In this document: in pieces, positions 1 through 64,000 of the stretch | Numbering within the stretch: the first letter of the stretch is position 1 | Layout of the letters: every line of letters begins with the position of its first letter | Assembly (NCBI GenBank): GCA_965242525.1 | Contig: OZ251459.1 | Coordinates: 2,537,037-2,601,036 of the forward strand | Length of the DNA stretch: 64,000 nucleotides | From: an uncultured Candidatus Binatia bacterium | Lineage (GTDB): Bacteria > Desulfobacterota > Binatia > UBA9968 > JAJDTQ01 | Reading direction: 5' to 3' | The notes under the pieces: generated by a model | What the model was told of the DNA's origin: nothing | The model's input: only the letters and a program-made list of their open reading frames with translations | Database searches by the model: none | Translations under genes and position numbers: made by a program

Positions 1-1
1 G

Positions 2-1144
2 GCCGGTGACGGCGAAGTCGCCTTCGACTCCCTGGTCCGGGAAGAGGAGGGCGTTCCCGCACGGGACGCTTCCGCCCACGAACCCGCGTTCGCGGTCTGC
101 ACCTCCGGCACCACCGGACGGCCCAAGGTCATCGTCCATGCGCATCGGTGGATCGTGGCCCTGGGGGACCTCAACCGCTACCGACTTCCGCCCGAGGACG
201 GCGACGTGGTCATGGCCACGGGCGAGTGGAGCTTCATCAGCGCCCTGGGCCACAACCTGCTCTTTCCGCTCCGCAACGGGGTCACATGCGCGGTTCTGTC
301 CGGGCGCGCCGCGCCCGATAACGTGCTGGCGCAAGCGGCCGCCCTGGGCGTCACCGTGCTGCATTCCGTGGCAACGGTCTATCGCCGGATGCTGGCCGCG
401 GAGGGGATCGAGGACCGGTACGACCTCCGCCGGCTGCGGTGCGCGCACTCCACCGGCGAGCCCCTGCGCGAGGCCGCCTACCGGCAATGGAAGTCCCGTT
501 TCGGTTGCGAGATGTACGAGCACTACGGGGTCTCGGAGTACCAGCTCGTGGTGGGGCAGGGACCCCGGCATCCGGTGAAGCCCGGGTCGGTAGGGGTTCC
601 GGCCCCGGACGTGGGCATTCGCCTCATGGACGACGCCGGCGGCCCGGCGCCGGATGGGGAGGCGGGGCGGGCGGTGGTCTCCGCCGACGACCCCGGGCTC
701 TTCCTCGAATACTACCGGGACCCCGTGCGCACCGAAGCGGCGCGGGGCCGCGGCTTCTACGATACCGGCGACCTGGCCTACCGGGACCCGGACGGCTATT
801 TCTTCATCGTCGGACGGAGCGACGACTGTTTCAAGAGCCGCGGCCTGTTCGTCGCGCCCACGGAAGTGGAGAACGCCCTCCAGCGCCATCCCGCGGTGGC
901 CGAGGCCGTGGTGGCGCCCGTGCCCGACCCGGAGATCGGCAACCGCGTGCTGGCCGTGGTGGTGCCGGCCCCGGGCCATGAGCCTTCCGCGGAACTGGCG
1001 GAGACCCTGCGCCGGAGCCTCGGGGAAGAACTCGCCCACTTCAAGATCCCTTACCGCATCGACTTCACCGGGTCCCTCCCCAAGAGCCCGGTGGGCAAGA
1101 TCCTGCGGAGCGAGGTGGTCCCGGGAAAGTCCCGTTCGGGTTGA
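2..1144 (+). CDS. AMP-dependent synthetase/ligase (acyl-/aryl-CoA ligase family), 5' end outside the window
   Basis: Frame 2 is open from nt 2. The translation contains the AMP-binding signature TSGTTGRPK (nt 101-127), then YGVSE, YDTGDL and a C-terminal PKSPVGKILR typical of the ANL superfamily. Track ORF 155..1144 starts at an internal GTG. Confidence 0.85.
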   Translation, partial: AGDGEVAFDSLVREEEGVPARDASAHEPAFAVCTSGTTGRPKVIVHAHRWIVALGDLNRYRLPPEDGDVVMATGEWSFISALGHNLLFPLRNGVTCAVLSGRAAPDNVLAQAAALGVTVLHSVATVYRRMLAAEGIEDRYDLRRLRCAHSTGEPLREAAYRQWKSRFGCEMYEHYGVSEYQLVVGQGPRHPVKPGSVGVPAPDVGIRLMDDAGGPAPDGEAGRAVVSADDPGLFLEYYRDPVRTEAARGRGFYDTGDLAYRDPDGYFFIVGRSDDCFKSRGLFVAPTEVENALQRHPAVAEAVVAPVPDPEIGNRVLAVVVPAPGHEPSAELAETLRRSLGEELAHFKIPYRIDFTGSLPKSPVGKILRSEVVPGKSRSG

Positions 1145-1183
1145 GGGGTGAGCCGGCGCCGGCAGATCCGTAGCGCGGCGGCG

Positions 1184-1714
1184 CTAAACTGCGATGAAAT
1201 TCCTGAGAAGCTCGGGGAATCGCTCAACGAACCTGGTTGCGTCGGAGTAGAGGTTGTATATCTCTTCCGATGTCTTCTCGAGCGTGAAGTCGCTGAAGTC
1301 GCGGTGGACCAGGCGATTTCTTTCCCGTCCGATCTCCAGAAACGCCTTGATGGAAGAATTCAAGCTATCGTCGTCACGCACCATCTGCTCCATACTCTTC
1401 TTGAATGCGTCTCCAAAGAGGGCAAAAAATGTATTGGCGTTTCCCGATCTCCAAGCGAACCATGTGTAGTATTGGCCGGTGATCGCCTTTATGTTGATTA
1501 GGTAGGCCAAGGGATGCTTATCGCCTATGATCTCTCTGGCAAAGTCGAACACCGCGTCCTGCAGGGAACGTTCGAAGTGACTCGCAACAGCGATCAGCAA
1601 CACTTTCCGAAAGTTTTCATCTGCAATTGTGCGCCACGACACCTCGCCATGGTCTTCCAGGAACTTCAGGATCTCCGAGAATTCGGTATGCAGGCCCTCG
1701 ATTTTCGAGTTCAT
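1184..1714 (-). CDS. HEPN-like protein (Rx4H motif), putative RNase partner of the upstream DUF262 protein
   Basis: 176-aa ORF. It has an RNRLVH (Rx4H) motif near the C-terminal third and an all-helical-looking sequence. Its ATG overlaps the DUF262 stop (ATGA, nt 1711-1714). Composition is AT-richer than the flanks. Confidence 0.6.
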   Translation of the reverse strand: MNSKIEGLHTEFSEILKFLEDHGEVSWRTIADENFRKVLLIAVASHFERSLQDAVFDFAREIIGDKHPLAYLINIKAITGQYYTWFAWRSGNANTFFALFGDAFKKSMEQMVRDDDSLNSSIKAFLEIGRERNRLVHRDFSDFTLEKTSEEIYNLYSDATRFVERFPELLRNFIAV

Positions 1715-2919
1715 CGGGGATGGCTCTCGGTTTCCAGTGAACCGACGATCTTTCGTGCGCTGTCCAGTCTTTTTCGTATGCTGGACGTTTGCGTAGTGCC
1801 TGCGTGGCTCGCTTCGGCGAAGCCCTGATCCTTTTCAAGCTCCCGTATCCGATTGACGTCCAGGGAGCCTTTGACAAAGCTGCGATTCTTGAATGCCTTC
1901 TCACAAGCTGCGGTGAATGCGGCTTCATAGAGAGCTATGTTGAACCGTCCGTTCCTGACGAAAGCTTCCTTTGGCAAGGTCGAGCAGGCGTTCAGGAAAG
2001 ACTTGAAGAGACCGTCGAGATACTGGTTGTTCTCATCGGAGTTGTACAGTTTGCATTTGTTGGAAAACTGGTTGAGGAACTTGACCATGGAAGGCGTGTA
2101 ATTCTCTCCTTCGATGAGCATGGCAAATCCGCGGAGGAGGATTTCTACGTCCTTCCTGTGCAGATCGGGTTCGGGTCGATCCAGGAGCCTTCGCCACTCC
2201 GGAATGCTGTTGATCCGGTACAGCAGCTCATAGAAATTCGAATGGTACATACTACTGCGGATTTCCTGTGGTCCCAGGATAATGCCGCCTGAATTGAGTC
2301 GGTTGAAGATTTCGTATATCGAGGAATCATCGTCGGAAGGCAAATTTTGCTTGACAACGATATTTCGGAGTGGCCGCAGGTCGAACTGTACCTTATGTTC
2401 TCCAAGTGTCGAGTAGTTCAGGTTTTTGAAGCGGTTATGCTGGCTTGGCAGTTTATCGGGCAGTTGAAGGTTAAATGCCTGGAAGTACTTGTCGTCGTGC
2501 AGGATCTCATCGGGAATTTTCCCTTCACGATGAAAAACCTCACGGAGCGCTACTCTTTTGTCTGCTTTGGGGAAACGCATTTTCACAAAGTAGTAGATGG
2601 ACATCAGGCGCTGTTGCCCATCTATCACGAGAAACTGGTTACGTTGCTGCTCGTACAGAAAGAGTTGAGGTATCGGCAGACCGAGGATAAGTGATTCGAT
2701 CAGTCTGGAGGCGCGCCTCAAATCCCATACGAAGTTGCGTTGGAAGCCGGGAATCCGCACTGCGCCTGATTCCACGAAGCTGTACAAGGTCATCACGTTG
2801 AAGTCGTTGGGAGATACCGTGACGTCGTACTCTTCGACTTCTATTCCATCGGCGTCTTGCGCGTAATCCTCAAACCAAGAGGATGCTCCGTTGTCGTCCA
2901 TGTGCTTCTCCTCGTTCAC
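1711..2919 (-). CDS. DUF262 (ParB/Srx-like, GmrSD N-terminal type) domain protein without DUF1524 nuclease domain
   Basis: Motifs IPGFQRNFVW and VIDGQQRL are characteristic of DUF262. A GAGGAG Shine-Dalgarno sits upstream of the ATG at 2919. One sampled 60-nt line gives about 48 % G+C. Confidence 0.85.
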   Translation of the reverse strand: MNEEKHMDDNGASSWFEDYAQDADGIEVEEYDVTVSPNDFNVMTLYSFVESGAVRIPGFQRNFVWDLRRASRLIESLILGLPIPQLFLYEQQRNQFLVIDGQQRLMSIYYFVKMRFPKADKRVALREVFHREGKIPDEILHDDKYFQAFNLQLPDKLPSQHNRFKNLNYSTLGEHKVQFDLRPLRNIVVKQNLPSDDDSSIYEIFNRLNSGGIILGPQEIRSSMYHSNFYELLYRINSIPEWRRLLDRPEPDLHRKDVEILLRGFAMLIEGENYTPSMVKFLNQFSNKCKLYNSDENNQYLDGLFKSFLNACSTLPKEAFVRNGRFNIALYEAAFTAACEKAFKNRSFVKGSLDVNRIRELEKDQGFAEASHAGTTQTSSIRKRLDSARKIVGSLETESHPR

Positions 2920-3013
2920 CCTTGCGCCGCAACAGTGCGACTCGGCCGCCTGAATATATCAAGGGAGTCCGTCCGCGTCAAGTTGGCAACTGCCCCGGGT
3001 CCCTTGCCAAAGG

Positions 3014-6000
3014 TCAGGCTGCCGATTGCAGCGCGTGCCGGATGACCTGTTCCAGGCAATCGGGCTCGTTCAGGAAATAGACGCCGTCCGCCTTCCAGTC
3101 GCGGGCGGGGCGTCCGCGGTCGTCGATGTCCGCGGCCGGTGTGACGGAGAGGACGTAGGCGCCCAGACGAAGGTTCGGGTCCACCCTGCGCACCTGCCTT
3201 TCGATCTCCGCCATGTTCCGGTGCAATTGCACCTTTTCCCGTTCCTTTCGACCGAACCGGCTCAGCCCCTTGGGGTCGAGGAACAGGACGTGTTGCCGCT
3301 CGCCTTCCTTCAGCCAGACGATGAAGTCCGGGTAGTAGCCGAAGTCGTCGAAGAACGACACGCCCCGGCCCCGGGTCAGGTTGCGGATGAGGAACAACTC
3401 CCTGCCCTGCAGGCAGGGGTCGTCCTTCCGGGCCAGCCGTTCCAGCCCCTCCACCACGCGCCTCTCCGTCACGTCCAGGGGAACGGGCTGGACCGTAACC
3501 ACGCGGTCCTTCCTGGCGTAGAGCAGGGGCTGGTAGGCATGGGCGCGGGCGGGTATGACGCCGACCTTCAGGCGTGCGTACCAGTCCTTCAACTCGGCGT
3601 ACCGGCCTTCCCGCAGGTTGGCGGCCAACTCGCTGGCGTCCCGGACCAACTGGTCCTCGGCCGAATCCACGGACAGGTCGTAAGCCCCGGCGTTGTTCGG
3701 GTCGTCCTCGTCCAGGGTGACCACCGTGACCCTGTGGTGCTCCCAGCGCCGGCGTTGCCCGCGCCAGAAGCGCTCTGCGTATTCCGTGACGAGATCGACC
3801 GCGACGTCCTCCAGGCCGCGCGCCTGCCGGAACCCGGCGGAGTGCAGCCGTTCCGGCGGCAGGTAGAGTTCGTACCAGTCGTCGCTTTGCAGCAGTCGTT
3901 CCACGGTCCGCAGCGGGACGGCTAGGTTGCGCCAGTCCCTCTGCCGCTTGCGCCGCAGCAGCCGTTCATGGACCCGGGCCGCGTCGAAGAAGGCGGCATG
4001 GGGCTTGAGGCTGGCCAGGGATCTTTCCGCTTCGCGGCCGGCCGCGCCGCCGGAAGCAACGGACTGGAGCCGGGAGTACAGGTCCAGCGTTACGTTGGGA
4101 CGTCCGTCCTCCTCCGGCCCCGGCAGCGCGGGGCGTTGGTCGGAAAGGTCGTACCGCTCGTCCTCTTCGAGCCGGATGAGCTTCAGGTCCGTCTTCCGGG
4201 AGAAGTTCCAGGTGACCGGCAGCGAGAAGGTCTCCTGTTCGGTGCGCATCCCCTCCTTTGCCAGCAGGTCCCGGAATGCCTGCATGTAGTTGGCGCGCAG
4301 TCCGAAGACGTACAGCTTCTCCAACTCCGCCAGCTCGGCGCTGTCCGCGGGCGCCGCCGCCCCGGTTTCCCGGTGCCGCTTCAGGCTCATGTTCCAGCCC
4401 TTCAGGCGCACCCCGCGCCCGAACATCTGGATGATCTCCGGTCCTTCGCCCACGCCCACGTGCATCAGCCCCATGGTGCTCACGCGCCAGGAGTTCCAGC
4501 CCGCGATGAAGCGGCGCGCCCCGATGACCACGTTCACGGGCGAGCCCGGCCGGTCCACGTTGACGAACAGCCGCTCCGCAAAGCCCATCTCCCGCTCCAC
4601 GTCGAAGTCCGGGTCGGGCTGCTCGGTGAGCAGTTTGTAGAGCGCCGCGGAGTCGCCGACGTTGACCACCCCGAAGGGGTCGTGGTCCGAGGTCCGAAGG
4701 TGCAGCTCGCCCTCGCCCGCGGTGAGATAGGCCACGTGCAACGGCCCCGGGCCGTGGAACAGCGTGTCGCACAGGTCCGCGTAGAGGTCCTCGCCGGCCG
4801 GCAGGTGGGAGAGGCGGTCGGCGAAGACGTCGCGGCCGGCGTCGTCGAGCAGGCCCGATTCCCCGGCCAGCAGGCGCGCGATCATGGAACGCACCGCGTC
4901 TTCGTGGGCCAGCACCCAGCCCAGGAAGCTCAGGATGCGGACCACGTCGGACCGGGTTGCCTTGTCCGCCTTGCTCGATCCGGTCACGGTCTTGCCCAGG
5001 AAGACCCACAGGGGCTTGGCCGGGTTGAACGCCCGCCAACTCGCGCCCTTTTCCCGCCAGAGGCGGCATTGCTGGTAGAAGGTCAGCAGGCAGCCCAGCA
5101 GGTACGTGTCGCTGTTCGCGTCCTGCACCCCGCCCGGCAGGTTCAGGATGGCGTAGTCCTTGCCGTAGCCGTCCTCGTGGAACCGGCGGTAGGAATAGTC
5201 GAACAGCAGGCACTTGCCGTAGGCGTTCAGCAGGTCCTCGTCCTTCTTCCGGCTCACGATCTGGTTGAAGGTGGCCGAGTACTCGAACGTGAAGCCGCCC
5301 CGGGAGAGTTCCTTGCGATGTTCGCGCCAGGCATTGCCGGACGCGCCGAGGTGCCCCTCGTCCACCAGCACCAGGTTGTCGTCGCCGAAGTCCTGCACCG
5401 CCACCCGCTTCACGCCCTTGCGCCTGGCCAGCTTGTTCAAGTCGATGATCTCCACCGGCGCGAACAGGTCCGAACCGGCGCCGCTGGAGAACAGCCGCGC
5501 GTGCAGGCCGCTTTCCCGCAACTCCCGCTCGTGCTGCGCCGACATCTGTTCGTTGGGGGTCACCAGCACGACGTTGTTCAAGCGCCCGCCGGCCCGTCCC
5601 AGGTAGCGCCGGTATTGCAGGATGTGGGCGTGCATGAGCAGGGTCTTGCCGGAGCCGGTGGCGCTCTGGAAGGCCAGGGTGCGCAGGTCGTCCCGCGTGT
5701 AGTCCGGGAGGCCGAAGGTTGGCGGGTAGTGGGATTTCGCCTTGTTCAGGTCTGCGCACAGGGCCTCGGGGTCGTCGAAGTAGCGGCACAGGTAGTGCTC
5801 GGTGAACAGCAGGGCCAGGTACTGGTGCGGCTTCCAGGTCCGCCCGTGCTCCCCGGTCATGCGCAGCCGCCGGCTCAGCGCCCCGATGTGGGCGTCGTAC
5901 TCGGCGAACCGGTCGGGGATCACCTGGACACGCTTGGGGTTCAGGTACAGCGCCCGCGCGTACTCGCTCTCGCCGTCCCCGTCGAGCCCGGCCGGCGCGT

Positions 6001-6121
6001 CCCCCAGCCGTTCGAGCATCGCGCCCAGGTCCTCGTAGCCGAACTCCCGGCAGATGAAGCGGTGGAGGGCGAGGCGGTTTTCGAGGGGTATGCTTCCTAT
6101 CTGACGGCGACGTGACAGCAT
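3014..6121 (-). CDS. res: Type III restriction enzyme Res subunit (SF2 helicase + C-terminal PD-(D/E)xK nuclease)
   Basis: Helicase motifs ATGSGKT (I), VDEGH (II), YSATF (III) and QMFGRGVRLKG (VI). C-terminal YPDF...FLDPKG nuclease-like motif. The track ORF extends to 6160. I prefer ATG 6121 (MLSRRRQ...), which overlaps the upstream stop as TGATG. Confidence 0.85.
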   Translation of the reverse strand: MLSRRRQIGSIPLENRLALHRFICREFGYEDLGAMLERLGDAPAGLDGDGESEYARALYLNPKRVQVIPDRFAEYDAHIGALSRRLRMTGEHGRTWKPHQYLALLFTEHYLCRYFDDPEALCADLNKAKSHYPPTFGLPDYTRDDLRTLAFQSATGSGKTLLMHAHILQYRRYLGRAGGRLNNVVLVTPNEQMSAQHERELRESGLHARLFSSGAGSDLFAPVEIIDLNKLARRKGVKRVAVQDFGDDNLVLVDEGHLGASGNAWREHRKELSRGGFTFEYSATFNQIVSRKKDEDLLNAYGKCLLFDYSYRRFHEDGYGKDYAILNLPGGVQDANSDTYLLGCLLTFYQQCRLWREKGASWRAFNPAKPLWVFLGKTVTGSSKADKATRSDVVRILSFLGWVLAHEDAVRSMIARLLAGESGLLDDAGRDVFADRLSHLPAGEDLYADLCDTLFHGPGPLHVAYLTAGEGELHLRTSDHDPFGVVNVGDSAALYKLLTEQPDPDFDVEREMGFAERLFVNVDRPGSPVNVVIGARRFIAGWNSWRVSTMGLMHVGVGEGPEIIQMFGRGVRLKGWNMSLKRHRETGAAAPADSAELAELEKLYVFGLRANYMQAFRDLLAKEGMRTEQETFSLPVTWNFSRKTDLKLIRLEEDERYDLSDQRPALPGPEEDGRPNVTLDLYSRLQSVASGGAAGREAERSLASLKPHAAFFDAARVHERLLRRKRQRDWRNLAVPLRTVERLLQSDDWYELYLPPERLHSAGFRQARGLEDVAVDLVTEYAERFWRGQRRRWEHHRVTVVTLDEDDPNNAGAYDLSVDSAEDQLVRDASELAANLREGRYAELKDWYARLKVGVIPARAHAYQPLLYARKDRVVTVQPVPLDVTERRVVEGLERLARKDDPCLQGRELFLIRNLTRGRGVSFFDDFGYYPDFIVWLKEGERQHVLFLDPKGLSRFGRKEREKVQLHRNMAEIERQVRRVDPNLRLGAYVLSVTPAADIDDRGRPARDWKADGVYFLNEPDCLEQVIRHALQSAA

Positions 6122-6792
6122 CAGCAAAACAACTTGACTGCAAGCAAAACGATTGCACAAACACCCAAGAGCGCTGGGAAGATCAGTGGAGCGAAGATAT
6201 ACTCCAATGACCCAACAATGCGATAATAATACATGAACAACTGTATATCATACCTTTTTCTATTGGCAGAAATAGATTCATCACTTGGCTGTTTTGGCTC
6301 AGCTATGTCCTTCGATGATTCATCACTTGGCTGTTTTGGCTTAGCTGTGTCCTTCAAGATGTCCTCGCTAATAGACTTACTAAGGGGTTCACTGAAATGA
6401 AGCTCAAAATAGGAAGGTTGAGTGAATTCGCCTTTGCGCGAAGTCCAAAAATGCTTAAGGAGGCGGGTTCCATTCAATTGTCTGTGTAGTTTCCATGTGG
6501 AAAAAATGAATTTAACCATGAAGTAAGTCAATATGATGATTAAAAAAATCAAAAGTTTGCTTTCTGTAATTCCGGTAATTAGAATCCCCCGAACTATCGC
6601 ACCTACTTCCTCTTCATTGCCAGTGTGTGCTACATTCAGACCCAAGTCTCCAAGAACGTAAAAAATGGAGATAAACGACCATAAAATGGTCAATTTACGA
6701 TCGCGACGATTTAGGTCGTCGTCTACATGGACTTTGTATATCTCGATGAGTTCATCCAAGTCTTCAGCTTCCCGCTTCTGATCTTCTGTCAT
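6121..6792 (-). CDS. AT-rich small membrane protein of unknown function, inserted between mod and res
   Basis: 223-aa ORF with about three long hydrophobic segments (LTILWSFISIFYVLGDLGL, LLIFLIIILTYFMVKFIF, IFAPLIFPALLGVCAIVLLAV). Its start overlaps the mod stop (ATGA, 6789-6792) and its stop overlaps the res ATG (TGATG at 6119-6123). Two sampled lines give 35-38 % G+C against 68 % in the adjacent res line. Confidence 0.75.
   Translation of the reverse strand: MTEDQKREAEDLDELIEIYKVHVDDDLNRRDRKLTILWSFISIFYVLGDLGLNVAHTGNEEEVGAIVRGILITGITESKLLIFLIIILTYFMVKFIFSTWKLHRQLNGTRLLKHFWTSRKGEFTQPSYFELHFSEPLSKSISEDILKDTAKPKQPSDESSKDIAEPKQPSDESISANRKRYDIQLFMYYYRIVGSLEYIFAPLIFPALLGVCAIVLLAVKLFC
6275..6358. 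repeat. 2 x 42-bp tandem repeat inside the AT-rich membrane-protein gene
   Basis: gattcatcacttggctgttttggct(c/t)agct(a/g)tgtccttc occurs at 6275 and 6317. It encodes KDTAKPKQPSDESS / KDIAEPKQPSDESI. Confidence 0.8.
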
Positions 6793-9700
6793 GACTCTAT
6801 CTCCTCAAACATCAGTTCCCGGAAAACGGGATCGAGGGTTTCGGCAACCCAGGTTTCGCCGGGATGCTGCATGGCGTTCAGCGTGTGGTCGCCGTTGACG
6901 TAGATTAGGTCCAGGGATGAGACGAATCGGTCGCGGTTGCGGTCGAACCAGGCGTCCAGCGCGGCATAGTCCGTCTCGTGGATGTTGCGCCAGAGGATCA
7001 GGCAACGGCGCCCCTCGGCCTCCATGCCTGTGATGGTGAGTATGTCATCGATCCGGCGGCGGGACTCCACACGCAGGCCGATCAGGTAGTTGAAGGTTTC
7101 GGGCAGATCGACCGGGACTTCGCAGCGCACACCGTCGCGCACGACGGAGACGGTGTAGGCGAAGGGGTCCCGGAGCTCGTTGCCCAGCAAGGCGGGGCTG
7201 CCGGAGGTTTCGACGCCGAGGGCGTAGCGCAGCCGGTAGTCCTCTGCCATCTCCGGATTCTTGGCCAGGAGATCTTTCTGGCCGTCCGACAGTGGCGCTA
7301 CTACGAGGCTGTCCATCGTATCTTCGTAGGATTCGAGGCGAACGTACTCGAACAACTGGCTGACGCCGTTGCGCGAGACCGGCTTCCCGTTCTTCCAGTC
7401 CGGCGAATAGACGACCTTCTTCATGCGCGGCAGGATGATCGTGTCGAAGTGGCGACCGATTTCCACGAGCGTGTACCGCTGCTGCCCGCCGTCCTCCCGG
7501 TTGAGGTTGACCACCGCATGGCCGGTGGCGCCGGAGCCGGCGAAGAAGTCGAGAACCCGCGCACCGGCTTCGTCGCCGCCCGAAGCGCGGATACAGTCCT
7601 CCACCAGAGCGACGGATTTCGGAAAATCGAAGGGGTTGTCTCCGAACAGTTCCTTGAGCACCCTGGCTCCGTGGTTGGAGGATGCATACTTGGCGTCCCC
7701 CCACCATGTCTTGGGCGTGGACTCCACGTCCATACGCTGCATGAAGTGGATGCTGATGCCCTCCGTCCCCGGACCGTTGCCGTTTCTTTGCACACGGTAT
7801 TCGCCGGCTTCTTGAGAGACCCGCTCCCAACCGCGCTCCCAGTTCTTCTCGATCTTCGTCCCGTCCTGCTCCTTTACCGGCCAGACGACGGTTTCGTCCT
7901 TGCGCGGCTGCTCCAGGATTCGGTATTCCGAGCTTTGCTCGTCCCATTCCATTTTCGGAATACGCAACGTGTCGTCGTCACTGACGTAGATCGGGTAGTA
8001 CAACTTCGGCCGGTCGGCCCGCCGGTCGTTCGTTCCCGTCCGAAGCAGGTTGCGCCAGGCGTACCGTCCGCTCTCGTCGGAGAGGGGGTATCTCTGCTTC
8101 TCTTTCTCCGTCTTGAGAAGCGGCCCGGGGACGGCTTTCTCGCTACCGTAGAACAAGGCGTATTCGTGGGTCGGCGACAGCTTTCCCACCGACGTCCGGC
8201 CGATCGGCGTCGAGCGAACCGGAGCGACGCCGATTTCCTTGTCGAACACGTCCTGCAACAATGCGCGTAACCGCCAGACCTCTTCGTCGTCGATGGCGCA
8301 ACAGAGAATGCCGTCCTGAACCAGGAGCGCCTTGGCGAGCGGCAAACGGTTCTCCATCAGCGACAACCACGACGAATCCTTGAGGTCGTTCTTGTACAGT
8401 ATCGACGACGATGCGGTGTTGTACGGCGGATCGATGTACACGCACTGCACCTGCCCCCCATACCGCGCCTGCAGCAGGTTCAGCGCCTGGAAGTTCTCTC
8501 CGTGCACCAGCAGGCCATCCGTCTGCTCGTCCAGCGGTCCGGCGTCGGAGAGGGCGGCCAGCAGCCGGTCTGTGAAGTCCCGGTCGAAGTGCCGTGTGTC
8601 CAGCACCAGGAAGGGGTTGGCCTTGAGGAAATCGACGCTCGGGGGGACGCTCCAGGCCGCGTTGCCGTTGGTCAAATCCCCCGCTATCTCGTCCACCGCG
8701 AACAACTCGACCCACTCCTCGCATTGCGCGGCGTTGGCGGCGACCTCCGGGTGCAGCGCTTCCGGCACCCGGTCCAAGGTGACGCACCAGTTGGTTTCCA
8801 ACACCAACTTCTTCTTGAGCCAGAGCCGCTTCTGGAAGTCCTCCAGTTGCGCTAGGAAGTCGATGATCTTCCCGCCCACGTGGCGCATGGCCCGCACCCG
8901 GGCCAAGGCGCGGTCCAGCCGGGGGGCGTCGCCCTGTTCCAGGTCGTCCAGGTTCAGGACCTCGGTGTTCAGATAGAGGTCCAGTTCCTGGCGCAGGAAG
9001 CCGCTCAGGTCCTTGTGGATGAAGTAGTCGAAGCTGTTCTTCGCTGTGTAACGATCGAGGTGTTTCGCGAGCAGGGTGCGCTCGCCGTTGGCGTTGGTCG
9101 GGGCCGGCGCGGTCAGCGCGGCCTGCCAGTCCGGGTCCACCGCGTTCAGGATCCGTTCGACCGTCGCCTCGTTGATGCAACCCTGTTGCGAGACGCCGTT
9201 GCCCGGCCACCGCTTCTTCTCGCCCTCCGTCAGCGGCCGGTGCTCGAAGCGGACGGCCAGTTCCCCGTCCTCGACCGCGGCGGCGCCCTTGCCGCGCGCA
9301 AGCACGAAGCGGCGCTGCCGGCCGTTGGCTTCCTTGACGTTGTCCTTCTCGTTGTCCGCTGCGGCGATCTCGAAGCGCACGCGCCTCGCCGCATCGCCCG
9401 CGCCCACCGTGAAGGCGTAGCTCGCGTAGTTCTCGGTGGTCTTGACGTAGTACTGGTCCGCGTTGGCCCAGTGGAGCTTCACTTCCTCGCCGTCGTAGGG
9501 AACGAGGTAGGCGGACCGGCCGCCGCTCGAATAGCGGCGTTGCGAGACGAAGTCGCCCTCGGTGTAGTAGCGGGCGAAGAAGTTGGCCAGATGGTTGTAA
9601 ACGTCGGCCTCGGCGTCCGCGTCCTTCTTCATCTCGGCGAGCCGCCGGTTCAGCTTGGCGATCTTGGGTGGGGGTTCGGCATTGGGGCTGAGCCCCAGCT

Positions 9701-9974
9701 CCCATGCCTGCTTGCGGGCGGCCTCCAGTTCCTCTTCCAGCTCGGCCCGTTCTTCGGCGCTGGTGAGCCGCAGCGTGTCCTTGACCTGCGGCAGCAGGTC
9801 CCGGTCCAGGAACGACACGACCTCCGCGGCCTTGAGGTTCATGATCCGGTACAGGCCGAAGTCCAGGTCGCCGCGGTCGAGTTGGAACATCTCGTGCAAC
9901 AGGGTCTTCAGCCGGTCGAGCTTTTCCCCGGAGCCGGGGGCCGGCGCGGTTCGGGAAGGCGTCGAATCGCTCAT
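6789..9974 (-). CDS. mod: Type III R-M Mod subunit, beta-class N6-adenine/N4-cytosine DNA methyltransferase with long N-terminal extension
   Basis: Motif IV (VYIDPPYNT) precedes motif I (DFFAGSGATGHAV), the beta-class order. 1061 aa. Co-directional with res. Confidence 0.85.
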   Translation of the reverse strand: MSDSTPSRTAPAPGSGEKLDRLKTLLHEMFQLDRGDLDFGLYRIMNLKAAEVVSFLDRDLLPQVKDTLRLTSAEERAELEEELEAARKQAWELGLSPNAEPPPKIAKLNRRLAEMKKDADAEADVYNHLANFFARYYTEGDFVSQRRYSSGGRSAYLVPYDGEEVKLHWANADQYYVKTTENYASYAFTVGAGDAARRVRFEIAAADNEKDNVKEANGRQRRFVLARGKGAAAVEDGELAVRFEHRPLTEGEKKRWPGNGVSQQGCINEATVERILNAVDPDWQAALTAPAPTNANGERTLLAKHLDRYTAKNSFDYFIHKDLSGFLRQELDLYLNTEVLNLDDLEQGDAPRLDRALARVRAMRHVGGKIIDFLAQLEDFQKRLWLKKKLVLETNWCVTLDRVPEALHPEVAANAAQCEEWVELFAVDEIAGDLTNGNAAWSVPPSVDFLKANPFLVLDTRHFDRDFTDRLLAALSDAGPLDEQTDGLLVHGENFQALNLLQARYGGQVQCVYIDPPYNTASSSILYKNDLKDSSWLSLMENRLPLAKALLVQDGILCCAIDDEEVWRLRALLQDVFDKEIGVAPVRSTPIGRTSVGKLSPTHEYALFYGSEKAVPGPLLKTEKEKQRYPLSDESGRYAWRNLLRTGTNDRRADRPKLYYPIYVSDDDTLRIPKMEWDEQSSEYRILEQPRKDETVVWPVKEQDGTKIEKNWERGWERVSQEAGEYRVQRNGNGPGTEGISIHFMQRMDVESTPKTWWGDAKYASSNHGARVLKELFGDNPFDFPKSVALVEDCIRASGGDEAGARVLDFFAGSGATGHAVVNLNREDGGQQRYTLVEIGRHFDTIILPRMKKVVYSPDWKNGKPVSRNGVSQLFEYVRLESYEDTMDSLVVAPLSDGQKDLLAKNPEMAEDYRLRYALGVETSGSPALLGNELRDPFAYTVSVVRDGVRCEVPVDLPETFNYLIGLRVESRRRIDDILTITGMEAEGRRCLILWRNIHETDYAALDAWFDRNRDRFVSSLDLIYVNGDHTLNAMQHPGETWVAETLDPVFRELMFEEIES

Positions 9975-10087
9975 GGGGTGTCCGTTCCGTTGGTGGATTC
10001 CAGGCCCCGGGTCGGGCCTTCGATCATGGGTCGTAGTCTATAACCGTTGTCGAGGTCCTTCAAGAACCCGTCGCCGGGCCCGTGTCT

Positions 10088-10116
10088 TTGACAACCAACC
10101 GCCGGTGCCACATACT
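10088..10116 (+). promoter_or_regulatory. sigma70-like promoter candidate for the tctC-like gene
   Basis: TTGACA (10088-10093), a 17-nt spacer, then CATACT (10111-10116). A GAGGAGG Shine-Dalgarno lies just before ATG 10147. Confidence 0.35.
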
Positions 10117-10146
10117 GCGGTCCGACTACGAGACCGAGGAGGGACC

Positions 10147-11214
10147 ATGCTGCGAATCACCCTGTCTGCACTGCTGCTCGCCGCGTCCTTGGACGCGGGG
10201 TTGCCGGCCCTTGCCCGGGGCGAGGGCAAGGCCGTCGAGCCCGATTTCGAGGGCAAGACCATCACCATGATCCTGGGCACCCGGCCCGGCGGTCGGCGGG
10301 ACCGCATCGCCCGCACCATCGCGAGGCACCTGGCCGCGAACCTACCGGGCCAACCGACGATCCTGGTGCAGAACATACCGGGCGGCAAGGGGATACCCGC
10401 CCAGCTCAAGTTCTCCCGGTCCAGGCCGGACGGCAGCGTGGCGGGTCTCGTGGTCTCGTCGGACATGGAAGCCCCCTATTTCGGCGCTCCCGGGGCCACC
10501 TACAAGCCCCGTGAATACAGGTGGGTCGGCTCGGTGAGGACCGGCAAGCAGCGCAACGTGCTGTTCACCACCCGGAAGTCCGGCTTCGGCAGCATCGACG
10601 ACCTGCGCGGCCGCGAGGTCGCGCTGGGCGCCCAGAGCGTGGGCCATCGGAGCTACCTCTACGGGCGGCTCATTGCGGAAGTCCTGGGCCTGAAGGTCCG
10701 GTGGGTCCTGGGATACTCCACCCCGGAGATGTACCTGGCCATGGAAAAGGGCGAGATCGACGGCCGCGTGAACGATGCGGCGTCGTTCAAGCGGGACCGG
10801 CCGGACTGGGTCGAGAAGCGGCAGGTGGTGGCCCACGTGGCCATGACGCTGCCCGGGAACCTTCCGCCCATACCGGGACCGCTGTTCGCCGACACCCCGG
10901 CGTTGATCACGTTCACGGACGAGGAGATCCACCGCAACCTCATCCGGAAGATGAACGCCACCAGCCGGCTCGGCGGCAGCGTGGCGCTGCCCCCGGGGAC
11001 GCCGGAGCCCGTCCGCGCGGCCTACGAGAAGGCGCTGGTCACGGCCGGCAGGGACCCGAAGTTCCAGAAGGACTGGGAGAAGTTCGTGGGCATCCGGCCC
11101 TATGCGGGCGTGTCCGACAGCGCCGAGTTGTGGGAAGCGGTCCAGATCTACACGGACTGGAAGCCCGAGATCATGAACGAGTTCAAGCGCCTGGGCCACA
11201 CGCCGCCGAAGTAG
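10147..11214 (+). CDS. tctC: Tripartite tricarboxylate transporter substrate-binding protein (TctC/Bug-like)
   Basis: Signal peptide MLRITLSALLLAASLDAGLPALARG, then ...LGTRPGGRRDRIAR...NIPGGKG... typical of the Bug/TctC family. It lies next to tctA. The track ORF start at 9655 is an upstream artefact. Confidence 0.8.
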   Translation: MLRITLSALLLAASLDAGLPALARGEGKAVEPDFEGKTITMILGTRPGGRRDRIARTIARHLAANLPGQPTILVQNIPGGKGIPAQLKFSRSRPDGSVAGLVVSSDMEAPYFGAPGATYKPREYRWVGSVRTGKQRNVLFTTRKSGFGSIDDLRGREVALGAQSVGHRSYLYGRLIAEVLGLKVRWVLGYSTPEMYLAMEKGEIDGRVNDAASFKRDRPDWVEKRQVVAHVAMTLPGNLPPIPGPLFADTPALITFTDEEIHRNLIRKMNATSRLGGSVALPPGTPEPVRAAYEKALVTAGRDPKFQKDWEKFVGIRPYAGVSDSAELWEAVQIYTDWKPEIMNEFKRLGHTPPK

Positions 11215-11320
11215 GCCGCGGAGTCCGCAGGCCGCGGCGCCCGGCGCGCGGGGCATGGGGCCCCGGGACGCCCACGCCGCCGCCCGGCCCGGGCGAAGCC
11301 ATGATCGTGCACCCGTTTCC

Positions 11321-13312
11321 ATGATCGAAGCCGCCCTCCAGGGTCTGCAAAACCTCCTTTCGCTGAACGTCCTGGCGGGGATGCTCGCCGGGGTCGGGGT
11401 GGGCACCTTCACGGCCGTCACGCCCCAGGGCCTGGGCACCCCGCTCATGTACGCGCTGTTCCTGTCGGTGGTGACCCAGTGGGACCCGCTGGTGGCCATC
11501 GCCTTCCTGGTCGGCATGGACGCGGTGAGCAGCACGTGCAGCGCCTACCTGCCGGTGCTCTTCGGCATCCCCGGCGGCGCCGGCTCCCAGGCCACCGTGC
11601 TGGACGGCTATCCCATGGGCCGGAACGGCCAAGCCCGGCGCGCCCTGGGGGCGGCCTTCACCGCGGGCGTCCTCGGAAGCCTGGTGGGCACCTTGACCCT
11701 GGCGGCCGCCATCCCGGCGGCCCAGGCCATCATCCTGTTCCTGGGCTCTCCCGAGCTCTTCGTGGTGTCCCTCTGGGGCCTCAGCATGGTCTCCGTGCTG
11801 GCCGGGCCGCGTCCGGTGAAGGGGTTGATGGCCGGGGCCGCGGGACTGGTGGTCTCCGTGGTCGGGGTCCAGCCCCAGTCCGGGGTCATGCGCTTCGTGT
11901 TCGACCAGCCCTACCTGCTGGAGGGAGTGCCCTTGGCGGTGGCCGCGCTGGCGCTCTTCGGCGTACCCTCCGCCCTCGACTTGGCGCTCGCGAAGGTGGG
12001 GGTCGAGCGCGCGCCCGCGCCCCTGGCGGGGCGGCTCCTGGACGGCGTCCGGGACGCCTTCCGCAACCTGTGGCTGGTGGTCCGGTGCAGCTTCCTGGGC
12101 GTCTGGGTGGGCATCGTCCCGGGCCTTGGCGCCCAGGTGGTGGACTGGCTCAGCTACGGCCATGCCGCCCAGACCTGCAAGGGCGCCAAGGAGACCTTCG
12201 GCAAGGGCGACGTGCGCGGGGTCATCGCGCCCGAGGCCTCCAACGACGCCAAGGACGGCGGCACCCTGATCCCCATGCTCACGCTGGGCGTGCCGGGGAG
12301 CCTGGTTTCGGCGCTCTTCCTGTTCGCCCTGACGGCCATGGGGTACGCCCCGGGTCCCTTCATGCTGGAGCGCAACGCGGACGTGGTCTATAGCATCGTG
12401 TGGGTGCTGGGCATCGCCAGCGTCATCGGCGGAATCCTGGGTCTCGTCTTCTCGAACCAACTGGCCAGGCTCGCGGAGCTGCGCTACTCCATCATCGTGC
12501 CGTCGATACTGGGTTTCGTGCTGATCGGGGCGCTGAACGCCAACCAGAGCCCGCTGGACCTGGTGATGGTGGTGTCGTTCGGCCTCGTCGGTTACTTCCT
12601 GAAGCTCTTCGGCTATCCCAGGCCGCCCCTGATCCTGGGCATGATCCTCGGCATCATCATGGAGAAGTACCTCTACATCTCCACCGCGCGCTACGGTTTC
12701 GACTGGTTGGCGCGCCCGTCGGTGCTGGCGCTCCTGGCTCTCGTGGCGGCGACCCTGGGCTACACCCTGTGGAGCCGGAGGGACAGGGGAGCCGCGTCCG
12801 GCCGAGGACGGGAGGCGGCGAGCCCCGGCCCGGGCTTCCGCGTCAACGGGGAAGCCCTGCTGGTCATGGGCTTCCTGGCGTTCTTCGTGCTGGTCATGCG
12901 GACCGGCGCCGAATGGCCCCTCGTGGCCAAGCTCATGCCGGTCTATATCGCCGCGGTTCCCGGGGCCGCGCTGGCCCTGTGGCAACTCTTCCGCGTGGCC
13001 ACCGGCCGGGAGCGGGCCGCGTCCCGCGGCGTCGAGATGGACGAAGGTTTCCGGCAGGAACTCGATACGCGGGTGGCGCGCCGGCGCACCGCGGTCTTCT
13101 TCGCCTGGTTCACGGGCGCCGCCCTCGCCGTGTGGCTCCTGGGGATCACCTTGGCCGTCCCCCTCTTCGTCTTCCTCTATTGCCTCGTCGAAGGACGGGA
13201 AAAGCTCCGGGTCGCCCTGCTCATGGCCGCGGTCGCCTTCCTCCTGCTCTGGGGGTTGTTCGAGGGCGTGTTCCAGGTGCTGTGGGCCGACGGCGTGCTG
13301 TTCGGCGGCTGA
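11321..13312 (+). CDS. tctA: TctA-family large permease with C-terminal TctB-like extension (fusion)
   Basis: Polytopic membrane protein with conserved TctA blocks (GIPGGAGSQATVLDGYPM, GDVRGVIAPEASNDAKDGG). About 150 extra C-terminal residues contain four hydrophobic helices resembling the separate TctB-like ORF at 19364. Confidence 0.85.
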   Translation: MIEAALQGLQNLLSLNVLAGMLAGVGVGTFTAVTPQGLGTPLMYALFLSVVTQWDPLVAIAFLVGMDAVSSTCSAYLPVLFGIPGGAGSQATVLDGYPMGRNGQARRALGAAFTAGVLGSLVGTLTLAAAIPAAQAIILFLGSPELFVVSLWGLSMVSVLAGPRPVKGLMAGAAGLVVSVVGVQPQSGVMRFVFDQPYLLEGVPLAVAALALFGVPSALDLALAKVGVERAPAPLAGRLLDGVRDAFRNLWLVVRCSFLGVWVGIVPGLGAQVVDWLSYGHAAQTCKGAKETFGKGDVRGVIAPEASNDAKDGGTLIPMLTLGVPGSLVSALFLFALTAMGYAPGPFMLERNADVVYSIVWVLGIASVIGGILGLVFSNQLARLAELRYSIIVPSILGFVLIGALNANQSPLDLVMVVSFGLVGYFLKLFGYPRPPLILGMILGIIMEKYLYISTARYGFDWLARPSVLALLALVAATLGYTLWSRRDRGAASGRGREAASPGPGFRVNGEALLVMGFLAFFVLVMRTGAEWPLVAKLMPVYIAAVPGAALALWQLFRVATGRERAASRGVEMDEGFRQELDTRVARRRTAVFFAWFTGAALAVWLLGITLAVPLFVFLYCLVEGREKLRVALLMAAVAFLLLWGLFEGVFQVLWADGVLFGG

Positions 13313-13359
13313 GGCGCGGCCCGGTTCCTGTTGCGGCAGATATGCAGTAAGCTGAGGAT

Positions 13360-14568
13360 ATGCCGCCAAAGTGGATCGACAGGACGTTCCAGCCGGTGTT
13401 GACCGGTCCCGCGGAGCATCTGCGGCTCTTTCCTGTGTGGCTGTTGCTGGGACCGCGGCAGGTGGGCAAGAGTTCCCTGCTCGACAGGTGCGCGGACGGC
13501 CACGCTTACGTCAGCCTCGACGACCTCGACACCCGGGAACGCGCCAACCGGGACCCGGTGCTGTTCGTGCGGGAGCTCCGGCCGCCGTTCGTCATCGACG
13601 AGATCCAGTATGCGCCCCGGCTGTTGAGCCCCATCAAGCGCCTGGTGGACGCGGGCGGCCTCGCGCCCGGGGCGGTCCGGCTCACCGGGTCCCAGAACTT
13701 CCGGATGATGGCGGGGGTCACCGAGACCCTGGCCGGTCGGGTGGCGGTGCTCAACCTGCTGGGGCTTTCGGACGAGGAAAAAGGGCTCCCCCCGCTCCTT
13801 CCCCCCGACGAGTACTTCCGACGGTTGATCGAGACCGGGTTCCCCCGGCTCCGCGGGGTCGAGGACCGGGCCGCCCGGGACCTCTACCTTTCGTCCTACG
13901 TGCAGACCTACATCGAACGCGACATCCGCGAGCTGCTGCGCATCGAGAAGCGCCGGGAGTTCGAGACCTTCGTCAAGCTGTGCGCGCTGCGCACCGGACA
14001 GGTGGTCAACTACCAGGACCTCGCGCGCGACGCCAACGTCTCCCCCGCCACCGTCAAGGAGTGGCTCAGCCTGCTGGAGGACGGTTTCCTCGTCAAGCTG
14101 CTGTCTCCGTGTTTCTCCAACCGGACCAGGAGGATGACCAAGAGTCCCAAGTTGTACTTCCTGGACGCGGGGCTGGCGGCGTGGCTCGGCGGCTGGCGGA
14201 GCGCGTCCGAGGCGCGCCTGGGGCCCATGGGCGGCGCCCTGTTCGAGACCCACGTCCTCGCCGAGATCCTCAAGCGGTTCCGCCATCGGGCGCGGGAAGT
14301 GCAGGTCCACTTCTGGCGCACCCGGGACGGCCGGGAGATCGACTTCCTCGTGGAGACCGACGGCAGGACCTATCCCGTGGAGGTCAAGCTCGGTTCGCCC
14401 CGGTACGACCGCCTGGCGCCGTTGGAGAAGGTCGCCGGCCCGGGCTGGCGGGAAGGACAGGTGGTGTCGCTGGCGGCTTCGGAAAGCCCGGTTCGGCTGC
14501 GGGACGACTGGACCCTGTGTGCGCCCGGCTCGCTGGACGTGGGCATGGCCGGGACCGGCCGCGGATGA
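13360..14568 (+). CDS. AAA-family ATPase with DUF4143-type C-terminal region
   Basis: Walker A LLGPRQVGKSSL, Walker B-like FVIDEIQ. The length and layout are typical of the AAA_14/DUF4143 family. GAGGA Shine-Dalgarno before the ATG. Confidence 0.8.
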   Translation: MPPKWIDRTFQPVLTGPAEHLRLFPVWLLLGPRQVGKSSLLDRCADGHAYVSLDDLDTRERANRDPVLFVRELRPPFVIDEIQYAPRLLSPIKRLVDAGGLAPGAVRLTGSQNFRMMAGVTETLAGRVAVLNLLGLSDEEKGLPPLLPPDEYFRRLIETGFPRLRGVEDRAARDLYLSSYVQTYIERDIRELLRIEKRREFETFVKLCALRTGQVVNYQDLARDANVSPATVKEWLSLLEDGFLVKLLSPCFSNRTRRMTKSPKLYFLDAGLAAWLGGWRSASEARLGPMGGALFETHVLAEILKRFRHRAREVQVHFWRTRDGREIDFLVETDGRTYPVEVKLGSPRYDRLAPLEKVAGPGWREGQVVSLAASESPVRLRDDWTLCAPGSLDVGMAGTGRG

Positions 14569-14608
14569 GACCCGCGGGTTGCACGACACCGGACGGAGGA
14601 CGCGCCTC

Positions 14609-16297
14609 ATGGGCCAGGGCTTCCTGAGCAAGGACCGCATCGTGGCGCCGCCGGGGTTCAACCGGTGGCGGATACCTCCCGCGTCGGTCGCCATGCACCT
14701 GTGCATCGGCTCCATCTACTCCTGGAGCATCTTCAACCCGGTGCTGACCAGGGAGTTGGGCGTGGTGGCCAGCGCCGCGGCGGACTGGAGCATCGGCTCG
14801 GTGGTGTGGATCTTCTCGGTGGCCATCGTGTTCGTGGGTCTTGCCGCGGCCGTGGCCGGCGGATGGATCGACCGGGTGGGGCCCCGCGCCGCGGGCGTTG
14901 CCGCGGCGTGCCTCTGGGGCAGCGGCTTCATGGTCGGCAGCGCGGGCATCCACTGGCACCAGTTGTGGCTGGTCTATGCGGGTTACGGCGTGTTGGGCGG
15001 ATGCGGCCTGGGTCTGGCCTACCTCGCGCCGGTGCCGATCCTGATCCGCTGGTTTCCCGACCGGCGCGGGATGGCCACGGGCATGGCCATCATGGGGTTC
15101 GGCGGCGGCGCCATGATCGCCGCGCCGCTGAAGGAGTTCCTGCTGCAAACGTTCCGGGAGGCGCCCCGCTACCTGGGTCCCGCGGACGCGACGCCGCTGG
15201 TGACCGAAGGCGGGCGGCGGTTCGCCGAGGTGGCCGGCCAGCGGGTGGAGGTGGTGACCGCGGGCCCCGCGGCCGCGGAAGGCGTCTATGTGGTGGGCAG
15301 CGGCGGCACGGGCGCCGCGGAGACCTTCCTGGTCATGGGGGTCGTTTACATGGCGGTGATGCTGGCCGCGGCTTTCGCCTACCGGGTCCCGGCCAGGGAC
15401 TGGAGGCCCGCGGGGTGGGACCCCGAGGGCGCGGGCGCGCCGAAACGCATGGTCACCACCGAGAACGTGCACGTGAGCCAGGCGCACCGGACGCCGCAGT
15501 TCTACCTGCTCTGGGTGATGCTCTGCTTCAACGTCACCGCGGGCATCGGCGTCATCGGCGTCGCCAAGACCATGATGACCGACATCTTCGGCTCCACCCT
15601 GCCCGCGGTGGCGACCCCGGCCTTCGCCTCGACCTACGTGCTGATGATCAGCGTGTTCAACATGGGCGGCCGGTTCCTCTGGGCGTCGGTGTCCGACTAC
15701 ATCGGCAGGAGGGCCACCTGTTCGCTGTTCTTCGTGGCCGGGGCGCTGCTGTACCTGTCCATCCCCTTGGCGGCCAACGGCGTGGCCGCGGACCCCGGGG
15801 TCGCGTGGCTGGTGCTGTTCTACGCCGCCACCATGCTGGCCTTCACCTTCTACGGCGGCGGCTTCGCCACCATCCCGGCCTACGTGGCGGACGTGTTCGG
15901 CGCCATGCACGTGGGCGGCATCCACGGACGCATCCTCACGGCCTGGAGCGTCGCCGGGGTGCTGGGGCCGTTCCTCATCACCCGCATCCGCGACCTGTCC
16001 ATCCGGGGGTCCATCCGCGACTTGGCCGCCAAGGTCGATCCCGCGGACTTCGAGGCCCGCTTCGGCGCGCCCCTCGCCAGCCTGGAGGAGTTGGCGGCCG
16101 CCAGGACCGTGACCATCGGCAACCTGATGGAGCTCGCCCCGCCCGGAACCCCGGACCCCACGCCGGGCCTCTACAACCCCACCATGTTCGCCATGGCGGC
16201 GTTCCTGGCGGTCGCCTTCGTCGCCAACGGGATGATGCGTCCGGTGGACGCCAAGCGCCACGTCCGCAACACCCACCCGGACTTGGCCGATACGTAA
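14609..16297 (+). CDS. MFS transporter, oxalate/formate antiporter (OFA)-like
   Basis: N-terminus ...RWRIPPASVAMHLCIGSIYSWSIFN... is typical of the OFA family. About 12 hydrophobic segments. GGAGGA Shine-Dalgarno before ATG 14609. Confidence 0.8.
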   Translation: MGQGFLSKDRIVAPPGFNRWRIPPASVAMHLCIGSIYSWSIFNPVLTRELGVVASAAADWSIGSVVWIFSVAIVFVGLAAAVAGGWIDRVGPRAAGVAAACLWGSGFMVGSAGIHWHQLWLVYAGYGVLGGCGLGLAYLAPVPILIRWFPDRRGMATGMAIMGFGGGAMIAAPLKEFLLQTFREAPRYLGPADATPLVTEGGRRFAEVAGQRVEVVTAGPAAAEGVYVVGSGGTGAAETFLVMGVVYMAVMLAAAFAYRVPARDWRPAGWDPEGAGAPKRMVTTENVHVSQAHRTPQFYLLWVMLCFNVTAGIGVIGVAKTMMTDIFGSTLPAVATPAFASTYVLMISVFNMGGRFLWASVSDYIGRRATCSLFFVAGALLYLSIPLAANGVAADPGVAWLVLFYAATMLAFTFYGGGFATIPAYVADVFGAMHVGGIHGRILTAWSVAGVLGPFLITRIRDLSIRGSIRDLAAKVDPADFEARFGAPLASLEELAAARTVTIGNLMELAPPGTPDPTPGLYNPTMFAMAAFLAVAFVANGMMRPVDAKRHVRNTHPDLADT

Positions 16298-16304
16298 CCC
16301 GGGG

Positions 16305-16414
16305 GGCTCTTCCGGCTTTCGAGTGGGCAAGGCAGGCGGGAAAGGGGAGCGACAGGGTTCAGGCCGTCATCTCCGCAGACGCCCACCTCGTCATTCCCGC
16401 GAAAGCGGGAATCC
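16305..16414 (+). repeat. Composite ~110-bp intergenic repeat ending in a 27-bp palindromic REP unit (GTCATTCCCGCGAAAGCGGGAATCC)
   Basis: Near-duplicate of 23917-24053 (ggctcttc.ggctttcg.gtggg.aaggcagg.gggaaagg...). The REP unit is at 16388-16414. Confidence 0.75.
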
Positions 16415-16590
16415 AGTCACATAACCCGCACGCATTCTTGAAGCGCCTCCAAGGGAGGGCCGCCCTCGACAGCGCCTTCCCCAGCATCTCGAAATCCACC
16501 TTGACACCGGACGGGCTTGTTCGATATAGCACCGGGTTCTTATCGTAACACTCGAATGGTTGAGGAGACTCGGAACGGTCCCGGAGGAAG

Positions 16591-16725
16591 GGCGCGTCCT
16601 TCGACTTCGCTTCGCTACGCTCAGGACGAACGGAGGTCCCCGCTTCGCTACCATCGGGACGAACGGGGACGGGAAGGCGCGTGAGGGAATAACCCTCATC
16701 CACGGCTCGATCGTTCAGGGTTTCC
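16591..16725 (-). repeat. MITE-like element, inverted and partly degenerate copy of the family at 56818
   Basis: Contains the reverse complement of the gtcctgagcgtagcgaagcg...tcgaaggacgcgc core plus a TIR-like ggctcgatcgttcagggtttcc end (16704-16725). Confidence 0.55.
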
Positions 16726-16739
16726 TCGAGGAGGTTTCC

Positions 16740-17759
16740 ATGAAGCCAGCAGTTGCGGGAATGGTTGCTCTGTGCGCCGCCGCGGCCGGGTCGCCGGCCG
16801 CCCACGCGGTGGATTTCTCCGGCAAGACGTTCGTGGTGATGGTGGCGTCGAACCCGGGCGGCGGCACCGACACCACGGCCCGCCTGGTCGCGCGCTACTG
16901 GAGCCGCTACCTGCCCGGAAAACCCGAGGTGGTCATCCGCAACAAGCCGCTCCAGACCGCGGCCGCCAACTTCTTCCAGCGCAAGACCCGCCCCGACGGC
17001 CTCACCACCGCGGTGTTCGCGGGCGGGGGCAGCCTCTCGCCGGTGGCGCGCAAGGCGTCGTCGGTCCGTTACGACCCCCTGAGTTGGGAGTACGTCGGCT
17101 CCATCGAGCGCGGGCCGTCCGTGCAGTTCATTCGCAAGAGCGCCTTGGCGAGGCTCGGGGACCCCGGCGCCCCGCCCGTGGCGGTGGGCTCGGCCGGGCC
17201 GGGCTACCGCCCCTCCGACGCCATGGCGGTCTATGGCGCGGAATACGGCGGCTGGAACATCAAGGTCGTGCACGGCTACCCGAGCTCCCGGGACGTGTAC
17301 CTTGCCTATGAGCGGGGCGAGGTGGACATGTTCGGCTCCGGCACTTCCAGGATCATCCGGCGCTTTCTCGAGGGCGATGCGGTGGCCTTGGCGGTCCACG
17401 AGAAGCGGGCGGACTTCCCCAAGGTGCCCACCCTGGAGGAGCTCCTTGGCGACAAGCTGCCCCAGGGCATGGCCCGCAAGGCCTACCGCATCTGGTCGGG
17501 TCCCAGCTCGGTGGACAAGTACTTCGTGCTCCCGGCCAGGACCCCCGCAGCCGTGGTCAACGCCTTGAGGTCCTCGTTCGCCAAGGTGCTGGCCGACCCC
17601 GGCTTCCAGAAGGACGCCAGGAAGATCCTCGGCAAGGGCTACCGCCCGCTCACCGGGCCCGAGACGCAGCAGTTGGTCAGGGACTCGCTGGTGGTCCCCG
17701 ACGAGGTCCTGGGCTTCAACCGCAAGCTGCGCGAGAAACACGGCCTGCCGGTCCAGTAA
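16740..17759 (+). CDS. tctC: TctC/Bug-family substrate-binding protein
   Basis: Signal peptide MKPAVAGMVALCAAAAGSPAAHA, then ...SNPGGGTDTTARLVARY.... GAGGAGG Shine-Dalgarno. Upstream of a tctA/tctB pair. Confidence 0.8.
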   Translation: MKPAVAGMVALCAAAAGSPAAHAVDFSGKTFVVMVASNPGGGTDTTARLVARYWSRYLPGKPEVVIRNKPLQTAAANFFQRKTRPDGLTTAVFAGGGSLSPVARKASSVRYDPLSWEYVGSIERGPSVQFIRKSALARLGDPGAPPVAVGSAGPGYRPSDAMAVYGAEYGGWNIKVVHGYPSSRDVYLAYERGEVDMFGSGTSRIIRRFLEGDAVALAVHEKRADFPKVPTLEELLGDKLPQGMARKAYRIWSGPSSVDKYFVLPARTPAAVVNALRSSFAKVLADPGFQKDARKILGKGYRPLTGPETQQLVRDSLVVPDEVLGFNRKLREKHGLPVQ

Positions 17760-17879
17760 TAGCCGCCCGGGCGGTTCGAGGCCCGCGGGGCGGGCGGTCC
17801 CCGACCCCCGGTCCCCGGAGCCTGGTCCTCCGGGGAGGCCGGGAAACCGAGGCGGCGCTTCCGCCTGCCGCGTGAAACC

Positions 17880-19352
17880 ATGCTTGACGCCGCTTGGCAG
17901 GGCCTTTCGGGCATACTCGCGCCCGAGCCCATGCTGCTGCTCCTCTTCGGGGTCCTCCTGGGCGTCTGGGGCGGCGCCCTGCCCGGGGTGGGCGGGCCGT
18001 CGCAGCTCGCGGTCCTCCTGCCCTTCGCGATGGTCATGGAGCCCTTCAACGCCATCGCCTTCCTCATCGGCGTCACCACCGTAGGCAACACCGGCAACAC
18101 CTTCACCTCCGTGCTGGTGGCGGTGCCCGGCGGGTCCGGGGCCCAGGCCACGGTGCTGGACGGCTACCCCATGGCCCGCAACGGCGAAGCCGCCCGGGCC
18201 CTGAGCGCCGCCTTCACCGTGTCCATGCTCGGAGGGATCTTCGGCGCCCTGGTGCTCTTCGCTTCCCTGCCGGTGCTGCGCGAGGTCGTTCGCAGCTTCG
18301 GCTCCCCCGAGCTCTTCCTGTTCACCGTCTGGGGCCTCAGCATGCTGGGCGTCATCAGTTCCGGCGCGCCCCTCAAGGGACTCACCGCGGGCATCCTGGG
18401 CGTCCTCCTGTCAACCGTCGGCCAGGACGACAAGTCCGGGGTGATCCGCTTCGATGTGGGGCTGCCCTACCTGTGGGACGGCGTGAGCGTGGTGCTCATC
18501 TCCCTCAGCATCTTCGCCGTCCCGGAGATGATCGCCCTGGCCGGCCGCAAGGGCCGGGTGGCCGAGGTCCAGAAGCTCGGCAGCGGCCTGCTGGAAGGGA
18601 TCCGGGACGCCTTCCGCCACTGGTGGCTCCTGGTCCGGTGCTCGGCCATCGGCGTGTGGGTGGGCGTGTTGCCGGGTCTCGGCAGCGACGTGGCGGACTG
18701 GTTCGCCTACGCCCATGCCCGGCAGACCGAAAGGAACGGCGAGGGCTTCGGCCGGGGCGACGTGCGCGGCGTCATCGCGCCGGAATCGTCCAACAACGCC
18801 AAGGAAGGCGGGGCGCTCATCACTACCCTGGCCTTCGGCATCCCCGGCAGCACCTCCATGGCCTTGCTGCTCATCGCCTTCGTGGCCGTGGGCCTGACCC
18901 CGGGCCCCGAAATGCTCACCGACCAGTTGGGCTTCGTCTTCAGCATCATCTGGGCCCTGGTGTTCTCCCAGATCCTGGCCTCCGGGGTCTGCTGGCTCCT
19001 GGTGAAGCCCGCGGCGCGCATCTGCGTCCTGCCCTTCTACGTGCTCGTGCCGTTCATCGTCGCCCTGGCGTTCCTCAGCGCCTTCGCCGCCAACTTCGAC
19101 ATCGGCGACTTGGTGGCGCTGCTGACCCTCTCGCTGCTGGGCTACCTGCTGAAGGTCTTCGGTTGGCCCCGGGCCCCGGTGGTGCTCGGGTTCGTCCTGG
19201 GCCGCAAGATGGAGCTCTACCTGTGGCTGGCCGTGGCCCGCTACGGCATGGAGTGGGTCTTCCGCCCCGGCGTCGTGGTCCTGTCCCTGCTGGTGCTGGG
19301 GACGCTGCTGTTCCCGCTGGTCAAGGCCCGGCGGGCGGCGCCCGCCCCGTGA
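17880..19352 (+). CDS. tctA: TctA-family large permease
   Basis: 490 aa with the same conserved blocks as 11321..13312 (AVPGGSGAQATVLDGYPM, GDVRGVIAPESSNNAKEGG). Confidence 0.9.
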   Translation: MLDAAWQGLSGILAPEPMLLLLFGVLLGVWGGALPGVGGPSQLAVLLPFAMVMEPFNAIAFLIGVTTVGNTGNTFTSVLVAVPGGSGAQATVLDGYPMARNGEAARALSAAFTVSMLGGIFGALVLFASLPVLREVVRSFGSPELFLFTVWGLSMLGVISSGAPLKGLTAGILGVLLSTVGQDDKSGVIRFDVGLPYLWDGVSVVLISLSIFAVPEMIALAGRKGRVAEVQKLGSGLLEGIRDAFRHWWLLVRCSAIGVWVGVLPGLGSDVADWFAYAHARQTERNGEGFGRGDVRGVIAPESSNNAKEGGALITTLAFGIPGSTSMALLLIAFVAVGLTPGPEMLTDQLGFVFSIIWALVFSQILASGVCWLLVKPAARICVLPFYVLVPFIVALAFLSAFAANFDIGDLVALLTLSLLGYLLKVFGWPRAPVVLGFVLGRKMELYLWLAVARYGMEWVFRPGVVVLSLLVLGTLLFPLVKARRAAPAP

Positions 19353-19363
19353 AGGATGCGTCC

Positions 19364-19846
19364 ATGAGGTTCCGGCCCACGGACATCTTCACCCTCTTCA
19401 TCGGGCTGGCCATCCTGGCGGCCATGATCGCCGCCTGGGACTGGCCCTTGCGGGCGTCCATCATCGTGCTGGTGCTGGGCAGCGCCGGGCTGGTGATGGT
19501 GGCGGCGCAGTTGATCCTGGACCTGGGCCGGAACCGCCGCAAGCCGGCCCCGGAGCCCAGGCTGGCTTTCGAGATCCCCTCGTTCGAAGAGGGCGGTCCC
19601 GAAGCCTTTCCCCGCGGCGCGCTGGAGGTCTGGTGCTGGTTGATCGGCCTGCTGCTGGCCGTATTCGTGGTGGGCCTGCCCGCGGCCCTGGTGCTGTTCG
19701 TCTTCCTCTACATGAAATGCTACGGAGCGGGCTGGCTCCTGTCCCTGGGCATGGCCGCGGCCATCACCGGGTTCGAGTACGGCGTGTACGACCGGATCAT
19801 GCACGTGTACTGGCCGGAAGCGCTCATCTGGCGCCTGTTCGAGTAA
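19364..19846 (+). CDS. TctB-like small membrane subunit
   Basis: 160-aa ORF starting 12 nt after the tctA stop. Four hydrophobic helices. Resembles the C-terminal extension of the fused TctA at 11321. Confidence 0.6.
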   Translation: MRFRPTDIFTLFIGLAILAAMIAAWDWPLRASIIVLVLGSAGLVMVAAQLILDLGRNRRKPAPEPRLAFEIPSFEEGGPEAFPRGALEVWCWLIGLLLAVFVVGLPAALVLFVFLYMKCYGAGWLLSLGMAAAITGFEYGVYDRIMHVYWPEALIWRLFE

Positions 19847-19847
19847 A

Positions 19848-20015
19848 GGAACCCCTGGACCATCGAGACATCCCGGACGGCTTCCCTCACCCCGACCATC
19901 CCGTTCCCGTTCGTCCTGAGCGTAGCGAAGCGGAGTCCCCCCATTCATCCTGAGCGTAGCGAAGCGGAGTCGAAGGACGCTCTCATGCTCTCTGTCCCGA
20001 TTGTTCAGAGGTTCC
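19848..20015 (+). repeat. MITE-like element (168 bp) with terminal inverted repeats
   Basis: Left end ggaacccctggaccatcgagaca (19848-19870), right end tgtcccgattgttcagaggttcc (19993-20015). The interior carries two tandem gtcctgagcgtagcgaagcggag units. Same family as 56818-56991. Confidence 0.75.
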
Positions 20016-20053
20016 CTTAGTTGCGTGTGGGAGTTTTCCTGCCCGCGGGGCGC

Positions 20054-23000
20054 CTACCAGCGCCAGCGGGTGTAGAGCGTGAGGCTGTTGGTCCTGCCGC
20101 CGCCGGCCCGTGTCTCGTGTTGGCCTTCCAGGTCCATGGCCATGGCCTTCCCCAACTTCATCCGGCTGCCCAGACGGTAGCCTCGGCGCCCCGGTCCGCT
20201 GATGGACACGCCGCCGTAGGGGGTCAGCAGGCCCGCGCCTTGGTGGGTCACCACTCCATAGCCCACGTCCAGGTCCAGGCGTTGCGCCGATAGCCCCCGC
20301 GCCGCGTCCTCGGGGTCCACGCCGGCCCGCAACCCCGACGCGCCGCGCCACATCTCCTCCAGTCGGCTCCCCTGCGCGCCCCACACCGGCGCCATGGTGA
20401 ACCACAGCCCTCCGCCGAACTCTCCCGGGTCCAGCCGCAGGGTCACGCTCGCGCCCCATTCGTCGAAGGACGACTCCTCGTGGAGCAGCAGGTACCGGCC
20501 CCGGGCCTCGACACTCAAGCCCAACTCCGTGTCCGCGAACTCCAGGCCGCCACCCAACTCCGCGCCCAGGCCCGTCTCCGCATCGCCGCGGTCCCACCGC
20601 CCACCGATCTCCAGGAACGGCGTCACCTGCGAGACCTCCGAGACCGGCCACTCGGTCCGTCCTTCCAGCATCAGCCGCATCCGTTGGGCATCGCCCGAGG
20701 CCTTCGGCAGCCCCTGTGCGGCGCCGACCTCCAGTCCGGTCAGGAAGGCGTCGGCCTTCATCGCCAGGTCGATCTTCCGCCAGGTGAACAACTCCTGCCG
20801 GGCGCCCACCGAGGCCAACAGCATCTCCAGGTCGGAATCCGCCTTCCCGGCCTCGTCCTCCAGGTCGGTATCGCCCCAGCCCGCGCCCAGCAGACCCCAC
20901 ACGCCCAAGCCGGAACGCGGGGTCCAGTGCACGTAGGGCAGCACGCTGGTCAGGCCCACGTCCACCTTGCCCCTGGTCACTCCGGTGGTCTCGTAGTCCA
21001 CGTCGCCCCAGCTTTGGGCCAGCGCCATGCCCAGCAACACGTCCCGGCGCATGCGGTAGTCGAGGCCCACGTAGCCGGTGAACACGTCGCCGTCCATGGT
21101 GAAGCCGTCCACCGGCCGACCGCCGAACCCGTTGGCCGTGCCCCGGCCCCACAACGTCCAGCCCGTGGTCCGGCCGCCCCGGGACTCCCGGTCGCTCAAC
21201 GGCAGCTCGAACCGGCTCCCGGCCAGTATCCCCGCCGCGGACACCTGCCGCCGGCGCCACGTCCGTCCGTCCGTCCCGGCCCACGGGCCGGCCGCGGCAT
21301 CGAAGTCGCGCCAGACCGCGGAAACTCGCATGGCCGCAGGGTCGTCCCACGCGCCGTTGCCTGCCGCGGACGAGTGGACCTCCACGCCCAGGACCCGCGC
21401 CATGCCGAAGACCATGTCCGCGGCGCCGTCGCGCCCCCCGGGGTCCAGCCGCAGCCGCTGCCCGCCCACGACCGCCTGCGCTTCCGAAGGCGCACCCGTG
21501 AACCGCCCGCCGATGACGTCCACCGCGTCCGTCGCCAGCGTGCGGCCCACTCCCGCCAGCACCATGTGCAGCGCCCGATGGCGCGCGCCCTCCGTGTCGT
21601 CGTCCGTGATCGTCACCGTTCCCGAAGCCGCCTGCGGGTCCGGCTCGGCGTTGGTGGCCTCCGTCAGCCGCACCCGGAACGTCTCCGGGGGCTCCACCCG
21701 CAGGTCGTCCAGGGTCTCCACCCGCAACGTCTTCTCCCGGTCGCCCGGCCGGAACGTCAGGCGCCCGTCCGCAGCGCGGTAGTCCTCCCCCGCCTCGGCC
21801 GTACCGTCCTCCGTGGCCCACCTCACCGTCACCAGGACTTCGGAGGGCTCGTCCAGCACCACCCGCAGCTCCGCAACTTCGCCTTCCACCGCGGTAGCGG
21901 CCCCTGCGGCCCCTATGGTCGAGGCCCTCGTGACCGACGCGATGGCCTTGCGGTAGGGCGTGCCGGTAACCTCGGCGTATTCGTCGCCGTGGCCGTTGGC
22001 GAACATGGGGGTGACGCGCACGGTGTACATGACGCCGGGGTCGAGGTCCTCGATGGTGTAGGTGACCCGGTTGGCGTCGGCGTAGGGGGTAGCCCGGACC
22101 GAGGAGATGGAACGCAGGGCGCTGGCGCGGTCGTCTTCGACGGAGATGCAGGTCCGCCCTTCGGGGACGCATCTGTCTTCCCGGTTCGGGTCGCCGCCGT
22201 ACTCCTGTGCGTCGGACCTCCACTCTACGCGGTAACCGGTCGCGTCGGGGACCCTCAGCCACGATACGTCCAGGCTCCCCGCTCCCGGCGTCACGGACGC
22301 GGTGATCTGGTCCAGCGGCGCGCCGGTGGCCTCGGCAGAGGGGGCGCCTTCGTAGAAGATCCCGAAGTCCGGCTTGACCCGCACGGTGTACGCGACGCCG
22401 GGGGTGAGGCCGGGGATCGTGTAGCTCCTCGTGTTCACGCCGCTCACCACGCGGTGCCGGTCCATGCCGGGGACATCGGAGTAGTCCGACGCAGCCCTGT
22501 AGGTCACGGTGTCGCTCCAGTGTTGCGCGCCGGACCTCCACTGCACCTTGTAGCCCTGGGGTTTGGTGCGCGTCTTCGGGTTCTCGGCGTCCGGCAGGGG
22601 GTCCCAGGCGACCGTCAGTTGTCCCGGCCCGGGCGTTACCCTCACGTTCTGCACCTGCCATTGCCGCGCCTGCTCCACGTCTCCTCCCCACACCGTGACG
22701 CCCCTTCCTCGAAGGGTCGCGATATGGCCGGCGGCGTCGGCGTTCAGGGCCGTAAGGTCGTCCAGCGAGACGTAGTCCCCGGAACCCAATCCCGAGTTGA
22801 GGACCAGCGGCGAGATGTCTTCGACGCCGGTCGCGTCGAGATCGAAATAGTAGATGCTGGTCAGGCCGCTCAACGGCGAGATGTCGCGGAGTCCATGGTT
22901 TTCCTGGAGTGTCAGGCGGGTCAGGGACGTCATCCCCCGGAGCGGCTCGATGTTCGTGATCCGGTTGACGTCGAGGGTTAGCCGATCCAGGCCGGTGAGG

Positions 23001-23536
23001 CCGGCGAGGGGGGTAAGGTCCGAGATCCGGTTGTCGTTGAGGTACAGCCGGGTCAGGCCGGTGAGGCCGGCAAGGGGGCTGAGGTCCGAGATCCGGTTCA
23101 CGGTGAGGCGCAGCAGCCTCAGGCTGGTGAGACCGGCGAGGGGGGTGAGGTCCGAGATCCGATAGCTCGCGTGGAGCGCCAGGGTTTGCAGGTTGGTGAG
23201 ACCGGCGATCGGCGCGAGGTTCTGGATGTCGCCATTTTCGATGGTCAGACTCCTCAGGCCTGTGAGGCCGGCGAGGGGGGTGAGGTCCGAGATGGGGTGA
23301 AACTGGATTATCACGCGGGTCAGCCCGGTGGCGTGCTCCAGTCCCGTCAGATCGTGGATGTGGCCGGCCACGTTGAACCGGTCCGAGAAGGGGCGCTCGA
23401 GATACAGGCAGCTAGTGGGGTTCGCAAAGGTGCAGGTCCTCAGCCCCGCCATGTCCGCATGGGTGATGGTCGCTCCGCTGGCCTTGTTCAGCGCCGCCTC
23501 CACCTTCGCCCGCAAGTTGGCGTCGGGGATGTGCAC
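20054..23536 (-). CDS. LRR / 2x FN3 / Calx-beta passenger fused to an autotransporter beta-barrel; true 5' end unresolved (see poly-C tract)
   Basis: About nine 22-residue LRRs (L.GLT.L..L.L..N.ISDL.PLAGL), two FN3-like modules, a Calx-beta module (EGEVAELRVVL...DYRAADGRLTF...TVTITDDD) and a beta-domain ending ...LYTRWRW. The frame stays open upstream of GTG 23536 and encodes a signal peptide (SLRVLLALWAVAAAVSFAAPAHEA) with no in-frame start codon. Confidence 0.8.
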   Translation of the reverse strand: MHIPDANLRAKVEAALNKASGATITHADMAGLRTCTFANPTSCLYLERPFSDRFNVAGHIHDLTGLEHATGLTRVIIQFHPISDLTPLAGLTGLRSLTIENGDIQNLAPIAGLTNLQTLALHASYRISDLTPLAGLTSLRLLRLTVNRISDLSPLAGLTGLTRLYLNDNRISDLTPLAGLTGLDRLTLDVNRITNIEPLRGMTSLTRLTLQENHGLRDISPLSGLTSIYYFDLDATGVEDISPLVLNSGLGSGDYVSLDDLTALNADAAGHIATLRGRGVTVWGGDVEQARQWQVQNVRVTPGPGQLTVAWDPLPDAENPKTRTKPQGYKVQWRSGAQHWSDTVTYRAASDYSDVPGMDRHRVVSGVNTRSYTIPGLTPGVAYTVRVKPDFGIFYEGAPSAEATGAPLDQITASVTPGAGSLDVSWLRVPDATGYRVEWRSDAQEYGGDPNREDRCVPEGRTCISVEDDRASALRSISSVRATPYADANRVTYTIEDLDPGVMYTVRVTPMFANGHGDEYAEVTGTPYRKAIASVTRASTIGAAGAATAVEGEVAELRVVLDEPSEVLVTVRWATEDGTAEAGEDYRAADGRLTFRPGDREKTLRVETLDDLRVEPPETFRVRLTEATNAEPDPQAASGTVTITDDDTEGARHRALHMVLAGVGRTLATDAVDVIGGRFTGAPSEAQAVVGGQRLRLDPGGRDGAADMVFGMARVLGVEVHSSAAGNGAWDDPAAMRVSAVWRDFDAAAGPWAGTDGRTWRRRQVSAAGILAGSRFELPLSDRESRGGRTTGWTLWGRGTANGFGGRPVDGFTMDGDVFTGYVGLDYRMRRDVLLGMALAQSWGDVDYETTGVTRGKVDVGLTSVLPYVHWTPRSGLGVWGLLGAGWGDTDLEDEAGKADSDLEMLLASVGARQELFTWRKIDLAMKADAFLTGLEVGAAQGLPKASGDAQRMRLMLEGRTEWPVSEVSQVTPFLEIGGRWDRGDAETGLGAELGGGLEFADTELGLSVEARGRYLLLHEESSFDEWGASVTLRLDPGEFGGGLWFTMAPVWGAQGSRLEEMWRGASGLRAGVDPEDAARGLSAQRLDLDVGYGVVTHQGAGLLTPYGGVSISGPGRRGYRLGSRMKLGKAMAMDLEGQHETRAGGGRTNSLTLYTRWRW

Positions 23537-23579
23537 CGGGTCGGTGGGCTGGGCCCCCGCGCCGGTATGCGCCGCGGCC

Positions 23580-23738
23580 TCATGCGCGGGCGCCGCGAAC
23601 GAGACCGCGGCCGCAACGGCCCACAGCGCGAGCAGGACGCGAAGGGAGCACCCTGAGTTTCGACCCGCGGCGGCGCAACCCCTTATCGGGGGGGGGGGGG
23701 GGGGCAGTGCATTCGGAAATCCCTTGCATGGTCGTCAT
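23580..23738 (-). other. ATG-initiated leader reading through the poly-C tract, out of frame with the autotransporter body
   Basis: ATG 23738 is preceded by CGAGGAC. It reads MTTMQGISECTAPPPPPDK... and stops at 23580. Removing one C would join it to the signal peptide frame. Confidence 0.5.
23688..23704. repeat. G17 homopolymer (C17 on the coding strand of the autotransporter gene)
   Basis: Direct count: 3 + 10 + 4 G across nt 23688-23704. Confidence 0.95.
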
Positions 23739-23916
23739 GGCGTCCTCGGCTTGCCGGAGGTTGGTATCCATCGGGTTTGCCCCTCTCCGGTCCGCCTTGG
23801 CCTTCGTCCACCCCGGAACCGGCCGCGAGTCGATGACGGAAAGGGAGACGGAACATAAGGACAACCGTTCACCTTGTCAAGGCCGAAACGCCGCCGCGCC
23901 GCCCGGACCCTATAGT

Positions 23917-24053
23917 GGCTCTTCGGGCTTTCGTGTGGGTAAGGCAGGAGGGAAAGGGAAGCGACAGGGACCACGCCGTCACTGCTCCGCAGCCACCTGC
24001 CCCGTCATTCCCGCAGCCGCCCACTCACGTCATTCCCGCGAAAGCGGGAATCC
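23917..24053 (+). repeat. Second copy of the composite repeat ending in the 27-bp REP unit
   Basis: Aligns with 16305-16414. REP unit at 24027-24053, plus a half unit cgtcattcccgc at 24002-24013. Confidence 0.75.
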
Positions 24054-24159
24054 ATCCGGTTTCCTCGCTCTCGTTGCACAAACCGCTCATACATGGCGCC
24101 CACGGGGTTTGCCCGCAGGATCTGGATTCCCGCCCCCGCTTCCGCGAGGACATGCTTTC

Positions 24160-24252
24160 GGAAACTCTGCACAATTCCGGTTTGAACCCTCTCTCCTGTG
24201 GGAAAACGCGTCCTGAGCGTAGCGAAGCGGAGTCGAAGGACGCGCTCATGCT
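24160..24252 (+). repeat. Truncated MITE-family copy (left TIR-like end plus core)
   Basis: ggaaactctgcacaattccgg ... cgtcctgagcgtagcgaagcggagtcgaaggacgcgctcatgct. No right TIR is present. It overlaps the stop codon of the 24246..25187 CDS. Confidence 0.6.
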
Positions 24253-25187
24253 CCCCCGGAAGATCCCCACAGCTCGTCGATGTAGCCGCTGTCGTCGATC
24301 TCTCGCAGGTGGTGCAGGTCCCACATGGCCAGGGGATTGAAGCCGGCCACCTGCGGGTGGCGCTTGACCGCCAGGGCGAAGACGTTCCGTATGGCGTCGA
24401 GGGTGGGGTAGGGCCGGGGCTCCAGGGAAGCGGCCTGGTCTTCGTAGAAGGCGGCAAGCTCTTCGTCCGACTCGTACTTGTCCCCGCAGTGGGTCCTTAT
24501 GATGTCCAGGGTCTCGTCCCGGCGGGTCTTGAAGAAGTGGACGCCGTCGATGAGCGCGCGGATCAGGGAGCGGACCTCCTCGGGGTGGCCGCGGACGTAG
24601 GTGGTGGTGGTGGTGAGGGTCACGCCCTCGATCATGTCCATGGTCGGGAGATCCAGGAGCCTTGCGTCCATGGCCCGTGCCCGCAGCCGGTCCACCGCGC
24701 GCACGAACGTGGCGTCGTATCGTCCCGACAGGACGCCGCGCACCCGCTCCACCGCGTTCTTGGGGCCGGTCACCAACTCCACGTCCCGCCCTTCCTCGAT
24801 CCCGTGGAGCCTCAGGAACAGCCACACGTTGAGTCCGGTGTGGCCGTCGAAGTCGTCCATGGCCACCCGCTTGCCCTTGAGGTCCTGGAGGCCGTGGATG
24901 CCGTCTCCGGCCACCAGGCAGTTCTCGCGCCACCGGTTGTTGGACTGGGCCACGTGGACGAAGGGCTCCCCGTGCAGGGCCCGGCGCACGTAGAGGTTGT
25001 GGTGGTTCCCGGAGACGACGTCGATGTCGCCGGCCCGCAGCCCCTGCATGGCTTTCCCGCGCATGCCCTCCATGGAACCGAAGTCCATGCGGATCCCGTG
25101 CCGCTCCAGGAACCCTCCCTGCTCCATGACCTTCCACAGGGGCACGTGGCTCGACGCCCGGTAGTAGATGCGCATCCTGCTTGCCAT
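24246..25187 (-). CDS. NMT1/THI5-like (NitT/TauT-type) periplasmic-binding-fold protein without obvious signal peptide
   Basis: 313 aa with alternating beta-alpha pattern and blocks (GDIDVVSGNHHN, KGKRVAMDDFDGHTG) resembling NMT1/SsuA-like binding proteins. Lies 24 nt downstream of the bicupin gene. Confidence 0.6.
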   Translation of the reverse strand: MASRMRIYYRASSHVPLWKVMEQGGFLERHGIRMDFGSMEGMRGKAMQGLRAGDIDVVSGNHHNLYVRRALHGEPFVHVAQSNNRWRENCLVAGDGIHGLQDLKGKRVAMDDFDGHTGLNVWLFLRLHGIEEGRDVELVTGPKNAVERVRGVLSGRYDATFVRAVDRLRARAMDARLLDLPTMDMIEGVTLTTTTTYVRGHPEEVRSLIRALIDGVHFFKTRRDETLDIIRTHCGDKYESDEELAAFYEDQAASLEPRPYPTLDAIRNVFALAVKRHPQVAGFNPLAMWDLHHLREIDDSGYIDELWGSSGGA

Positions 25188-25211
25188 GACGTGGCCTTTC
25201 GCCGGCTCCGG

Positions 25212-26285
25212 TCAGCCCGTGACCGCGGCCATCCTGGACTGCAACCCTTCACGGGCGAGCTCCCGCTCGAAGATCTCGCGGATCCTGGGGTCCTCGTCCT
25301 CGTACTCGATCTGGTCGCCGCCGTCCTTCACGCTCTTGTCCGTGCCGAAGCCCTTCTCCCTCATGGGGAACTTGCGGCTGTTCCAGCGCAGCGCCAGGTA
25401 CCGGGCGGGGACGGCGCCCGAGTTGAAGTGCTGGTGGAACCACATCTCCGGCGGCACGATCACGCTTCGCTCGCCCCAGTCGAACTTCCGGATGTCCGAC
25501 CCGCTTGGCCACATCAGGGAGAACCCCTTGCCGCCGAGGATCACCACGTGGGCCCCGGGCCCGTGGCGGTGCGCCTTCTTGTAGGTGCCCACCGGGAACT
25601 CGGCGATGTGCGCGGTCATGGAGTTCTCGGACAGCTCGACGCCCAGGAACCGGCCGCCCGCGCCCCGGTTCTCGCGCACGTGGAGGTCGATGGACCTTGC
25701 GTCCGCGATGAAGTTCGTATCCCACACCTTGATGGCGCGGAAGTCGTACTGCTCGCCCTTGCCGGAGAAATAGTCCTCGGGGCCGTGGAACCGGTCGTGG
25801 AAGGCGAAGGGGTTGTCGAAGACGAAGTCCGCGTTGTGGAACAGGTTGACGACCAGCGGCGCGGAGGTCACGGCGAAGAAACGCGCGGGCTCCGAGCCGC
25901 TGCCGTTGAAGTGCTGGCGCCAGGTGTTGAGGGGAGGGGAGAACACGCTTCCGGCGCCCCACTCGAAAGTGCTCTTGCGGCCTTCGTCGTTCCACACGGA
26001 GGTGGCCCCGCGTCCGCTCACCACGTAGATCATCTCCTCGAACAGGTAGCGCTGCGCATGGAGGCTCTTGCCCGGAGGGATCTCGCAGACGTAGGAGTCG
26101 TTGCTCTCCCCCGTGCCGATGAGGTTGAGGTACGCCCCCAGCCCGCCCTTCCACTCCCACGGCGCCAGCTCCACCGCGCCGAGGTCCTCCACGTAGAACT
26201 CCCTGAGGACCGGTATGCCCTGGGACGCGACCCACTTCTGGTACGGGGTGCGGCCGCCCAGCTCCGCTCTCTGGCCCTTCAGCAC
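25212..26285 (-). CDS. Bicupin protein (gentisate 1,2-dioxygenase-like fold)
   Basis: 357 aa with two cupin-like halves (...EIPPGKSLHAQRYLFEEMIYVVSGRG... and ...FPVGTYKKAHRHGPGAHVVILGGKG...). Confidence 0.65.
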   Translation of the reverse strand: MLKGQRAELGGRTPYQKWVASQGIPVLREFYVEDLGAVELAPWEWKGGLGAYLNLIGTGESNDSYVCEIPPGKSLHAQRYLFEEMIYVVSGRGATSVWNDEGRKSTFEWGAGSVFSPPLNTWRQHFNGSGSEPARFFAVTSAPLVVNLFHNADFVFDNPFAFHDRFHGPEDYFSGKGEQYDFRAIKVWDTNFIADARSIDLHVRENRGAGGRFLGVELSENSMTAHIAEFPVGTYKKAHRHGPGAHVVILGGKGFSLMWPSGSDIRKFDWGERSVIVPPEMWFHQHFNSGAVPARYLALRWNSRKFPMREKGFGTDKSVKDGGDQIEYEDEDPRIREIFERELAREGLQSRMAAVTG

Positions 26286-26476
26286 GTGGCGCTCCTTTCC
26301 GTCCCGGCAGCACGGCCCATCAGGCCACGGGAACGTCTTGACAACCCCCTATACCTTTGCGGAGTCCAATAAGCAACGCGGGCCGCTTGACTCTGCGTGC
26401 GGGTCTCAATAAGTCAATAAGAGGACAGGCTGGAGAGCGTCCCTCATCGCTCCATGACCCGACGGAGGTTACCCAC

Positions 26477-26890
26477 ATGGCTGACTTGCCCCACAAGGCG
26501 ATACACGAATCCGTTGCGGAACTGCTCGACGAGCTGGCCAACGAGACCGGGCGGCCGGTGTCCTTCGCGGTCCTCGACGCGCACCGGGAACTGCTGCACT
26601 ACACCCGCATGGACGGCGCGCCCTACCGGTCGAGCATACTCTCCCACAACAAGGGCTATTCCGCGCTGTGGTTCGGACGGGACTCGGTGGAGATCGAGAA
26701 GATGGTGGGTGACCGCGGCATCGCCGCCTACGGCGACGCCAACCTCACGTCCATCGGCGGCGGAGTCCTCATCCGGGACCGGGACGGGGCGGTGGCGGGC
26801 GCGGTGGGCGTGAGCGGCCGCACCATGCAGGAGGACATCGACGTGGCCGTCCGGCTGGTGGACAAGATCAAGGCCAGGGCCGGCCTCTGA
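26477..26890 (+). CDS. GlcG/HbpS-like (DUF336) haem-binding family protein
   Basis: 137 aa. ...VLDAHRELLHYTRMDGAP..S...S..KGYSALWF... and GGGVLIRDRDGAVAGAVGVSG are typical of DUF336. GGAGG Shine-Dalgarno before ATG 26477. Confidence 0.75.
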   Translation: MADLPHKAIHESVAELLDELANETGRPVSFAVLDAHRELLHYTRMDGAPYRSSILSHNKGYSALWFGRDSVEIEKMVGDRGIAAYGDANLTSIGGGVLIRDRDGAVAGAVGVSGRTMQEDIDVAVRLVDKIKARAGL

Positions 26891-26986
26891 TGGCGCGGTT
26901 CCGTTTTCGGCGGGTGCGGCGGCCACCGGAGCGGGAACGGGACTCTGACGTTGTGATTCCAGCCGAGGGAGGAGGGAAAAGGCGCT

Positions 26987-27469
26987 ATGACGGAATTCGA
27001 ACTGGCCACCATCAGTTACCAGAACGAGATGCTGGGGCTTCGCTATCTGGGAAACTGGATTGCTGCAGCGGTCGGGTTCGGGCAGATCGTCTCGATCTGG
27101 ATCGGGTTCTGGCTCATGTGGCGGACCACCGACCAGCGCCGAGCCGCAGACGGTCAACGCCACGCCGAAGCGATGGATCTCGCCGGTCAACGCCACGCCG
27201 AAGTGATGGATCTCGCCGATAAGCGCCACGCGGAAGCAATGGAAGTCGCGGGCAAGCGCCATGATGAAGCCATGGAAATCGCCGACAAGCGCCATGATGA
27301 AGCGATGGAAGTCGCGGGCAAGCGCCACGAGGAGGCGATGGCCAGCGCCGACCAGCGTCACGCGGAATCCATGGCCGCTATCCGTGAGCAGGGCGAGGCG
27401 CTGCGGACCTTGATCCGGGGCATGGAGGCCGTCCTCGAACGCACTGCGCCAAGGGGGGACAGCCGATGA
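26987..27469 (+). CDS. Small membrane-anchored protein with seven 11-residue repeats
   Basis: Strong Shine-Dalgarno (GAGGGAGGAGGG). One N-terminal hydrophobic segment (WIAAAVGFGQIVSIWIGFWLMW), then 7 x (G/D)(Q/K)RH(A/D/E)E(A/V/S)M(D/E/A)(L/V/I/S/A)A. Confidence 0.6.
   Translation: MTEFELATISYQNEMLGLRYLGNWIAAAVGFGQIVSIWIGFWLMWRTTDQRRAADGQRHAEAMDLAGQRHAEVMDLADKRHAEAMEVAGKRHDEAMEIADKRHDEAMEVAGKRHEEAMASADQRHAESMAAIREQGEALRTLIRGMEAVLERTAPRGDSR
27152..27382 (+). repeat. 7 x 33-bp in-frame tandem repeat
   Basis: Units start at 27152, 27185, 27218, 27251, 27284, 27317 and 27350 (ggtcaacgccacgccgaagcgatggatctcgcc and variants). Confidence 0.9.
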
Positions 27470-27644
27470 AGACCCTGTGCTCCACCCTCGTCGATGCGGC
27501 CCCTCCCGAAATCCTCGCCGAGTACGGGAAGGCGGTGACGGCGCAGTGGCCTCCCTCCGCGGGGCGGAGGGGGATGGGACCGGATGAGCCGGGGAGACCT
27601 TGGCCAATCCCGGACGCGCCGAAGCGGCGTTGGAAGCCGGCGGG

Positions 27645-28685
27645 CTACCGCCCGGCCAGACCGCGCTCCATGATGTAGGCCGCGGCGGCGCAGAGGCTCT
27701 CCCTGGCCGGAACGAAGTCCATGTCCAGCAGGCTCCGGGCCCGGGCGCTGTCCATTTCGTAGCGCCGTCCGAGAAGGGGCGTGAAGGACCGGGCCTGCCG
27801 GTTGAAGATCCCCCCCAGGCGGACCACGAAGTCGGGCGCGACCCTCACGGGGATCCTGCGTTGGGGGTAGGCAGCCTTCAGGGTCTCGGCCATTTCCGCG
27901 ATCCACAGGAACTCGGCCGCGGCGATGATGCGCTTGCCCGCGGCGCCCGGCGTCACAATGGCGCGGACGTGCATGCGGGCCACGTCCGTCACGTCCACCA
28001 GGGATATGCCCAGGTTGGGCACCATGGGGTCCCGGCCCCGGAGCAGCCGTTCCACCAGGCGCAGCGAGGCGCCGTAGAGGTCGTCGAGCGGACGGCCGAG
28101 GACGAGGCAGGGGTTGATGGCGGTGAGCTCCATCTCCGGCGCCGTGTTCTCCACGAAGTCCCACGCCGCCCGTTCCGCCAGCGTCTTGGATTTGGCGTAG
28201 GGCCTGATCCTGGGCCACGAGGGGTCGCTCCAGTCCGTCTCGTCGAACCGGCTCGTCCCCGGGCCCCGGGGCGAGTCGGTGACCGCGGAGGAGGATGAGG
28301 TCAACACCACGCGGCGGATGCCGGCGGCATGGGCGGCGCCCAGCGCCCGCAGCGTTCCTCCCACCGCGGGGCGGATGAGTTCGTCCTCGTCCCGCGGCTG
28401 GGTCACGGGCACGGGCGACGCCGTGTGCACCAGCACGTCCACGCCCGACATGGCGTCGCTCCAACCCTCGTCGCGGTTGAGGTCCAGCAGCACGAAGCGC
28501 AGACGCCGGTCGAGGTCCTCGTGGGTGGCGAGATGCGGCCGGACCGCGTCCCGGACTTCGTTCCGGCGCGAGTCCGACCGCACCGATCCCACCACGTCGT
28601 AACCCGCGTTCAGCAAATCGAGCACCACGCGCTTGGCGATGAAGCCGCTCGCGCCCGTGACCAGTACGGTTTTCGGTTCCGTCAT
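27645..28685 (-). CDS. NAD(P)-dependent epimerase/dehydratase (extended SDR, aldehyde/flavonol-reductase-like)
   Basis: N-terminal Rossmann motif VLVTGASGFIA. 346 aa. Confidence 0.85.
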   Translation of the reverse strand: MTEPKTVLVTGASGFIAKRVVLDLLNAGYDVVGSVRSDSRRNEVRDAVRPHLATHEDLDRRLRFVLLDLNRDEGWSDAMSGVDVLVHTASPVPVTQPRDEDELIRPAVGGTLRALGAAHAAGIRRVVLTSSSSAVTDSPRGPGTSRFDETDWSDPSWPRIRPYAKSKTLAERAAWDFVENTAPEMELTAINPCLVLGRPLDDLYGASLRLVERLLRGRDPMVPNLGISLVDVTDVARMHVRAIVTPGAAGKRIIAAAEFLWIAEMAETLKAAYPQRRIPVRVAPDFVVRLGGIFNRQARSFTPLLGRRYEMDSARARSLLDMDFVPARESLCAAAAYIMERGLAGR

Positions 28686-28748
28686 TGGGGTTCCCGCGGC
28701 AGGGGAGGACGAAGCCCGGACATCGTTTGCGCTTTCCTCCGCTTGCGT

Positions 28749-30848
<2,100 letters not shown>

Positions 30849-30884
30849 TACGACATACCCTCCGGCGCAAGGGATGGCCGACCG

Positions 30885-32162
30885 CTACTCGGCGTCGTCC
30901 CGGGATTCCCGTTCCAGGTCGGCGTTCACCTCATAGGCGTGGTGGAACTCGTCTCCTTCGATCTCCGGTCGGGAGCCGGGGTAGAACCTGAGCAGGTCCC
31001 ATTCGTTGATGGAGGCGCGGACCTTGTACCGCATGCGGTTCTGGAACCCGGCGCCTCCCGTATCCCCTTGCAGCGCCGGCGCGTTCCAGCCGTAGGCGGT
31101 GCTGTAGATTTCCCGCAGCTTCTCCACGGTTTCCCGGACGTCGGTCCCGGTGGGCGAAGCCAGCGGCAGGCATTCGCGTTCCAGCAGGCGCATCCCGGTC
31201 TCCGCCCGGGCGGCGATGCCCTTGTACCTGCTGCCCTGCATCTTCGCGCCGACGTAGTCGCGGTCCCTCTTGGACCCGGACCCGTCGGGGCTGATGACCG
31301 CGAGTGCGAAGTCGTCGGTCACGGTTCCGACGGCCACCAGTCCCGGACAGGGTTCGTTGCGGGTCTTCCCCTGCCAGCGGGCCAACTCCGCATAGGACCT
31401 GCCCCGTTGCAGGAGCGTGTAGGAGCCGATCAACTCGATCTCGTCCAGCAGCACCACCCAGCCCTCGAAGCCGGCGCCCCGGATGAGCTCGTTGGCGAAC
31501 CGCAGGCGCTGCGGAGGCAGGTCGGCCGCCTTGGGCGCGCGAAACGGGTAGTTCTGCAATTGTCCGATCTTCCTGAGGCCGTCCTTGACGGTGGATACCC
31601 TGATCCGGTCGCCCGCCCAGAACGCTTCGATCTGGCCGTTGCGCTCCGGGTCTCCCGACCTTTCGTGGACCATCAGGCTCGCCGGAAAGATCGGACTGAG
31701 AAGGCCGTCGCGGGCGGCCTTGTCGGCCCACCGGAAGAAAGCGGCGTAGGCCGGGGAGTCCGGCCGGAGGGCTTGCGCCAGTTCTTCCATCAGCCGCCCG
31801 GTGTGCCCCGGCGCGCGCCCGTTCTCCACCGCCGATTGGAACACCTTGCCCAGGTCGTAGAGAGGCGTCTCCTTGCTGACGGCCACCTTGCTGCAAACGA
31901 ACCCCTGCGACAGGGCCCGGTGTTCCAGGTGGGTCAGCAGGTGGGACTTGCCCGACCCGAAATCGCCGGAGACCAGCATTCCCAGGGCGCCGTCGGGGGG
32001 TTCGTCCGCATCCGCGGCCCTGGCCAGCAGGGCCGTGAAATCGCCTACCGCCCGGGGCTGGTTGCAGCCCAGGATCTCCACCGCGTCCCCGTTGGGAACG
32101 CCGTTGCGGAGCGCTTCGAGGGCGCGTCTGCAGGACAGGACAGGGTATTGATCCGCAGGCAT
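30885..32162 (-). CDS. P-loop ATPase resembling BrxD / DUF2791-type proteins (gene C)
   Basis: Walker A VSGDFGSGKSH and Walker B WVVLLDEIE. I prefer ATG 32162 (MPADQYP...), 14 nt after the upstream stop. The 573-aa track ORF to 32606 overlaps gene B in another frame. Confidence 0.7.
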   Translation of the reverse strand: MPADQYPVLSCRRALEALRNGVPNGDAVEILGCNQPRAVGDFTALLARAADADEPPDGALGMLVSGDFGSGKSHLLTHLEHRALSQGFVCSKVAVSKETPLYDLGKVFQSAVENGRAPGHTGRLMEELAQALRPDSPAYAAFFRWADKAARDGLLSPIFPASLMVHERSGDPERNGQIEAFWAGDRIRVSTVKDGLRKIGQLQNYPFRAPKAADLPPQRLRFANELIRGAGFEGWVVLLDEIELIGSYTLLQRGRSYAELARWQGKTRNEPCPGLVAVGTVTDDFALAVISPDGSGSKRDRDYVGAKMQGSRYKGIAARAETGMRLLERECLPLASPTGTDVRETVEKLREIYSTAYGWNAPALQGDTGGAGFQNRMRYKVRASINEWDLLRFYPGSRPEIEGDEFHHAYEVNADLERESRDDAE

Positions 32163-32176
32163 GACGAGGGATCCTT

Positions 32177-33136
32177 TCAGGACAGTCGCACGAGGGAGGC
32201 GACGGGGTTGACCAGGCTCCTGTCTCGAACGTCGTCCATCACCCTGGTGCGCAGGGCCTGGTAGATGCCATAGCCTCTGGACCCGGGACTTTCGTCCACG
32301 AACTCGGAGTTGGCGGCCACCAACAGGAGGGTTCCCGACAGCCGGTCGATGTCGTCGATGAACTCGCGCAGCAGCTCGTAGTGGTCCATGGCCATGGCCC
32401 GGGTGTAGTACCGCTTGCCGTCCCTGGGGTTGCGGGCCAGGGTGACGCGGGAGTTGTCCAGCATGACGACGGTCCCGGCAAATCCAGCCAGGCGGACCCA
32501 GTGGAGGGCGGATTCGATGAAGTACCGGGCGGTGGTGCGGTTGATGCCGGTGTAGATGGAAAAGGGACGCACGCTGCTGACTCGCGTGTTGGCGCCGGTC
32601 AGCCAATCCAGTACGGGCTGGCCGTCGTACTCGCCGCGGTCACGAGTGTTTTCCATGAGGCAGAGTTGACTCATGGCCGCTCGGAAGTCCTTGGCCATCC
32701 GAGGGTTCTTGGAGACGCGCTCCTGTATTTCCGGGAGGATTGCCTGGAAGAAGAACCGCAAGTCGATGCCGTTGCGGTCGGCCACCGCGGCAAAGACGTT
32801 GCCGGACGCTCCGGGGTCCACGCCTTCGACCGCGTAACCCTTGTCGCCCGCCAGCCGCCGGATCAGCCGTCGGGCCAGTAGCCGCCAGTCCATGCGGCGA
32901 GCCAGCCCGAAGAAGAGGTCCTGCGGCATGTGCGCCCGCATGTCCGCGGCGTCCAGCGCCGCGAAGACGTAGTCCAGCTTCCGGCAGCGCTCGGCTACGG
33001 CTTCACGCAAGGCCGGTTTCAATTCGTCCTCGGTGACGGCGAACTTGACGGAGGCGCCGCCGTCCCTGACGAAAGCGGACAGGTACTCGCGGTCGATGTG
33101 CTGCAACCAGTCTCGCAGGGGGATGCGGTTCGCCAT
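32177..33136 (-). CDS. Hypothetical protein, apparent P-loop-less paralogue of the adjacent ATPase (gene B)
   Basis: 319 aa. AGFAGTVVMLDN aligns with AGFEGWVVLLDE of gene C. The position equivalent to Walker A reads VKFAVTEDELKP. Its ATG overlaps the gene A stop (TGATG at 33136). Confidence 0.6.
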   Translation of the reverse strand: MANRIPLRDWLQHIDREYLSAFVRDGGASVKFAVTEDELKPALREAVAERCRKLDYVFAALDAADMRAHMPQDLFFGLARRMDWRLLARRLIRRLAGDKGYAVEGVDPGASGNVFAAVADRNGIDLRFFFQAILPEIQERVSKNPRMAKDFRAAMSQLCLMENTRDRGEYDGQPVLDWLTGANTRVSSVRPFSIYTGINRTTARYFIESALHWVRLAGFAGTVVMLDNSRVTLARNPRDGKRYYTRAMAMDHYELLREFIDDIDRLSGTLLLVAANSEFVDESPGSRGYGIYQALRTRVMDDVRDRSLVNPVASLVRLS

Positions 33137-33933
33137 CAGTCGCCCTCGGTAAACCGGAGTCCGTAGTACTGGACGTCGCGGCCGTCCGGTCCGACGAAGG
33201 AGAACACGCCCTTGGAGCGCCGTGTGCCGGTGGACGACGGGAAGGAGACGGCCGCGCCCTGTTTCGTGCGTTCAGGGCCTTTCGTGTCCAGGATATACAG
33301 GTCTCTGGCGAAGTCCGTGCGGTCGTATTCCCGGCTGCTGCCCGGCAAGGAGGTGAACAGCCGGTAGATCCTTTCCAGGGGCACGACCCGCCCTGCGGTC
33401 CTCACCAGGCGGTCCGGGTTCTCTTCCCTGACGATGTCCGAGTACACGGCGTAGAGGGACTCGAGGAAAGCGCCTGACTGGTAGCGGCCGGGCTTCTCCT
33501 GGTTCTTCAACAGGACGTCCGCCAAATAGGACGGTCTGATGGAGGAGACCTTCTTCCTGTCGATCCTGACCGCGCGTTCGCCGGGCAGGATGCGCACCAC
33601 GGAGGGATGGGAGATCAGCCGGTCGTCCCGCTCGTGCACGTCCAGGTTTCGCTCCGAGGCGATGCGGCGCAACTCGGCCGAGTATCCGTCCCTCAGGTAC
33701 TGCTCTTCCTCGCCGTCCTGGAACGGCCAGGCCCGGACGGCGTTGGCCACGGTCTCCTCCAGGGAGCCCATCGCGCCGTCGAGCCTCCCCTGGGTCCTCT
33801 TCATGGCGGCAAGGTTCCCTTCCCTGGACGCCTTCTGCAACTGCTTGGCCAGCCGGATCAGTTCCCCGGCCGAATCCAGTGTCGATTTCGCAGCCCTCTC
33901 GGTATCGCTGAAGGCTTGTTCGAAGCTGTCCAT
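33136..33933 (-). CDS. Hypothetical protein, helical N-terminus, no recognised domain (gene A)
   Basis: 265-aa ORF, first gene of the co-directional tightly packed set A-B-C-D. Codon usage is host-like (G+C-rich third positions). Confidence 0.6.
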   Translation of the reverse strand: MDSFEQAFSDTERAAKSTLDSAGELIRLAKQLQKASREGNLAAMKRTQGRLDGAMGSLEETVANAVRAWPFQDGEEEQYLRDGYSAELRRIASERNLDVHERDDRLISHPSVVRILPGERAVRIDRKKVSSIRPSYLADVLLKNQEKPGRYQSGAFLESLYAVYSDIVREENPDRLVRTAGRVVPLERIYRLFTSLPGSSREYDRTDFARDLYILDTKGPERTKQGAAVSFPSSTGTRRSKGVFSFVGPDGRDVQYYGLRFTEGD

Positions 33934-34015
33934 TCCATGCTCCCGGAGGTTCCGCGTCGGTTTCGGCTCGTGGTTGGCCTTTCTGCCTGTCCCGCCTGTC
34001 GTGCAGGCCGGTTTC

Positions 34016-34074
34016 GGAAACCCTGAAAGATCGTCCCCGTTCGTTCCGAGCGCAGCGAAGTCGAAGGACGCGCT
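34016..34074 (+). repeat. Short fragment of the MITE family
   Basis: ggaaaccctgaaagatcg...cgttcgttccgagcgcagcgaagtcgaaggacgcgct resembles the left TIR plus core of 56818-56991. Confidence 0.45.
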
Positions 34075-34395
34075 TTCCCACGGGGAGAGACGCCTCGAGC
34101 CGGGAGGGGCCGGGATTGCCCAGAGCTTCCTTTCTTGAATAACACGGGATAGCCGTCAATGCATCACCGCGTCAAGGGATCGGCCCTCGACCCGGCAGCC
34201 GCGGCTTCCGGTTCGATGCGCCGACCCCGGCGCGCGACGCCCCGAGGGGTTGAACGAGGCGGCGAAGCAAGGCTAAATGGAGACCATGCAGTCCGGATTC
34301 CGTCAGCGGGCGTGGGTCCGTCCGGGTCGCTGACGGTCGAGGGGGGCCGAAAACGGGACCGCAATTCGCGGGCGTCCACGAAGAAAGGGCGGCAC

Positions 34396-34827
34396 ATGGC
34401 GCGTCTGAGACACATCGCAATCGCAACCAGGGACCCGGAGAAGACCGCGGCCTTCTACCAGAAGGTCTTCGGTCTCAAGTTCGTCAAGCGGGTGCCCGCG
34501 TCGCCCCGCGGGAGCGGCGTGTTCCTCTCGGACGGACACGTCAACTTCGCCTTCCTGGACTATCCTTCCGACGAGGCCGCGGACATGGCGGGCGGGGCCG
34601 CGTACGAAGGGCTCCACCACATGGGTTTCCACGTGGACAGCCTCGAAGAGGCCAACGCCCGGTTGGGCGAGACCGAGGCGGAGGTGCTGGGCGACGAGGT
34701 GGGACCGCACGACAGCTTCTACTTCGAGCAGAAGGTGCGGGGACCCAACGGGGTCATCATGGACATCTCCACCAGGGGATGGGACATGGAGCCGCCGGGA
34801 CCCGATCCTGCGGCCAAGAAGGGTTGA
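34396..34827 (+). CDS. VOC-family (glyoxalase/bleomycin-resistance/dioxygenase) protein
   Basis: MARLRHIAIATRDPEKTAAFYQKVFGL... and ...GLHHMGFHVDSLEEA... are typical single-domain VOC signatures. The track ORF start 34159 is an upstream artefact. Confidence 0.75.
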   Translation: MARLRHIAIATRDPEKTAAFYQKVFGLKFVKRVPASPRGSGVFLSDGHVNFAFLDYPSDEAADMAGGAAYEGLHHMGFHVDSLEEANARLGETEAEVLGDEVGPHDSFYFEQKVRGPNGVIMDISTRGWDMEPPGPDPAAKKG

Positions 34828-34893
34828 TCTTGTTCTGTCCCTTGCACATGGAGTGCAGCTTCGGATCGTCCTCGTACCTGAAGGCGAGGACCG

Positions 34894-35562
34894 TCATGCC
34901 CAGATATCGTCCCTGGACTCCCAACGTTCCCTTACTGTGTGGAACCGGTCGATCCTCCCCTGGATCTTGAGGACCTCCCTTGGATAGAACTCGATCATCG
35001 TCTTGCACAACTGCAACATCCATTTCTTCCGTGAATACCCGTCGATCACGCGAATATCGTTGGAATTCGCGATCTGGATCTGGCCCCAGCCGAGTGCGCC
35101 GATGGTAAGGCAATCCCAGTCCAGGAATTCGATCGGAAAGAACAGAACTTCCGAGGCAGAGGCCCTTGTGCCTTCCATCGAGTACCTGATAATGAGCAAC
35201 GAGAAGACATTGGCGTCGGATTCATAGAATCGCGCCAGCCGTTCTACCGATGTGAGATTGGGCATATTGAATCGGGTGTCTTCCCTGTGCGTCTTGACGT
35301 CTACGATGGAGTAGATGCCCTGCCTGTCGGTGAACGCCAAATCCACCATGGCGCGGCGAGCGAAGTCCTTCGAGTACTCGCTGCACCAGTCTCCAAGAAG
35401 TTCATCGAACCGCTCTGCTACGAGTAATTCCAGCGCGTCGCCAACCGCTCTTGGGCTTCCTGCCGTTTGCGGTGAAAGGAAACCCTGTGACGAATTGATG
35501 TACTCCTTGACGGTCGAGGCCACCTTTCGATGGTGACCCTCGTAGTAGAAGCCTGACCTCAT
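34894..35562 (-). CDS. Putative Type II restriction endonuclease (PD-(D/E)xK-like)
   Basis: 222 aa. Its ATG overlaps the methylase stop (ATGA, 35559-35562). It has a D...VDVK motif (FTDRQGIYSIVDVKTH). G+C is lower than the backbone. The track ORF to 35970 is an overlap artefact. Confidence 0.55.
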   Translation of the reverse strand: MRSGFYYEGHHRKVASTVKEYINSSQGFLSPQTAGSPRAVGDALELLVAERFDELLGDWCSEYSKDFARRAMVDLAFTDRQGIYSIVDVKTHREDTRFNMPNLTSVERLARFYESDANVFSLLIIRYSMEGTRASASEVLFFPIEFLDWDCLTIGALGWGQIQIANSNDIRVIDGYSRKKWMLQLCKTMIEFYPREVLKIQGRIDRFHTVRERWESRDDIWA

Positions 35563-36533
35563 GAAAACAGATCGCCTTGCCGGGTGGCCGAATGGGTCCT
35601 GTCGGGTTGGGCAGTGGGGGTATTCCTTTCCCGGAACGTACCGCCGGCATATCCCTGGATGGCCGGGTTTTTCCTGGCGGCAGCGATGCGTTTCAGCGTC
35701 CAGCACAGGTACTCGTCGTTGATGTCCACTCCACACCAACGTCTTGACAACTTTTCCGCCACGACCGCGGTGGTTCCACTCCCAAGAAAAGGATCGAACA
35801 CGAAACCCCCCTTCTTCGAGCTCGCCAGTATCAATTTCGCCATCAGCTTCTCGGGTTTCTGTGTGGGATGGTCCGTATTTTCCGGCATCGACCAGAAGGG
35901 AATCGTCAGGTCGGTCCAGATGTTCGACGGATGGGTCAGGCGATAATCGCCGTCCTCTTCCCGTCGCCAATCCTTCGGTTCTCCTTCGAACGTGTAAGGA
36001 GCGAGGACCTTGCGTTTCACTTTCACCGCCTCAACGTCAAAATAATAGCGGTTCGACTTCGTGCAGAACCAGATGTCCTCCGTGTTGTTCTTCCAGTTCA
36101 TCCTTGCTCCACGCCCTTTCTCCCGCTCCCAGGTAATGCGGTTCCGCACATGGAACCTCGACTCCAGGACCGGGAATATCAACGTGGATGTCTTCCAGTC
36201 CGAGCACACGTAGATCGTGGCGTCAGGCTTCATGGTCGGCGCCAGCAAATCGACGAGATCCTGGAACCAGGAACGATACCCGGTTCCGTCTTTCGTTCGG
36301 AAGCGGGTTCCGTTGAAGTTCTTCGACAGGTTGTATGGCGGGTCCAGGATCAGAAGATCGACGAATTCCGGGGGAAGGAATTTCGAGACGTCGAAGATGT
36401 CCCCTGCGACCAGCCGGCCTTCGATATCCTGGGGGATGACCGCCGTTCCGACTCGCATGACGTCCCGAGACAGTCGGGCGGTCTCCTCATCCGTACATGA
36501 AAGCGTCCGGTTCCTGGGAGCGCGTTTCCGCAT
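35559..36533 (-). CDS. Beta-class DNA methyltransferase (N6-adenine or N4-cytosine)
   Basis: Motif IV LILDPPYNL precedes motif I VFDPFLGSGTTAVVA. 324 aa. Confidence 0.85.
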   Translation of the reverse strand: MRKRAPRNRTLSCTDEETARLSRDVMRVGTAVIPQDIEGRLVAGDIFDVSKFLPPEFVDLLILDPPYNLSKNFNGTRFRTKDGTGYRSWFQDLVDLLAPTMKPDATIYVCSDWKTSTLIFPVLESRFHVRNRITWEREKGRGARMNWKNNTEDIWFCTKSNRYYFDVEAVKVKRKVLAPYTFEGEPKDWRREEDGDYRLTHPSNIWTDLTIPFWSMPENTDHPTQKPEKLMAKLILASSKKGGFVFDPFLGSGTTAVVAEKLSRRWCGVDINDEYLCWTLKRIAAARKNPAIQGYAGGTFRERNTPTAQPDRTHSATRQGDLFS

Positions 36534-36586
36534 GTGAACCGCCTCGTCGGGACGCTGCTCGATCGGACGAAAGGGAGCAGCAGAAA

Positions 36587-36633
36587 GGCAAGGGGGGCCT
36601 GCCGCCGCTGCCGCGGAAGCACGCCCCCCTTGC
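36587..36633 (-). terminator. Possible terminator hairpin downstream of the binding-protein gene
   Basis: GCAAGGGGGGC (36588-36598) pairs with GCCCCCCTTGC (36623-36633), an 11-bp stem with a 24-nt loop. On the minus strand it is followed by CTTTCTGCTGC. The loop is long, so support is weak. Confidence 0.3.
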
Positions 36634-36658
36634 TACGTGTGAGCCAAGACGCCCTCTA

Positions 36659-38188
36659 CTACTTGACGCTGATGTCCATGCCGTAGATGCGGGCGTCGGC
36701 CGGGGGTTGATAGTCGATGTTGCTGGCCATGCCCCACAGCAACTGGTGCCGCCACATGAAGCAGGCGGGGGCCATGTCCGTAATGAGCTCCATGGCCGTG
36801 GTGAGGTGCCGGTTCCGTTCTTCGGGGTCGAAGCTCTGCTGCTCCGCGTCCAGGGCCGCGTCCAGGGTCGGGTCGGAGAAGCCGATGCGCGGGGAGCCGC
36901 CCTTACGGAAGTACTGGTGGAACGCCGAGCTCGGGTCGAGCACGCCGCCCCGGCCCATGTAGAAGAACGGCACCCTGCCCTTCTGCACGTTGGCCCAGAG
37001 CGTGGGCCACTCCGGCGTCAGCAGCTTGGCCTTGAAGCCCGCGGCGTTGAGCATGGGGATCATGGCCTCGGTCACCTGCTTGTCCAGAGTGTAGCGGTTG
37101 ACCGGGGTTTGCAGCTCCACCGACACCCCGTCGGGGTAGCCGGCCTTGGCCAGCAGCTCCCGCGACTTCTTGGGGTCATAGGTGTAGCGGGTCTTCAGGT
37201 CCGGGTTGTACCCCAACTGCCCCGGACCCAGGGGGCCGTCGAGACGGTTGGCCTGGCCCTGGAGCAGGGTCTTGATGATCTTGTCCCGGTCGATGGCATG
37301 GCACACCGCCTGGCGGGCTTCCTTCTTGTCGAAGGGCGGCTTGGGCTGCATGGCCAGGAACATGATCTCGATGGAGTCGGTGGGGACGATCTTGTGGTTC
37401 GGGGAGCCGTCCACCGTCTTGTACAGGTGCGGCGGGATGAACTGGGCGATCTGCACCTCGTTGTTCATGAGGGCCGCGACGCGCTGCTCGGGCTCGCGCA
37501 TGACCCGGAACACGATCTCGTCGGGCGCGTTGGGGTTCAGCTTGGCGGCCGGGTGGTCGGGCCGTTTCTCGATGACCATCCGCTGTCCCGGCACCAGCTC
37601 GGCCAGGGCGTAGGGTCCGCCGCCCATCATGCGGTTCTTGTCGGCTTCCTTGGCCCCGTGCTTGTCATAGGTGGCCTTGCTGGTGATGATGAGGCCGTCG
37701 CAGAGGAAGTCCAGCAGCGGCGCGGTGGGTTTCTTGGTGGTGATCCGCACCGTGAACTCGTCCACCGCGGTGGCCTCCTTGACGGGCCGGGCCACCGATG
37801 CCTTCTGCTTGCTCTGGGGGTCGTTGAGTACGCGCCAGAGCGAGTGCACCACGTCTTCCGCGGTCACCGGGCTGCCGTCGTTGAACTTGTACTCCTGGTC
37901 CAGCACGAACACCCAGTTGTTGGGGTCTTCGACCTTCCAGCTCTTCGCCAGCCCCGGCTCCCACCGGGCCTTCTTCCAGTTATACTTGCACAGGGGGCCG
38001 GTGATCTCGGTCCAGATGCCGTAGAGCAGCGCGACGCTGTCCCCGTACGGGTTGGCGGTCTCCATGGTCTCGGTGACGCCGATGCTGACCCGGGTCTTCT
38101 CCTGCGCCAGCGACACCGTGGCCGTCAGGCCCAGGGCGAGGCCTGCGGCGACCAGTGTCAGGATCGTGGTTCGTATGCGATTCGTCAT
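36659..38188 (-). CDS. ABC transporter substrate-binding protein, family 5 (peptide/nickel/opine type)
   Basis: Signal peptide MTNRIRTTILTLVAAGLALGLTATVSLAQE. 509 aa with typical SBP_bac_5 length. GGGAG Shine-Dalgarno before ATG 38188. Confidence 0.8.
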   Translation of the reverse strand: MTNRIRTTILTLVAAGLALGLTATVSLAQEKTRVSIGVTETMETANPYGDSVALLYGIWTEITGPLCKYNWKKARWEPGLAKSWKVEDPNNWVFVLDQEYKFNDGSPVTAEDVVHSLWRVLNDPQSKQKASVARPVKEATAVDEFTVRITTKKPTAPLLDFLCDGLIITSKATYDKHGAKEADKNRMMGGGPYALAELVPGQRMVIEKRPDHPAAKLNPNAPDEIVFRVMREPEQRVAALMNNEVQIAQFIPPHLYKTVDGSPNHKIVPTDSIEIMFLAMQPKPPFDKKEARQAVCHAIDRDKIIKTLLQGQANRLDGPLGPGQLGYNPDLKTRYTYDPKKSRELLAKAGYPDGVSVELQTPVNRYTLDKQVTEAMIPMLNAAGFKAKLLTPEWPTLWANVQKGRVPFFYMGRGGVLDPSSAFHQYFRKGGSPRIGFSDPTLDAALDAEQQSFDPEERNRHLTTAMELITDMAPACFMWRHQLLWGMASNIDYQPPADARIYGMDISVK

Positions 38189-38414
38189 TTCGTCTCCCTT
38201 CCGAATGGCGTTGCGGCGGCGCCTGCTGTGATGCCGGTAGATGATCCGCGCTTCTATCAACGCCGCGGGGCCTTGTCAACCGCGTTGCGGGGTCGGGGCG
38301 CGGCCGTGCGGGAGGGCTTCGGCTCCCGCCTTCGGCGCGTCCGCGGTCCTGGGACGGCCGCGGCGGCGCGGGTGAGGCGCAGGGCAGGACGAGGAACGGC
38401 GCAGGCCGGCGATG

Positions 38415-38442
38415 TTGACAGCCGAGGCTTTTATCCAATAGT
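38415..38442 (+). promoter_or_regulatory. sigma70-like promoter candidate for the amidohydrolase gene
   Basis: TTGACA (38415-38420), a 16-nt spacer, then AATAGT (38437-38442). Confidence 0.3.
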
Positions 38443-38525
38443 CTGTCGTTTCGACCGGGCCGCGAACCGGGACCGCCCCGGGCCTTCCGGGCGCGGATAA
38501 CCACAGGATCACAGGAGGAGTTCCA

Positions 38526-39632
38526 ATGAGCAAGATCGACGTCGTGGATGCGGACTCCCACGTCATGGAAGTGCCGGAGACCTGGGATTACCTGGAGGAC
38601 GAGTTCCGGCACAGAAGGCCGGTGGTGGTGCAGGGGGAGGGACTGGCCACCAACTCCCACATCGACGCGTGGTGGCTCATCGACGGCCAGATCCATCCCC
38701 GGTTGTGGGGACCCGGCACCACCTTCAGCGGCACGCCGCTGGAGATGAAGTTCGCCCGGGACAAGATATTCAACGTCGGCAGCCAGAGCATGACCGACAT
38801 CGACGCCCGCATCAAGGACCTGGACGCCTTCGGCATCGACATCCAGGTGGTCTTCTCCTCCATCCTGTTCCATCGCCTGACCGAGGACCCCAGGTTCGAG
38901 GCCGCGTTGATGCGGAGCTACAACACCTGGGTCTCCCAGCGTTGCAGCGAGCGGCCCGAGCGCCTGAAGTGGTCCGCGGTGATCCCCATGCGGGACCGCG
39001 AAGCCTGCGTGGCCGAGGTCCACCGGGCCCGGGAACTCGGCGCCGTGGGTCTGATGATCGGCGGCACCGCGGGCCAGACCCTGCTGCACCATCCGGACCT
39101 TTCGCCGTTCTTTGCCGCGGCCTGCGAAGTCGATCTGCCGGTGTGCGTGCACACGGGCTGGAGCGCGCCGGGCCTGACCCAGACCTGCGAGGACCCCTAC
39201 TCGGCGTTGCTCCTGAGCTTCACACTGCCCGTGCTCATGGGGTTCTTCAGCGTCCTGGCCGGCGGCGTCCTCGACCGCTTCCCGAAGCTCCGGGTCGCCT
39301 TCCTGGAGGCGGGCTCCGAATGGATCCCCTACATGGTCGGACGGATGGACCACTACCATCCGGTGGTGGAGATGCTGGGGAACCGCTCCCGGAAGCTGCC
39401 CAGCGAGTACCTGAAGGAAGGCCGGGTTTACGTCACCTGCGAAGCGGAGGAGCCGCTCCTGCCCCACGTCATCGACCTTGTGGGGGAGGACCAGATCCTG
39501 ATCGAGGGCGACATCCCCCATTCCGAGGCGCGTGAGACGGGCATCCAGGAGATCCGGGACCGCACCGACCTCTCGGACGCGGTCAAGCAGAAGATCCTGC
39601 GCGAGAACGGCCTCGCGTTCTACAACCTGTGA
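38526..39632 (+). CDS. Amidohydrolase-2 family protein (ACMSD/metal-dependent decarboxylase-hydrolase type, COG2159-like)
   Basis: N-terminal VVDADSHVME metal-binding motif and TIM-barrel length. Paralogous to 45832..46953. Confidence 0.8.
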   Translation: MSKIDVVDADSHVMEVPETWDYLEDEFRHRRPVVVQGEGLATNSHIDAWWLIDGQIHPRLWGPGTTFSGTPLEMKFARDKIFNVGSQSMTDIDARIKDLDAFGIDIQVVFSSILFHRLTEDPRFEAALMRSYNTWVSQRCSERPERLKWSAVIPMRDREACVAEVHRARELGAVGLMIGGTAGQTLLHHPDLSPFFAAACEVDLPVCVHTGWSAPGLTQTCEDPYSALLLSFTLPVLMGFFSVLAGGVLDRFPKLRVAFLEAGSEWIPYMVGRMDHYHPVVEMLGNRSRKLPSEYLKEGRVYVTCEAEEPLLPHVIDLVGEDQILIEGDIPHSEARETGIQEIRDRTDLSDAVKQKILRENGLAFYNL

Positions 39633-39707
39633 CGCGCGCCAGAGGCCGCAGAACCGCTTCGGGTCGTCCGCCGGTATCTTCTCGATGACCCGGGACGGGA
39701 CGCTGCC

Positions 39708-40688
39708 CTACGGTTTCAGGGCCTCCCGTATCGCGTCCGCCTCCCGGTCCACCAGGGTCATGAGACCCTCGTAGGCGGCGCGCGCGACTGCCGCAGGGCC
39801 GGGGTTGACGGCCGTGCCGCTGTTCCTGGCCCAGTTCCGGTAGTCCGCGTCGTCCATGGCCTTGACCACGATCTCTTCCAGCTTCGCGGCCCGGTCACGG
39901 GGAACGCCCGGAGGGATGGCCACGAGCCGCAGGATCTCGTTCACGAAGTCGATGCCGAGCTCCCGGGCGGTGGGCGTGTCCGGGCATGCCCACGAGCGCT
40001 TCACGCCCAGGTGGACGATGCAACGGATGTCGCCGTCCCGGGCCAGCGGCCCCACGGTGGAGTGCTCGCTGGGGTTGAGCCAGGTGATGAAGTCGCCGCG
40101 CATCAACGCGGGCACGCTGTCCCCGGTGCCTCGATAACCCGTTACCAGGTCGAACCGGAGCCCCAGGGTCCTCGCCGACAGGAAGCTGGGCAGCCACCGC
40201 CCGGTCCCGACCCCTTCGGAGCCCCAAGTGAGCCGGGAGAGTCCCTTGAGGTCGTCCAGGGTCTCGTGGGGCGACTTGCCGCTCACGAACAGGGTGTAGG
40301 GCTCGTTGCCCATCCGGGCGATGTACTCGAACTGGTTCAGGTCGTAGATGGTCTTCCCGGTCCCGGACAGGACCTGGGGAGTCACCAGCCCCAGCATGTC
40401 CAGCACCCCCACCGTGTGCCCGTCCGGCTTGGCCCGGTACAGGCTCACCGCCCCGCGCCTGCCGCCGGCGCCGGTGACGTTCTTGACGATGACCCGGATG
40501 CCCTCGGGCAGTTGCTTGTCGATGCTGCGGGCCAGGGCGCGGCTCATGGCGTCGTAGCCGCCGCCCGGCGGGAACTGCACGATCCACGTCAGGTCCCTGC
40601 TCGGAAAGTCGGCTCGGGCCGGCCCGGCCGCGGCGCCGAGAACCAGCAAGGCCAGGAACGTCGTTGTCGTCCGCAGGATGGTCTTCAT
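39708..40688 (-). CDS. tctC: TctC/Bug-family substrate-binding protein
   Basis: Signal peptide MKTILRTTTTFLALLVLGAAAGPARA, then ...QFPPGGGYDAMSRALARS.... Confidence 0.8.
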   Translation of the reverse strand: MKTILRTTTTFLALLVLGAAAGPARADFPSRDLTWIVQFPPGGGYDAMSRALARSIDKQLPEGIRVIVKNVTGAGGRRGAVSLYRAKPDGHTVGVLDMLGLVTPQVLSGTGKTIYDLNQFEYIARMGNEPYTLFVSGKSPHETLDDLKGLSRLTWGSEGVGTGRWLPSFLSARTLGLRFDLVTGYRGTGDSVPALMRGDFITWLNPSEHSTVGPLARDGDIRCIVHLGVKRSWACPDTPTARELGIDFVNEILRLVAIPPGVPRDRAAKLEEIVVKAMDDADYRNWARNSGTAVNPGPAAVARAAYEGLMTLVDREADAIREALKP

Positions 40689-40716
40689 GGGCTCCTCCGT
40701 TCTGCCGGTCCCGTCG

Positions 40717-41604
40717 TCAGGCCTCCGCCTCGACGCGCAACTCCATCACGCCGATCTTCTCGATCTCTCCCCGGAGCCGGTCGCCGTCCCGAAGCGTGTG
40801 CACCCCGGCCGGCGTCCCGGTGGTGATGAGGTCGCCCGGCCGGAGGGTCGCCACGCTCGACAGGAACCGGATGTGGTCCCGGACTCCGCAGATCATGTCG
40901 CCGGTATGCGCGGTCATCACCTGCTCGCCGTTGTGCCACGCGGTGAGCGAGAGGTCCTGCGGCTCGGGGATCTCGTCCCTGGTGACGATCCAGGGTCCCA
41001 GGGGACTGAAGGTGTCGAAGCCCTTGCGGACGTTGCGGGTGTTGTGCTTGCCGCGCCCCCAGGGGTCCCGCTGGCTGATGTCCCAGCAGATGGTGTAGCC
41101 GAAGACGTGGTCCAGCGCCTGCTCCTCGGTCACCTTGCGGGTCACCTTGCCGATGACCACGCAGAGCTCGCACTCGAAGTCCACGTCGTGGGACACCTTG
41201 GGGATGACAACGGCGCCGCCGGGTCCGATGATGGACGAGACCGGCTTCAGGAAGTCCTGCGACATGTGGTCGTCCTTGTCCGGCAACTCCTGGGCGCCGC
41301 TCCCCATCCGGGTCTCCATCTCCTTGCGGTGATCCATGTAGTTGGCGGCCGCGGCCCAGAGGGACGTGGGGTTGTCGATGGGCGCTCGAAGCGTCACCCG
41401 GTCCAGTGGCGTGGCGTCCCCGGACCGGATGCACTCCTCGGCGCAGGGCCGGGCCGCGGGGTTTCCCGCCAGCGCCTCGATGACCTGGACCATGGTGTAA
41501 TCGGCCTTGAGCAGGCCCGCGGCGACCATCGCCGCTCCGATGGGATAGACTTGGTCGTCCACCACCGCCCCGGCCTGCTTCGCGTCGTAAGTGCAAACCT
41601 TCAT
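40717..41604 (-). CDS. Fumarylacetoacetate hydrolase (FAH) family protein
   Basis: Blocks DFECELCVVIGK, GYTICWDISQRD and PGDLITTGTPAGV. ATG 41604 is preceded by GGAGGGAGG. Confidence 0.85.
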   Translation of the reverse strand: MKVCTYDAKQAGAVVDDQVYPIGAAMVAAGLLKADYTMVQVIEALAGNPAARPCAEECIRSGDATPLDRVTLRAPIDNPTSLWAAAANYMDHRKEMETRMGSGAQELPDKDDHMSQDFLKPVSSIIGPGGAVVIPKVSHDVDFECELCVVIGKVTRKVTEEQALDHVFGYTICWDISQRDPWGRGKHNTRNVRKGFDTFSPLGPWIVTRDEIPEPQDLSLTAWHNGEQVMTAHTGDMICGVRDHIRFLSSVATLRPGDLITTGTPAGVHTLRDGDRLRGEIEKIGVMELRVEAEA

Positions 41605-41787
41605 GCTTCGCCTCCCTCCGCCTTGGCGTCCCCGAGCCTCGGGACGCTCCATGGTGCCTTATACCACAACGGACCCGGACTGGCATCTTCCTTGCCCGAA
41701 TCTTCCTGCTTGACAGCGGCGCGGAAATGTCGGATTTCCTGGTAAGCCGCGGCGAGCCGCGGCAGCCGACCCCGCGGAGGTGGAGCC

Positions 41788-42603
41788 ATGCCAACGCGCA
41801 TCCGACACGTGGCCCTCTACACGGAGAACTGGGACCGGATGGCCCGTTTCTACCGGACGGTCTTCGGGATGAAGAAGATCACCACCGGGATGACCGACGA
41901 GAAGGGGAACTACAACCCGAACCGGGGCCACGTCAGCGATGGGGTCGTCGGCTTCGCCATGCTGCAGAAGCATCCGGGGAACCAGTCCGGGCTGGACCAC
42001 TTCGGTTTCGAGGTGGAGGAAATACCGGTGGTGCTGGAGCGGATGCGCCGCGGCTACCCGGACCTGCTGGTGGCCAGGAGCCTGCCCCACGTGCCGTTCT
42101 CGGTTTCCCGCGGCACCGATCCCTGCGGCGCGCAGTTCGACGTCTCCCGGAAGGGCGCCGCCAAGGTCCGGGAGGGGTACCTGGAGGAGGGCTGGATCCA
42201 GCCGCGCCGGCTAGGCCACGTCTCCATCCGCTCCAGGACCCCGGAACGGGTGGCCGAGTTCTACCACCGCGTGTTCGACCTCGACGTGGGCGAAGCGCCG
42301 GCGCCGGACGGCAGCTTCCGGGTCACCGACGGCACGGTGGACCTGCTGGTGCGCCCCTGCGACAACGCGCTGTACCGCGGCATGCGCGAAGGGCTCGACC
42401 ACATCGGCTTCCTGGTCGAGGACCTGGAGCGGACCCGGAAGGACATCGAGGCCCTGGGCGAAGCCGCTCCGGAAGCCGCCCCCGCCAACCTGGACGCGGG
42501 CCGTTTCGGCCCCATGACCCGGGCCGACCTGGAAGGCTGCATCATCGGCCAGTACGCCATGGCCGACCCCGACGGCATCCTGCTCGACCTCTCCGAGCCG
42601 TGA
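41788..42603 (+). CDS. Two-domain VOC-family protein (extradiol dioxygenase/glyoxalase-like)
   Basis: Two repeats of the VOC module (IRHVALYTENWDRMARFY...LDHFGFEVEE and LGHVSIRSRTPERVAEFY...LDHIGFLVED). Confidence 0.75.
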   Translation: MPTRIRHVALYTENWDRMARFYRTVFGMKKITTGMTDEKGNYNPNRGHVSDGVVGFAMLQKHPGNQSGLDHFGFEVEEIPVVLERMRRGYPDLLVARSLPHVPFSVSRGTDPCGAQFDVSRKGAAKVREGYLEEGWIQPRRLGHVSIRSRTPERVAEFYHRVFDLDVGEAPAPDGSFRVTDGTVDLLVRPCDNALYRGMREGLDHIGFLVEDLERTRKDIEALGEAAPEAAPANLDAGRFGPMTRADLEGCIIGQYAMADPDGILLDLSEP

Positions 42604-42661
42604 GCAAGGAGGCCGCGTCGCGGCGGCAGAGGCCCCTTCCTCCGGGGCGCCGCCCCGGTGA

Positions 42662-44173
42662 CTAGTCTTCGCTCTTCAGGAACTCCGCCAGCCGCTCGCC
42701 GATCACATATACGGTGGCGTTGGTGTTGGCGTGCACCACCGTGGGCATGACGGAGGCGTCCGCCACCCACAGGTTGTCCAGTCCATGGACCCGCAGTCGT
42801 TGGTCCACCACCGCGGCGGGGTCTTCCGACGGCCCCATCTTGCAGGTGCCGGAACCGTGGAGACCGCTGCTGTGGGTGGAGCGGGCGAAGGTTGCCCAGT
42901 CCTCGTCCGGACCCGGGGCCGCCAACGAGCCGTAGAATTCCTTCATGGGCGAGGTCCGGGCCAGCTCCCGGACGAACCCCATGGCCGACACCATCTTTTC
43001 CCGGTCAAGGGGGTCTTCCAGCAGCGCCGGTTCCACCACGGGGTCGTCTTTGGGGTCGGAGCTCTCGAGGCGGATCCGTCCCCGGGCCGTCTGCTCCAGC
43101 AGATTGATGCTCAGGGACAGCAGGGAGTCCATGTCCGGGAACTTCATGGGAGGGCGCAGGAGCACGTAGAAGTCGGCGTGGTCGAGGCTCGGCGAGGTTC
43201 GCGCCATGAGGCGGACCTGCAGCCCGGTCCAGGGCGCGCCGAATTCCCCGAGGGCCTTGAACGTCATGTGGACCATCGCGTGGTCCTGGAAGTTCTCACC
43301 GACGCCCTCCAGCGGGTGGGTTACCTCGACGCCGAGTCGTTCGAGGGCCGCGGGCGGGCCGATACCCGACAACAGCAGGACTTGCGGGCTGCGATAGACT
43401 CCCGCGGCCAGCACCACGTGTTGGGCGGCGGCGGTGTGGACCACGCCGTCCCTTTCGTAGCGCACGCCGTCCACCCGAGTGCCGGAGACCGTCAAGGCGA
43501 GCACCGAAGCCTCCGCCCGGACGGTGAGGTTCGGACGCCCGCAGGCGGGGGCGAGATGGCTCACCACCGCAGACTGGCGCCTGCCGTCCCTGACGTTGCG
43601 CACGCTCGGGCCGACGCCCGAGGGATCGGCGATGTTCGTGTCCGGGAGGCTTGGCAGCCCCATCTCCATGGCGCCGTCGATACAGGCCCGGGTCACCGGA
43701 GACAGGTCCGACGCCAGGAGGAAGGGTCGCTTGACGTACACGGGTCCGGCGTTGCCGTGGTTCGGGTCGTCGGGGAAGTCCTGATCCGTTTCGATGCGCT
43801 TCAACACCGCGTGGACCGCCTCCCAGGACCAGTCCGGGTTCCCTTCCGCAACCCACGTTTCCATGTCGTGCCGCGTGGGCCAGACGTAGCCCATGGCGTT
43901 GACCGACGAGCCGCCGCCCATGATCCTTCCGACTGTGAGGGGGAACGAGCTGCCGTCGATGGGTCGCCGGGTCGTCAACATCTCCACGAAGGGAGTCTCC
44001 GACCACACCCGGTACCAACTGGCGGCGTCCCGGATCACGTCCGGAATCGGCTGGGGATGGGGCGCGGCTTCCAGCAAAAGCACCCTCCGGCGCGGGTCCT
44101 CGCTGAGTCGGCCCGCGGCGACGCAGCCCCCGGAGCCGCCGCCGATGACGACGACGTCATAGTGTTCCGACAT
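42662..44173 (-). CDS. GMC-family FAD oxidoreductase (choline/alcohol dehydrogenase-like)
   Basis: N-terminal YDVVVIGGGSGGCVAAGRLSED. C-terminal GLHGSGTCKMG and LWVADASVMP motifs. Confidence 0.9.
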   Translation of the reverse strand: MSEHYDVVVIGGGSGGCVAAGRLSEDPRRRVLLLEAAPHPQPIPDVIRDAASWYRVWSETPFVEMLTTRRPIDGSSFPLTVGRIMGGGSSVNAMGYVWPTRHDMETWVAEGNPDWSWEAVHAVLKRIETDQDFPDDPNHGNAGPVYVKRPFLLASDLSPVTRACIDGAMEMGLPSLPDTNIADPSGVGPSVRNVRDGRRQSAVVSHLAPACGRPNLTVRAEASVLALTVSGTRVDGVRYERDGVVHTAAAQHVVLAAGVYRSPQVLLLSGIGPPAALERLGVEVTHPLEGVGENFQDHAMVHMTFKALGEFGAPWTGLQVRLMARTSPSLDHADFYVLLRPPMKFPDMDSLLSLSINLLEQTARGRIRLESSDPKDDPVVEPALLEDPLDREKMVSAMGFVRELARTSPMKEFYGSLAAPGPDEDWATFARSTHSSGLHGSGTCKMGPSEDPAAVVDQRLRVHGLDNLWVADASVMPTVVHANTNATVYVIGERLAEFLKSED

Positions 44174-44242
44174 GTTCGTCCTCCTCCGAGCCGGCGTCGA
44201 ACCTTCGGTTTTCCCTGGAGCGAGGGCCGCGGCCCCACTTCG

Positions 44243-45643
44243 TCACTGTCGGGGGAGGGGGCAGACCGCCTGTCTCCCGGGCGTGGCGATACTCGCGAGC
44301 ACGCTTGCGTCCTCCAACTGCGCCGCGTTGCGGCAGGCTTCGATCATCTCCCGGGTCGATGCAGCGCCCAGCAGGGGGTCGGCGAGGGCGTGCACCTTGT
44401 CTTCCATGTCCTGGTCCGACAGCGGACGCTCCAGGCTTCCCGAAGCATGCTCGACCGCGGCTTCCACGGAACGGCCGCCCTGCAACCGTATCCGCACCAC
44501 CGCGGCGGACTCGCTCACGGCGCCGTCCGCCGCGGCCGAGACCCGGTCGCGCAGGGCCATGATCTCGGGGTGGTTGACGGTTTCGTCCGAGAACTCGGCT
44601 ACGCCGACCCGTCCGAGCGCGAGCGCGGCCGCGGCCGCGTGATATACGCTGAACTTGCCTTCGAGCCCGGTCCGCGGCGTCCGGTTCCCGGTGAGCTCCA
44701 GCACGAGCGGGTGGACTCGCAACTCCACGGCTTCGACGTCGCCGGCGGTGATCCCGTGTTCCCGTTTGAGCCGGATGCAGCCGTCGAGGCTCGGGTGGAT
44801 CACCACGCCGCAAGGGTAGGGCTTGTAGGTGTTGCGCGCGATCTCGTAGCCGTCGCCGAGTCCTTCGCAGATGGCCGCGTAGTCCTGCTTGGCGGAGAGC
44901 ACCGGGGCGAACCCCCTGGGCGCTTCGATGGCCCGCTCGGAGCTGGTGAACCCGCGGGCGGCGAGCAAGGCCGCGGACAGGCCGTTCTGGGCGGCCCGTC
45001 CGACGTGGAAAGGCTTGCACATGGTCCCGAACATCTCCCGCAGCCCTGCGGCCTGGGTGGCGGCCGCGCCCAGGGCCCAGCACATGCGCCGGCGGTCCAG
45101 TCCGAGCGCGCGGCCGGCAGCGGCAGCGGCCCCGAAGACCCCCGCGGTGGCGGTGATGTGCCAGCCCGCGTCGTAATGGTCGGGGTAAACTGCGTTGCCG
45201 ATGCGGCACTCCACCTCCACCCCGAGGATCAGCGCATGGAGGAACTCCCCGCCGGAGACAGGCCGGTGCTCGGCCAGGGCCAGCAGCGCCGCGGCCACCG
45301 GCCCGGCGGGATGGATGATGGTGCGCAGGTGCGTGTCGTCGAAGTCGAACACGTGGGAGCTCAGGCCGTTGAGCAGCGCCGCATGGAGCGCATCCACCCG
45401 CTCCGTGCGGCCCAGCACCGACGCCTGGGGCTTCCCCATGAAGGGTCCCAGGGCCCGCAGCGCGATGTCCACCGATTCGTGGCGCGAGCCGCCCACCGCG
45501 CAGCCCATCCAGTTGAGCAGCGTGCGCGCGGCTTCGCCGCGCACGGCGTCGGGGACGGAGCGGAACTCCGACTCGCAGACCCACCGGGCCAAGCGTCCGG
45601 TCACTTCCAGGTTCGAGGCGCTCACGGGGGACTTTGGATCCAT
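44243..45643 (-). CDS. MmgE/PrpD-family protein (2-methylcitrate dehydratase-like)
   Basis: 466 aa from ATG 45643. The N-terminal LARWV...F..VP..V...A...LLNWMGCAVGG pattern is typical of the family. Confidence 0.8.
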   Translation of the reverse strand: MDPKSPVSASNLEVTGRLARWVCESEFRSVPDAVRGEAARTLLNWMGCAVGGSRHESVDIALRALGPFMGKPQASVLGRTERVDALHAALLNGLSSHVFDFDDTHLRTIIHPAGPVAAALLALAEHRPVSGGEFLHALILGVEVECRIGNAVYPDHYDAGWHITATAGVFGAAAAAGRALGLDRRRMCWALGAAATQAAGLREMFGTMCKPFHVGRAAQNGLSAALLAARGFTSSERAIEAPRGFAPVLSAKQDYAAICEGLGDGYEIARNTYKPYPCGVVIHPSLDGCIRLKREHGITAGDVEAVELRVHPLVLELTGNRTPRTGLEGKFSVYHAAAAALALGRVGVAEFSDETVNHPEIMALRDRVSAAADGAVSESAAVVRIRLQGGRSVEAAVEHASGSLERPLSDQDMEDKVHALADPLLGAASTREMIEACRNAAQLEDASVLASIATPGRQAVCPLPRQ

Positions 45644-45831
45644 TCGGGAAAACGGCGCCGGACGGCGTCTCCGCTCGAAAGCCGGAGAGCGGTGTGGCGC
45701 TGCGGGACGGAGCGGAGCGGCCGCCGCGCCGTGGACCCACCCGCGCATGGGGCCGCCCCGCTCCTTGACAACGCGCCTTGGCGCCTTCAATGTTGATTCG
45801 GTAATATACCCCAAATCGACGGAGGTGTGAA

Positions 45832-46953
45832 ATGAACGTTGTTGACGCTGACGGCCACGTGGAAGAGTGCCTGGCGACCTTCGACGACGAATACCTCGAC
45901 CCCGGGTTCCGGGGCCAGCGGCCTCGCGTGGTGGGCGTGGACGGCATGGCCTACTGGATGATCGACGAGCAACTGTTCCCCCGCCGGGTGGGCCGGGGCT
46001 GCAACAACCTGGGCACGCCGGTCACCATCGACGGCAAGCCCGCGAAACACTCCGAAGGCAAGCCGGAAAGCGTCGGGAGCATGGAACTCACCAACATCCC
46101 CGAGCGGCTGGAGATCATGGACGAGGAAGACATCGCCGTGCAGGTGGTCTATCCGACCCTCTTCCTCGCCTATCCGCTCACCAGCAACACGGCGTTGGCC
46201 ACCGCCCTGTGCGACTCCTACAACCGTTGGCTGGGAGACCGGTTGGGCGGCCACGACCGGATCAAGTGGGCCGCGGTGGTGAACCTGGACGACGTGGACG
46301 GCGCGGTGCGGTCGGTGCGCGAGGCCAGCGGGATGGGAGCGGTTTCGGTCATGGTGCTGGGCACCGCGGGCGACCGGCTCCTGGACGAGGACGACCTGCT
46401 GCCGTTCTACGAGGCGGTGGAGGGAGAGAACCTCGCCCTGGGCGTCCACGTGGGCTGGTCCTGCCCGTCGGTGAACAACCTCTACTCGCACATCTATCCC
46501 TCCGGCGTCATCGCGTTCCACATGCCCGTCCTCATGGCGTGCACTTCCCTGATGGCCGGCGGCGTCCTCGACCGGTTCCCGGACATGCGGGTGGTGTTCC
46601 TGGAGGCGGGATGCATGTGGGTGCCCTTCATGCTCGACCGTCTGAAGCATCGCTACGAGAACCAGGGGGAGCTGCTGCTCAAGTTCATCCCCGAGACCGT
46701 CCCCAGGCAGGCGCTCCCGGCCATGGAGTACGTCAGGAAGGGCAACCTCTACTTCAGCGCGGAGATCGAGGACTCCCTGCTGCCGCAGGTGATGGACCTG
46801 GTGGGGCAGGGACAGATCGTCACCGGAACGGACATGCCCCACGGCGACCGGGAACGCTATGCCGCGCGCATGCTGTGCGAGCGGACCGACATCTCCGACG
46901 CCGCCAAGGACGCCATCCTGGACTCCAACCCCAGGCGGCTCTACGGGCTGTGA
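45832..46953 (+). CDS. Amidohydrolase-2 family protein (second paralogue)
   Basis: MNVVDADGHVEE... metal-binding motif. GGAGG Shine-Dalgarno. Collinear similarity to 38526..39632. Confidence 0.8.
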   Translation: MNVVDADGHVEECLATFDDEYLDPGFRGQRPRVVGVDGMAYWMIDEQLFPRRVGRGCNNLGTPVTIDGKPAKHSEGKPESVGSMELTNIPERLEIMDEEDIAVQVVYPTLFLAYPLTSNTALATALCDSYNRWLGDRLGGHDRIKWAAVVNLDDVDGAVRSVREASGMGAVSVMVLGTAGDRLLDEDDLLPFYEAVEGENLALGVHVGWSCPSVNNLYSHIYPSGVIAFHMPVLMACTSLMAGGVLDRFPDMRVVFLEAGCMWVPFMLDRLKHRYENQGELLLKFIPETVPRQALPAMEYVRKGNLYFSAEIEDSLLPQVMDLVGQGQIVTGTDMPHGDRERYAARMLCERTDISDAAKDAILDSNPRRLYGL

Positions 46954-47028
46954 GGCGGGGATGGCGCTGAAGGCTTCCCTCGGGGCCGGCTACGGCCGCC
47001 TGTTCGAGCACGAGTACGAACGGGACCC

Positions 47029-49672
47029 GTCCCCGGCGTGAAGTTGCAATGGCATCCATGACCGGCATGTTCGAAGAGCGGTTGCAGTCATGTAGCTCCC
47101 CGATTCGGGGCTTGGCGGGCTGGATAGCTCTCGCCTCGTTCGTGGCGATGCTTTCCTCGTGCGGGGGAGGCGGCGGGACGTCGCCCCTTTCGGGACCGTC
47201 CCGGTCGGGGCCCTCGCCCGTGCCGGTGCCGCCCGCGCTGCCGCCCGCAGCACCGCCATCACAGCCATCACAGCCGGAGCCGACACAGCCGACACAGCCA
47301 CAGCCGACACCGGCGCCGCCATCACAGCCGGCGCCATCTCCACCGCAGACGGCGGGCACTACGGTGCGCGCGTTTGCTTCGGAGGTTCGCTACACCTCCC
47401 CTGCGGGCCACCCCAGGCCGGCGACCACCATCTACAGGGCCGAAACCCTGGAGCCTGCGACGAACCCCCGGACCGCCAGTTCCTGGGAGACCAGCGAGTA
47501 CAACGCCCAGGCCGGCCTGGGGTTGATCCGCGCAAGCACGGGATACGCGGCGCGCACCACCGGGCGGCCGGGCGGCGGCGGCAAGACCATCGCCATCGTT
47601 GACCAACTGATCCCCGTTGACGACCACGAGTCCGTCGGCCATCCCGATTTGCAGGGCGCGAGGGCGGTGACCATCTCGGGACGGGGAATTACCGGCACCC
47701 ACGGAGCGCGCGTCGCCGGAGTCGCCGCCGCCCGGCGCAACGGATTCGGGATGCACGGGGTCGCCTACAACGCGAACATCGTCAACATCCCTTCCTCCGA
47801 CAGCCGGAGGAGGGACTTCGAGGCGATCATGGCGTCCATCGCCGGCCTGACCGGGCGTTACGTGGAATGGGACTCCAGGCCCGGGGCGAGCGCCCATGTC
47901 GCGAACTTCAGCCTCGTCGTGAGGATAGGGGGCGGGCGCGACATCGAGCCCGTCAGGAGGGGGATGCGGCTCATGGCCCGGGAGGGCCGCGTGATCACCG
48001 CTTCCGCGGGGAACCTGGGGGCGCGTGACCCGACGTCCTATCCTTCCCTCGGAGTGGCGGACGAGGGGGTCGCGGGGTGGGCCATCGCGGTGGGCTCGCT
48101 GGACGCGACGGGCGAGGCCGCGTCGTCGTCGAGCAACCGGTGCGGCAGGGTCAAGAGGTGGTGCCTGTTCGCGCCGGGGGACGGAATCAACTCCACCAGC
48201 GGCGAGTACTTCGGTACGCTCCGGAACTATCAGGTCAGTTCGGGCACGTCCTTCGCCGCGCCGCACGTGGCCGGGGCCGTGGCCGCGGTCTGGGGCGCGT
48301 TTCCGAACAAGACCGGCACGCAGATCGTCGATCGCATCCTGAGCACCGCCCGGCAAGTGGACTCCGCAAACGGCGCTTACGACGCCGACGGCCTTTCCGC
48401 CATCTACGGCCATGGCGCCCTCGACCTCGGCGCGGCGATGAACCCGGTGGGCTTCACCAGCCTGGCGGTGGGCGGCTCCGGGACGGTCCCGGTGCGGCGG
48501 AGTTTCGTCTCCCTGCCGCCGGGATTCCGGCATCGCCCCACCGCGGCGCTGCGGGACGCCATCGTCTATGACACCCAGATGTTCCCGTTCCTGCACGACC
48601 TGAACGGCGCGGTTCGAGCGCACCGCTGGCGTTCGGCCGCGAGCGCGGTGGACGATTTCCTGTCCCTGCGGCGCTACGTCCGGTGGGCGTCGCGTCCGGG
48701 CCGCCGGACCCGGTTGGAGTTGGCGGGGCCGCAACGGGACCGCACCGGCCGGGACCCGTCGGATGAGGTGCGCGGCCCCCAGTTTCTCGTGTCGGCAACG
48801 TCGGCCCTGTCGTTCCGGTTCGGTCCGAGCTTCGGAGTCCGGGGGGTTTCGAACGACTTCGTGGCCCGGCGCCTGGGGCGGGGCTTGTTCGGGGAGGGGT
48901 TCGTGGTGGGGCCGTTCACGGAGTTGGTGGGGAAAGGCGCGGCGCTGGGGGTGGACTGGCGTGGGGACGAGCGCACGCGGCTGGACTTGGTGGGGAAGGC
49001 GGGGTCGGGTTATTTCGGCGATGGACGGGCGTGGCTGGCTTCGTTCGGGGTGACCCGGGGGTTGGGGTCCGGCCTGAGTCTGGGGGCGCGCTACGGAGCG
49101 TTGCGGGAGCGGGGTTCGCTGCTGGGCATCCGGGGGAGCGGCGCGTTCCGGGGGGCTTCGGGTGGACACACGGACTTCGTGGACCTGGGGGTGGAGTGGC
49201 AGGCCGCATCCGGCCCGGTGTTTTTCGGCAGCGTCGGTCGTGGGTTGACGAAGGGCGAAGCGGGCGGCCCCGGGTCGCTGATAACGGGGTGGAGGGGAGG
49301 CCGTGGGGAGTCGTTCGCGCTGGGAGGCGAGTGGACGGACGTGTGGCGTGATGCGGACCGTCTGACCCTGTCGGCGTCTTCGCCGTTGCGTCCGCGGGGA
49401 GCGGGGATGTACGTGGACGTGCCGGACCGGGAGTTGGGGGACGGAGTGGTGGGGTACACGCGGCATTGGGTGGACCTGTCGCCTCGGGGTCGGGAATTGC
49501 GGTTGCAACTGGTGTACGAGACGGACATGGCCCCGGGAGCGGCGTTGACCCTGGGCAGTTTCCTGCGGCTGCAACCGGACCACGACCCGAGGGCGGCGTC
49601 GGAATACGGGGCGGCCGCAAGACTGCGGGTGGATTTCTGACGGGAGCGTTCTCGCGCCGGACGCCTGACAAC
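47029..49672 (+). repeat. Segmental repeat unit 1 (leader + S8 autotransporter gene + ~32 nt 3' flank)
   Basis: Shares both ends (gtccccggc.tgaagttgcaatggc... and ...tgacgggagcgttc.cgcgccggacgcctgac.acc) with unit 2. Confidence 0.85.
47049..49640 (+). CDS. Subtilisin-like (S8) serine protease lipoprotein autotransporter, NalP/SphB1-like, paralogue 1
   Basis: Lipobox AMLSSC|GGGG and a Pro/Ser/Gln linker. Catalytic D (IAIVDQ), H (GTHGARVAG) and S (SGTSFAAPHVAG). ~300-aa beta-rich C-terminus ending RLRVDF. The start is uncertain (ATG 47049, ATG 47067 or the in-frame TTG just before GWIALASF). Confidence 0.85.
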   Translation: MASMTGMFEERLQSCSSPIRGLAGWIALASFVAMLSSCGGGGGTSPLSGPSRSGPSPVPVPPALPPAAPPSQPSQPEPTQPTQPQPTPAPPSQPAPSPPQTAGTTVRAFASEVRYTSPAGHPRPATTIYRAETLEPATNPRTASSWETSEYNAQAGLGLIRASTGYAARTTGRPGGGGKTIAIVDQLIPVDDHESVGHPDLQGARAVTISGRGITGTHGARVAGVAAARRNGFGMHGVAYNANIVNIPSSDSRRRDFEAIMASIAGLTGRYVEWDSRPGASAHVANFSLVVRIGGGRDIEPVRRGMRLMAREGRVITASAGNLGARDPTSYPSLGVADEGVAGWAIAVGSLDATGEAASSSSNRCGRVKRWCLFAPGDGINSTSGEYFGTLRNYQVSSGTSFAAPHVAGAVAAVWGAFPNKTGTQIVDRILSTARQVDSANGAYDADGLSAIYGHGALDLGAAMNPVGFTSLAVGGSGTVPVRRSFVSLPPGFRHRPTAALRDAIVYDTQMFPFLHDLNGAVRAHRWRSAASAVDDFLSLRRYVRWASRPGRRTRLELAGPQRDRTGRDPSDEVRGPQFLVSATSALSFRFGPSFGVRGVSNDFVARRLGRGLFGEGFVVGPFTELVGKGAALGVDWRGDERTRLDLVGKAGSGYFGDGRAWLASFGVTRGLGSGLSLGARYGALRERGSLLGIRGSGAFRGASGGHTDFVDLGVEWQAASGPVFFGSVGRGLTKGEAGGPGSLITGWRGGRGESFALGGEWTDVWRDADRLTLSASSPLRPRGAGMYVDVPDRELGDGVVGYTRHWVDLSPRGRELRLQLVYETDMAPGAALTLGSFLRLQPDHDPRAASEYGAAARLRVDF

Positions 49673-49786
49673 CTCCCGGGGAAGGCGACGAGTCCGGGGC
49701 CGCATGGCCTTCGGAAGATGTTGACACGGGGCCGTCCTCGACCCGCACTCGAGGAAGCAAGCCAGACCTGACAGGGGGAACGATCG

Positions 49787-50197
49787 GTGACCCGGAAGCA
49801 TCTCTTGCAGGAAACGGCGGCGTGCGGCAAGTACGCCCCGCTCCACCGCCATCTTCTCGCTCTCCACACGGCGCCGGAATGGCGTGCCTCGTTCGGCGAG
49901 GTCGAGGCGATCCTGGGCTTTCGCCTGCCGGACTCCGCACGACTGCACCGCCCCTGGTGGTCGAACCGGAAAAGCGACCGCGGCCACAGCCATGCGCTCG
50001 CCTGGCAGGCGGCAGGATGGCGGACCCGCGCTGTCGATCTCGAAGCGGAGAGGCTGACCTTCGAGCGCACGGACGACGCACCCTCCCGGCGCGGTGCGTT
50101 CTCGGTCTCGGAGATCCTGCCCCCTCACGACCCCGGTCCGTGGCCCCGGGGCTTTACCGCGAGCCGCGAGCAGATCTACGGCGACGACGTCCGCTGA
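49787..50197 (+). CDS. Hypothetical protein with antitoxin-like C-terminal tail, upstream of a PIN remnant
   Basis: 136-aa GTG-initiated ORF with a GGGGGAA Shine-Dalgarno. The tail ...FTASREQIYGDDVR resembles VapB-type antitoxin ends. It stops 6 nt before the PIN fragment. Confidence 0.45.
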   Translation: MTRKHLLQETAACGKYAPLHRHLLALHTAPEWRASFGEVEAILGFRLPDSARLHRPWWSNRKSDRGHSHALAWQAAGWRTRAVDLEAERLTFERTDDAPSRRGAFSVSEILPPHDPGPWPRGFTASREQIYGDDVR

Positions 50198-50203
50198 CCG
50201 GCC

Positions 50204-50362
50204 GTGTTCATCGACACCAACGTTCTCGTCGCGGTCCGGTTCGTGACCGCGCCCCATCATGCGAGGGCCCGTGCGAGCGTCGATCGCGCTGGCGGCGGTG
50301 CGGAACCCCTGCGCATCAGCCGTCAAGTCTTGCGCGAGTCAAGGCCCAAGTCCCCGGCATGA
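50204..50362 (+). pseudogene. 5' remnant of a PIN-domain (VapC-like) toxin gene, truncated at the boundary of repeat unit 2
   Basis: GTG-initiated VFIDTNVLVAVRF...RISRQVLRE is the canonical PIN N-terminus (first acidic residue in IDTN). The frame ends after 52 codons, where the duplicated leader begins (50350). Confidence 0.45.
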
Positions 50363-53029
50363 AGTTGCAATGGCCTCCATGACCGGCGTGTTCGAAGAAC
50401 GGTTGCAGTCATGCGGCTCCCCGATTCGGGGCATGTCGGGCTGGATAGCTCTCGCCTCGTTCGTGGCAATGCTTTCCGCGTGCGGGGGAGGCGGCGGGAC
50501 GTCGTCCGTTTCGGCGCCGTCCCGGTCGGGGCCCTCGCCCGCGCCGATACCCGCGCCGCCGCCCGCAGCACCGCCGACACAGCCATCACAGCCATCACAG
50601 CCATCACAGCCGGCGCCGACACCGGCGCCGCCATCACAGCCGGCGCCATCTCCACCGCCCCCGCCGTCCCCGGCGCCCGCACCACCGTCGCCACCCCCAC
50701 CACCGGCGCAGGCGGCGGGCACTACGGTGCGCGCGTTTGCTTCGGAGGTCCGCTACACCTCTCCGGCGGGCCATCCCAGGCAGGCGACCACCACCTACAG
50801 GGCCGAAACCCTGGAGCCTGCGACGAACCCCCGGACCGCCAGTTCCTGGGAGACCAGCGAGTACAACGCCCAAGCCGGCCTGGGGCTGATCCGCGCCAGC
50901 ACGGGATACGCGGCGCGCACCACCGGGCGGCCGGGCGGCGGCGGCAGGACCATCGCCATCGTTGACCAGCTAATCCCCGTTGACGATGCCGAGTCCGTCG
51001 GCCATCCCGATTTGCAGGGCGTGGAGACGGTGACCGTCTCGGGACGGGGAAGCAGCGGCTCCCACGGAACGCGCATCGCCGGAGTCGCCGCCGCCCGGCG
51101 CAACGGATTCGGGATGCACGGGGTCGCCTACAACGCGAACATCGTCAACATCCCCTACGCCGACGACGGCCGGAGGGACTTCGAGGCGATCATGGCGTCC
51201 ATCGCCGGCCTGACCGGGCGTTACGTGGAATGGGACTCCAGGCCCGAGGCGAGCGCCCATGTCGGGAGCTTCAGCATCGGCGTGAGGGGGCCGCGCGACA
51301 TCGAGCCCGCCAGGAGGGGGATGCGGCTCATGGCCCGGGAGGGCCGCGTGATCACCGCTTCCGCGGGGAACGAGGGTGGCGCGGACCCGGCGCACTATCC
51401 TTCCCTCGGAGTGGCGGACGAGGGCGTCGCGGGGTGGGGCATCGTGGTGGGCGCGCTGGACGCGACGGGCGAGGCCGCGGCGTCGTGGAGCAACCGGTGC
51501 GGCAGGGTCAAGAGGTGGTGCCTGTTCGCGCCGGGGACGGACATCAACTCCACCAGCGGCGTTTACTTCGGTACGAGCCGGAATTATCAGGCCAGTTCGG
51601 GCACGTCCTTCGCCGCGCCGCACGTGGCCGGGGCCGTGGCCGCGGTATGGGGCGCGTTTCCGAACAAGACCGGCACGCAGATCGTCGATCGCATCCTGAG
51701 CACCGCCCGGCAGGTGGACACCGCGAACGGCGCTTACGACGCCGACGGCCTTTCCGCCATCTACGGCCACGGCGCCCTCGACCTCGGCGCGGCGATGAAC
51801 CCGGTGGGCTTCACCAGCCTGGCGGTGGGCGGTTCCGGGACGGTCCCGGTGCGGCGGAGCTTCGTCTCCCTGCCGCCGGGCTTCCGGCATCGCCCCACCG
51901 CGGCGCTGCGGGACGCCATCGTCTATGACACGCAGATGTTCCCGTTCCTGCACGACCTGAACGGCGCGGTTCGAGCGCACCGCTGGCGTTCGGCCGCGAG
52001 CGCGGTGGATGATTTCCTGTCCCTGCGGCGCTACGTCCGGTGGGCGTCGCGTCCGGGGCGCCGGACCCGGTTGGAGTCGGCAGGGTCGCAACGGGACCGC
52101 ACCGCCCGGGACCCGTCGGACGAGGTACGCGGCCCCCAGTTTCTCGTGTCGGCAACGCCGGCCCTGTCGTTCCGGTTCGGTCCGAGCTTCGGAGTCCGGG
52201 GGGTTTCGAACGACTTCGTGGCCCGGCGCCTGGGGCGGGGCTTGTTCGGGGAGGGGTTCGTGGTGGGGCCGTTCACGGAGTTGGTGGGGAAAGGCGCGGC
52301 GCTGGGGGTGGACTGGCGTGGGGACGAGCGCACGCGGCTGGACTTGGTGGGGAAGACGGGGTCGGGTTATTTCGGGGACGGTCGGGCGTGGCTGGCTTCG
52401 TTCGGGGTGACCCGGGGGTTGGGGTCCGGCCTGAGTCTGGGGGCGCGCTACGGGGCGTTGCGGGAGCGGGGTTCGCTGCTGGGCATCCGGGGGAGCGGTG
52501 CGTTCGGTGGGGCTTCGGGTGGGCGCACGGACTTCGTGGACCTGGGGGTGGAGTGGCAGGTCGCATCCGGCCCGGTGTTCTTCGGCAGCGTCGGTCGGGG
52601 TTCGACGAAGGGCGAAGCGGGCGGTTCCGGGTCGCTGATAACGGGTTGGCGGGGAGGCCGTGGCGAGTCGTTCGCGTTGGGAGGCGAGTGGTCGGACGTG
52701 TGGCGTGATGCGGACCGTCTGACCCTGTCGGCGTCTTCGCCGTTGCGTACGCGGGGGGCGGGGATGTACGTGGACGTGCCGGACCGGGAGTTGGGGGACG
52801 GAGTGGTGGGGTACACGCGGCATTGGGTGGACCTGTCGCCTCGGGGTCGGGAAGTGCGGTTGCAACTGGTGTACGAGACGGACATGGCGCCGGGTGCGGC
52901 GTTGACCCTGGGCAGCTTCCTGCGGCTGCACCCGGACCACGACCCGGGGGCGGCGTCGGAATACGGCGCGGCCGCAAGACTGCGGGTGGATTTCTGACGG
53001 GAGCGTTCCCGCGCCGGACGCCTGACGAC
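50350..53029 (+). repeat. Segmental repeat unit 2
   Basis: See unit 1. Confidence 0.85.
50370..52997 (+). CDS. S8 serine protease lipoprotein autotransporter, paralogue 2
   Basis: Same architecture (AMLSAC|GGGG, IAIVDQ, GSHGTRIAG, SGTSFAAPHVAG, ...RLRVDF). It has the longest Pro-rich linker of the three. Track start 50259 lies in unrelated upstream sequence. Confidence 0.85.
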   Translation: MASMTGVFEERLQSCGSPIRGMSGWIALASFVAMLSACGGGGGTSSVSAPSRSGPSPAPIPAPPPAAPPTQPSQPSQPSQPAPTPAPPSQPAPSPPPPPSPAPAPPSPPPPPAQAAGTTVRAFASEVRYTSPAGHPRQATTTYRAETLEPATNPRTASSWETSEYNAQAGLGLIRASTGYAARTTGRPGGGGRTIAIVDQLIPVDDAESVGHPDLQGVETVTVSGRGSSGSHGTRIAGVAAARRNGFGMHGVAYNANIVNIPYADDGRRDFEAIMASIAGLTGRYVEWDSRPEASAHVGSFSIGVRGPRDIEPARRGMRLMAREGRVITASAGNEGGADPAHYPSLGVADEGVAGWGIVVGALDATGEAAASWSNRCGRVKRWCLFAPGTDINSTSGVYFGTSRNYQASSGTSFAAPHVAGAVAAVWGAFPNKTGTQIVDRILSTARQVDTANGAYDADGLSAIYGHGALDLGAAMNPVGFTSLAVGGSGTVPVRRSFVSLPPGFRHRPTAALRDAIVYDTQMFPFLHDLNGAVRAHRWRSAASAVDDFLSLRRYVRWASRPGRRTRLESAGSQRDRTARDPSDEVRGPQFLVSATPALSFRFGPSFGVRGVSNDFVARRLGRGLFGEGFVVGPFTELVGKGAALGVDWRGDERTRLDLVGKTGSGYFGDGRAWLASFGVTRGLGSGLSLGARYGALRERGSLLGIRGSGAFGGASGGRTDFVDLGVEWQVASGPVFFGSVGRGSTKGEAGGSGSLITGWRGGRGESFALGGEWSDVWRDADRLTLSASSPLRTRGAGMYVDVPDRELGDGVVGYTRHWVDLSPRGREVRLQLVYETDMAPGAALTLGSFLRLHPDHDPGAASEYGAAARLRVDF

Positions 53030-53065
53030 CGTATCCTGCGCATTCGTGAAGGAACGGTGAAGTCC

Positions 53066-54283
53066 ATGAAGAAGAAAGCGGCTGAAGCCGCCGCGCCCAA
53101 CGGCGCATACCGGTCCTTGGTGGGCGGCATCAGCGGCGTCGTTGAGGACGCCAGACGCACCGCGGTCCGCTCTGTGAACGCGGCCATGACGGCCGCGTAC
53201 TGGTTGATCGGGCGGCACATCGTGGAGTTCGAGCAGGGCGGGAGAGACCGCGGTGAGTACGGCGGCAAAGTGGTGGAGCGGCTTGCGACGGACCTTTCCG
53301 CCCGCTACGGGCGAGGGTTCTCGGTCCGCAACCTCTGGCAGATGCGAGCGTTCTATGCAGGTTGGCCGGTCCTCCGGCCAGAACCGGCCGAGTCCGCGGC
53401 GGCGGAAAAACCGCAGACACCGTTTGCAGAATCACGGTCAAGGGAAAAACCGCAGACGGCGCCTGCAGAATCGGAGCCAACGCAAAAACTGCTGGAGGCG
53501 TCCGGAGATTCTCTGCTGGCCGGAATAGCCAGGCGCTTCCCTCTGCCATGGTCCGCCTATGTGCGCCTTCTGGCCGTCAAGAACCCAAACGCCCGTTCGT
53601 TCTACGAGGCGGAGGCCTTGCGCGCCGGCTGGTCCGTCCGTCAGCTTGACCGTCAGATCAACTCCCGGTTCTACGAGCGCACCGCCCTGTCCAGGGACAA
53701 GGCGAATATGCTCAGGAAGGGCGAGCAAGCGCAACTCGCGGATGCCGTGATACCGGAGGAAGCCATCAAGGACCCATTTGTCCTGGAGTTCCTGGACCTC
53801 AAGGACGAGTATTCCGAGAGCGACTTGGAGGACGCCCTGATCCAGCGCTTGGAGAGCTTCCTGATGGAACTCGGCGGCGACTTCTGCTTCATTGGCAGGC
53901 AACGACGCCTGCGCATCGACGACGAGTGGTACCGCGTGGACCTGATGTTCTTCCACCGAGTGCTGCGCTGCCTCGTCCTCATCGACTTGAAGGTAGGCAA
54001 GTTCACCCACGCCGATGCCGGCCAAATGCACCTCTACCTCAACTACGCCCGTGAACACTGGGTCCACGCGCACGAAAACCCGCCCGTCGGCCTGATCCTC
54101 TGCGCCCAAAAGGGAGAATCCCTCGCTCGTTACGCACTCGAAGGCTTGCCGAACAAGGTAATGGCCGCCGAATACCGCACCGCCTTGCCGGACGAAGCGT
54201 TGCTGGTGGCCGAAATCGAGCGGGCGAGAGACGAACTTGACCCGAAGAACGATCATCTCTCAGACCGGCGGGAAGGAGCATAG
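53066..54283 (+). CDS. YhcG-family PDDEXK nuclease (DUF1016)
   Basis: Blocks AYWLIGRHIVEFEQGG, YGRGFSVRNLWQMRAFY, LPWSAYVRLL, ...FYE.EA...GWSVRQLDRQI and a nuclease core YRVDLMFFH...LVLIDLKVGK. Confidence 0.85.
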   Translation: MKKKAAEAAAPNGAYRSLVGGISGVVEDARRTAVRSVNAAMTAAYWLIGRHIVEFEQGGRDRGEYGGKVVERLATDLSARYGRGFSVRNLWQMRAFYAGWPVLRPEPAESAAAEKPQTPFAESRSREKPQTAPAESEPTQKLLEASGDSLLAGIARRFPLPWSAYVRLLAVKNPNARSFYEAEALRAGWSVRQLDRQINSRFYERTALSRDKANMLRKGEQAQLADAVIPEEAIKDPFVLEFLDLKDEYSESDLEDALIQRLESFLMELGGDFCFIGRQRRLRIDDEWYRVDLMFFHRVLRCLVLIDLKVGKFTHADAGQMHLYLNYAREHWVHAHENPPVGLILCAQKGESLARYALEGLPNKVMAAEYRTALPDEALLVAEIERARDELDPKNDHLSDRREGA

Positions 54284-54315
54284 ACTTTGGCCCGATCACT
54301 TCTGCTGTCCGGAAT

Positions 54316-56812
54316 CGGCGTGTTCGAAGAACGGTTGCAGTCATGCGGCTCCCCGATTCGGGGCATGGCGGGCTGGATAGCTCTCGCCTCGTTCGTGGCA
54401 ATGCTTTCCGCGTGCGGCGGCGGGACGTCGCCCGTTTCGACGCCGTCCTCGCCACAACCGCCATCGTCGGAGCCGACACCGGCGCCCCCGCGCGCGCCCA
54501 CGTCGGCCCGGGCGGCGGACGCCACGGTGCGCGCGTTCGCTTCGGAGGTCCGCTATACCTCCCCTGCGGGCCATCCCCGGCCGGCGACCACCATCTACAG
54601 GGCCGAAACCCTGGAGCCTGCGACGAACCCCCGGACCGCCGGTTCCTGGGAGACCGGCGAATACAAGGCATCCACCGGGCTGCCGCTGATCCGCGCCAGC
54701 ACGGGATACGCGGCGCGCACCACCGGGCAGCCGGGCGGCGGAGGCAGGACCATAGCCATCGTCGATACGAAGATCCCCGTGGACGACGGCGAGTCCGTCG
54801 GCCATCCCGATTTGCAGGGCGTGAAGTCGGTGGACGTCTCGGGGCAGGTAGTCAACATCGACCACGGAACACGCGTCGCCGGAATCGCCGCGGCTCGGCG
54901 CAACGGGTGGGGGGTGCACGGAGTCGCCTACAACGCGAACATCGTCGGCCTGAGCTCCGGGGACGAAACGAGGAGGGACTTCGAGGCGATCATGGCGTCC
55001 ATCGCCGGCCTGACCGGGAGTTACGGCGCCGGCGACCGGAAATGGGACTCCAGGCCGGAGGCGAGCGCCCACGTCGGGAACTTCAGCCTCGGCCTGAGGC
55101 GTCCCGAGCACGACCTCGATCCGGTCAGGAGGGGGATGCGGCTCATGGCCCGGGAGGGCCGCGTGATGGTCGCGGCCGCGGGGAACGACGGCGAGGTCGA
55201 TCCGTCCACCTATCCCGCCATCGGAGTGGCGGACGAGGGCGTCGCAGGGTGGGCCATGGCGGTGGGCGCGCTGGACGCGACGGGCGAGGCCGCGGCGTCG
55301 TGGAGCAACCGGTGCGGCAGGGTCAAGAGGTGGTGCCTGTTCGCGCCGGGGACGGACATCAACTCTACCCAAGGCGCCTACCATGACACGTCCCGGGATC
55401 ATGGCCCCAGCGAGGGCACGTCCTTGGCCGCGCCGCACGTGGCCGGGGCCGTGGCCGCGGTCTGGGGCGCGTTTCCGAACAAGACCGGCACGCAGATCGT
55501 CGATCGCATCCTGAGCACCGCCCGGCAGGTGGACACCGCGAACGGCGCTTACGACGCCGACGGCCTTTCCGCCATCTACGGCCACGGCGCCCTCGACCTC
55601 GGCGCGGCGATGAACCCGGTGGGCTTCACCAGCCTGGCGGTGGGCGGCTCCGGGACGGTCCCGGTGCGGCGGAGCTTCGTCTCCCTGCCGCCGGGCTTCC
55701 GGCACCGCCCCACCGCGGCGCTGCGGGACGCCATCGTCTATGACACCCAGATGTTCCCGTTCCTGCACGACCTGAACGGCGCGGTTCGAGCGCACCGGCA
55801 GCGTTCGGCCGCGAGCGCGGTGGACGATTTCCTGTCCCTGCGGCGCTACGTCCGGTGGGCGTCGCGTCCGGGCCGCCGGACCCGGTTGGAGTTGGCAGGG
55901 CCGCAACGGGACCGCACCGGCCGGGAGCCGTGGGACGAGGTACGCGGCCCGCAGTTTCGCGTGGCGGCAACGCCGGCCCTGTCGTTCCGGTTCGGTCCGA
56001 GCTTCGGAGTCCGGGGGGTATCGAACGACTTCGTGGCCCGGCGCCTGGGGCGGGGCTTGTTCGGGGAGGGGTTCGTGGTGGGGCCGTTCACGGAGTTGGT
56101 GGGGAAAGGCGCGGCGCTGGGGGTGGACTGGCGTGGGGACGAGCGCACGCGGCTGGACTTGGTGGGGAAGACGGGGTCGGGTTATTTCGGGGACGGTCGG
56201 GCGTGGCTGGCTTCGTTCGGGGTGACCCGGGGGTTGGGGTCCGGCCTGAGTCTGGGGGCGCGCTACGGGGCGTTGCGGGAGCGGGGTTCGCTGCTGGGCA
56301 TCCGGGGGAGCGGTGCGTTCGGTGGGGCTTCGGGTGGGCGCACGGACTTCGTGGACCTGGGGGTGGAGTGGCAGGTCGCATCCGGCCCGGTGTTTTTCGG
56401 CAGCGTCGGTCGTGGGTTGACGAAGGGCGAAGCGGGCGGCCCCGGGTCGCTGATAACGGGGTGGAGGGGAGGCCGTGGGGAGTCGTTCGCGCTGGGAGGC
56501 GAGTGGACGGACGTGTGGCGTGATGCGGACCGTCTGACCCTGTCGGCGTCTTCGCCGTTGCGCCCGCGGGGAGCGGGGATGTACGTGGAGGTGCCGGACC
56601 GGGAGTTGGGGGACGGAGTGGTGGGATACACGCGGCATTGGGTGGACCTGTCGCCTCGGGGTCGGGAATTGCGGTTGCAACTGGTGTACGAGACGGACAT
56701 GGCCCCGGGTGCGGCGTTGACCCTGGGGAGCTTCCTGCGGCTGCACCCGGACCACGACCCGATGGCGGCGTCGGAATACGGCGCGGCCGCCAGACTGCGG
56801 GTGGATTTCTGA
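54316..56812 (+). repeat. Segmental repeat unit 3 (shorter 5' homology; 3' homology ends at the stop codon)
   Basis: Homology to units 1 and 2 starts at cggcgtgttcgaagaacggttgcag. Confidence 0.8.
54365..56812 (+). CDS. S8 serine protease lipoprotein autotransporter, paralogue 3
   Basis: MAGWIALASFVAMLSAC|GGG, IAIVDT, IDHGTRVAG, EGTSLAAPHVAG, ...RLRVDF. The track's TTG 54287 start lies outside the duplicated block. An in-frame GTG at 54320 is an alternative start. Confidence 0.8.
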   Translation: MAGWIALASFVAMLSACGGGTSPVSTPSSPQPPSSEPTPAPPRAPTSARAADATVRAFASEVRYTSPAGHPRPATTIYRAETLEPATNPRTAGSWETGEYKASTGLPLIRASTGYAARTTGQPGGGGRTIAIVDTKIPVDDGESVGHPDLQGVKSVDVSGQVVNIDHGTRVAGIAAARRNGWGVHGVAYNANIVGLSSGDETRRDFEAIMASIAGLTGSYGAGDRKWDSRPEASAHVGNFSLGLRRPEHDLDPVRRGMRLMAREGRVMVAAAGNDGEVDPSTYPAIGVADEGVAGWAMAVGALDATGEAAASWSNRCGRVKRWCLFAPGTDINSTQGAYHDTSRDHGPSEGTSLAAPHVAGAVAAVWGAFPNKTGTQIVDRILSTARQVDTANGAYDADGLSAIYGHGALDLGAAMNPVGFTSLAVGGSGTVPVRRSFVSLPPGFRHRPTAALRDAIVYDTQMFPFLHDLNGAVRAHRQRSAASAVDDFLSLRRYVRWASRPGRRTRLELAGPQRDRTGREPWDEVRGPQFRVAATPALSFRFGPSFGVRGVSNDFVARRLGRGLFGEGFVVGPFTELVGKGAALGVDWRGDERTRLDLVGKTGSGYFGDGRAWLASFGVTRGLGSGLSLGARYGALRERGSLLGIRGSGAFGGASGGRTDFVDLGVEWQVASGPVFFGSVGRGLTKGEAGGPGSLITGWRGGRGESFALGGEWTDVWRDADRLTLSASSPLRPRGAGMYVEVPDRELGDGVVGYTRHWVDLSPRGRELRLQLVYETDMAPGAALTLGSFLRLHPDHDPMAASEYGAAARLRVDF

Positions 56813-56817
56813 GAGCC

Positions 56818-56991
56818 GGAACCTCTGAACAATCGGGACATCCGGGATGGCTTCCCGATGCCCTCCCCCTGACGCCCCTATCCCCGTTCGTCCTGAGCGT
56901 AGCGAAGCGGAGACCTCCGTTCATCCTGAGCGTAGCGAAGCGAAGTCGAAGGACGCGCTCATGCCCCCTGTCCCGATTGTTCAGAGGTTCC
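56818..56991 (+). repeat. MITE-like element (174 bp) with perfect 23-bp terminal inverted repeats
   Basis: GGAACCTCTGAACAATCGGGACA (56818-56840) and TGTCCCGATTGTTCAGAGGTTCC (56969-56991). The interior has two tandem gtcctgagcgtagcgaagcg units. It begins 6 nt after the paralogue-3 stop. Confidence 0.85.
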
Positions 56992-57149
56992 AGCCGTGTG
57001 TCGGGAGGTCCCGAAGTGACCTGCCCGGTGGTAGATGGTATGGTATAGCCATGCCTTCAGCCCTGCGACCCCTGCGGCTCTTCGCCCGATCCCTTCAGCG
57101 ACGGATCCCGTGAGGGTACGGTCGTGGCGCGCGGACAGGAGATGCAATC

Positions 57150-60100
57150 GTGCGGACCGTAAAGCAGGCTTGCAGACCCCGGCCAAGCGTCTTCGATCCC
57201 ACGCGCCGCGACACGGTGCTCGACCTGACGGACCTGGTGGACGGCCGCATCGACCCGGCCGGATTCTTTGCCGAGAACCACGTCACGGAGGGTATGAGGA
57301 CCCTGCTCACCGAGGGGTTCCGGCGTCTGGAAGGGAAGTCGGCGCAAGGGGTTTTCAAGCTGACCCAGGCCATGGGCGGCGGCAAGACCCACAACCTCCT
57401 GGCGCTTGGGCTCCTGGCAGGGCATCCCGACTTCCGGGCCGAGGTCATGGGCGGTTTCTACACCCCGGACCCTGAACTCGGGCCGGTGCGCGTGGTGGCC
57501 TTTTCCGGGCGCGAGAGCGACGCGCCGCTCGGCATCTGGGGCGCCATCGCGGAGCAGCTCGGCAGGAAGGAGCAGTTCGCCGACTACTACGCGCCTCTGG
57601 CCGCCCCGGGCCAGACCGCCTGGGTGAAGCTGCTCGAGGGCGAGCCGCTCGTCATCATGCTGGACGAGTTGCCGCCCTATTTCCTCAACGCGGCATCCAG
57701 GAGCATCGGCAACTCGGACCTGTCCGCGGTCACCACCACCGCGCTGTCGAACCTCCTGGTCGCGGTCGGACGGGACGAACTGCGCAACGTCTGCCTGGTG
57801 ATCTCCGACCTCAAGGCGACGTACGGCGCGGGGGCCGCGCAGATCGTCGCGGCGCTGGAAGACCTGGAGGCCGAGACCGGCCGCACCGCCATGAACCTGG
57901 AGCCCGTCCGCATGAACACGGACGAGTTCTACCACATCCTCCGCAAGCGCATCTTCGAGGCGCTGCCGGACGAGGCGGAGGTCCATGAGGTGGCGCAGGG
58001 CTACGCCAAGGCGGTGCGCGAAGCGAAGCAGATGGACGTGACGAACGCCTCGCCCGAGCGGTTCGCCGCGCAGGTCGCCGAGTCGTACCCCTTCCATCCG
58101 GCCATCCGCGACCTCTATGGCCGCTTTCGGGAGAACCAGGGTTTCCAGCAGACCCGCGGGCTGATTCGCCTGATGCGGATCGTCGTGTCGCGGATCTGGG
58201 ATACCGGCCATGACCCCCACCTCGTCGCCGCCCACGACGTGGACCTGGAGAGCCGCGAGACCCTCACCGAGATCAACCAGATCAACCCGACCCTCGAGAA
58301 CGCCATCGCCCACGACATCGCGTCGGGCGGCGCCGCCGTGGCCGAGACCATCGACGCCAACCTGGGAGGCGGCGAGGACGCCCGGGACGTCATGCGGCTG
58401 CTCCTGGTCGCTTCGCTGGCGAACGTCCCGAACGCCGTCAAGGGGCTCGCCGTCCCCGAGATCGTCGCCAACCTGTGCGCGCCCGGGCGAGACCTCTCCA
58501 AGCTCCAGAACGAGGTGGTCGCGCGCCTCGCGACCGCGGCCTGGTACCTGCACACGACCAACGACGGGCGTCTGCACCTGCGCAACGTGCAGAACCTCAT
58601 CGCCCGCGTGACCACCACCGCGGGCGCCTACCTCCGCGACCAGGCCACGAAGGAGCTCAAGGAACGGCTGACGGAGATCTTCGATCCGGTCGAGGCCTCC
58701 TGCTACCAGCGCCTGCAACCGCTCCCGGCCGTGGACGAGATCGACGTCCAGCCCGACCGGGTGACGCTGGTGGTGACCGAGCCGCATCCGGCGGGCCTGC
58801 ACCCGGACCTTGCCATCCTGTACGATCAACTCACCTACCGGAACCGCATCTGTTTCCTGACCGGGCAGCGGGCCTTCGGCTCACTGCTGGAACGCGCGCG
58901 GGAGTTGAAGGCCATCAACCAGATCATCGGCGAGATGCAGGAGGAAGGCGTGGCCGATGGCGACCCGCAGATGCAACAAGCTCGGGACCAGCTTATGCCG
59001 CGCTTCCTCGCCCAGTTCCACAGCGCCGTCCGGGAAACTTTCACCACGCTATACTACCCCACCAAGGACCGGCTGGCGAAGGTGGACTTTCTCATGGAGT
59101 TCAAGGAGAACCGCTACGATGGCGAAGAACAGGTGAGGGAGGCGCTCGCGGACCGGCAGAAGTACACCACGGACGTCGCGAGCGAGAACTTTCGCAAGAA
59201 GCTGGAAGCCCGGCTGTTCACCCAGAAGTCCATGTTGTGGACGGAGGTCGTGCGCCGGGCCGCGGCCAACCCCGTGTGGCAGTGGCACCATCCCGACGCC
59301 CTCGACCGGATGAAGCAGGACTGCCTGCACAAGGACCTCTGGCGGGAGGAGGGGAGCTACGTCGACAAGGGACCCTTCCCAAAGCCCACGACCAGCGTGC
59401 GCATCCGGGAGCTGTCCCGCGACGAGGACACCGGAGCGGTGAAGCTGCGGCTCGCTCCCGCCAACGCCGACCGGCTCCATGCAGAGTTCGGCGGCGCGGC
59501 GACCCGGGCTTCGATGGCGGTGGAGGGAGCGGATTTCGAGACCGCGGAGCTTCGCGTTTCCTTCCTCGCAGTGGACTCCGGGGGCGAGCATGACACCGGG
59601 GAGCCAGTGGAGTGGTCGAACCGTATCACATTGAAGTCGCGCGAGTACCCGGACGGCGACCGACGTATGGTCGAGCTCCGCTCGGCTCCGGAAGCGCCCA
59701 TCCGCTACACCACGGACGGCTCCGACCCGAAGGTCAACGGCGGCGCCTATGAAGGGCCGTTCGCGGCGCCGGAGGGCGTCCGCCTGGTGCTCGCGGTCGC
59801 AGAAAAGGATGGAATCGCTTCCGAGGTCCACCGGCGCGACATAGCCGACAGACAGGAGGCCAAGCCCATCGACAAGAGCCGTCCCGCGGTGTGGCGTCCG
59901 TCCGGAGGGTTCTCGTTCCAGGCCACCCGCAGCGCCTACGGCTTCATCAACCGGTTGAAGAAGCACGAAGCCTCCGCGGGCGGACTGCGCTTCGCGGCCC
60001 AGGCCGGCGGGACTTGGGGCGAGGTCATCCTCTCCGACGACGTGGAGTTGGGCGGCGACCGGGTAGAGCAGACGGTCGAGCAACTCAGGGGGCTCGTGCC

Positions 60101-60215
60101 CGACGGCGAAGTCTCCGTCGAGGCGAAGCTCGTGCGCTACGACACGGGCCAGCGTTTCCTGGACTGGGTGGCGGAGACCCGGGCGGAATACGACCGCGAC
60201 GACGTGGAGCCTTGA
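57150..60215 (+). CDS. DUF499-type (BrxC/PglY-like) ATPase, anti-phage-associated
   Basis: 1021 aa. N-terminal ...FFAENHVTEGMRTLL...FKLTQAMGGGKTHNLLALGLL (Walker A) and LVIMLDELPPY (Walker B). GTG start 8 nt after AGGAG. Confidence 0.8.
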   Translation: MRTVKQACRPRPSVFDPTRRDTVLDLTDLVDGRIDPAGFFAENHVTEGMRTLLTEGFRRLEGKSAQGVFKLTQAMGGGKTHNLLALGLLAGHPDFRAEVMGGFYTPDPELGPVRVVAFSGRESDAPLGIWGAIAEQLGRKEQFADYYAPLAAPGQTAWVKLLEGEPLVIMLDELPPYFLNAASRSIGNSDLSAVTTTALSNLLVAVGRDELRNVCLVISDLKATYGAGAAQIVAALEDLEAETGRTAMNLEPVRMNTDEFYHILRKRIFEALPDEAEVHEVAQGYAKAVREAKQMDVTNASPERFAAQVAESYPFHPAIRDLYGRFRENQGFQQTRGLIRLMRIVVSRIWDTGHDPHLVAAHDVDLESRETLTEINQINPTLENAIAHDIASGGAAVAETIDANLGGGEDARDVMRLLLVASLANVPNAVKGLAVPEIVANLCAPGRDLSKLQNEVVARLATAAWYLHTTNDGRLHLRNVQNLIARVTTTAGAYLRDQATKELKERLTEIFDPVEASCYQRLQPLPAVDEIDVQPDRVTLVVTEPHPAGLHPDLAILYDQLTYRNRICFLTGQRAFGSLLERARELKAINQIIGEMQEEGVADGDPQMQQARDQLMPRFLAQFHSAVRETFTTLYYPTKDRLAKVDFLMEFKENRYDGEEQVREALADRQKYTTDVASENFRKKLEARLFTQKSMLWTEVVRRAAANPVWQWHHPDALDRMKQDCLHKDLWREEGSYVDKGPFPKPTTSVRIRELSRDEDTGAVKLRLAPANADRLHAEFGGAATRASMAVEGADFETAELRVSFLAVDSGGEHDTGEPVEWSNRITLKSREYPDGDRRMVELRSAPEAPIRYTTDGSDPKVNGGAYEGPFAAPEGVRLVLAVAEKDGIASEVHRRDIADRQEAKPIDKSRPAVWRPSGGFSFQATRSAYGFINRLKKHEASAGGLRFAAQAGGTWGEVILSDDVELGGDRVEQTVEQLRGLVPDGEVSVEAKLVRYDTGQRFLDWVAETRAEYDRDDVEP

Positions 60216-60217
60216 GC

Positions 60218-60883
60218 GTGGAAACCCGTTCCAAGCCGCTGGGGTTCGGTTTCCGGCCCGAAGAGTCGGAGCACCACTTCGTGGTGACCGTGCCTTCGAG
60301 GAGCCGTGAAGACGTCCTCGTCGCCGAGTACCTGCGCTTCGACCCGGCGACGGGCTACGGGCCTCCCTCGCTCGGAGTCGGCCCCCATGATTCCAGGCTA
60401 CGGGCCGCGCTGCCGCGCGCCAAGTGGGACGCCATCGCCGACGAGGCGCGCGTCGAGTTCAACCGCCGGCTCAAGAAGCAGGGCCTGCCGCCGGGACGCT
60501 GGAAGCGGGGCGACACCCCGGTCGCCCGCCTGCTGGGCAAGGAGCTGACGCTCCTCGCCTGGGCGGTGGAAGACGCCGACCCGGCGCTCATCCCCCCCGC
60601 GCTCAAGAACTGGCTGGGGCTCGCGCCCGAAGAACGGTGGTGGCTGTTCACCATGACCAACGCCGCCACCGGCCACGCCCTGCACGGCAGGAACAAGGGC
60701 TGGCGCAAGGCGGTGCGTTTCGCCCTCACCGAGAACCCGGTGACCGGCGACCGCCAGGAGCGCCAGAGCGACATCTTCCGGCTGGTGGCCGCGGAGGAGC
60801 GTTCGGACCCCCCGCGCCGGGACCGGAGCCGGGAGGACGCCGCGCCGCGCAGGGCGGTTGCGGCGGGCCGCGGCGGGGCGTGA
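60218..60883 (+). CDS. DUF3780-like protein (assignment by context and recollection)
   Basis: GTG start 2 nt after the DUF499 stop. 221 aa beginning ...KPLGFGFRPEESEHHFVVTVP.... The position immediately after a DUF499 gene and before DUF1156 matches the known three-gene association. Confidence 0.5.
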   Translation: METRSKPLGFGFRPEESEHHFVVTVPSRSREDVLVAEYLRFDPATGYGPPSLGVGPHDSRLRAALPRAKWDAIADEARVEFNRRLKKQGLPPGRWKRGDTPVARLLGKELTLLAWAVEDADPALIPPALKNWLGLAPEERWWLFTMTNAATGHALHGRNKGWRKAVRFALTENPVTGDRQERQSDIFRLVAAEERSDPPRRDRSREDAAPRRAVAAGRGGA

Positions 60884-60929
60884 GGCGCCCGATGCCAAGC
60901 AGCGCGGAGATGCGTTCCTTCGAGGCAGC

Positions 60930-60958
60930 TTGAAGCATTGCCGTCAATCTGCAATCAT
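60930..60958 (+). promoter_or_regulatory. Possible internal promoter for the embedded toxin-antitoxin pair
   Basis: TTGAAG (60930-60935), a 17-nt spacer, then AATCAT (60953-60958). CAGGAG Shine-Dalgarno before ATG 60988. Confidence 0.25.
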
Positions 60959-60987
60959 AACGCTCTCCATTCGCAGGAGTTCAGGCC

Positions 60988-61224
60988 ATGGCCAACGTAA
61001 CCGTACGCAACATCGACGACGACGTGATCGCCTCCCTCAAGGCGCAAGCAAAGGCGCACCACCGGTCCCTGGAGGGCGAGATCCGTCATCTCCTGGCAAC
61101 GCACGTTTCGCGGCGAACGCGGATGGCAGGCTTCCGCGACCGCACGGCGCACCTCAGCGCCCAAACCGAAGACCGCCCTCAAACCGATAGCGTCGTTCTC
61201 CTGCGCGAGGACCGGGATCGTTGA
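60988..61224 (+). CDS. Ribbon-helix-helix antitoxin (FitA/VapB-like)
   Basis: MANVTVRNIDDDVIASLKAQAKAHHRSLEGEIRHLL is the typical Arc/FitA-type RHH N-terminus. Its stop overlaps the TTG start of the PIN gene (TTGA). Confidence 0.8.
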   Translation: MANVTVRNIDDDVIASLKAQAKAHHRSLEGEIRHLLATHVSRRTRMAGFRDRTAHLSAQTEDRPQTDSVVLLREDRDR

Positions 61225-62048
61225 AGCTGATCGTTGACGCCAGCATCGCGGTCAAGTGGTTCTTCACGGAATCCCATACGGCCGAGGCCCGACGGCTTCT
61301 GGCGCACCGCATCGTCTTGCATGCCCCCAGCCTCATACTCACGGAGGCGGCCAACGTGATATGGAAGAAGGCGCGGCGCAAGGAAATACCGGACGCGCAG
61401 CCCTACCTTGCCGAGCTTGTCGCTCTTTCGGACGTGGTGACACTGCGTCCGTCCGCGGACCTCATCGTGCCGGCAATGACCATTGCCCTGGCGCTCGACC
61501 ACCCCATCTACGACTGTCTCTATCTCGCGTGCGCCGAAGCCGAAGGCGTGCCGCTCGTTACCGCGGACAAGAAGCTGCGAGAGGCTGCCGCACGCAACTC
61601 CGTGGATGTCTGGTACATCGGTGACGAAGACGCCAACCAGCGCATTGACGCCGCGGCCAACGGCTTGGTCATTCCGGAAGACAAACTCCGAGAGCTGATC
61701 GCAGCCTACGCAAACTTCCGTGACACCGCGGATTCCGTGATAGAAACCGTTCCCCTCCGTGGCCGACGGGTCAGGATATTGAGCAAGGAAGACCGGGACC
61801 GCTACCTCGACACTCCCGCTTATCGCCGCCTGGTCAATCTCCTCACGGAACTCTCTTACGACGAACGCATCGACCTGATGGCCCTCGGGTGGCTGGGTCG
61901 GGGGTCCGGTTCCTGGGCTTCGTTGCTTGAACATGCCTACAAATCGGGAATAAACGATACATACACGAAGCATGTCCACTACGAAGCGGGTCTCGGCTTC
62001 TACTGGCAGAAGGGGATCGACCGGCTACGCAAGGCGCAACCAGCGTGA
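61221..62048 (+). CDS. PIN-domain (VapC-like) toxin fused to a C-terminal DUF3775-like domain
   Basis: The N-terminus LIVDASIAVKWF......YDCLYLACAEAEGVPLVTADKKL has the PIN acidic residues. The C-terminus ...LSYDERIDLMALGWLGRGSGSW...HYEAGLGFYWQKGIDRL resembles the DUF3775 consensus (...LVALMWLGRGD...YLEEGL). Confidence 0.7.
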   Translation: MKLIVDASIAVKWFFTESHTAEARRLLAHRIVLHAPSLILTEAANVIWKKARRKEIPDAQPYLAELVALSDVVTLRPSADLIVPAMTIALALDHPIYDCLYLACAEAEGVPLVTADKKLREAAARNSVDVWYIGDEDANQRIDAAANGLVIPEDKLRELIAAYANFRDTADSVIETVPLRGRRVRILSKEDRDRYLDTPAYRRLVNLLTELSYDERIDLMALGWLGRGSGSWASLLEHAYKSGINDTYTKHVHYEAGLGFYWQKGIDRLRKAQPA

Positions 62049-64000
62049 ACACCTCTCCAACCTTCATCGAAACGCAGTTTCCCGTTTCGCGGCTGTCGAA
62101 GGAAAGCTACAAGGAGCGCAAGGCGAACTACAGCCAGACCCTGACCGGGCTCGGCAAGTGGTGGGGCCGCAAGCCGCTGGTGATGGTGCGGGCGATCATC
62201 CTCGGGCTGCTGATGCCCGCCTCGGACGATCCCCGGAAGGACCGGGACGTGTTCCTTGCGCTCCTGACGATGGACGAGGAAGGGCTGTGGCGGCGGAAGA
62301 ACGGCAACATTCCGCTCAAGGAAGTGTATGGGCGGCTGTCGCCGGAGGAGCGGGCCGAGTGGTTTACCCATGACGCCGAACCTGACCGTCCCCGGCTCCG
62401 GAAGGGCACGAAAGCCGCGGATCGAGCGCGCCTGCAACGCATGGTCTTCGAGCGCATGGGCTATGACGAGAAGCTCAAGTTGTGCGACCGGCCCGAGCAC
62501 CTGGAAGGACCGTCCCCAGACGCCTGGAACGCCATCAACCGGCATCTGGGTACGGAGGCAGCCAGCCTGCCCGAGCTGGTGCGGGAGTTGGGCAAGCGCC
62601 GTTTCGGGCGCGTGCCGCGGGTGGGGGATGCGTTTTGCGGGGGCGGCAGCGTGCCTTTCGAGGCGGCCCGGCTCGGTTGCGAAGCCTATGGCTCCGACCT
62701 GAACCCGGTGGCCGCCCTGCTCACCTGGGGCGCGCTGAACATCGTCGGCGGCGGGGAGGATGTCGCCGAACGGATCCGGGCGGCGCAAACCGAGGTATTC
62801 GAAGCGGTGGACCGCCAAGTCACGGAATGGCGCATCGAGCACGACGAGGCCGGCTGGCGGGCCGACGCCTTCCTCTACTGCACGGAGACCGCCTGCCCCG
62901 AATGCGGCTGGCGCGTGCCGCTCGCGCCGAGCTGGGTCATCGGCGAGAAGACGCGAGCCGTTGCGCGGCTGACGCCCGAGCCCGCGGAAAGGCGCTTCGC
63001 CATCGACGTCCGTTCGGGTGTTGGCCGGGAAGCGCTTGCCGCCGCCCGCAACGCCGGTACCGTGCGGCAGTCGCGGCTGGAATGTCCCAACCCCGCTTGC
63101 AACGCATCCACGCCCATGACCGCCATCCGCGGCGACCGGCGCGGGGACGGCGGACGCGGCCACGGGCTGCGGCAATGGGAGAACGACGACCTCGTGCCTC
63201 GGCCGGACGACGTGTTCCAGGAACGGCTGTACTGCGTGCGCTGGCGCCTCCCGTCCCTCGCCGCGCTGCTGTGGATGGAGCAGCGGTTGCGGGCGGCTGG
63301 CCGGCTTGAAGATGGGGCGGGCGGGAGGCCCGTGCCCCGGACGGGCACGCCGGTCCCGGGACACTTGGATTCCCGCTTGCGCGGGAATGACGGAGGGGGC
63401 GGGATGTCCGTGTTCGACCAGGACATGCCGGGCCCAGAGGGGTTGCGACGGGAGGCTCCGGCGGGCGGGGTGACTGCCGTGCTGGAAGGCGCCCGGCGGA
63501 ACTTTCATGCGGGCGAGACGCCCGCGTTCCCAGGAAGCGACCCTTCGCCAGCCGGCGGGATGCCCGCATTCCCAGGAAGCGAACCTTCGCTAGCCGGCGG
63601 GATCCCCGCGTTCCCAGAGGCGCCTCTCAGCCGTCATTCCCGCGAAAGCGGGAATCCAGAGACGCCCGTGCCCCGGGGGAGCACGCCGATCCCAGGAGCG
63701 TCCGGGATGCCGGATGTTGCACGGCGGGACGCTCATACAGGCGAGATGCCCGCGCTCCGAAGGAGCGCGCCAGTCCCAGGAGGGTTGCGCCGGGATGTTC
63801 GTGCGGAAGGGATGCTCGCGTTTCCGGACGCTTCACCGCCGCCCGTGCCGGAGTGGGTGGACCTCGAATGCGCGATTGCGGCCCTGGTCGAACGACTCGA
63901 AGCCGACGAGCAACGCGAAGTCGCGAAGCTGCGCAAGCGCGACTGGCCGGCCGAAGACCGCGCAGTCGAGGAGGCGCAACGCGAGTTCGAGGCCAAGAAG
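62045..64000 (+). CDS. DUF1156 domain DNA-methylase-like protein, anti-phage-associated; 3' end outside the window
   Basis: This ORF is absent from the track because it has no stop inside the window. Hand translation of frame 2 from GTG 62045 (overlapping the PIN stop as GTGA) gives TFIETQFPVSRLSKESYKERKA...GKWWGRKPLVMVRA... and the SAM motif VGDAFCGGGSVPFEAARLGCEAYGSDLNPVA. The frame stays open to nt 64000. Confidence 0.8.
   Translation, partial: MNTSPTFIETQFPVSRLSKESYKERKANYSQTLTGLGKWWGRKPLVMVRAIILGLLMPASDDPRKDRDVFLALLTMDEEGLWRRKNGNIPLKEVYGRLSPEERAEWFTHDAEPDRPRLRKGTKAADRARLQRMVFERMGYDEKLKLCDRPEHLEGPSPDAWNAINRHLGTEAASLPELVRELGKRRFGRVPRVGDAFCGGGSVPFEAARLGCEAYGSDLNPVAALLTWGALNIVGGGEDVAERIRAAQTEVFEAVDRQVTEWRIEHDEAGWRADAFLYCTETACPECGWRVPLAPSWVIGEKTRAVARLTPEPAERRFAIDVRSGVGREALAAARNAGTVRQSRLECPNPACNASTPMTAIRGDRRGDGGRGHGLRQWENDDLVPRPDDVFQERLYCVRWRLPSLAALLWMEQRLRAAGRLEDGAGGRPVPRTGTPVPGHLDSRLRGNDGGGGMSVFDQDMPGPEGLRREAPAGGVTAVLEGARRNFHAGETPAFPGSDPSPAGGMPAFPGSEPSLAGGIPAFPEAPLSRHSRESGNPETPVPRGSTPIPGASGMPDVARRDAHTGEMPALRRSAPVPGGLRRDVRAEGMLAFPDASPPPVPEWVDLECAIAALVERLEADEQREVAKLRKRDWPAEDRAVEEAQREFEAKK
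63290..63850 (+). repeat. Cluster of REP-like palindromic units and tandem repeats lying in-frame inside the DUF1156 CDS (boundaries approximate)
   Basis: An inverted 27-bp REP unit lies at 63367-63393 and a direct unit at 63631-63657. There are 2.4 x 42-bp tandem repeats at 63521-63619. Several short palindromes occur (gcgggcgagacgcccgc, gcgggatgcccgc, gcggggatccccgc is present as gcgggatccccgc). Confidence 0.7.

Follow-up and report, generated by a model that had tools for sequence, protein, structure and literature searches.

An exchangeable accessory-gene slot between mod and res of long-form Type III restriction-modification operons and an AT-rich gene for a predicted membrane protein within it

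The junction between mod and res in a family of long-form Type III restriction-modification (R-M) operons is an exchangeable accessory-gene slot. In the window analyzed here, a 64 kb (64,000 nucleotides) stretch of bacterial DNA, this slot holds an AT-rich gene, called gene X in the following, which is predicted to encode a small three-pass membrane protein. X is a genuine coding gene that is maintained by purifying selection, and among the contexts examined its family is restricted to this long-form Type III mod-res family. It probably represents an accessory component of defence that has not been described before.

Accessory genes nested in Type I R-M, BREX, DISARM, and Hma systems have recently been a rich source of anti-phage systems, and such genes also gave rise to the concept of a guard logic, whereby a suicide effector stays latent as long as it is restrained by an R-M complex, as for PrrC and RonA. 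To our knowledge, the nested accessory genes of Type III systems have so far not been mined. The mod-res socket provides a concrete candidate for a new Type III-linked effector, and its empty, X and AbiJ alleles in near-identical backgrounds amount to a natural experiment. Additionally, X is a clean case of an AT-rich, codon-poor putative defence gene in GC-rich genomes, for which selection for a low dose can be set against escape from GC bias.

Gene X Lies Within a Complete Type III Operon

The features of the operon are listed below.

3014..6121, minus strand: long-form Type III res, 1035 aa (profile matches, motifs read in the translation)
6789..9974, minus strand: long-form Type III mod, 1061 aa (profile matches, motifs read in the translation)
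6121..6792, minus strand: gene X, 223 aa, ATG start (open reading frame, composition, homologues)
6789..6792, minus strand: ATGA overlap of the X start codon (6792-6790) with the mod stop codon TGA (6791-6789), read in the sequence
6119..6123, minus strand: TGATG overlap of the X stop codon TGA (6123-6121) with the res ATG (6121-6119)
6801..6806, minus strand: putative Shine-Dalgarno-like motif GAGGAG, 8 nt 5′ of the X start, within the 3′ end of mod
6071..6800, no strand: exchangeable cassette segment, approximate blastn limits

The product of mod, a beta-class N6-adenine methyltransferase that is extended at its N-terminus by about 480 aa, matched the PADLOC model MTase_III (PDLC03646, 1.9e-193) and Pfam N6_N4_Mtase (1.1e-24). 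Its motif IV (DPPY, around aa 515) precedes motif I (FAGSG, around aa 811), which is the DPPY-before-FxGxG order of Type III Mod proteins, where the target-recognition domain lies between the two motifs. The res product combines an SF2 helicase/ATPase (GSGKT, DEGH) with a C-terminal PD-(D/E)xK nuclease (motif PD...DPK, here YPD...LDPK, aa 932-952), as is typical of Type III Res, and matched PADLOC REase_III (PDLC03654, 3e-144) and Pfam ResIII (2.5e-07). Homologues of res begin with M(L/P)SRR..PL.NRLALHRF, which supports the ATG at 6121-6119; since this ATG overlaps the X stop codon in TGATG, res was assigned to 3014..6121. The operon departs from the plain two-gene arrangement, in which mod and res adjoin each other, as X lies at the junction. 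X is nested between the two R-M genes on the same strand and overlaps both of them, an embedded-gene arrangement that is kept in homologous loci.

Both gene overlaps on which the original prediction had relied, ATGA between X and mod and TGATG between X and res, can be read in the sequence. The ATGA overlap was also seen in the loci L001, L002, L003, and L061, and the X/res junction is kept as cTGATGc in L001-L004 and L061. In general, overlaps of the ATGA and TGATG type are found at both ends of most X cassettes, as well as of most of the AbiJ-like cassettes described below. Reading of the sequence revealed no obvious Shine-Dalgarno motif ahead of the TGATG start of res; in the locus L006, where the slot is empty, a GAGGA motif precedes the res ATG at a distance similar to that of the X motif. 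From this arrangement, we infer that X is co-expressed with mod and res.

The sharp change in composition at the borders of X, likewise part of the original prediction, was borne out: X has a GC content of 0.406 (40.6%) and a GC3 of 0.433, as opposed to 0.639 and 0.862 for mod and 0.679 and 0.911 for res. It is the lowest-GC 672-nt stretch in the entire window (minimum 0.405; z = -5.5, relative to a window mean of 0.672 with an sd of 0.049). The codon adaptation index (CAI) of X is 0.20 compared to 0.73 +/- 0.06 for 28 host ORFs, and host-rare codons make up 45% of X versus 4-7% of mod and res. X contains one weak sigma-70-like site (9-of-12 match, 6251 to 6223); a single weak site of this kind is what is expected for AT-rich DNA and gives no evidence for an internal res promoter. 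An RNA element was rejected, since Rfam yielded no match in positions 1-12000 and X is under codon-level constraint.

The Mod-Res Junction Is an Exchangeable Slot

A comparison of orthologous mod-res loci, which had been suggested for deciding whether the third gene is generally present or absent, revealed that both states occur. The segment 6071..6800 is the sole part of the operon without a counterpart in the empty-slot orthologues L006 and L099, which lack X, share the TctA/MFS neighbourhood of the window and are 93% (res) and 90-92% (mod) identical to it at the nucleotide level. In the locus L098, with 91.8% (res) and 87.3% (mod) identity to the window, the slot contains an AbiJ_NTD4 gene instead. 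The same applies to L002, which contains X, and L022, which contains an AbiJ-like gene, with 91% identity in mod and 95% in res. Orthologous mod and res genes at 87-94% nucleotide identity thus enclose an empty slot, X, or an AbiJ_NTD4 protein.

X had been described as wedged into an otherwise two-gene Type III operon. While the third gene is indeed present, it is no one-off: among 77 usable genome loci of this Type III subfamily, the slot was occupied by at least one gene or sizeable insert in 44 and empty or near-empty in 33. AbiJ-like proteins account for 25 of the occupied loci and X for four. The AbiJ-like occupants matched PADLOC PDC-S32 (4.6e-52) and Pfam AbiJ_NTD4 (2.3e-11); rarer occupants are HigBA (L012, with a HigB-like toxin match of 1.6e-15), an XRE-M78 peptidase, PDC-M41A (6.6e-76), and an AAA-ATPase together with DUF4276. 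For the slot protein of L073 and L076 (331-351 aa, LLGAGASRAAF) a SIR2-like identity was considered and dropped, as searches against Pfam, PADLOC, and PDB sequences gave no support for it.

All types of cassettes are AT-richer than their own flanks. The GC3 of the AbiJ-like cassettes partly tracks that of the host (slope 0.5), whereas that of X does not. The N- and C-termini of Res and Mod look alike in operons with and without X. The mod-res family itself is large and horizontally mobile, and it is spread widely among MAGs, the record names of which mostly point to sponge symbionts; at least 7,945 homologues of Mod exist. X is presumably dispensable for restriction itself, because many of the related operons presumably work with an empty slot. 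Toxin-antitoxin pairs such as HigBA in L012 are also among the occupants, so that the slot may be permissive for small selfish cassettes of any kind.

X Belongs to a Small Family of Predicted Membrane Proteins

The X family is small and uncharacterised and comprises about 63 clusters. In about 15 loci, for which the genomic context of X was examined (the window, L001-L005, L025, L058, L061, L075, L087-L091, and L094, with identities down to 18-31%), X was found in every case in a mod...res operon of the same Type III family. It lies directly upstream of res in all of them except L025 and L075, where other DNA intervenes; tandem paralogs of X are present in L087, L088, and L091, and one extra paralog sits just downstream of res. 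No homologues were found in IMG/VR, plasmid records, phage records, or JGI metagenome contigs, and a tblastn search with X against 50,697 phage records yielded no match. Homologues range from 170 to 250 aa in length, share common motifs with in-frame indels, and keep the same architecture down to about 20% identity.

The following features were assigned within X.

6631..6693, minus strand: first transmembrane segment (TM1), aa 34-54, with the family motif lWS.iSLFYI.GdL after a basic RR.RK cluster
6493..6564, minus strand: second transmembrane segment (TM2), aa 77-100, after the conserved hairpin WGI.ItGITE
6268..6441, minus strand: variable linker, aa 118-175, poorly ordered in the prediction, which places it in the cytoplasm
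6127..6222, minus strand: C-terminal transmembrane segment (TM3), aa 191-222, with the family motif LEYFFAPIIFP..L..A
6275-6355, no strand: tandem duplication of 42 bp, 1.9 copies, 94% matches, encoding a 2 x 14-aa repeat

About three transmembrane segments had been predicted, and both methods applied here agree with this number. A hydropathy scan placed them at aa 34-52, 70-88, and 199-217, and an AlphaFold model contains helices at aa 26-47, 77-106, and 191-222; this usable model (pLDDT 80) was built from 38 sequences, whereas an alignment of seven sequences gave a pLDDT of 47. Based on a positive-inside charge count, X is predicted to be a small three-pass inner-membrane protein with the N-terminus and the linker in the cytoplasm. 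The WGI.ItGITE hairpin lies within an acidic loop that is predicted to be periplasmic. The 2 x 14-aa repeat noted earlier corresponds to the 42-bp duplication; it is located inside the variable linker and is specific for the X of the window, as it is absent from all homologues in the alignment. The linker as a whole evolves fast (omega 0.4-1.0) and differs in length among homologues. Overall, dN/dS values of 0.25-0.37, and of 0.14-0.39 for the transmembrane core, were obtained for X.

Searches against Pfam, PADLOC, NCBIfam, and PHROGs gave no match above threshold, the best PHROG (E 0.046, a family of unknown function) being not significant. No match was found in a sequence search against the PDB or in fold searches against the PDB and BFVD (no BFVD hit with E below 0.5). 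These searches thus revealed neither a domain indicative of a toxin, a sensor, or an enzyme nor any structurally related protein. With neither a match to a phage protein family nor an occurrence in phage genomes, X does not correspond to a known phage holin or superinfection-exclusion protein, and neither X nor four remote homologues matched Pfam AbiJ or any PADLOC model, PDC-S32 included. A scan with 38 family members returned sub-threshold matches only, two to Pfam 8xMP and one to WzyE. The two 8xMP matches (PF24838, an octameric membrane protein family) come from close homologues of X, whose N-terminal helix, TM1, and TM2 align collinearly to positions 2-105 of the 136-position profile (P0003, E 6.9e-05; P0005, E 0.0038). 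Their scores of 23.1 and 17.5 bits lie below the gathering score of 30, the X of the window showed no match even at E values up to 10, and 46 other members scanned did not match the profile. No literature on the 8xMP family was found, and we treat this relation as a weak lead.

In homologues, the GC3 of X is 0.37-0.47 compared to 0.6-0.94 for the flanks, whatever the GC content of the host. According to the original prediction, a similar gene in relatives that was matched in composition to its surroundings would have made X a known family variant. A similar gene was found, but it turned out to be equally mismatched. Because homologues that have diverged to a dS of about 0.6-1.2 are all equally AT-rich, the AT-richness is a stable property of the X family, and we discarded the idea that the composition of X reflects a foreign insertion acquired recently by this genome. 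The third-position W-to-S and S-to-W rates of X are balanced, with an equilibrium GC3 of about 0.46 (small counts). X proteins are 57-89% identical where the corresponding Mod proteins are 84-96% identical. Vertical inheritance of X together with mod and res thus accounts for part of the pattern only: whole X alleles have been swapped between near-identical backgrounds, as seen when L003 is compared with L094 and L061; for L003 and L094, the X proteins share 46% identity between flanks that are 94-98% identical at the nucleotide level. The fast evolution of X and the replacement of its alleles might be read as the signature of an arms race.

Comparison With Nested Effectors of Other Systems

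Among known systems, Ronin comes nearest in mechanism to an R-M complex that would guard a membrane effector; RonA is reported to be a cell-death effector whose toxicity is suppressed by HsdMS and which is triggered by anti-restriction proteins (Silas et al., 10.1101/2023.04.06.535777). RonA and X are both small transmembrane proteins encoded together with R-M subunits in one locus. However, as compared by description, RonA has 61 aa and one predicted transmembrane helix, whereas proteins of the X family have 170-250 aa and three. Furthermore, Ronin consists of the Type I subunits HsdM and HsdS without HsdR, whereas X is flanked by complete Type III mod and res genes.

PrrC, which is nested in the EcoprrI Type I locus, is a latent back-up suicide effector that is set free upon inhibition of the R-M enzyme by a phage (10.1101/2024.01.29.577857; PMC3710099). 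Similar to X, it is encoded by an accessory gene that is flanked by, and co-oriented with, genes for R-M subunits. In contrast to X, which is a predicted membrane protein embedded in a Type III system, PrrC is a soluble protein of a Type I system and consists of an ABC ATPase and a HEPN RNase; as no match to either domain was obtained for X in Pfam or PADLOC, X is not assigned as a PrrC homologue.

Diverse co-oriented cassettes nested in modification-based systems, an arrangement that resembles the one described here, were collected in a guilt-by-embedding study which covered Hma, BREX, DISARM, and Type I R-M, but not Type III (Payne et al., 10.1101/2024.01.29.577857). Two PADLOC candidate systems match proteins from the mod-res slot, namely PDC-S32, its commonest alternative occupant, and PDC-M41A, whereas X has no PADLOC model. 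The occurrence of HEPN and AbiJ proteins in R-M operons has been reported before (Anantharaman et al. 2013, PMC3710099). AbiJ-type proteins share with X the slot in orthologous operons and the AT-richness relative to the flanks, but they are soluble and have no sequence relationship to X, which is predicted to be membrane-embedded.

Possible Role of X

The reading we favour, to which we would give slightly less than an even chance, is that X is an accessory defence component embedded in the R-M system, acting as a membrane-targeting back-up or abortive-infection effector that is possibly oligomeric. The effector role is proposed from the position of the gene and from analogy. Of the roles put forward in the original prediction, that of an abortive-infection-type effector is favoured by the presence of AbiJ_NTD4 / PDC-S32 proteins in the slot of orthologues, while those of an anti-restriction protein, a simple anchor, or a hitch-hiking gene are less supported in view of the purifying selection, the exclusive association with one mod-res family, and the interchange with soluble proteins. 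Such an effector would be active or silent depending on the state of Mod/Res, in parallel to PrrC in EcoprrI and to RonA held by HsdMS. The rare codons might keep its expression low, and translation of res might depend on termination-reinitiation at TGATG, so that the dose of Res would be coupled to the translation of X. Judging from the junctions and the codon usage, we infer that translation of X is coupled to that of mod and res and that its expression is low.

A more specific version, which we regard as doubtful when taken as a whole, would assign X as the effector in a Type III equivalent of the guard immunity of Ronin or PrrC. In this case, Mod2Res would keep the three-pass, possibly oligomeric toxin X inactive by acting on the N-terminal helix or the linker in the cytoplasm. 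Once the complex was jammed by anti-restriction proteins of a phage, X would be freed and would permeabilise the membrane. The AT-rich, rare-codon sequence of X would have been selected and not accidentally inherited: it would provide a low toxin dose, and the synthesis of Res would be contingent on X translation via TGATG. The junction would act as a socket serviced by recombination, into which X, AbiJ-like proteins, or ABC ATPase modules could be placed.

The three predicted passes, the conserved periplasmic WGI.ItGITE hairpin, and the cytoplasmic N-terminal helix and linker would also suit a non-suicidal component of the envelope, either a sensor or anchor that positions or activates Mod/Res where phage DNA enters or a co-expressed, independent blocker of DNA injection of the superinfection-exclusion type. 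The association of X with the long-form Type III mod-res family only, the tandem paralogs in L087, L088, and L091, and the fast evolution and allele replacement, which fit a protein touching phage components, agree with such a role. However, soluble proteins (AbiJ-like, PDC-M41A, HigBA) fill the slot in orthologues, which means that the slot as such specifies no membrane-anchoring role, the termini of Res and Mod are the same whether X is present or not, and X has neither a PADLOC nor a significant PHROG match. As no PADLOC model matches, it is unlike the membrane proteins in PADLOC-DB v2. An envelope component of this kind appears unlikely to us. Still less likely is that X is chiefly a passenger, selfish or neutral, which makes no contribution to defence, is spread by recombination via the mod and res flanks and is kept by linkage or addiction at a junction that tolerates small cassettes. 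In this case, no selection would lie behind the AT-richness of X: alleles that have become too different for recombination would escape GC-biased gene conversion or GC-keeping selection and drift to the AT-biased mutational equilibrium. The variable presence of X between near-identical operons, the swapping of whole alleles, the toxin-antitoxin pair in the slot of L012, the AT-richness of all cassette types, and the balanced third-position rates with an equilibrium GC3 of about 0.46 (small counts) are all compatible with a passenger. Purifying selection on X and the conservation of its architecture to about 20% identity argue against it, as do the precise translational coupling kept at both ends in most copies and the failure to find X in phages, plasmids, or other loci, which would be unusual for a free-living selfish module.

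The codon usage leads to a further explanation, which we consider improbable, namely that X is mainly a throttle in cis that delays or lowers Res relative to Mod via TGATG, with the protein being secondary. The CAI of 0.20 and the 45% of host-rare codons point in this direction, as does the fact that X stays AT-rich in all hosts, however high or low the GC3 of its flanks. In addition, the Shine-Dalgarno-like motif of X in this clade is placed like the res motif in empty-slot loci, which leaves res with TGATG only. A mere spacer, however, would need neither a core omega of 0.14-0.39 nor motifs and a transmembrane layout conserved over about 63 clusters; moreover, the slot is otherwise filled by ordinary proteins of the defence type, and operons with an empty slot are common. 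Finally, X might be a negative regulator or anti-restriction-like brake on Res, for instance by membrane sequestration, so that the host would be safe while the system becomes established or when methylation lapses. X does lie immediately 5′ of res, with which it would be co-translated, and is associated only with the same res family. Nevertheless, we consider a brake very improbable: no similarity to known anti-restriction proteins or C-protein regulators was found in Pfam, PADLOC, and NCBIfam/profile searches, the place of X in the slot can be taken by AbiJ-like proteins, which do not act as inhibitors, and fast evolution with allele turnover fits an outward-facing conflict better than housekeeping control.

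Type III Systems With a SNF2 Partner

[quoted passage not shown] Unlike in the window, there is no third gene between mod and res in EcoR22I; no SNF2 gene adjoins mod in the window locus. Relatives of the window's operon on enterobacterial plasmids (41% aa identity for Mod and 35% for Res) have the layout HTH-SNF2-mod-res, which is also that of EcoR22I according to its description (10.1101/2023.04.06.535777). In EcoR22I as in the window, Res is long and ends in a nuclease domain with a PD...DxK motif.

The Mod-X-Res Operon

[quoted passage not shown] The genes concerned are:

6121-6792, minus: X, 223 aa; GC 0.406, GC3 0.433
6789-9974, minus: upstream gene mod, 1061 aa; PADLOC MTase_III 1.9e-193, Pfam N6_N4_Mtase; GC 0.639, GC3 0.862
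3014-6121, minus: downstream gene res, 1035 aa; PADLOC REase_III 3e-144, Pfam ResIII; GC 0.679, GC3 0.911

By sequence, the flanking genes qualify as Type III mod and res, with DPPY and FAGSG in the former and GSGKT, DEGH and a C-terminal PD...DPK in the latter. Both overlaps are present as described: the ATG of X (6792-6790) shares bases with the TGA of mod (ATGA), and its TGA (6123-6121) shares one base with the ATG of res (6121-6119; TGATG), which places res at 3014-6121. This start is supported by the equivalent methionine being the start in Res homologues. A GAGGAG motif lies 8 nt 5′ of the X ATG. The reported AT-richness was confirmed, X being the minimum-GC 672-nt stretch of the 64 kb window (z = -5.5); its CAI is 0.20 vs 0.73 ± 0.06 for the host, and host-rare codons make up 45% of its codons (reference for both, 28 host ORFs). 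Three hydrophobic segments are predicted in X, in agreement with the roughly three transmembrane segments proposed, and the 2 x 14-aa repeat proved to be a 42-bp tandem duplication (6275-6355).

The first ~480 residues of the window's mod (aa 1-480, about 8535-9974) form an N-terminal extension that is well conserved in the Mod family, with many invariant columns in the family alignment, and over which Pfam shows no domain. In nearly every operon compared, GC3 is lower in mod than in res (e.g., 0.83 vs 0.92) and lower still in the slot cassette, which gives the operon a stepwise gradient in composition.

The Mod-Res Junction Is an Exchangeable Slot

The Mod family comprises at least 7,945 matches. 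A scan of species-representative genomes yielded 80 loci (L007-L086, Mod identity 52-85%), almost all from MAGs of many phyla with names suggesting sponge symbionts, a distribution that suggests extensive horizontal spread of this long Type III Mod family in the sponge-symbiont habitat. The MAGs belong to Vicinamibacterales, Gammaproteobacteria, Alphaproteobacteria, Nitrospirales, Latescibacterota, Binatia, Spirochaetia, Caldilineaceae, Acidimicrobiales and one cyanobacterium, and record names of the sponge-symbiont type include Poriferihabitaceae, Spongiihabitans and Porisulfidus.

In 77 loci both gene ends are present; mod and res abut or lie at most 128 nt apart without an insert in 30 of them, are separated by a short gap without a substantial ORF in three, and enclose an insert in 44. 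The canonical two-gene layout does not hold in this Type III subfamily. The commonest insert (25 loci) encodes a 264-317-aa soluble protein matching Pfam AbiJ_NTD4 (2.3e-11) and the PADLOC candidate PDC-S32 (4.6e-52); X occupies the junction in four. Other inserts encode a 331-351-aa protein of no assigned family, a 181-aa protein that has a transmembrane segment at its N-terminus, HigB/HigA, an XRE-M78 peptidase or PDC-M41A, or comprise several genes. Most X and AbiJ-like cassettes overlap both neighbours by 1 or 4 nt. In a relative on the Aeromonas plasmid pE31A (Mod 43% identical), an AAA ATPase and a DUF4276 protein fill the slot with overlapping junctions (9144-10921 of locus L096).

Orthologous loci of one chromosomal neighbourhood differ in slot content:

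Window vs L006: slot empty in L006; res 93.3% nt, mod 91.3% nt
Window vs L099: slot empty in L099; res 93.6% nt, mod 90-92% nt
Window vs L098: 317-aa AbiJ_NTD4 gene (GC3 0.48) in L098; res 91.8% nt, mod 87.3% nt
L002 (X) vs L022: AbiJ-like gene in L022; res 95% nt, mod 91% nt

In the window comparisons only about 6071-6800 lacks a counterpart, and in L006 a GAGGA stands before the res ATG, at a distance similar to that between GAGGAG and the X ATG in the window. The third gene is thus present in some orthologous loci, whereas in others the slot is empty or AbiJ-filled; X is exchangeable in situ with an AbiJ-type protein.

Six of these loci (L012, L067, L048, L065, L019, L043) illustrate the other slot contents, part of which were compared with Pfam or PADLOC. 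Among them are a HigB-like toxin paired with an HTH antitoxin-like ORF, an XRE-M78 peptidase with small ORFs behind it, PDC-M41A with a 263-aa ORF, and multi-kb inserts with methyltransferase-like and kinase-like ORFs. The 331-351-aa slot protein of L073 and L076 carries the motif LLGAGASRAAF close to its N-terminus, is without a match in Pfam, PADLOC or PDB sequences, and may represent another uncharacterised effector family. The plasmid relatives L096 (Aeromonas media pE31A) and L095 (E. coli pEC316_2; Mod 41-43% aa for the two) show the layout HTH-SNF2-mod-res, and this layout is that of the published EcoR22I description.

The X Family

A first search gave six X homologues (51-80% identity), in whose alignment motifs are conserved and indels in-frame. 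Pairwise dN/dS is 0.25-0.37; the linker has higher values (0.4-1.0) than the core formed by the N-terminal part and the transmembrane segments (0.14-0.39). When 1.84 billion representatives were searched with a profile (E <= 1e-3), the family grew to 63 clusters, nearly all of 120-255 aa. Their common architecture starts with a basic N-terminal helix and TM1 (lWS.iSLFYI.GdL), continues with an acidic loop that carries a WGI.ItGITE hairpin, then TM2, a basic stretch and a variable linker, and ends in a C-terminal TM (LEYFFAPIIFP). Charge counts in 38 members are consistent with the N-terminus inside, loop 1 outside and the linker inside. X is thus a real gene, and its product a constrained protein of membrane type. 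The AlphaFold model (38-sequence alignment; pLDDT 80, pTM 0.69) found no Foldseek match in PDB (best E 2.4) or BFVD (best E 0.52), and X gave nothing above threshold in Pfam, PADLOC, NCBIfam or PHROGs. Sub-threshold collinear matches to Pfam 8xMP were obtained for two close homologues (23.1 and 17.5 bits, cut-off 30), with none for the window's X or the other members scanned. Homology-based membership failed for AbiJ/PDC-S32, PrrC domains, 8xMP and phage families.

Loci L001-L004 have an X homologue flanked by a mod of 1061-1080 aa and a res of 1031-1106 aa, with overlaps as in the window; the sequence of L005 stops within X. The scan of species-representative genomes added four X loci (L025, L058, L061, L075). 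The remote homologues P0183, P0191 and P0193 (18-31% identity), and likewise P0189, which is 37% identical to the X of the window, are directly 5′ of a long res. Three loci contain two tandem paralogs in the junction, and two of these a third one ~2.4 kb downstream, 3′ of res and beyond a 226-aa gene and a Type IIG-like N6_Mtase/Eco57I methyltransferase gene:

L087: tandem pair 4327-5616; third paralog 11201-11713
L091: tandem pair 4849-6412; third paralog 11879-12529
L088: tandem pair 2865-4148

Searches of IMG/VR, of phage and plasmid records and of JGI metagenome contigs gave no X homologue; among the contexts read, X is confined to one Type III family. The mod of L087 and L091 is split into two shorter ORF calls, as a frameshift or an assembly error could produce. 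In the X locus L094, the first ~700 nt after X (8603-9312) clearly encode the Res N-terminus while the gene call begins at 9312, a probable frameshift in res that marks either a pseudogene or a long-read assembly error.

Evolution and Composition of X

X has diverged more rapidly than mod and res, with protein identities of 57-89% where those of Mod are 84-96% and of Res 77-97%. Between L003 and L094, flanks, mod and res share 94-98% nt identity, whereas the X proteins are 46% identical (dS ~1-2); the L061 X is an L094-type allele. Whole X alleles are replaced between near-identical backgrounds.

GC3 of X is 0.37-0.47 in every locus at flank GC3 values of 0.6-0.94, without positive correlation between the two, whereas AbiJ-like cassettes, AT-richer than their flanks, nonetheless track them (slope 0.5, r = 0.78). 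AT-richness is therefore a stable family property independent of the host and no mark of recent insertion into the window's genome. When third-position changes in X are polarised by parsimony, W-to-S and S-to-W balance each other (equilibrium GC3 ~0.46); mod and res have equilibria of 0.58-0.80 in the same triplets, a difference that, at these small counts, is only suggestive. The AT-richness may either be selected, e.g., to keep the amount of a harmful protein low, or reflect escape from GC-maintaining forces.

Possible Role of X

Accessory genes embedded in R-M loci are of an already known kind. PrrC within the EcoprrI locus is a precedent, and defence genes embedded in modification-based systems are a general finding (10.1101/2024.01.29.577857); R-M operons with HEPN and AbiJ proteins have been described (PMC3710099). 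In Ronin, RonA, a transmembrane protein of 61 aa, kills on its own; HsdMS suppresses it, and anti-restriction proteins act as its trigger, and Type III EcoR22I causes cell death in the presence of Ocr (10.1101/2023.04.06.535777). The embedded position is the sole feature that X has in common with both PrrC and RonA. Judged by the sequence libraries and literature consulted, three features are new: a Type III family has a dedicated socket, a family of membrane proteins is confined to this socket, and that family is AT-rich independently of the host.

By analogy, we infer X to be an accessory component of the R-M system with a defence function; it would most likely act at the membrane as a back-up or abortive effector, its activity depending on the Mod/Res complex. 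The rare codons and the TGATG junction suggest a low X dose and coupling of Res synthesis to X translation; a rival reading of X is that of a cis-acting throttle on Res, and another that of a Res restrainer. X might also be an envelope sensor, anchor or exclusion protein, or a selfish or neutral passenger.

Neighbouring Variable Cassettes

A second low-GC segment (1129-2978, about 0.50-0.51) lies just 3′ of res and contains two genes:

1711-2919, minus
1184-1714, minus

It encodes a GmrSD_N/NsnA-like protein (Pfam 4.3e-30, PADLOC NsnA 1e-55) and a RiboL-PSP HEPN protein (3.8e-19). The segment is wholly missing from L006 and L099 and is therefore a further variable cassette of defence genes in the same island. 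Outside the two cassettes beside the R-M operon, only a mild dip at 34800-35700 (~0.555 vs a mean of 0.67) falls below GC 0.56 in the window. A VapB-PIN pair, of which there is none beside the window's operon, is found directly 5′ of mod in some orthologous loci (L005 7077-7747; L006 7130-7800; L099 4130-4800) and 3′ of res in L004 (6113-6783); variability thus extends to the flanks of the R-M system.

Follow-up and report, generated by a model that had tools for sequence, protein, structure and literature searches.

Pathogens that are adapted to a host and exposed to its adaptive immunity characteristically carry homopolymer switches in genes for surface proteins. In Neisseria pilC and opa and in Helicobacter oipA and hopZ, the repeats lie inside the region that codes for the signal peptide of an outer-membrane protein, often in multigene families. 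The Haemophilus influenzae loci lic1 and lic2A, which encode LPS-modifying enzymes, carry tetranucleotide CAAT repeats with ATGs in different frames 5' of the repeat, giving two expressing states and one OFF state. In another setting, eukaryotic-like proteins with LRRs are thought to let bacteria and sponges recognize each other. Runs of one base that exceed 10 nt are generally rare in bacterial genomes (PMC9262707). The poly-C tracts of NalP/MspA comprise 6-15 C and vary in length between isolates, and one length class is ON, which for NalP means 7, 10 or 13 C (PMC3723659). Here, we analyzed a gene for an LRR autotransporter within a 64-kb stretch of DNA (the window), for which control by a nalP-type poly-C tract had been proposed as a parallel from the sequence alone. 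The design that we found indeed matches the NalP/MspA switches, which have been established by experiment (PMC3723659).

A 17-C tract separates the start codons from the signal peptide

The features of the 5' region are as follows, from upstream to downstream.

23852..23880, minus strand: sigma-70-like promoter (TTGACA, 17-nt spacer, TATGTT), ~150 nt 5' of the tract
23769..23771, minus strand: ATG0, in frame with ATG1; begins MDTNLRQAEDAMTTMQGISECTA; GAGGGG 8 nt upstream
23736..23738, minus strand: ATG1; Shine-Dalgarno (SD) sequence GAGGA at 23747-23743, 4 nt upstream; in frame at 13, 16 or 19 C
23710..23712, minus strand: ATG2, in the third frame; SD AAGGGA at 23725-23720 with a 7-nt spacer; in frame at 12, 15 or 18 C
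23688..23704, minus strand (poly-G on the plus strand): 17-C homopolymer, the proposed slipped-strand switch; poly-Pro when read
23576..23662, minus strand: signal-peptide region with the n-region RNSGCSLR, the hydrophobic core VLLALWAVAAAVSFAAP and an AHEA motif
23580..23582, minus strand: TGA that ends the out-of-frame ATG0/ATG1 product at 17 C (63 or 52 aa); ORF 23580..23864

A scan of the whole window identified the C17 run at 23704-23688 as its longest homopolymer, with every other run being 7 nt or shorter. At the composition of the window, ~0.0008 G/C runs of at least 17 nt are expected in 64 kb and one was found. The sequence-only reading had placed this run behind an ATG at 23738 with a Shine-Dalgarno sequence, and this is the arrangement present on the minus strand (...GCCGAGGACGCC-ATG(23738)-ACGACCATGCAAGGGATTTCCGAATGCACTG-C17(23704-23688)-GATAAGGGGTTGCGCC...). 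As at contingency loci, a long tract sets the frame, C17 being located between the starts and the signal peptide.

The promoter is the one promoter-like site in the 4.5 kb around the gene (19800-24300; 0.2 expected), and its block is kept in the orthologous locus L001 despite different upstream genes. Translation from ATG0 (23771) reads MDTNLRQAEDAMTTMQ...; this start coincides with the called start of a paralog, P0121, and is missing from L001. Reading from ATG1 (23738) gives MTTMQGISECTA followed by C17, and ATG1 is kept in L001. ATG2 (23712) opens a second start frame that the sequence-only reading had overlooked, as it had the family-wide occurrence of the tract. At 17 C, its product is MHCPPPPPR, which ends at TAA 23685-23683. 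The segment GGGATTTCCGAATGCAC, comprising the SD, the spacer and ATG2, is the longest leader block spanning a start and its SD that is conserved with respect to L001.

The autotransporter frame is open from the TGA at 23737-23735 to the stop at 20054 and encodes ...IRGCAAAGRNSGCSLRVLLALWAVAAAVSFAAPAHEAAAHTG... downstream of the tract, where the signal peptide had been predicted. This frame contains no ATG, GTG or TTG before GTG 23536, which is positioned downstream of the signal peptide, as had also been claimed. The near-cognate start candidates in the window gene are CTG 23707 and ATA 23686, with no others. In the sequence as given, the signal peptide is therefore a coding segment joined to no start codon, and, with the stretch from the tract to the hydrophobic core devoid of canonical starts, expression must pass through the tract from the upstream ATGs.

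We rebuilt the region in silico with 11-22 C. Tracts of 13, 16, 19 or 22 C gave products of 1,226-1,240 aa from ATG0/ATG1 and tracts of 12, 15, 18 or 21 C gave products of 1,217-1,220 aa from ATG2, while 11, 14, 17 or 20 C gave peptides of 7 to 64 residues alone. This agrees with the earlier proposals that 13, 16 or 19 C would unite the leader of ATG 23738 with the signal peptide and that the gene is OFF as given, since 17 C belongs to the sole OFF length class, one base away from either ON class. With starts in two frames, two of the three length classes are ON; the two start frames thus bias the switch toward ON.

We propose, with a probability of roughly 0.7, that C17 is a hypermutable simple-sequence tract that acts as a translational on/off frame switch in the 5' coding leader. 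Transcription would start at the conserved sigma-70-type promoter ~150 nt upstream, translation would begin in one frame from ATG 23771/23738 or in the second from ATG 23712, and ribosomes would have to translate the tract into poly-proline before arriving at the signal peptide. Slipped-strand mispairing at replication would gain or lose C residues, such that 16 or 19 C would join ATG 23771/23738 to the signal peptide, 15 or 18 C would join ATG 23712 to it, and 14, 17 or 20 C would join neither set of starts and yield nothing but peptides of 9 to 63 residues. Such changes in length would be frequent and reversible and would serve the stochastic variation of a host-facing surface protein.

A frame lost at 17 C might also be rescued during expression, through stuttering of RNA polymerase or through +1 slippage of tRNA-Pro on CCC-C, in which case 17 C would mean low expression and not OFF. 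A shift of exactly +1, which has the same effect as 16 C, would correct the frame of ATG0/ATG1, and five CCC-C contexts follow one another in the tract; CCC-C is known as a classic site of +1 slippage, and transcriptional slippage is favored by long homopolymers. However, G/C runs are reported to slip less than A/T runs during transcription, and rescue by slippage leaves the differences in tract length between the paralogs (see below) unexplained. We consider this explanation distinctly unlikely.

The gene encodes an autotransporter with an LRR passenger

Downstream of the signal peptide, the following features were assigned.

20054..23575, minus strand: body of the autotransporter ORF; stop codon 20054-20056; protein end ...LTLYTRWRW
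~22745-23377, minus strand: LRR region, Pfam LRR_4, six stretches, 85 bits against a cut-off of 27
~22010-22654, minus strand: two fn3 domains, Pfam fn3, 55 bits against a cut-off of 25
~21596-21880, minus strand: Calx-beta domain, Pfam, 68 bits against a cut-off of 27
~20057-21151, minus strand: beta-barrel, Pfam Autotransporter, 30.6 bits against a cut-off of 26

Judged by eye, the signal peptide has a basic n-region, followed by a hydrophobic core of 17 residues and by AHEA, and it is conserved in the database relatives P0002-P0008 and in P0121. At the other end of the protein, the match to PF03797 comprises residues 862-962 and covers positions 2-100 of the 255 in the profile alone. Homologs carry a precomputed annotation with the same autotransporter beta-domain. 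A search with the last 381 residues, i.e., the barrel region, found no sequence relative in the PDB, and we therefore regard the barrel as divergent. The features of type Va secretion are nevertheless all found, namely a C-terminal beta-barrel domain, an N-terminal Sec signal peptide (by eye) and a C-terminal aromatic residue. Judging from these features, the predicted gene product is a type Va autotransporter with a passenger of LRR, two fn3 and Calx-beta domains. The passenger contains LRR, fn3 and Calx-beta only by Pfam and has no S8 or S6 protease domain; thus, the protein is not a member of the NalP/MspA family. The term 'giant LRR autotransporter' used for it earlier holds for the LRR autotransporter part, while its size of ~1,220-1,240 aa is ordinary for an autotransporter.

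The database protein for the window gene (P0001, 1,160 aa) is called from GTG 23536 and lacks the signal peptide. Genes of this kind, including the window copy, come out of gene calling truncated or split, and secreted eukaryotic-like proteins will consequently be under-counted in surveys.

A paralog and an ortholog carry tracts of other lengths

Searches by blastn and tblastn found no second copy of the autotransporter gene inside the 64-kb window. A paralog, P0121, comes from the same 4,149,062-bp contig; it is a 90% cluster mate of P0001 and 94% identical to the window protein. P0121 starts with MDTNLRQAEDAMTTMQGISECTAPPPPPPIRGCAAAGRN..., and its N-terminus MDTNLRQAEDAMTTMQGISECTAPPPPPPIRGCAAAGRNPGRSLRVLL is the in-frame translation of the ATG0 leader of the window, with six prolines for the tract. 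The 1,238 aa of P0121 agree with 19 C, a count deduced from the protein. Going by these sequences, a single chromosome carries one copy predicted to be ON (P0121, 19 C as deduced) and one predicted to be OFF (the window gene, 17 C as given).

The ortholog at L001 (protein P0002) shares 81% amino acid identity with the window protein and stems from a different, independently assembled metagenome. It shares the promoter, the leader and the equivalents of ATG1 and ATG2 with the window and has 13 C at the homologous site, in frame from the equivalent of ATG2 (ON). The comparison of orthologs, which had been named as a check on the switch, hence finds tracts at the same place and of different lengths. 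Including P0121, the tract is polymorphic between conserved flanks, with 17 C in the window, 19 C in P0121 (from the protein) and 13 C in L001. The anatomy of the locus, its frame logic and these differences in length between paralogs and ortholog are direct observations. Counting against the switch, all four differences between the window and L001 leaders upstream of the tract are non-synonymous (4/4), so that the leader peptide, as far as this pair of sequences tells, shows no sign of purifying selection.

The sequence-only reading had left the choice between a phase-variation switch and a homopolymer error. The comparative lengths favor the switch. A pure artefact, i.e., two-color poly-G or a mis-join in the assembly, is ruled out by the conserved, alignable flanks and by the tract that L001 itself has at the same site; it is also contradicted by the six-proline leader of P0121 and by the runs of 13-26 nt in relatives. 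What survives of the error alternative is a miscall of +/-1 at 17 C.

Such an error in consensus length would mean that the true modal length is 16, 18 or 19 and the gene intact, or that a mixed population was collapsed into one consensus. Either case is compatible with the tract being a switch. The source contig is a single 4.15-Mb sequence, and the closest relatives are complete chromosome-level MAGs as well as contigs named in the style of metaMDBG (such as ctgN_19x_c), suggesting long-read assembly. Homopolymer indels are the main residual error of long-read assemblies. A change of +/-1 base restores an ORF, and the 94%-identical paralog is ON. The limits at homopolymers have been discussed (PMC9262707). 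The sequence itself shows no sign of error, however, and gaps of 2-8 nt between near-identical leaders (17 versus 19 C here; 14, 16 and 22 nt in the relatives described below) are too large for miscalls. Furthermore, OFF alleles are expected at such loci, with about half of the nalP alleles being OFF in collections of meningococcal isolates (PMC3723659). We regard an error in the consensus length as possible, with the balance of these points tilting against it.

The same pair of genes bears on the idea that the window copy is a decaying pseudogene, in which a fixed frameshift in a redundant paralog has no regulatory meaning. A second, intact copy on the same chromosome and a signal peptide served by no canonical start are what decay would predict. 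Against it, the frame is uninterrupted over 1,210 codons with no other lesion; any inactivation would therefore be recent or reversible. The sole defect is in the tract, where one slip restores function, the promoter and start regions are conserved, and the C-terminal 700 residues are 96-100% identical to the intact paralog. We judge decay to be highly improbable.

The tract recurs across a family of LRR proteins

We gathered relatives by scanning one genome per species with the N-terminal alignment. The high-GC relatives (63-71% GC) are found in chromosome-level MAGs labelled as Gammaproteobacteria, Binatia, Alphaproteobacteria, Nitrospirales and Spirochaetia, and more distant low-GC LRR proteins in MAGs labelled as Poribacteria, Latescibacterota and others. 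Two reports describe Poribacteria and SAUL as symbionts of sponges (PMC11656744, PMC8546597). The lineages of the relatives are typical of sponge microbiomes and the bacteria are probably sponge symbionts; the window may likewise be of sponge origin.

All of the top eight genome matches, and 12 of the ~19 high-GC matches, have a single run of G or C that measures 14-25 nt. These runs are mostly located within ~140 nt (up to ~230 nt) upstream of the signal-peptide core, and the 3-kb loci of the tract-bearing relatives contain almost no further run of at least 8 nt. No long G/C run was found at the loci of the low-GC relatives. In line with the DNA, a protein search showed that the N-termini of homologs often have PPPP... 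or GGGG... just ahead of the signal peptide. Further loci carry G26 (L083, L087), G14 (L086) or a decayed G3AG3AG7 (L088), and the relatives' runs at this place together span 13-26 nt of G or C.

The lengths differ even between close copies. L002 and L004 are paralogs in one chromosome with leaders that are 97% identical, and they have G22 and G16, respectively; L086, which visibly shares this leader, carries G14. G22, G16 and G14 beside near-identical leaders are, from their sequences, the expected signature of slipped-strand mutability. At L082, an interrupted tract, C10TC6, directly follows GGAG-N7-ATG in frame and resembles a locked-ON allele, the interruption presumably stabilizing the tract. 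A scan of metagenomes for GCCGCGGCGCATACCGGCGCGGG, a conserved 23-mer, hit two unrelated sequences by chance and nothing else. As a point against the switch, the OFF-state leader peptides had no match in other assemblies.

Two structural peculiarities were seen in these loci. At ~700-900 of L082, a G10 run is located inside a beta-barrel coding region (...FDEW-GGGGGGGGGG-CC...) at the 3' end of an autotransporter gene upstream of P0005; this run in a tandem paralog may mark another site of slippage or reflect a problem of the assembly. In L083 (1451-1560) and L087 (1448-1560), a degenerate duplicate of the signal peptide (CTCCCTTCGCGCCCTGCCCGCGCCATGAGCCGTTGCGGCC...) lies downstream of G26 and contains the ATG from which the gene is called; the structure of the family's 5' region is therefore dynamic beyond the length of the tract.

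Most relatives have a start codon next to the tract

To the window and L001 we compared the 5' regions of L002-L009, L011, L015, L025, L036, L082, L083, L086 and L087. A canonical in-frame start downstream of the tract is present in 16 of the 18 tract-bearing loci examined, with the window and L001 being the only loci that lack a canonical start between the tract and the hydrophobic core. In 10 of the 18, a start in the autotransporter frame is located close to the tract end, at -1 to +4 nt, and frequently takes the form GTGA or ATGA. At this position, an in-frame ATA that overlaps a stop is found in the window and L001 (ATAA, ATAG). From these sequences, the tract may act on initiation rather than on the reading frame in much of the family, and a post-tract start that overlaps a stop suggests a family-level role in initiation or coupling beyond a simple frameshift model. 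The post-tract starts in most relatives also weaken the extrapolation from the family to the window gene.

Applied to the window, the tract would then be a leader element that works independently of frame, through termination and reinitiation at an upstream ORF, through occupancy of the ribosome-binding site, or as a G-quadruplex or i-motif. Translation would start from the ATA at 23686-23684, with tract length tuning its level and no on/off switching. Besides the starts close to the tract in the 10 loci and the in-frame ATA kept by the window and L001 at the homologous position, this explanation can draw on the ATG2 upstream ORF, which at 17 C terminates exactly at the overlap of ATA and stop. 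It can also draw on the coding strand being poly-G in some members and poly-C in others, since both orientations suggest a strand-symmetric property at the DNA level and not a specific peptide. On the other side, AUA is a very poor initiator in bacteria, and the window and L001, devoid of a canonical downstream start, have kept two upstream ATGs equipped with SDs. In L082 and P0121, the frame clearly runs from upstream ATGs across the tract. Moreover, folding of the 5' region gave a stability not above that of its shuffles (z = +1.0), such that no structured RNA was detected in the leader; Rfam matches and tRNAs were likewise absent from the window. A frame-independent leader element therefore appears unlikely to us for the window gene, for which we maintain the frame switch.

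A more speculative proposal, and on the whole a rather unlikely one, is that LRR autotransporters of symbionts from several labelled phyla share a horizontally exchanged 5' module in which the tract is more than a frame-shifter. The module may have the order promoter, short leader, G/C run of 13-26 nt, mostly abutting an overlap of start and stop (RTGA), and signal peptide. Tract length may determine whether the leader is fused to the gene, terminates and reinitiates, or overruns the real start, which would amount to a three-state switch of translational coupling. Alternatively, the tract may be a G4 or i-motif that initiates recombination, fitting the mosaic exchange of LRRs (see below). In either option, if true, this would be an undescribed way for animal symbionts to vary their host-facing 'eukaryotic-like' proteins.

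The autotransporter genes are mosaics

We compared 20057-23686 of the window with P0121, P0123, P0003 and P0122. Paralogs within a genome are 96-100% identical over the C-terminal ~700 aa (fn3/Calx-beta/barrel), and their identity falls to 70-76% in the LRR region. Each of two LRR types is shared between genomes at 92-94% identity, while the C-terminal halves share 30-65%. This pattern suggests an exchange of LRR modules or a homogenization of the remainder by gene conversion, and it fits a protein under diversifying pressure.

Repeats were found around the gene and elsewhere in the window.

19938..20015, unstranded: 78-nt dispersed repeat (family D10), just downstream of the stop codon of the gene
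24201-24278, 56914-56991 and, inverted, 16583-16669: D10-related copies of ~78-87 nt with the core TCCTGAGCGTAGCGAAGCGGAGTCGAAGGACGC, the first of them upstream of the promoter

The copies at 19938-20015 and 24201-24278 bracket the autotransporter gene. A REP-like motif (GGATTCCCGCTTTCGCGGGAATGAC) is located at ~24030-24060 and also upstream of the homolog in L082.

Other parts of the window contain further repeated or possibly acquired sequence. Three tandem paralogous subtilase (Peptidase_S8) genes on the plus strand (47049-49640, 50259-52997 and 54287-56812) are 82-92% identical in 300-nt blocks and coincide with positive peaks of GC skew; short repeats of the CACAGCC type are found at 5' ends of these genes (47224-47359, 50560-50710). 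On the minus strand, 3014-9974 encodes a pair resembling a Type III restriction-modification system, with a ResIII helicase ORF (3014-6160) and an N6_N4 DNA methylase ORF (6789-9974). The GC content of this stretch is lower (55-59% versus ~68%), which suggests an acquired island, and the methylase gene showed no long repeat tract. Finally, seven to eight tandem 33-nt repeats at 27118-27381, within the plus-strand ORF 26987-27469, encode an 11-residue unit (~KRHxEAMExAx); the protein is small and has a hydrophobic segment near its N-terminus.

Comparison with known switches

At the window locus, a homopolymer device is attached to an LRR autotransporter, and relatives with labels from several phyla have it as well. 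If the switch is real, uncultivated symbionts of early-branching animals would also turn host-interaction proteins on and off stochastically, and the tract lengths in sequencing reads would provide a countable metagenomic marker of surface-protein variation. The mechanism of the switch is of a known, NalP-like type; the gene family and the setting appear to be undescribed. A literature search found no paper on homopolymer tracts or phase variation in LRR or eukaryotic-like proteins of sponge symbionts, with which the window gene has the LRR passenger in common.

The repeats of pilC, opa, oipA and hopZ resemble the tract described here in that they lie between the start and the mature surface protein and in that each paralog has its own state (17 C in the window, 19 C in P0121). 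They differ in their repeat units (G, CTCTT, CT), in belonging to unrelated protein families and in family size, two copies being documented here. With lic1 and lic2A, the window gene shares the ATGs in alternative frames upstream of the tract, but it has a C homopolymer, encodes a secreted protein and bears no sequence relationship to the lic loci.

NalP/MspA of N. meningitidis and the window gene alike have a poly-C tract early in the coding sequence of a type Va autotransporter, and its length modulo 3 decides on expression, in the window gene by prediction. The passenger of NalP is a serine protease, whereas that of the window gene is composed of LRR, fn3 and Calx-beta domains. The tracts of NalP/MspA measure 6-15 nt and are longer here, with 17 C in the window and 13-26 nt in relatives. 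NalP/MspA belongs to a human pathogen, the window gene to an uncultivated high-GC bacterium in which we infer switching from sequence. Lastly, NalP/MspA has one ON class, whereas the two start frames of the window gene would place two of three length classes in the ON state.

Follow-up and report, generated by a model that had tools for sequence, protein, structure and literature searches.

A candidate mobile toxin-antitoxin cassette in the cargo slot of a probable Type-2 BREX-related (Hma-like) defence operon

The locus at positions 57150-64000 of the analysed 64,000-nt stretch (hereafter, the window) raises the question of why a toxin-antitoxin pair lies between two core genes of an apparent anti-phage operon, and whether the methylase gene that follows depends on it. 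We estimate at about 0.72 the probability that the sequence covers the 5' portion of a Type-2 DUF499-centred, BREX-related (Hma-like) defence operon of restriction-modification-like type, whose cargo slot holds an autonomous mobile toxin-antitoxin cassette. All genes are on the plus strand. The predicted order of the locus is DUF499 ATPase, DUF3780, variable cargo slot, DUF1156 N6-adenine methylase, more cargo, and HKD-SNF2 helicase-nuclease.

The first gene (57150-60215) encodes a 1021-aa DUF499 AAA+ ATPase with a C-terminal Fn3-associated domain (Pfam DUF499, 2e-24; Fn3_assoc, 2e-9). The PADLOC DUF499 model matches it over the full length (1e-212), HmaC being weaker (2e-54), and the full-length match to NCBIfam DUF499_antiphage scores 843 bits, below the equivalog cutoff of 1200. 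These matches make it the core, BrxC-like ATPase of a Type-2 BR / Hma-like system. The GTG start of the DUF3780 gene (60218-60883) lies 2 nt downstream of the DUF499 stop. The 221-aa product (Pfam DUF3780, 2e-50; PADLOC DUF3780, 4e-45) has 3973 homologues and matches NCBIfam DUF3780_antiphage over the full length with 166 bits, below the equivalog cutoff of 200. DUF3780 marks Type-2 BR systems, the hallmarks of which are a standalone DUF3780 gene and Fn3-like domains in DUF499 (Nucleic Acids Res 2026, PMC12839542). The DUF1156 N6-adenine methyltransferase gene (62045-64000) runs off the window after 651 codons (Pfam DUF1156, 3e-21; PADLOC DUF1156_MTase, 4e-124; HmaB weaker, 3e-15). Its residues 8-401 correspond to profile positions 1-395 of 960 in NCBIfam DUF1156_antiphage, and the window-truncated product scores 595 bits, below the cutoff of 1000. 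For the full-length proteins of relatives L082 and L083, which contain DPPYADAVNY, the scores are 1343 and 1324 bits with the same cutoff. Thus the family assignments of the first-pass annotation are borne out by Pfam, PADLOC and NCBIfam, with DUF499 and DUF3780 below the equivalog cutoffs.

A helicase had been expected beyond nt 64000. This agrees with relatives L082, L083 and L087, where the complete locus ends with a PLDc_2 (HKD) + SNF2 helicase downstream of DUF1156. Within the window lie the ATPase gene, the DUF3780 gene and the beginning of the methylase gene; as the helicase and the methylase's catalytic half would lie beyond nt 64000, the completeness of the whole locus is judged here from relatives. 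The downstream cargo and the HKD-SNF2 helicase-nuclease are placed beyond the window on the same grounds.

The slot between DUF3780 and DUF1156 contains the RHH-PIN pair noticed previously. The segment 60926-62048 is best read as a self-contained 1.12-kb type II (VapBC-like) toxin-antitoxin cassette. Its left end (60926-60987), a putative promoter and operator of its own, starts where homology to the cassette of relative L085 begins, at 60926. It contains a candidate -35 box TTGAAG at 60931-60936 and, approximately 15-45 nt upstream of the antitoxin ATG, the conserved motif ATTGCCGTCAATCTGCAATCATAACGC; the motif TGCCAGCAATATGCAATCATAATGCC is conserved ahead of the RHH gene among divergent loci of the free-standing type. 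No match passed in a scan of this leader for a consensus sigma-70 promoter, and thus the promoter/operator function of 60926-60987 is a prediction. The 78-aa antitoxin (60988-61224) is a ribbon-helix-helix protein of the FitA/VapB-like type (Pfam FitA-like_RHH, 9e-16). The toxin gene (61221-62048) has a TTG start. The product does contain the PIN domain ascribed to it; however, it is not a plain PIN protein but a 275-aa PIN-DUF3775 fusion, with an N-terminal VapC-like PIN RNase domain (Pfam PIN, 1e-14, residues 4-123) and a C-terminal all-helical DUF3775 domain (Pfam, 1e-7, residues 202-268). Residues D6, E42, D98 and D116 are invariant; 302 homologues of the fusion toxin, with a length of about 276 aa, were found. 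In the AlphaFold2 model (pLDDT 85.8) the PIN domain resembles PAE0151 (2fe1) with a TM-score of 0.83, and the DUF3775 domain has no structural match in PDB. Neither protein is matched by the PADLOC 2.0 defence models, including HEC and PDC. 

The dN/dS ratios against relatives are 0.14-0.31 across all five genes: 0.23-0.25 for DUF499, 0.18-0.29 for DUF3780, 0.16-0.25 for the antitoxin, 0.27-0.31 for the toxin and 0.14-0.20 for the first 400 codons of DUF1156. Given these low values, the invariant acidic residues of the PIN domain and the conserved motif before the RHH gene, all five genes look functional.

The toxin family is populated, and most of its members are free-standing. In most of 80 related loci an RHH gene immediately precedes the PIN homologue, and in the full-length ones the RHH match stops at the start of the PIN gene, consistent with a 4-nt overlap. 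DUF499, DUF3780 or DUF1156 genes were observed within 10 kb of the toxin homologue in none of these 80 genomic loci, a tblastn survey that very distant DUF499 or DUF1156 homologues could escape. Free-standing copies have no consistent coupled gene downstream, and no full-length homologue of the toxin was found in the plasmid collection. The same cassette, with 85% nucleotide identity, is present in L085 within an unrelated island, surrounded by restriction-modification and ATPase genes; the homology covers exactly 60926-62048. Its arrival can be seen in relative L001, where the old DUF1156 ATG and 13 codons are retained to the left of the cassette and a direct duplication of about 19 nt is present on both flanks. 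Thus a mobile, normally free-standing cassette would have entered the methylase gene within its first codons, and the methylase start may have been rebuilt from the TG of the toxin's TGA stop and the base just before it, the last of the final Ala codon. The left flank in the window retains only a weak remnant of the DUF1156 5' end, and so the insertion mechanism is demonstrated in L001 and not in this locus.

The stop/start overlaps described previously are indeed present: TTGA at 61221-61224 joins the RHH stop to the PIN start, and GTGA at 62045-62048 joins the PIN stop to the DUF1156 start. Both starts are the earliest possible in their ORFs. The next in-frame PIN start is codon 33, with loss of the catalytic D6, and the next in DUF1156 is codon 46, with loss of most of the DUF1156 domain. 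The RHH/PIN/DUF1156 junctions recur in L001, L082 and L083 as ATGA or GTGA. Four-nucleotide overlaps are the commonest type in bacterial operons and alone do not exceed chance. The suggestion that the methylase is coupled specifically to the toxin gene is not supported. Of 61 metagenomic Type-2 loci, at least 11 lack cargo and show a 4-nt overlap between the DUF3780 stop and the DUF1156 ATG, and in other cargo-free loci of this survey the stop is within about 40 nt of the DUF1156 start; in L087 the gene that overlaps the DUF1156 start by 4 nt is an unrelated one of 215 aa. Thus DUF1156 is coupled to any preceding gene. The methylase would be translated via coupling or re-initiation at the toxin stop, as after DUF3780 in cargo-free loci, and either the operon promoter or the cassette promoter, or the two together, may drive its transcription.

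The DUF3780-DUF1156 slot is a cargo hot spot. Cargo of at least 400 nt was found in it in 13 of the 61 loci, including a VapBC-like pair, a DUF4258 + MqsA-like pair and PD-(D/E)XK nucleases. The RHH + PIN-DUF3775 pair recurred in no other locus of the 61. Embedded genes are present in 62.7% of Hma loci and are often defence genes ('guilt-by-embedding'; Payne et al., bioRxiv 10.1101/2024.01.29.577857), and backup effectors of BREX/BR loci include PIN endoRNases (PMC12839542). The module is thus interrupted by a toxin-antitoxin pair, as had been noted, but there is nothing special in this: embedding is documented for Hma and BREX/BR loci, and since such clusters often gain extra genes at this slot, the finding is real but ordinary.

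By analogy with VapBC/FitAB, the RHH antitoxin would neutralise the toxin and repress the cassette promoter. If the labile antitoxin is no longer replenished, after loss of the locus or phage-induced shut-off, the PIN RNase may arrest growth. From this analogy we infer toxicity, neutralisation, promoter activity and an anti-phage effect of the cassette. It is probably an addiction module stabilising the defence locus, a back-up abortive-infection module, or both.

The methylase ORF contains an in-frame 473-nt array of REP/MITE-like palindromic units (63351-63823); neither this array nor the DUF3775 fusion was in the first-pass annotation. The array includes a 42-nt tandem repeat in 2.5 copies (63512-63617) and an inverted pair of the GTCATTCCCGCGAAAGCGGGAATCCA element; a 28-nt inverted repeat lies at 63366-63393 and 63631-63658. 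The array's RNA fold z-score is -3.6, and its core motif recurs in the window at 16393 and 24032. One could suppose that the array has inactivated the methylase and that the toxin-antitoxin pair only retains a dead, decaying island. Indeed, this large array splits the family profile between positions 395 and 402, and the L001 gene is frameshifted within it. On the other hand, the difference from L087, where only 5 nt are present, is 468 nt or 156 codons, in frame, and the ORF resumes in conserved sequence downstream. The length of the array varies among relatives from 0 to approximately 270 aa, and in L082 and L083, where the arrays are similar, the protein is full-length, passes the NCBIfam cutoff and has the DPPY motif. 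The array sits in a clade-specific coiled-coil insertion, which is probably loop-tolerant, and the N-terminal half of the methylase is under purifying selection by its dN/dS. Decay of the locus is thus very improbable.

Two other explanations concern the role of the cassette in a working operon. It could be purely selfish, an addiction module hitch-hiking in a recombination-prone slot, for which the overlap was the cheapest way to restore methylase translation. Its autonomy and mobility, the insertion scar in L001 and the lack of PADLOC matches agree with this, as does L088, where the RHH gene persists and the PIN gene is reduced to a remnant, as expected of a dispensable module. However, experiments have often confirmed a defensive role for genes nested in Hma, BREX and DISARM loci, including 7 of 9 tested Hma-embedded candidates (bioRxiv 10.1101/2024.01.29.577857), the L085 copy also lies amid restriction-modification and ATPase genes, and in other lineages the slot has taken up several unrelated toxin-antitoxin-like pairs. 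We consider pure selfishness doubtful. Less likely still, the pair may have become a functional part of the defence, with the RHH-controlled promoter driving the methylase and downstream genes and PIN-DUF3775 serving as a dedicated back-up effector, set free once a phage shuts down the BR system or prevents its expression. Embedded RNases have been proposed as backup effectors in the BREX/BR literature (PMC12839542), and the toxin-methylase junction is kept under purifying selection in L001, L082, L083 and L084. L083 has lost the RHH DNA-binding domain together with the cassette promoter. The C-terminal tail of its antitoxin (93% identical) forms an in-frame fusion with the 215-aa cargo protein encoded upstream, so that neutralising the toxin would there fall to an operon protein. 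Against such integration, the toxin family is overwhelmingly free-standing, its association with DUF1156 is limited to one narrow clade (at least 84% identity), the pair recurs in no other surveyed Type-2 locus, the toxin is missing in L087 and lost in L088, and the coupling to DUF1156 is generic. Thus we prefer the reading of an autonomous mobile cassette carried in the cargo slot of a defence operon.

Among known elements, the array may be compared with the Rickettsia palindromic elements (RPE), reportedly characterised by Ogata and colleagues in 2000 as selfish palindromic repeats lying in frame in protein-coding genes. In both cases palindromic units are in frame in an insertion-tolerant region of an otherwise conserved ORF, with copy number varying between close relatives. 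Unlike RPEs, to which this element family is unrelated, the units are arrayed in tandem or in a cluster at one site of a defence methylase, in a high-GC genome and in a segment known from DNA alone. The cassette is similar to VapBC/FitAB in its small RHH antitoxin gene overlapping by 4 nt a PIN toxin gene with four conserved acidic residues, and in the conserved motif upstream of the antitoxin. Structural matches of the toxin are the PIN proteins PAE0151 of Pyrobaculum aerophilum and VapC4 (5h4h) of Pyrococcus horikoshii. However, the cassette is known here from genes alone, and its toxin is about twice the usual VapC/FitB-type length because of the DUF3775 helical domain. The operon shares with Hma (Payne et al., bioRxiv 10.1101/2024.01.29.577857) the core of ATPase and methylase (plus helicase) with genes nested between core genes, whereas the HmaC and HmaB matches are far weaker than those to the generic DUF499 and DUF1156_MTase models. 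RNase-type Hma cargo includes PIN in HEC-03, RelE in HEC-07 and HEPN in HEC-08 (same source); the PIN of HEC-03 has an ABC ATPase as partner, whereas here the partner is an RHH antitoxin. The comparison with Type-2 BR (PMC12839542) has differences too: the window has only the ATPase, DUF3780 and the methylase 5' part, the first two below NCBIfam cutoffs, the methylase carries the array, and RHH + PIN-DUF3775 cargo is not mentioned in the text of that paper or in a part of its supplements. Shared with Type-2 BR are DUF499 with Fn3-like domains, standalone DUF3780 in the core, an N6-methyltransferase with the DUF1156 N-terminus, HKD (PLDc_2) and SNF2 helicase at the 3' end, here in close relatives, and auxiliary nucleases or RNases embedded within the core locus.

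The five genes of the locus lie on the plus strand, in a region with a G+C content of about 68%, and were assigned by Pfam matches. The gene of a DUF499 ATPase with an Fn3_assoc domain (57150-60215, 1021 aa) is followed by a DUF3780 gene with a GTG start (60218-60883, 221 aa), a gene encoding a FitA-like RHH protein (60988-61224, 78 aa) and a gene with a TTG start encoding a PIN domain (residues 4-123) and a DUF3775 domain (residues 202-268; 61221-62048, 275 aa). The last gene, encoding the DUF1156 methylase, starts at 62045 and continues to the end of the window (651 codons without a stop). The tetranucleotide TTGA at 61221-61224 is common to the RHH stop and the PIN start, and GTGA at 62045-62048 is common to the PIN stop and the DUF1156 start. 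This five-gene layout with both stop/start overlaps had been proposed in the first-pass annotation, and it is borne out by the ORF coordinates, the two tetranucleotides and the matches to Pfam, PADLOC and NCBIfam. The annotated starts of the PIN and DUF1156 genes are the first in their ORFs. The next in-frame starts are at codon 33 of the PIN gene, where use would delete the catalytic D6, and at codon 46 of the DUF1156 gene, where use would delete most of the DUF1156 domain. All five genes are under purifying selection in comparison with their relatives (dN/dS 0.14-0.31). No sigma-70 promoter was found in a consensus scan of 56700-62400, terminators were not in excess in a scan of the same region, and no Rfam families were observed in 56000-64000.

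DUF499-centred BREX-related (BR) systems were defined in a 2026 survey, which equated them with the helicase-methylase-ATPase system Hma of PADLOC (PMC12839542). Type-2 BR is marked by a DUF3780 gene that stands alone, by an ATPase with Fn3-like domains, by an N6-MTase with a DUF1156 N-terminus, a nested TRD and a DPPY catalytic motif, and by an HKD-endoDNase with an SNF2 helicase; FnIII-like beta-sandwich domains precede the C-terminal RRM of DUF499 in 53% of taxa (PMC12839542). The window shows the first mark and is compatible with the next two, with a single match for the Fn3-like domains and the N-terminal part for the N6-MTase. The DUF499 core ATPase was recognised by Pfam (2e-24) and by PADLOC (1e-212, residues 1-1020), and it has a full-length match to the NCBIfam anti-phage-associated DUF499 equivalog (843 bits, cutoff 1200). 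Its Fn3-like feature is one Fn3_assoc / CHB_HEX_C_1 match at residues 840-894. The standalone DUF3780 gene directly downstream (Pfam 2e-50) aligns end to end with the NCBIfam anti-phage-associated DUF3780 model at 166 bits, below the equivalog cutoff of 200. Residues 8-401 of the methylase match positions 1-395 of NCBIfam DUF1156_antiphage, and the catalytic half lies past nt 64000. This half is intact in the related loci L082 and L083, whose methylases carry the motif DPPYADAVNY and score 1343 and 1324 bits, above the NCBIfam cutoff of 1000. The PADLOC models DUF499, DUF3780 and DUF1156_MTase gave near full-length matches, whereas HmaC was matched partially (2e-54, residues 129-693) and HmaB in short stretches only (3e-15). 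The generic DUF499 and DUF1156_MTase models fit the window proteins far better than HmaC and HmaB do.

No helicase gene lies within the window, and its predicted placement was taken from relatives, in which the toxin is 83-84% identical (L001, L082, L083) or DUF3780 is 86-93% identical (L086-L088). A PLDc_2 + SNF2 helicase was found downstream in L082, L083 and L087. The full order in the relatives is DUF499 – DUF3780 – [cargo] – DUF1156 – [cargo] – PLDc_2 + SNF2 helicase, where the cargo after DUF1156 is ParA-like, RelA_SpoT, GmrSD_N, HEPN, Schlafen-like, or an AAA_15/21 ATPase.

A nuclease gene of the window, encoding a YhcG/DUF1016 PD-(D/E)XK protein (52823-54283, plus strand; PADLOC candidate PDC-S02, 443 bits), lies about 3 kb upstream of DUF499 between two paralogous subtilase (Peptidase_S8) genes, 50259-52997 and 54287-56812. 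GC skew is strongly positive (up to +0.28) and AT skew negative at 48000-50000, 51500-53000 and 55500-57000. The latter two stretches coincide with the 3' parts of the subtilase genes, and the first is overlain on the minus strand by an ORF of 919 aa that Pfam does not match and that may be the shadow of a third subtilase paralogue on the plus strand.

The RHH and PIN-DUF3775 genes have the gene order and the PIN active-site residues of a VapBC/FitAB pair. The small RHH antitoxin gene (FitA-like_RHH, 9e-16) lies directly upstream of the toxin gene and overlaps it, and the four acidic PIN residues D6, E42, D98 and D116 do not vary among 32 sequences. In an AlphaFold2 model of the toxin (pLDDT 85.8), the N-terminal PIN domain matches PAE0151 (TM 0.83) and VapC4. 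The first-pass call of a PIN toxin needs one correction, as the protein is a fusion of PIN with DUF3775 and has about double the length of a usual VapC. We found 302 homologues at E <= 1e-3, most of them about 276 aa long, with full-length hits spanning 257-302 aa. The helical DUF3775 domain modelled alone (AlphaFold2, pLDDT 85.8) had no fold match in PDB (best E 0.7), a PDB profile search returned PIN hits only, and a literature search on DUF3775 gave nothing relevant. The supplements of the BR survey and of the Hma embedding paper do not mention DUF3775 or the RHH-PIN pair. No PADLOC family, including the HEC/PDC candidates, matched either protein at E <= 0.01, and the plasmids of PLSDB contained PIN-only VapC relatives and no full-length fusion.

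The distribution of the PIN family was considered in species-representative genomes, where 80 loci were found, mostly in uncultured marine or sponge-type MAGs. In these loci the PIN homologue is usually preceded directly by the RHH gene. DUF499, DUF3780 or DUF1156 genes were observed within 10 kb in none of the 80 loci, and no consistent coupled gene follows the free-standing copies. The same pair occurs at 85% nucleotide identity in an unrelated restriction/ATPase island (L085), and the homology covers exactly 60926-62048 of the window, its left end falling 62 nt before the RHH ATG and its right end at the stop of the toxin gene. The partly palindromic motif TGCCAGCAATATGCAATCATAATGCC is conserved 5' of the RHH gene across divergent loci. 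It is the likely operator and -10 region of the cassette, although no promoter passed the consensus scan there. Because of the distance from core genes, the lack of a coupled downstream gene, the exact boundaries in L085 and the conservation of TGCCAGCAATATGCAATCATAATGCC, the pair is an autonomous, mobile VapBC/FitAB-like module. A role as a general operon leader was ruled out by the free-standing copies. A specific partnership of PIN-DUF3775 with DUF1156 was ruled out as well, as DUF1156 is near none of the 80 PIN-family loci and the pair is in none of 61 Type-2 loci.

The history of the insertion can be followed in close relatives. L087 lacks the toxin-antitoxin pair, and there the DUF1156 ATG has a 4-nt overlap with an unrelated gene of 215 aa. 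L001 carries this 215-aa gene too; after it come the former DUF1156 ATG with 13 codons, the cassette, and then DUF1156, resuming at the conserved PTFIETQFP. Comparison of L001 (9605-9725 and 10760-10850) with L087 (14425-14545) showed the cassette to be flanked by a directly repeated stretch of about 19 nt, GCGCCCCGAYCTTCATCG, duplicated from the DUF1156 5' end. This arrangement is an insertion scar. The new DUF1156 start is formed by the last base of the final Ala codon of the toxin (GCA or GCG) and the TG of its TGA stop. The old ATG with 13 codons left of the cassette, the duplication and the rebuilt start codon together point to the methylase gene, at its 5' end, as the site where the cassette inserted. 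The left cassette flank of the window itself retains a weak remnant only of the DUF1156 5' end. In L086 the DUF3780-RHH junction is as in the window up to the end of the contig.

Other relatives have rearranged the slot. In L083 a 265-aa chimera (9207-10004) precedes the PIN-DUF3775 toxin. Over residues 1-212 it is a member of the 215-aa cargo family, with 58% identity to L087 13846-14493, and over residues 224-265 it corresponds to the C-terminal tail of the RHH antitoxin, with 93% identity to residues 37-78 of the window protein. A deletion has removed the DNA-binding domain of the antitoxin and the cassette promoter. In L088 (16084-18270) the RHH gene is intact, PIN is reduced to a 5' remnant, and a DUF5131 gene (566 aa) after this remnant overlaps the 1318-aa DUF1156 gene. 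This relative has apparently lost or replaced the toxin and retained the antitoxin. In most close relatives, namely L001, L082, L083, L087 and L088, the slot contains a type IIG-like N6_Mtase/Eco57I gene, called at 434-1063 aa and in most cases accompanied by the 215-aa nuclease-like partner; this gene is absent from the window.

The methylase gene carries an insertion of its own. In full-length relatives the match to the NCBIfam DUF1156 profile is interrupted for 200-295 aa, and part of this interruption is a clade-specific coiled-coil insertion. Inside the latter, at 63351-63823, the DUF1156 ORF contains palindromic REP/MITE-like units arrayed in frame over 473 nt, including a 42-nt tandem repeat and an inverted pair of GTCATTCCCGCGAAAGCGGGAATCCA. 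At this site L087 has 5 nt, the difference being 156 codons. L087 and L089 lack the array, which corresponds to about 55, 190 and 270 aa in L082, L083 and L088, respectively; in L001 the methylase is frameshifted in the array. The region folds strongly as RNA (z-score -3.6). Phase variation via the array was ruled out, as the tandem unit of 42 nt equals 14 codons and changes in copy number keep the frame. The REP core ATTCCCGCGAAAGCGGGAAT recurs in two more perfect copies at 16393-16412 and 24032-24051, and thus the REP element is a dispersed repeat of the genome. Just upstream of the DUF499 start, at 56815-56994, there is a MITE-like element with 35-nt inverted arms (86% complementary) around two copies of CCGTTCRTCCTGAGCGTAGCGAAGCGRAG. 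The array resembles the in-frame palindromic elements of Rickettsia. It is a separate curiosity that bears on the tolerance of selfish repeats inside proteins.

The DUF3780-DUF1156 slot was surveyed in 80 JGI metagenome loci found with the DUF3780 alignment, in 61 of which the DUF1156 start could be located. Cargo of at least 400 nt was observed in 13 of the 61 (21%), and two further loci were seen in one pass of the survey only. The RHH/PIN-DUF3775 pair was found in none of the 61 slots. The cargo includes an 82-aa protein with a PIN partner (L142), a DUF4258 + MqsA-like pair (L165), an HTH-Peptidase_M78 + DUF3368 pair (L123), a BrnT-like protein with a weak match (L109), and PD-(D/E)XK nucleases. 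Toxin-antitoxin-like cargo thus recurs in the slot independently. Where cargo is missing, the stop of DUF3780 and the ATG of DUF1156 share 4 nt in at least 11 loci and are otherwise within about 40 nt of each other. By these overlaps, coupling of the methylase to whichever gene precedes it is the default.

The best-supported reading is that a Type-2 BR/Hma-like operon has acquired a VapBC-like cassette that regulates itself. The gene identities, the boundaries and autonomy of the cassette, the scar in a relative, the purifying selection and the generic coupling are shown by the analysis. As to mechanism, PIN-DUF3775 would act as a toxic RNase, the RHH protein would neutralise it and autoregulate the cassette, transcripts begun at the cassette promoter may run on into the methylase gene, and the cassette could have an addiction or abortive-infection role. 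A rival reading sees a purely selfish addiction module. In another, the cassette is truly integrated into the function of the defence system, a reading favoured by L083, where the antitoxin tail is fused to the cargo family at the expense of the RHH domain. However, the association of the toxin with DUF1156 is narrowly distributed, and relatives either are without the toxin or have lost it (L087, L088). Decay of the locus is disfavoured, since the array is in frame, intact relatives exist and dN/dS is low.

A bolder form of the integration scenario is that the cassette was acquired horizontally by the clade and is now partway to domestication as an integral BR layer. The autoregulated cassette promoter would then drive the methylase and downstream effector genes, the toxin would act via DUF3775 as an infection-triggered back-up RNase, and L083 would represent a later stage. 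We consider this unlikely. The reading of an operon with an acquired, self-regulated cassette makes the locus a further instance of cargo embedding in Hma/Type-2 BR loci, with an uncharacterised VapC-class toxin family. The description of a module interrupted by a coupled toxin-antitoxin pair holds, but its significance had been overstated; such embedding is documented. Neither a new kind of system nor a new regulatory principle is involved: both the embedding and the translational coupling of operon neighbours are established. The locus illustrates cleanly and at good resolution how cargo accumulates in defence operons, with a discrete 1.12-kb cassette, a scar in a relative and a downstream start rebuilt from the toxin stop, and it adds PIN-DUF3775 with its FitA-like antitoxin as a candidate family under 'guilt by embedding' for phage-defence testing. 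Embedded genes occur in 62.7% of 1,485 Hma loci, and embedded candidates often confer defence (Payne et al., bioRxiv 10.1101/2024.01.29.577857); PIN endoRNases are listed among the less common members of the 'backup effector' layer of BR systems (PMC12839542). The outcome of our survey agrees with both the Hma embedding and this layer.
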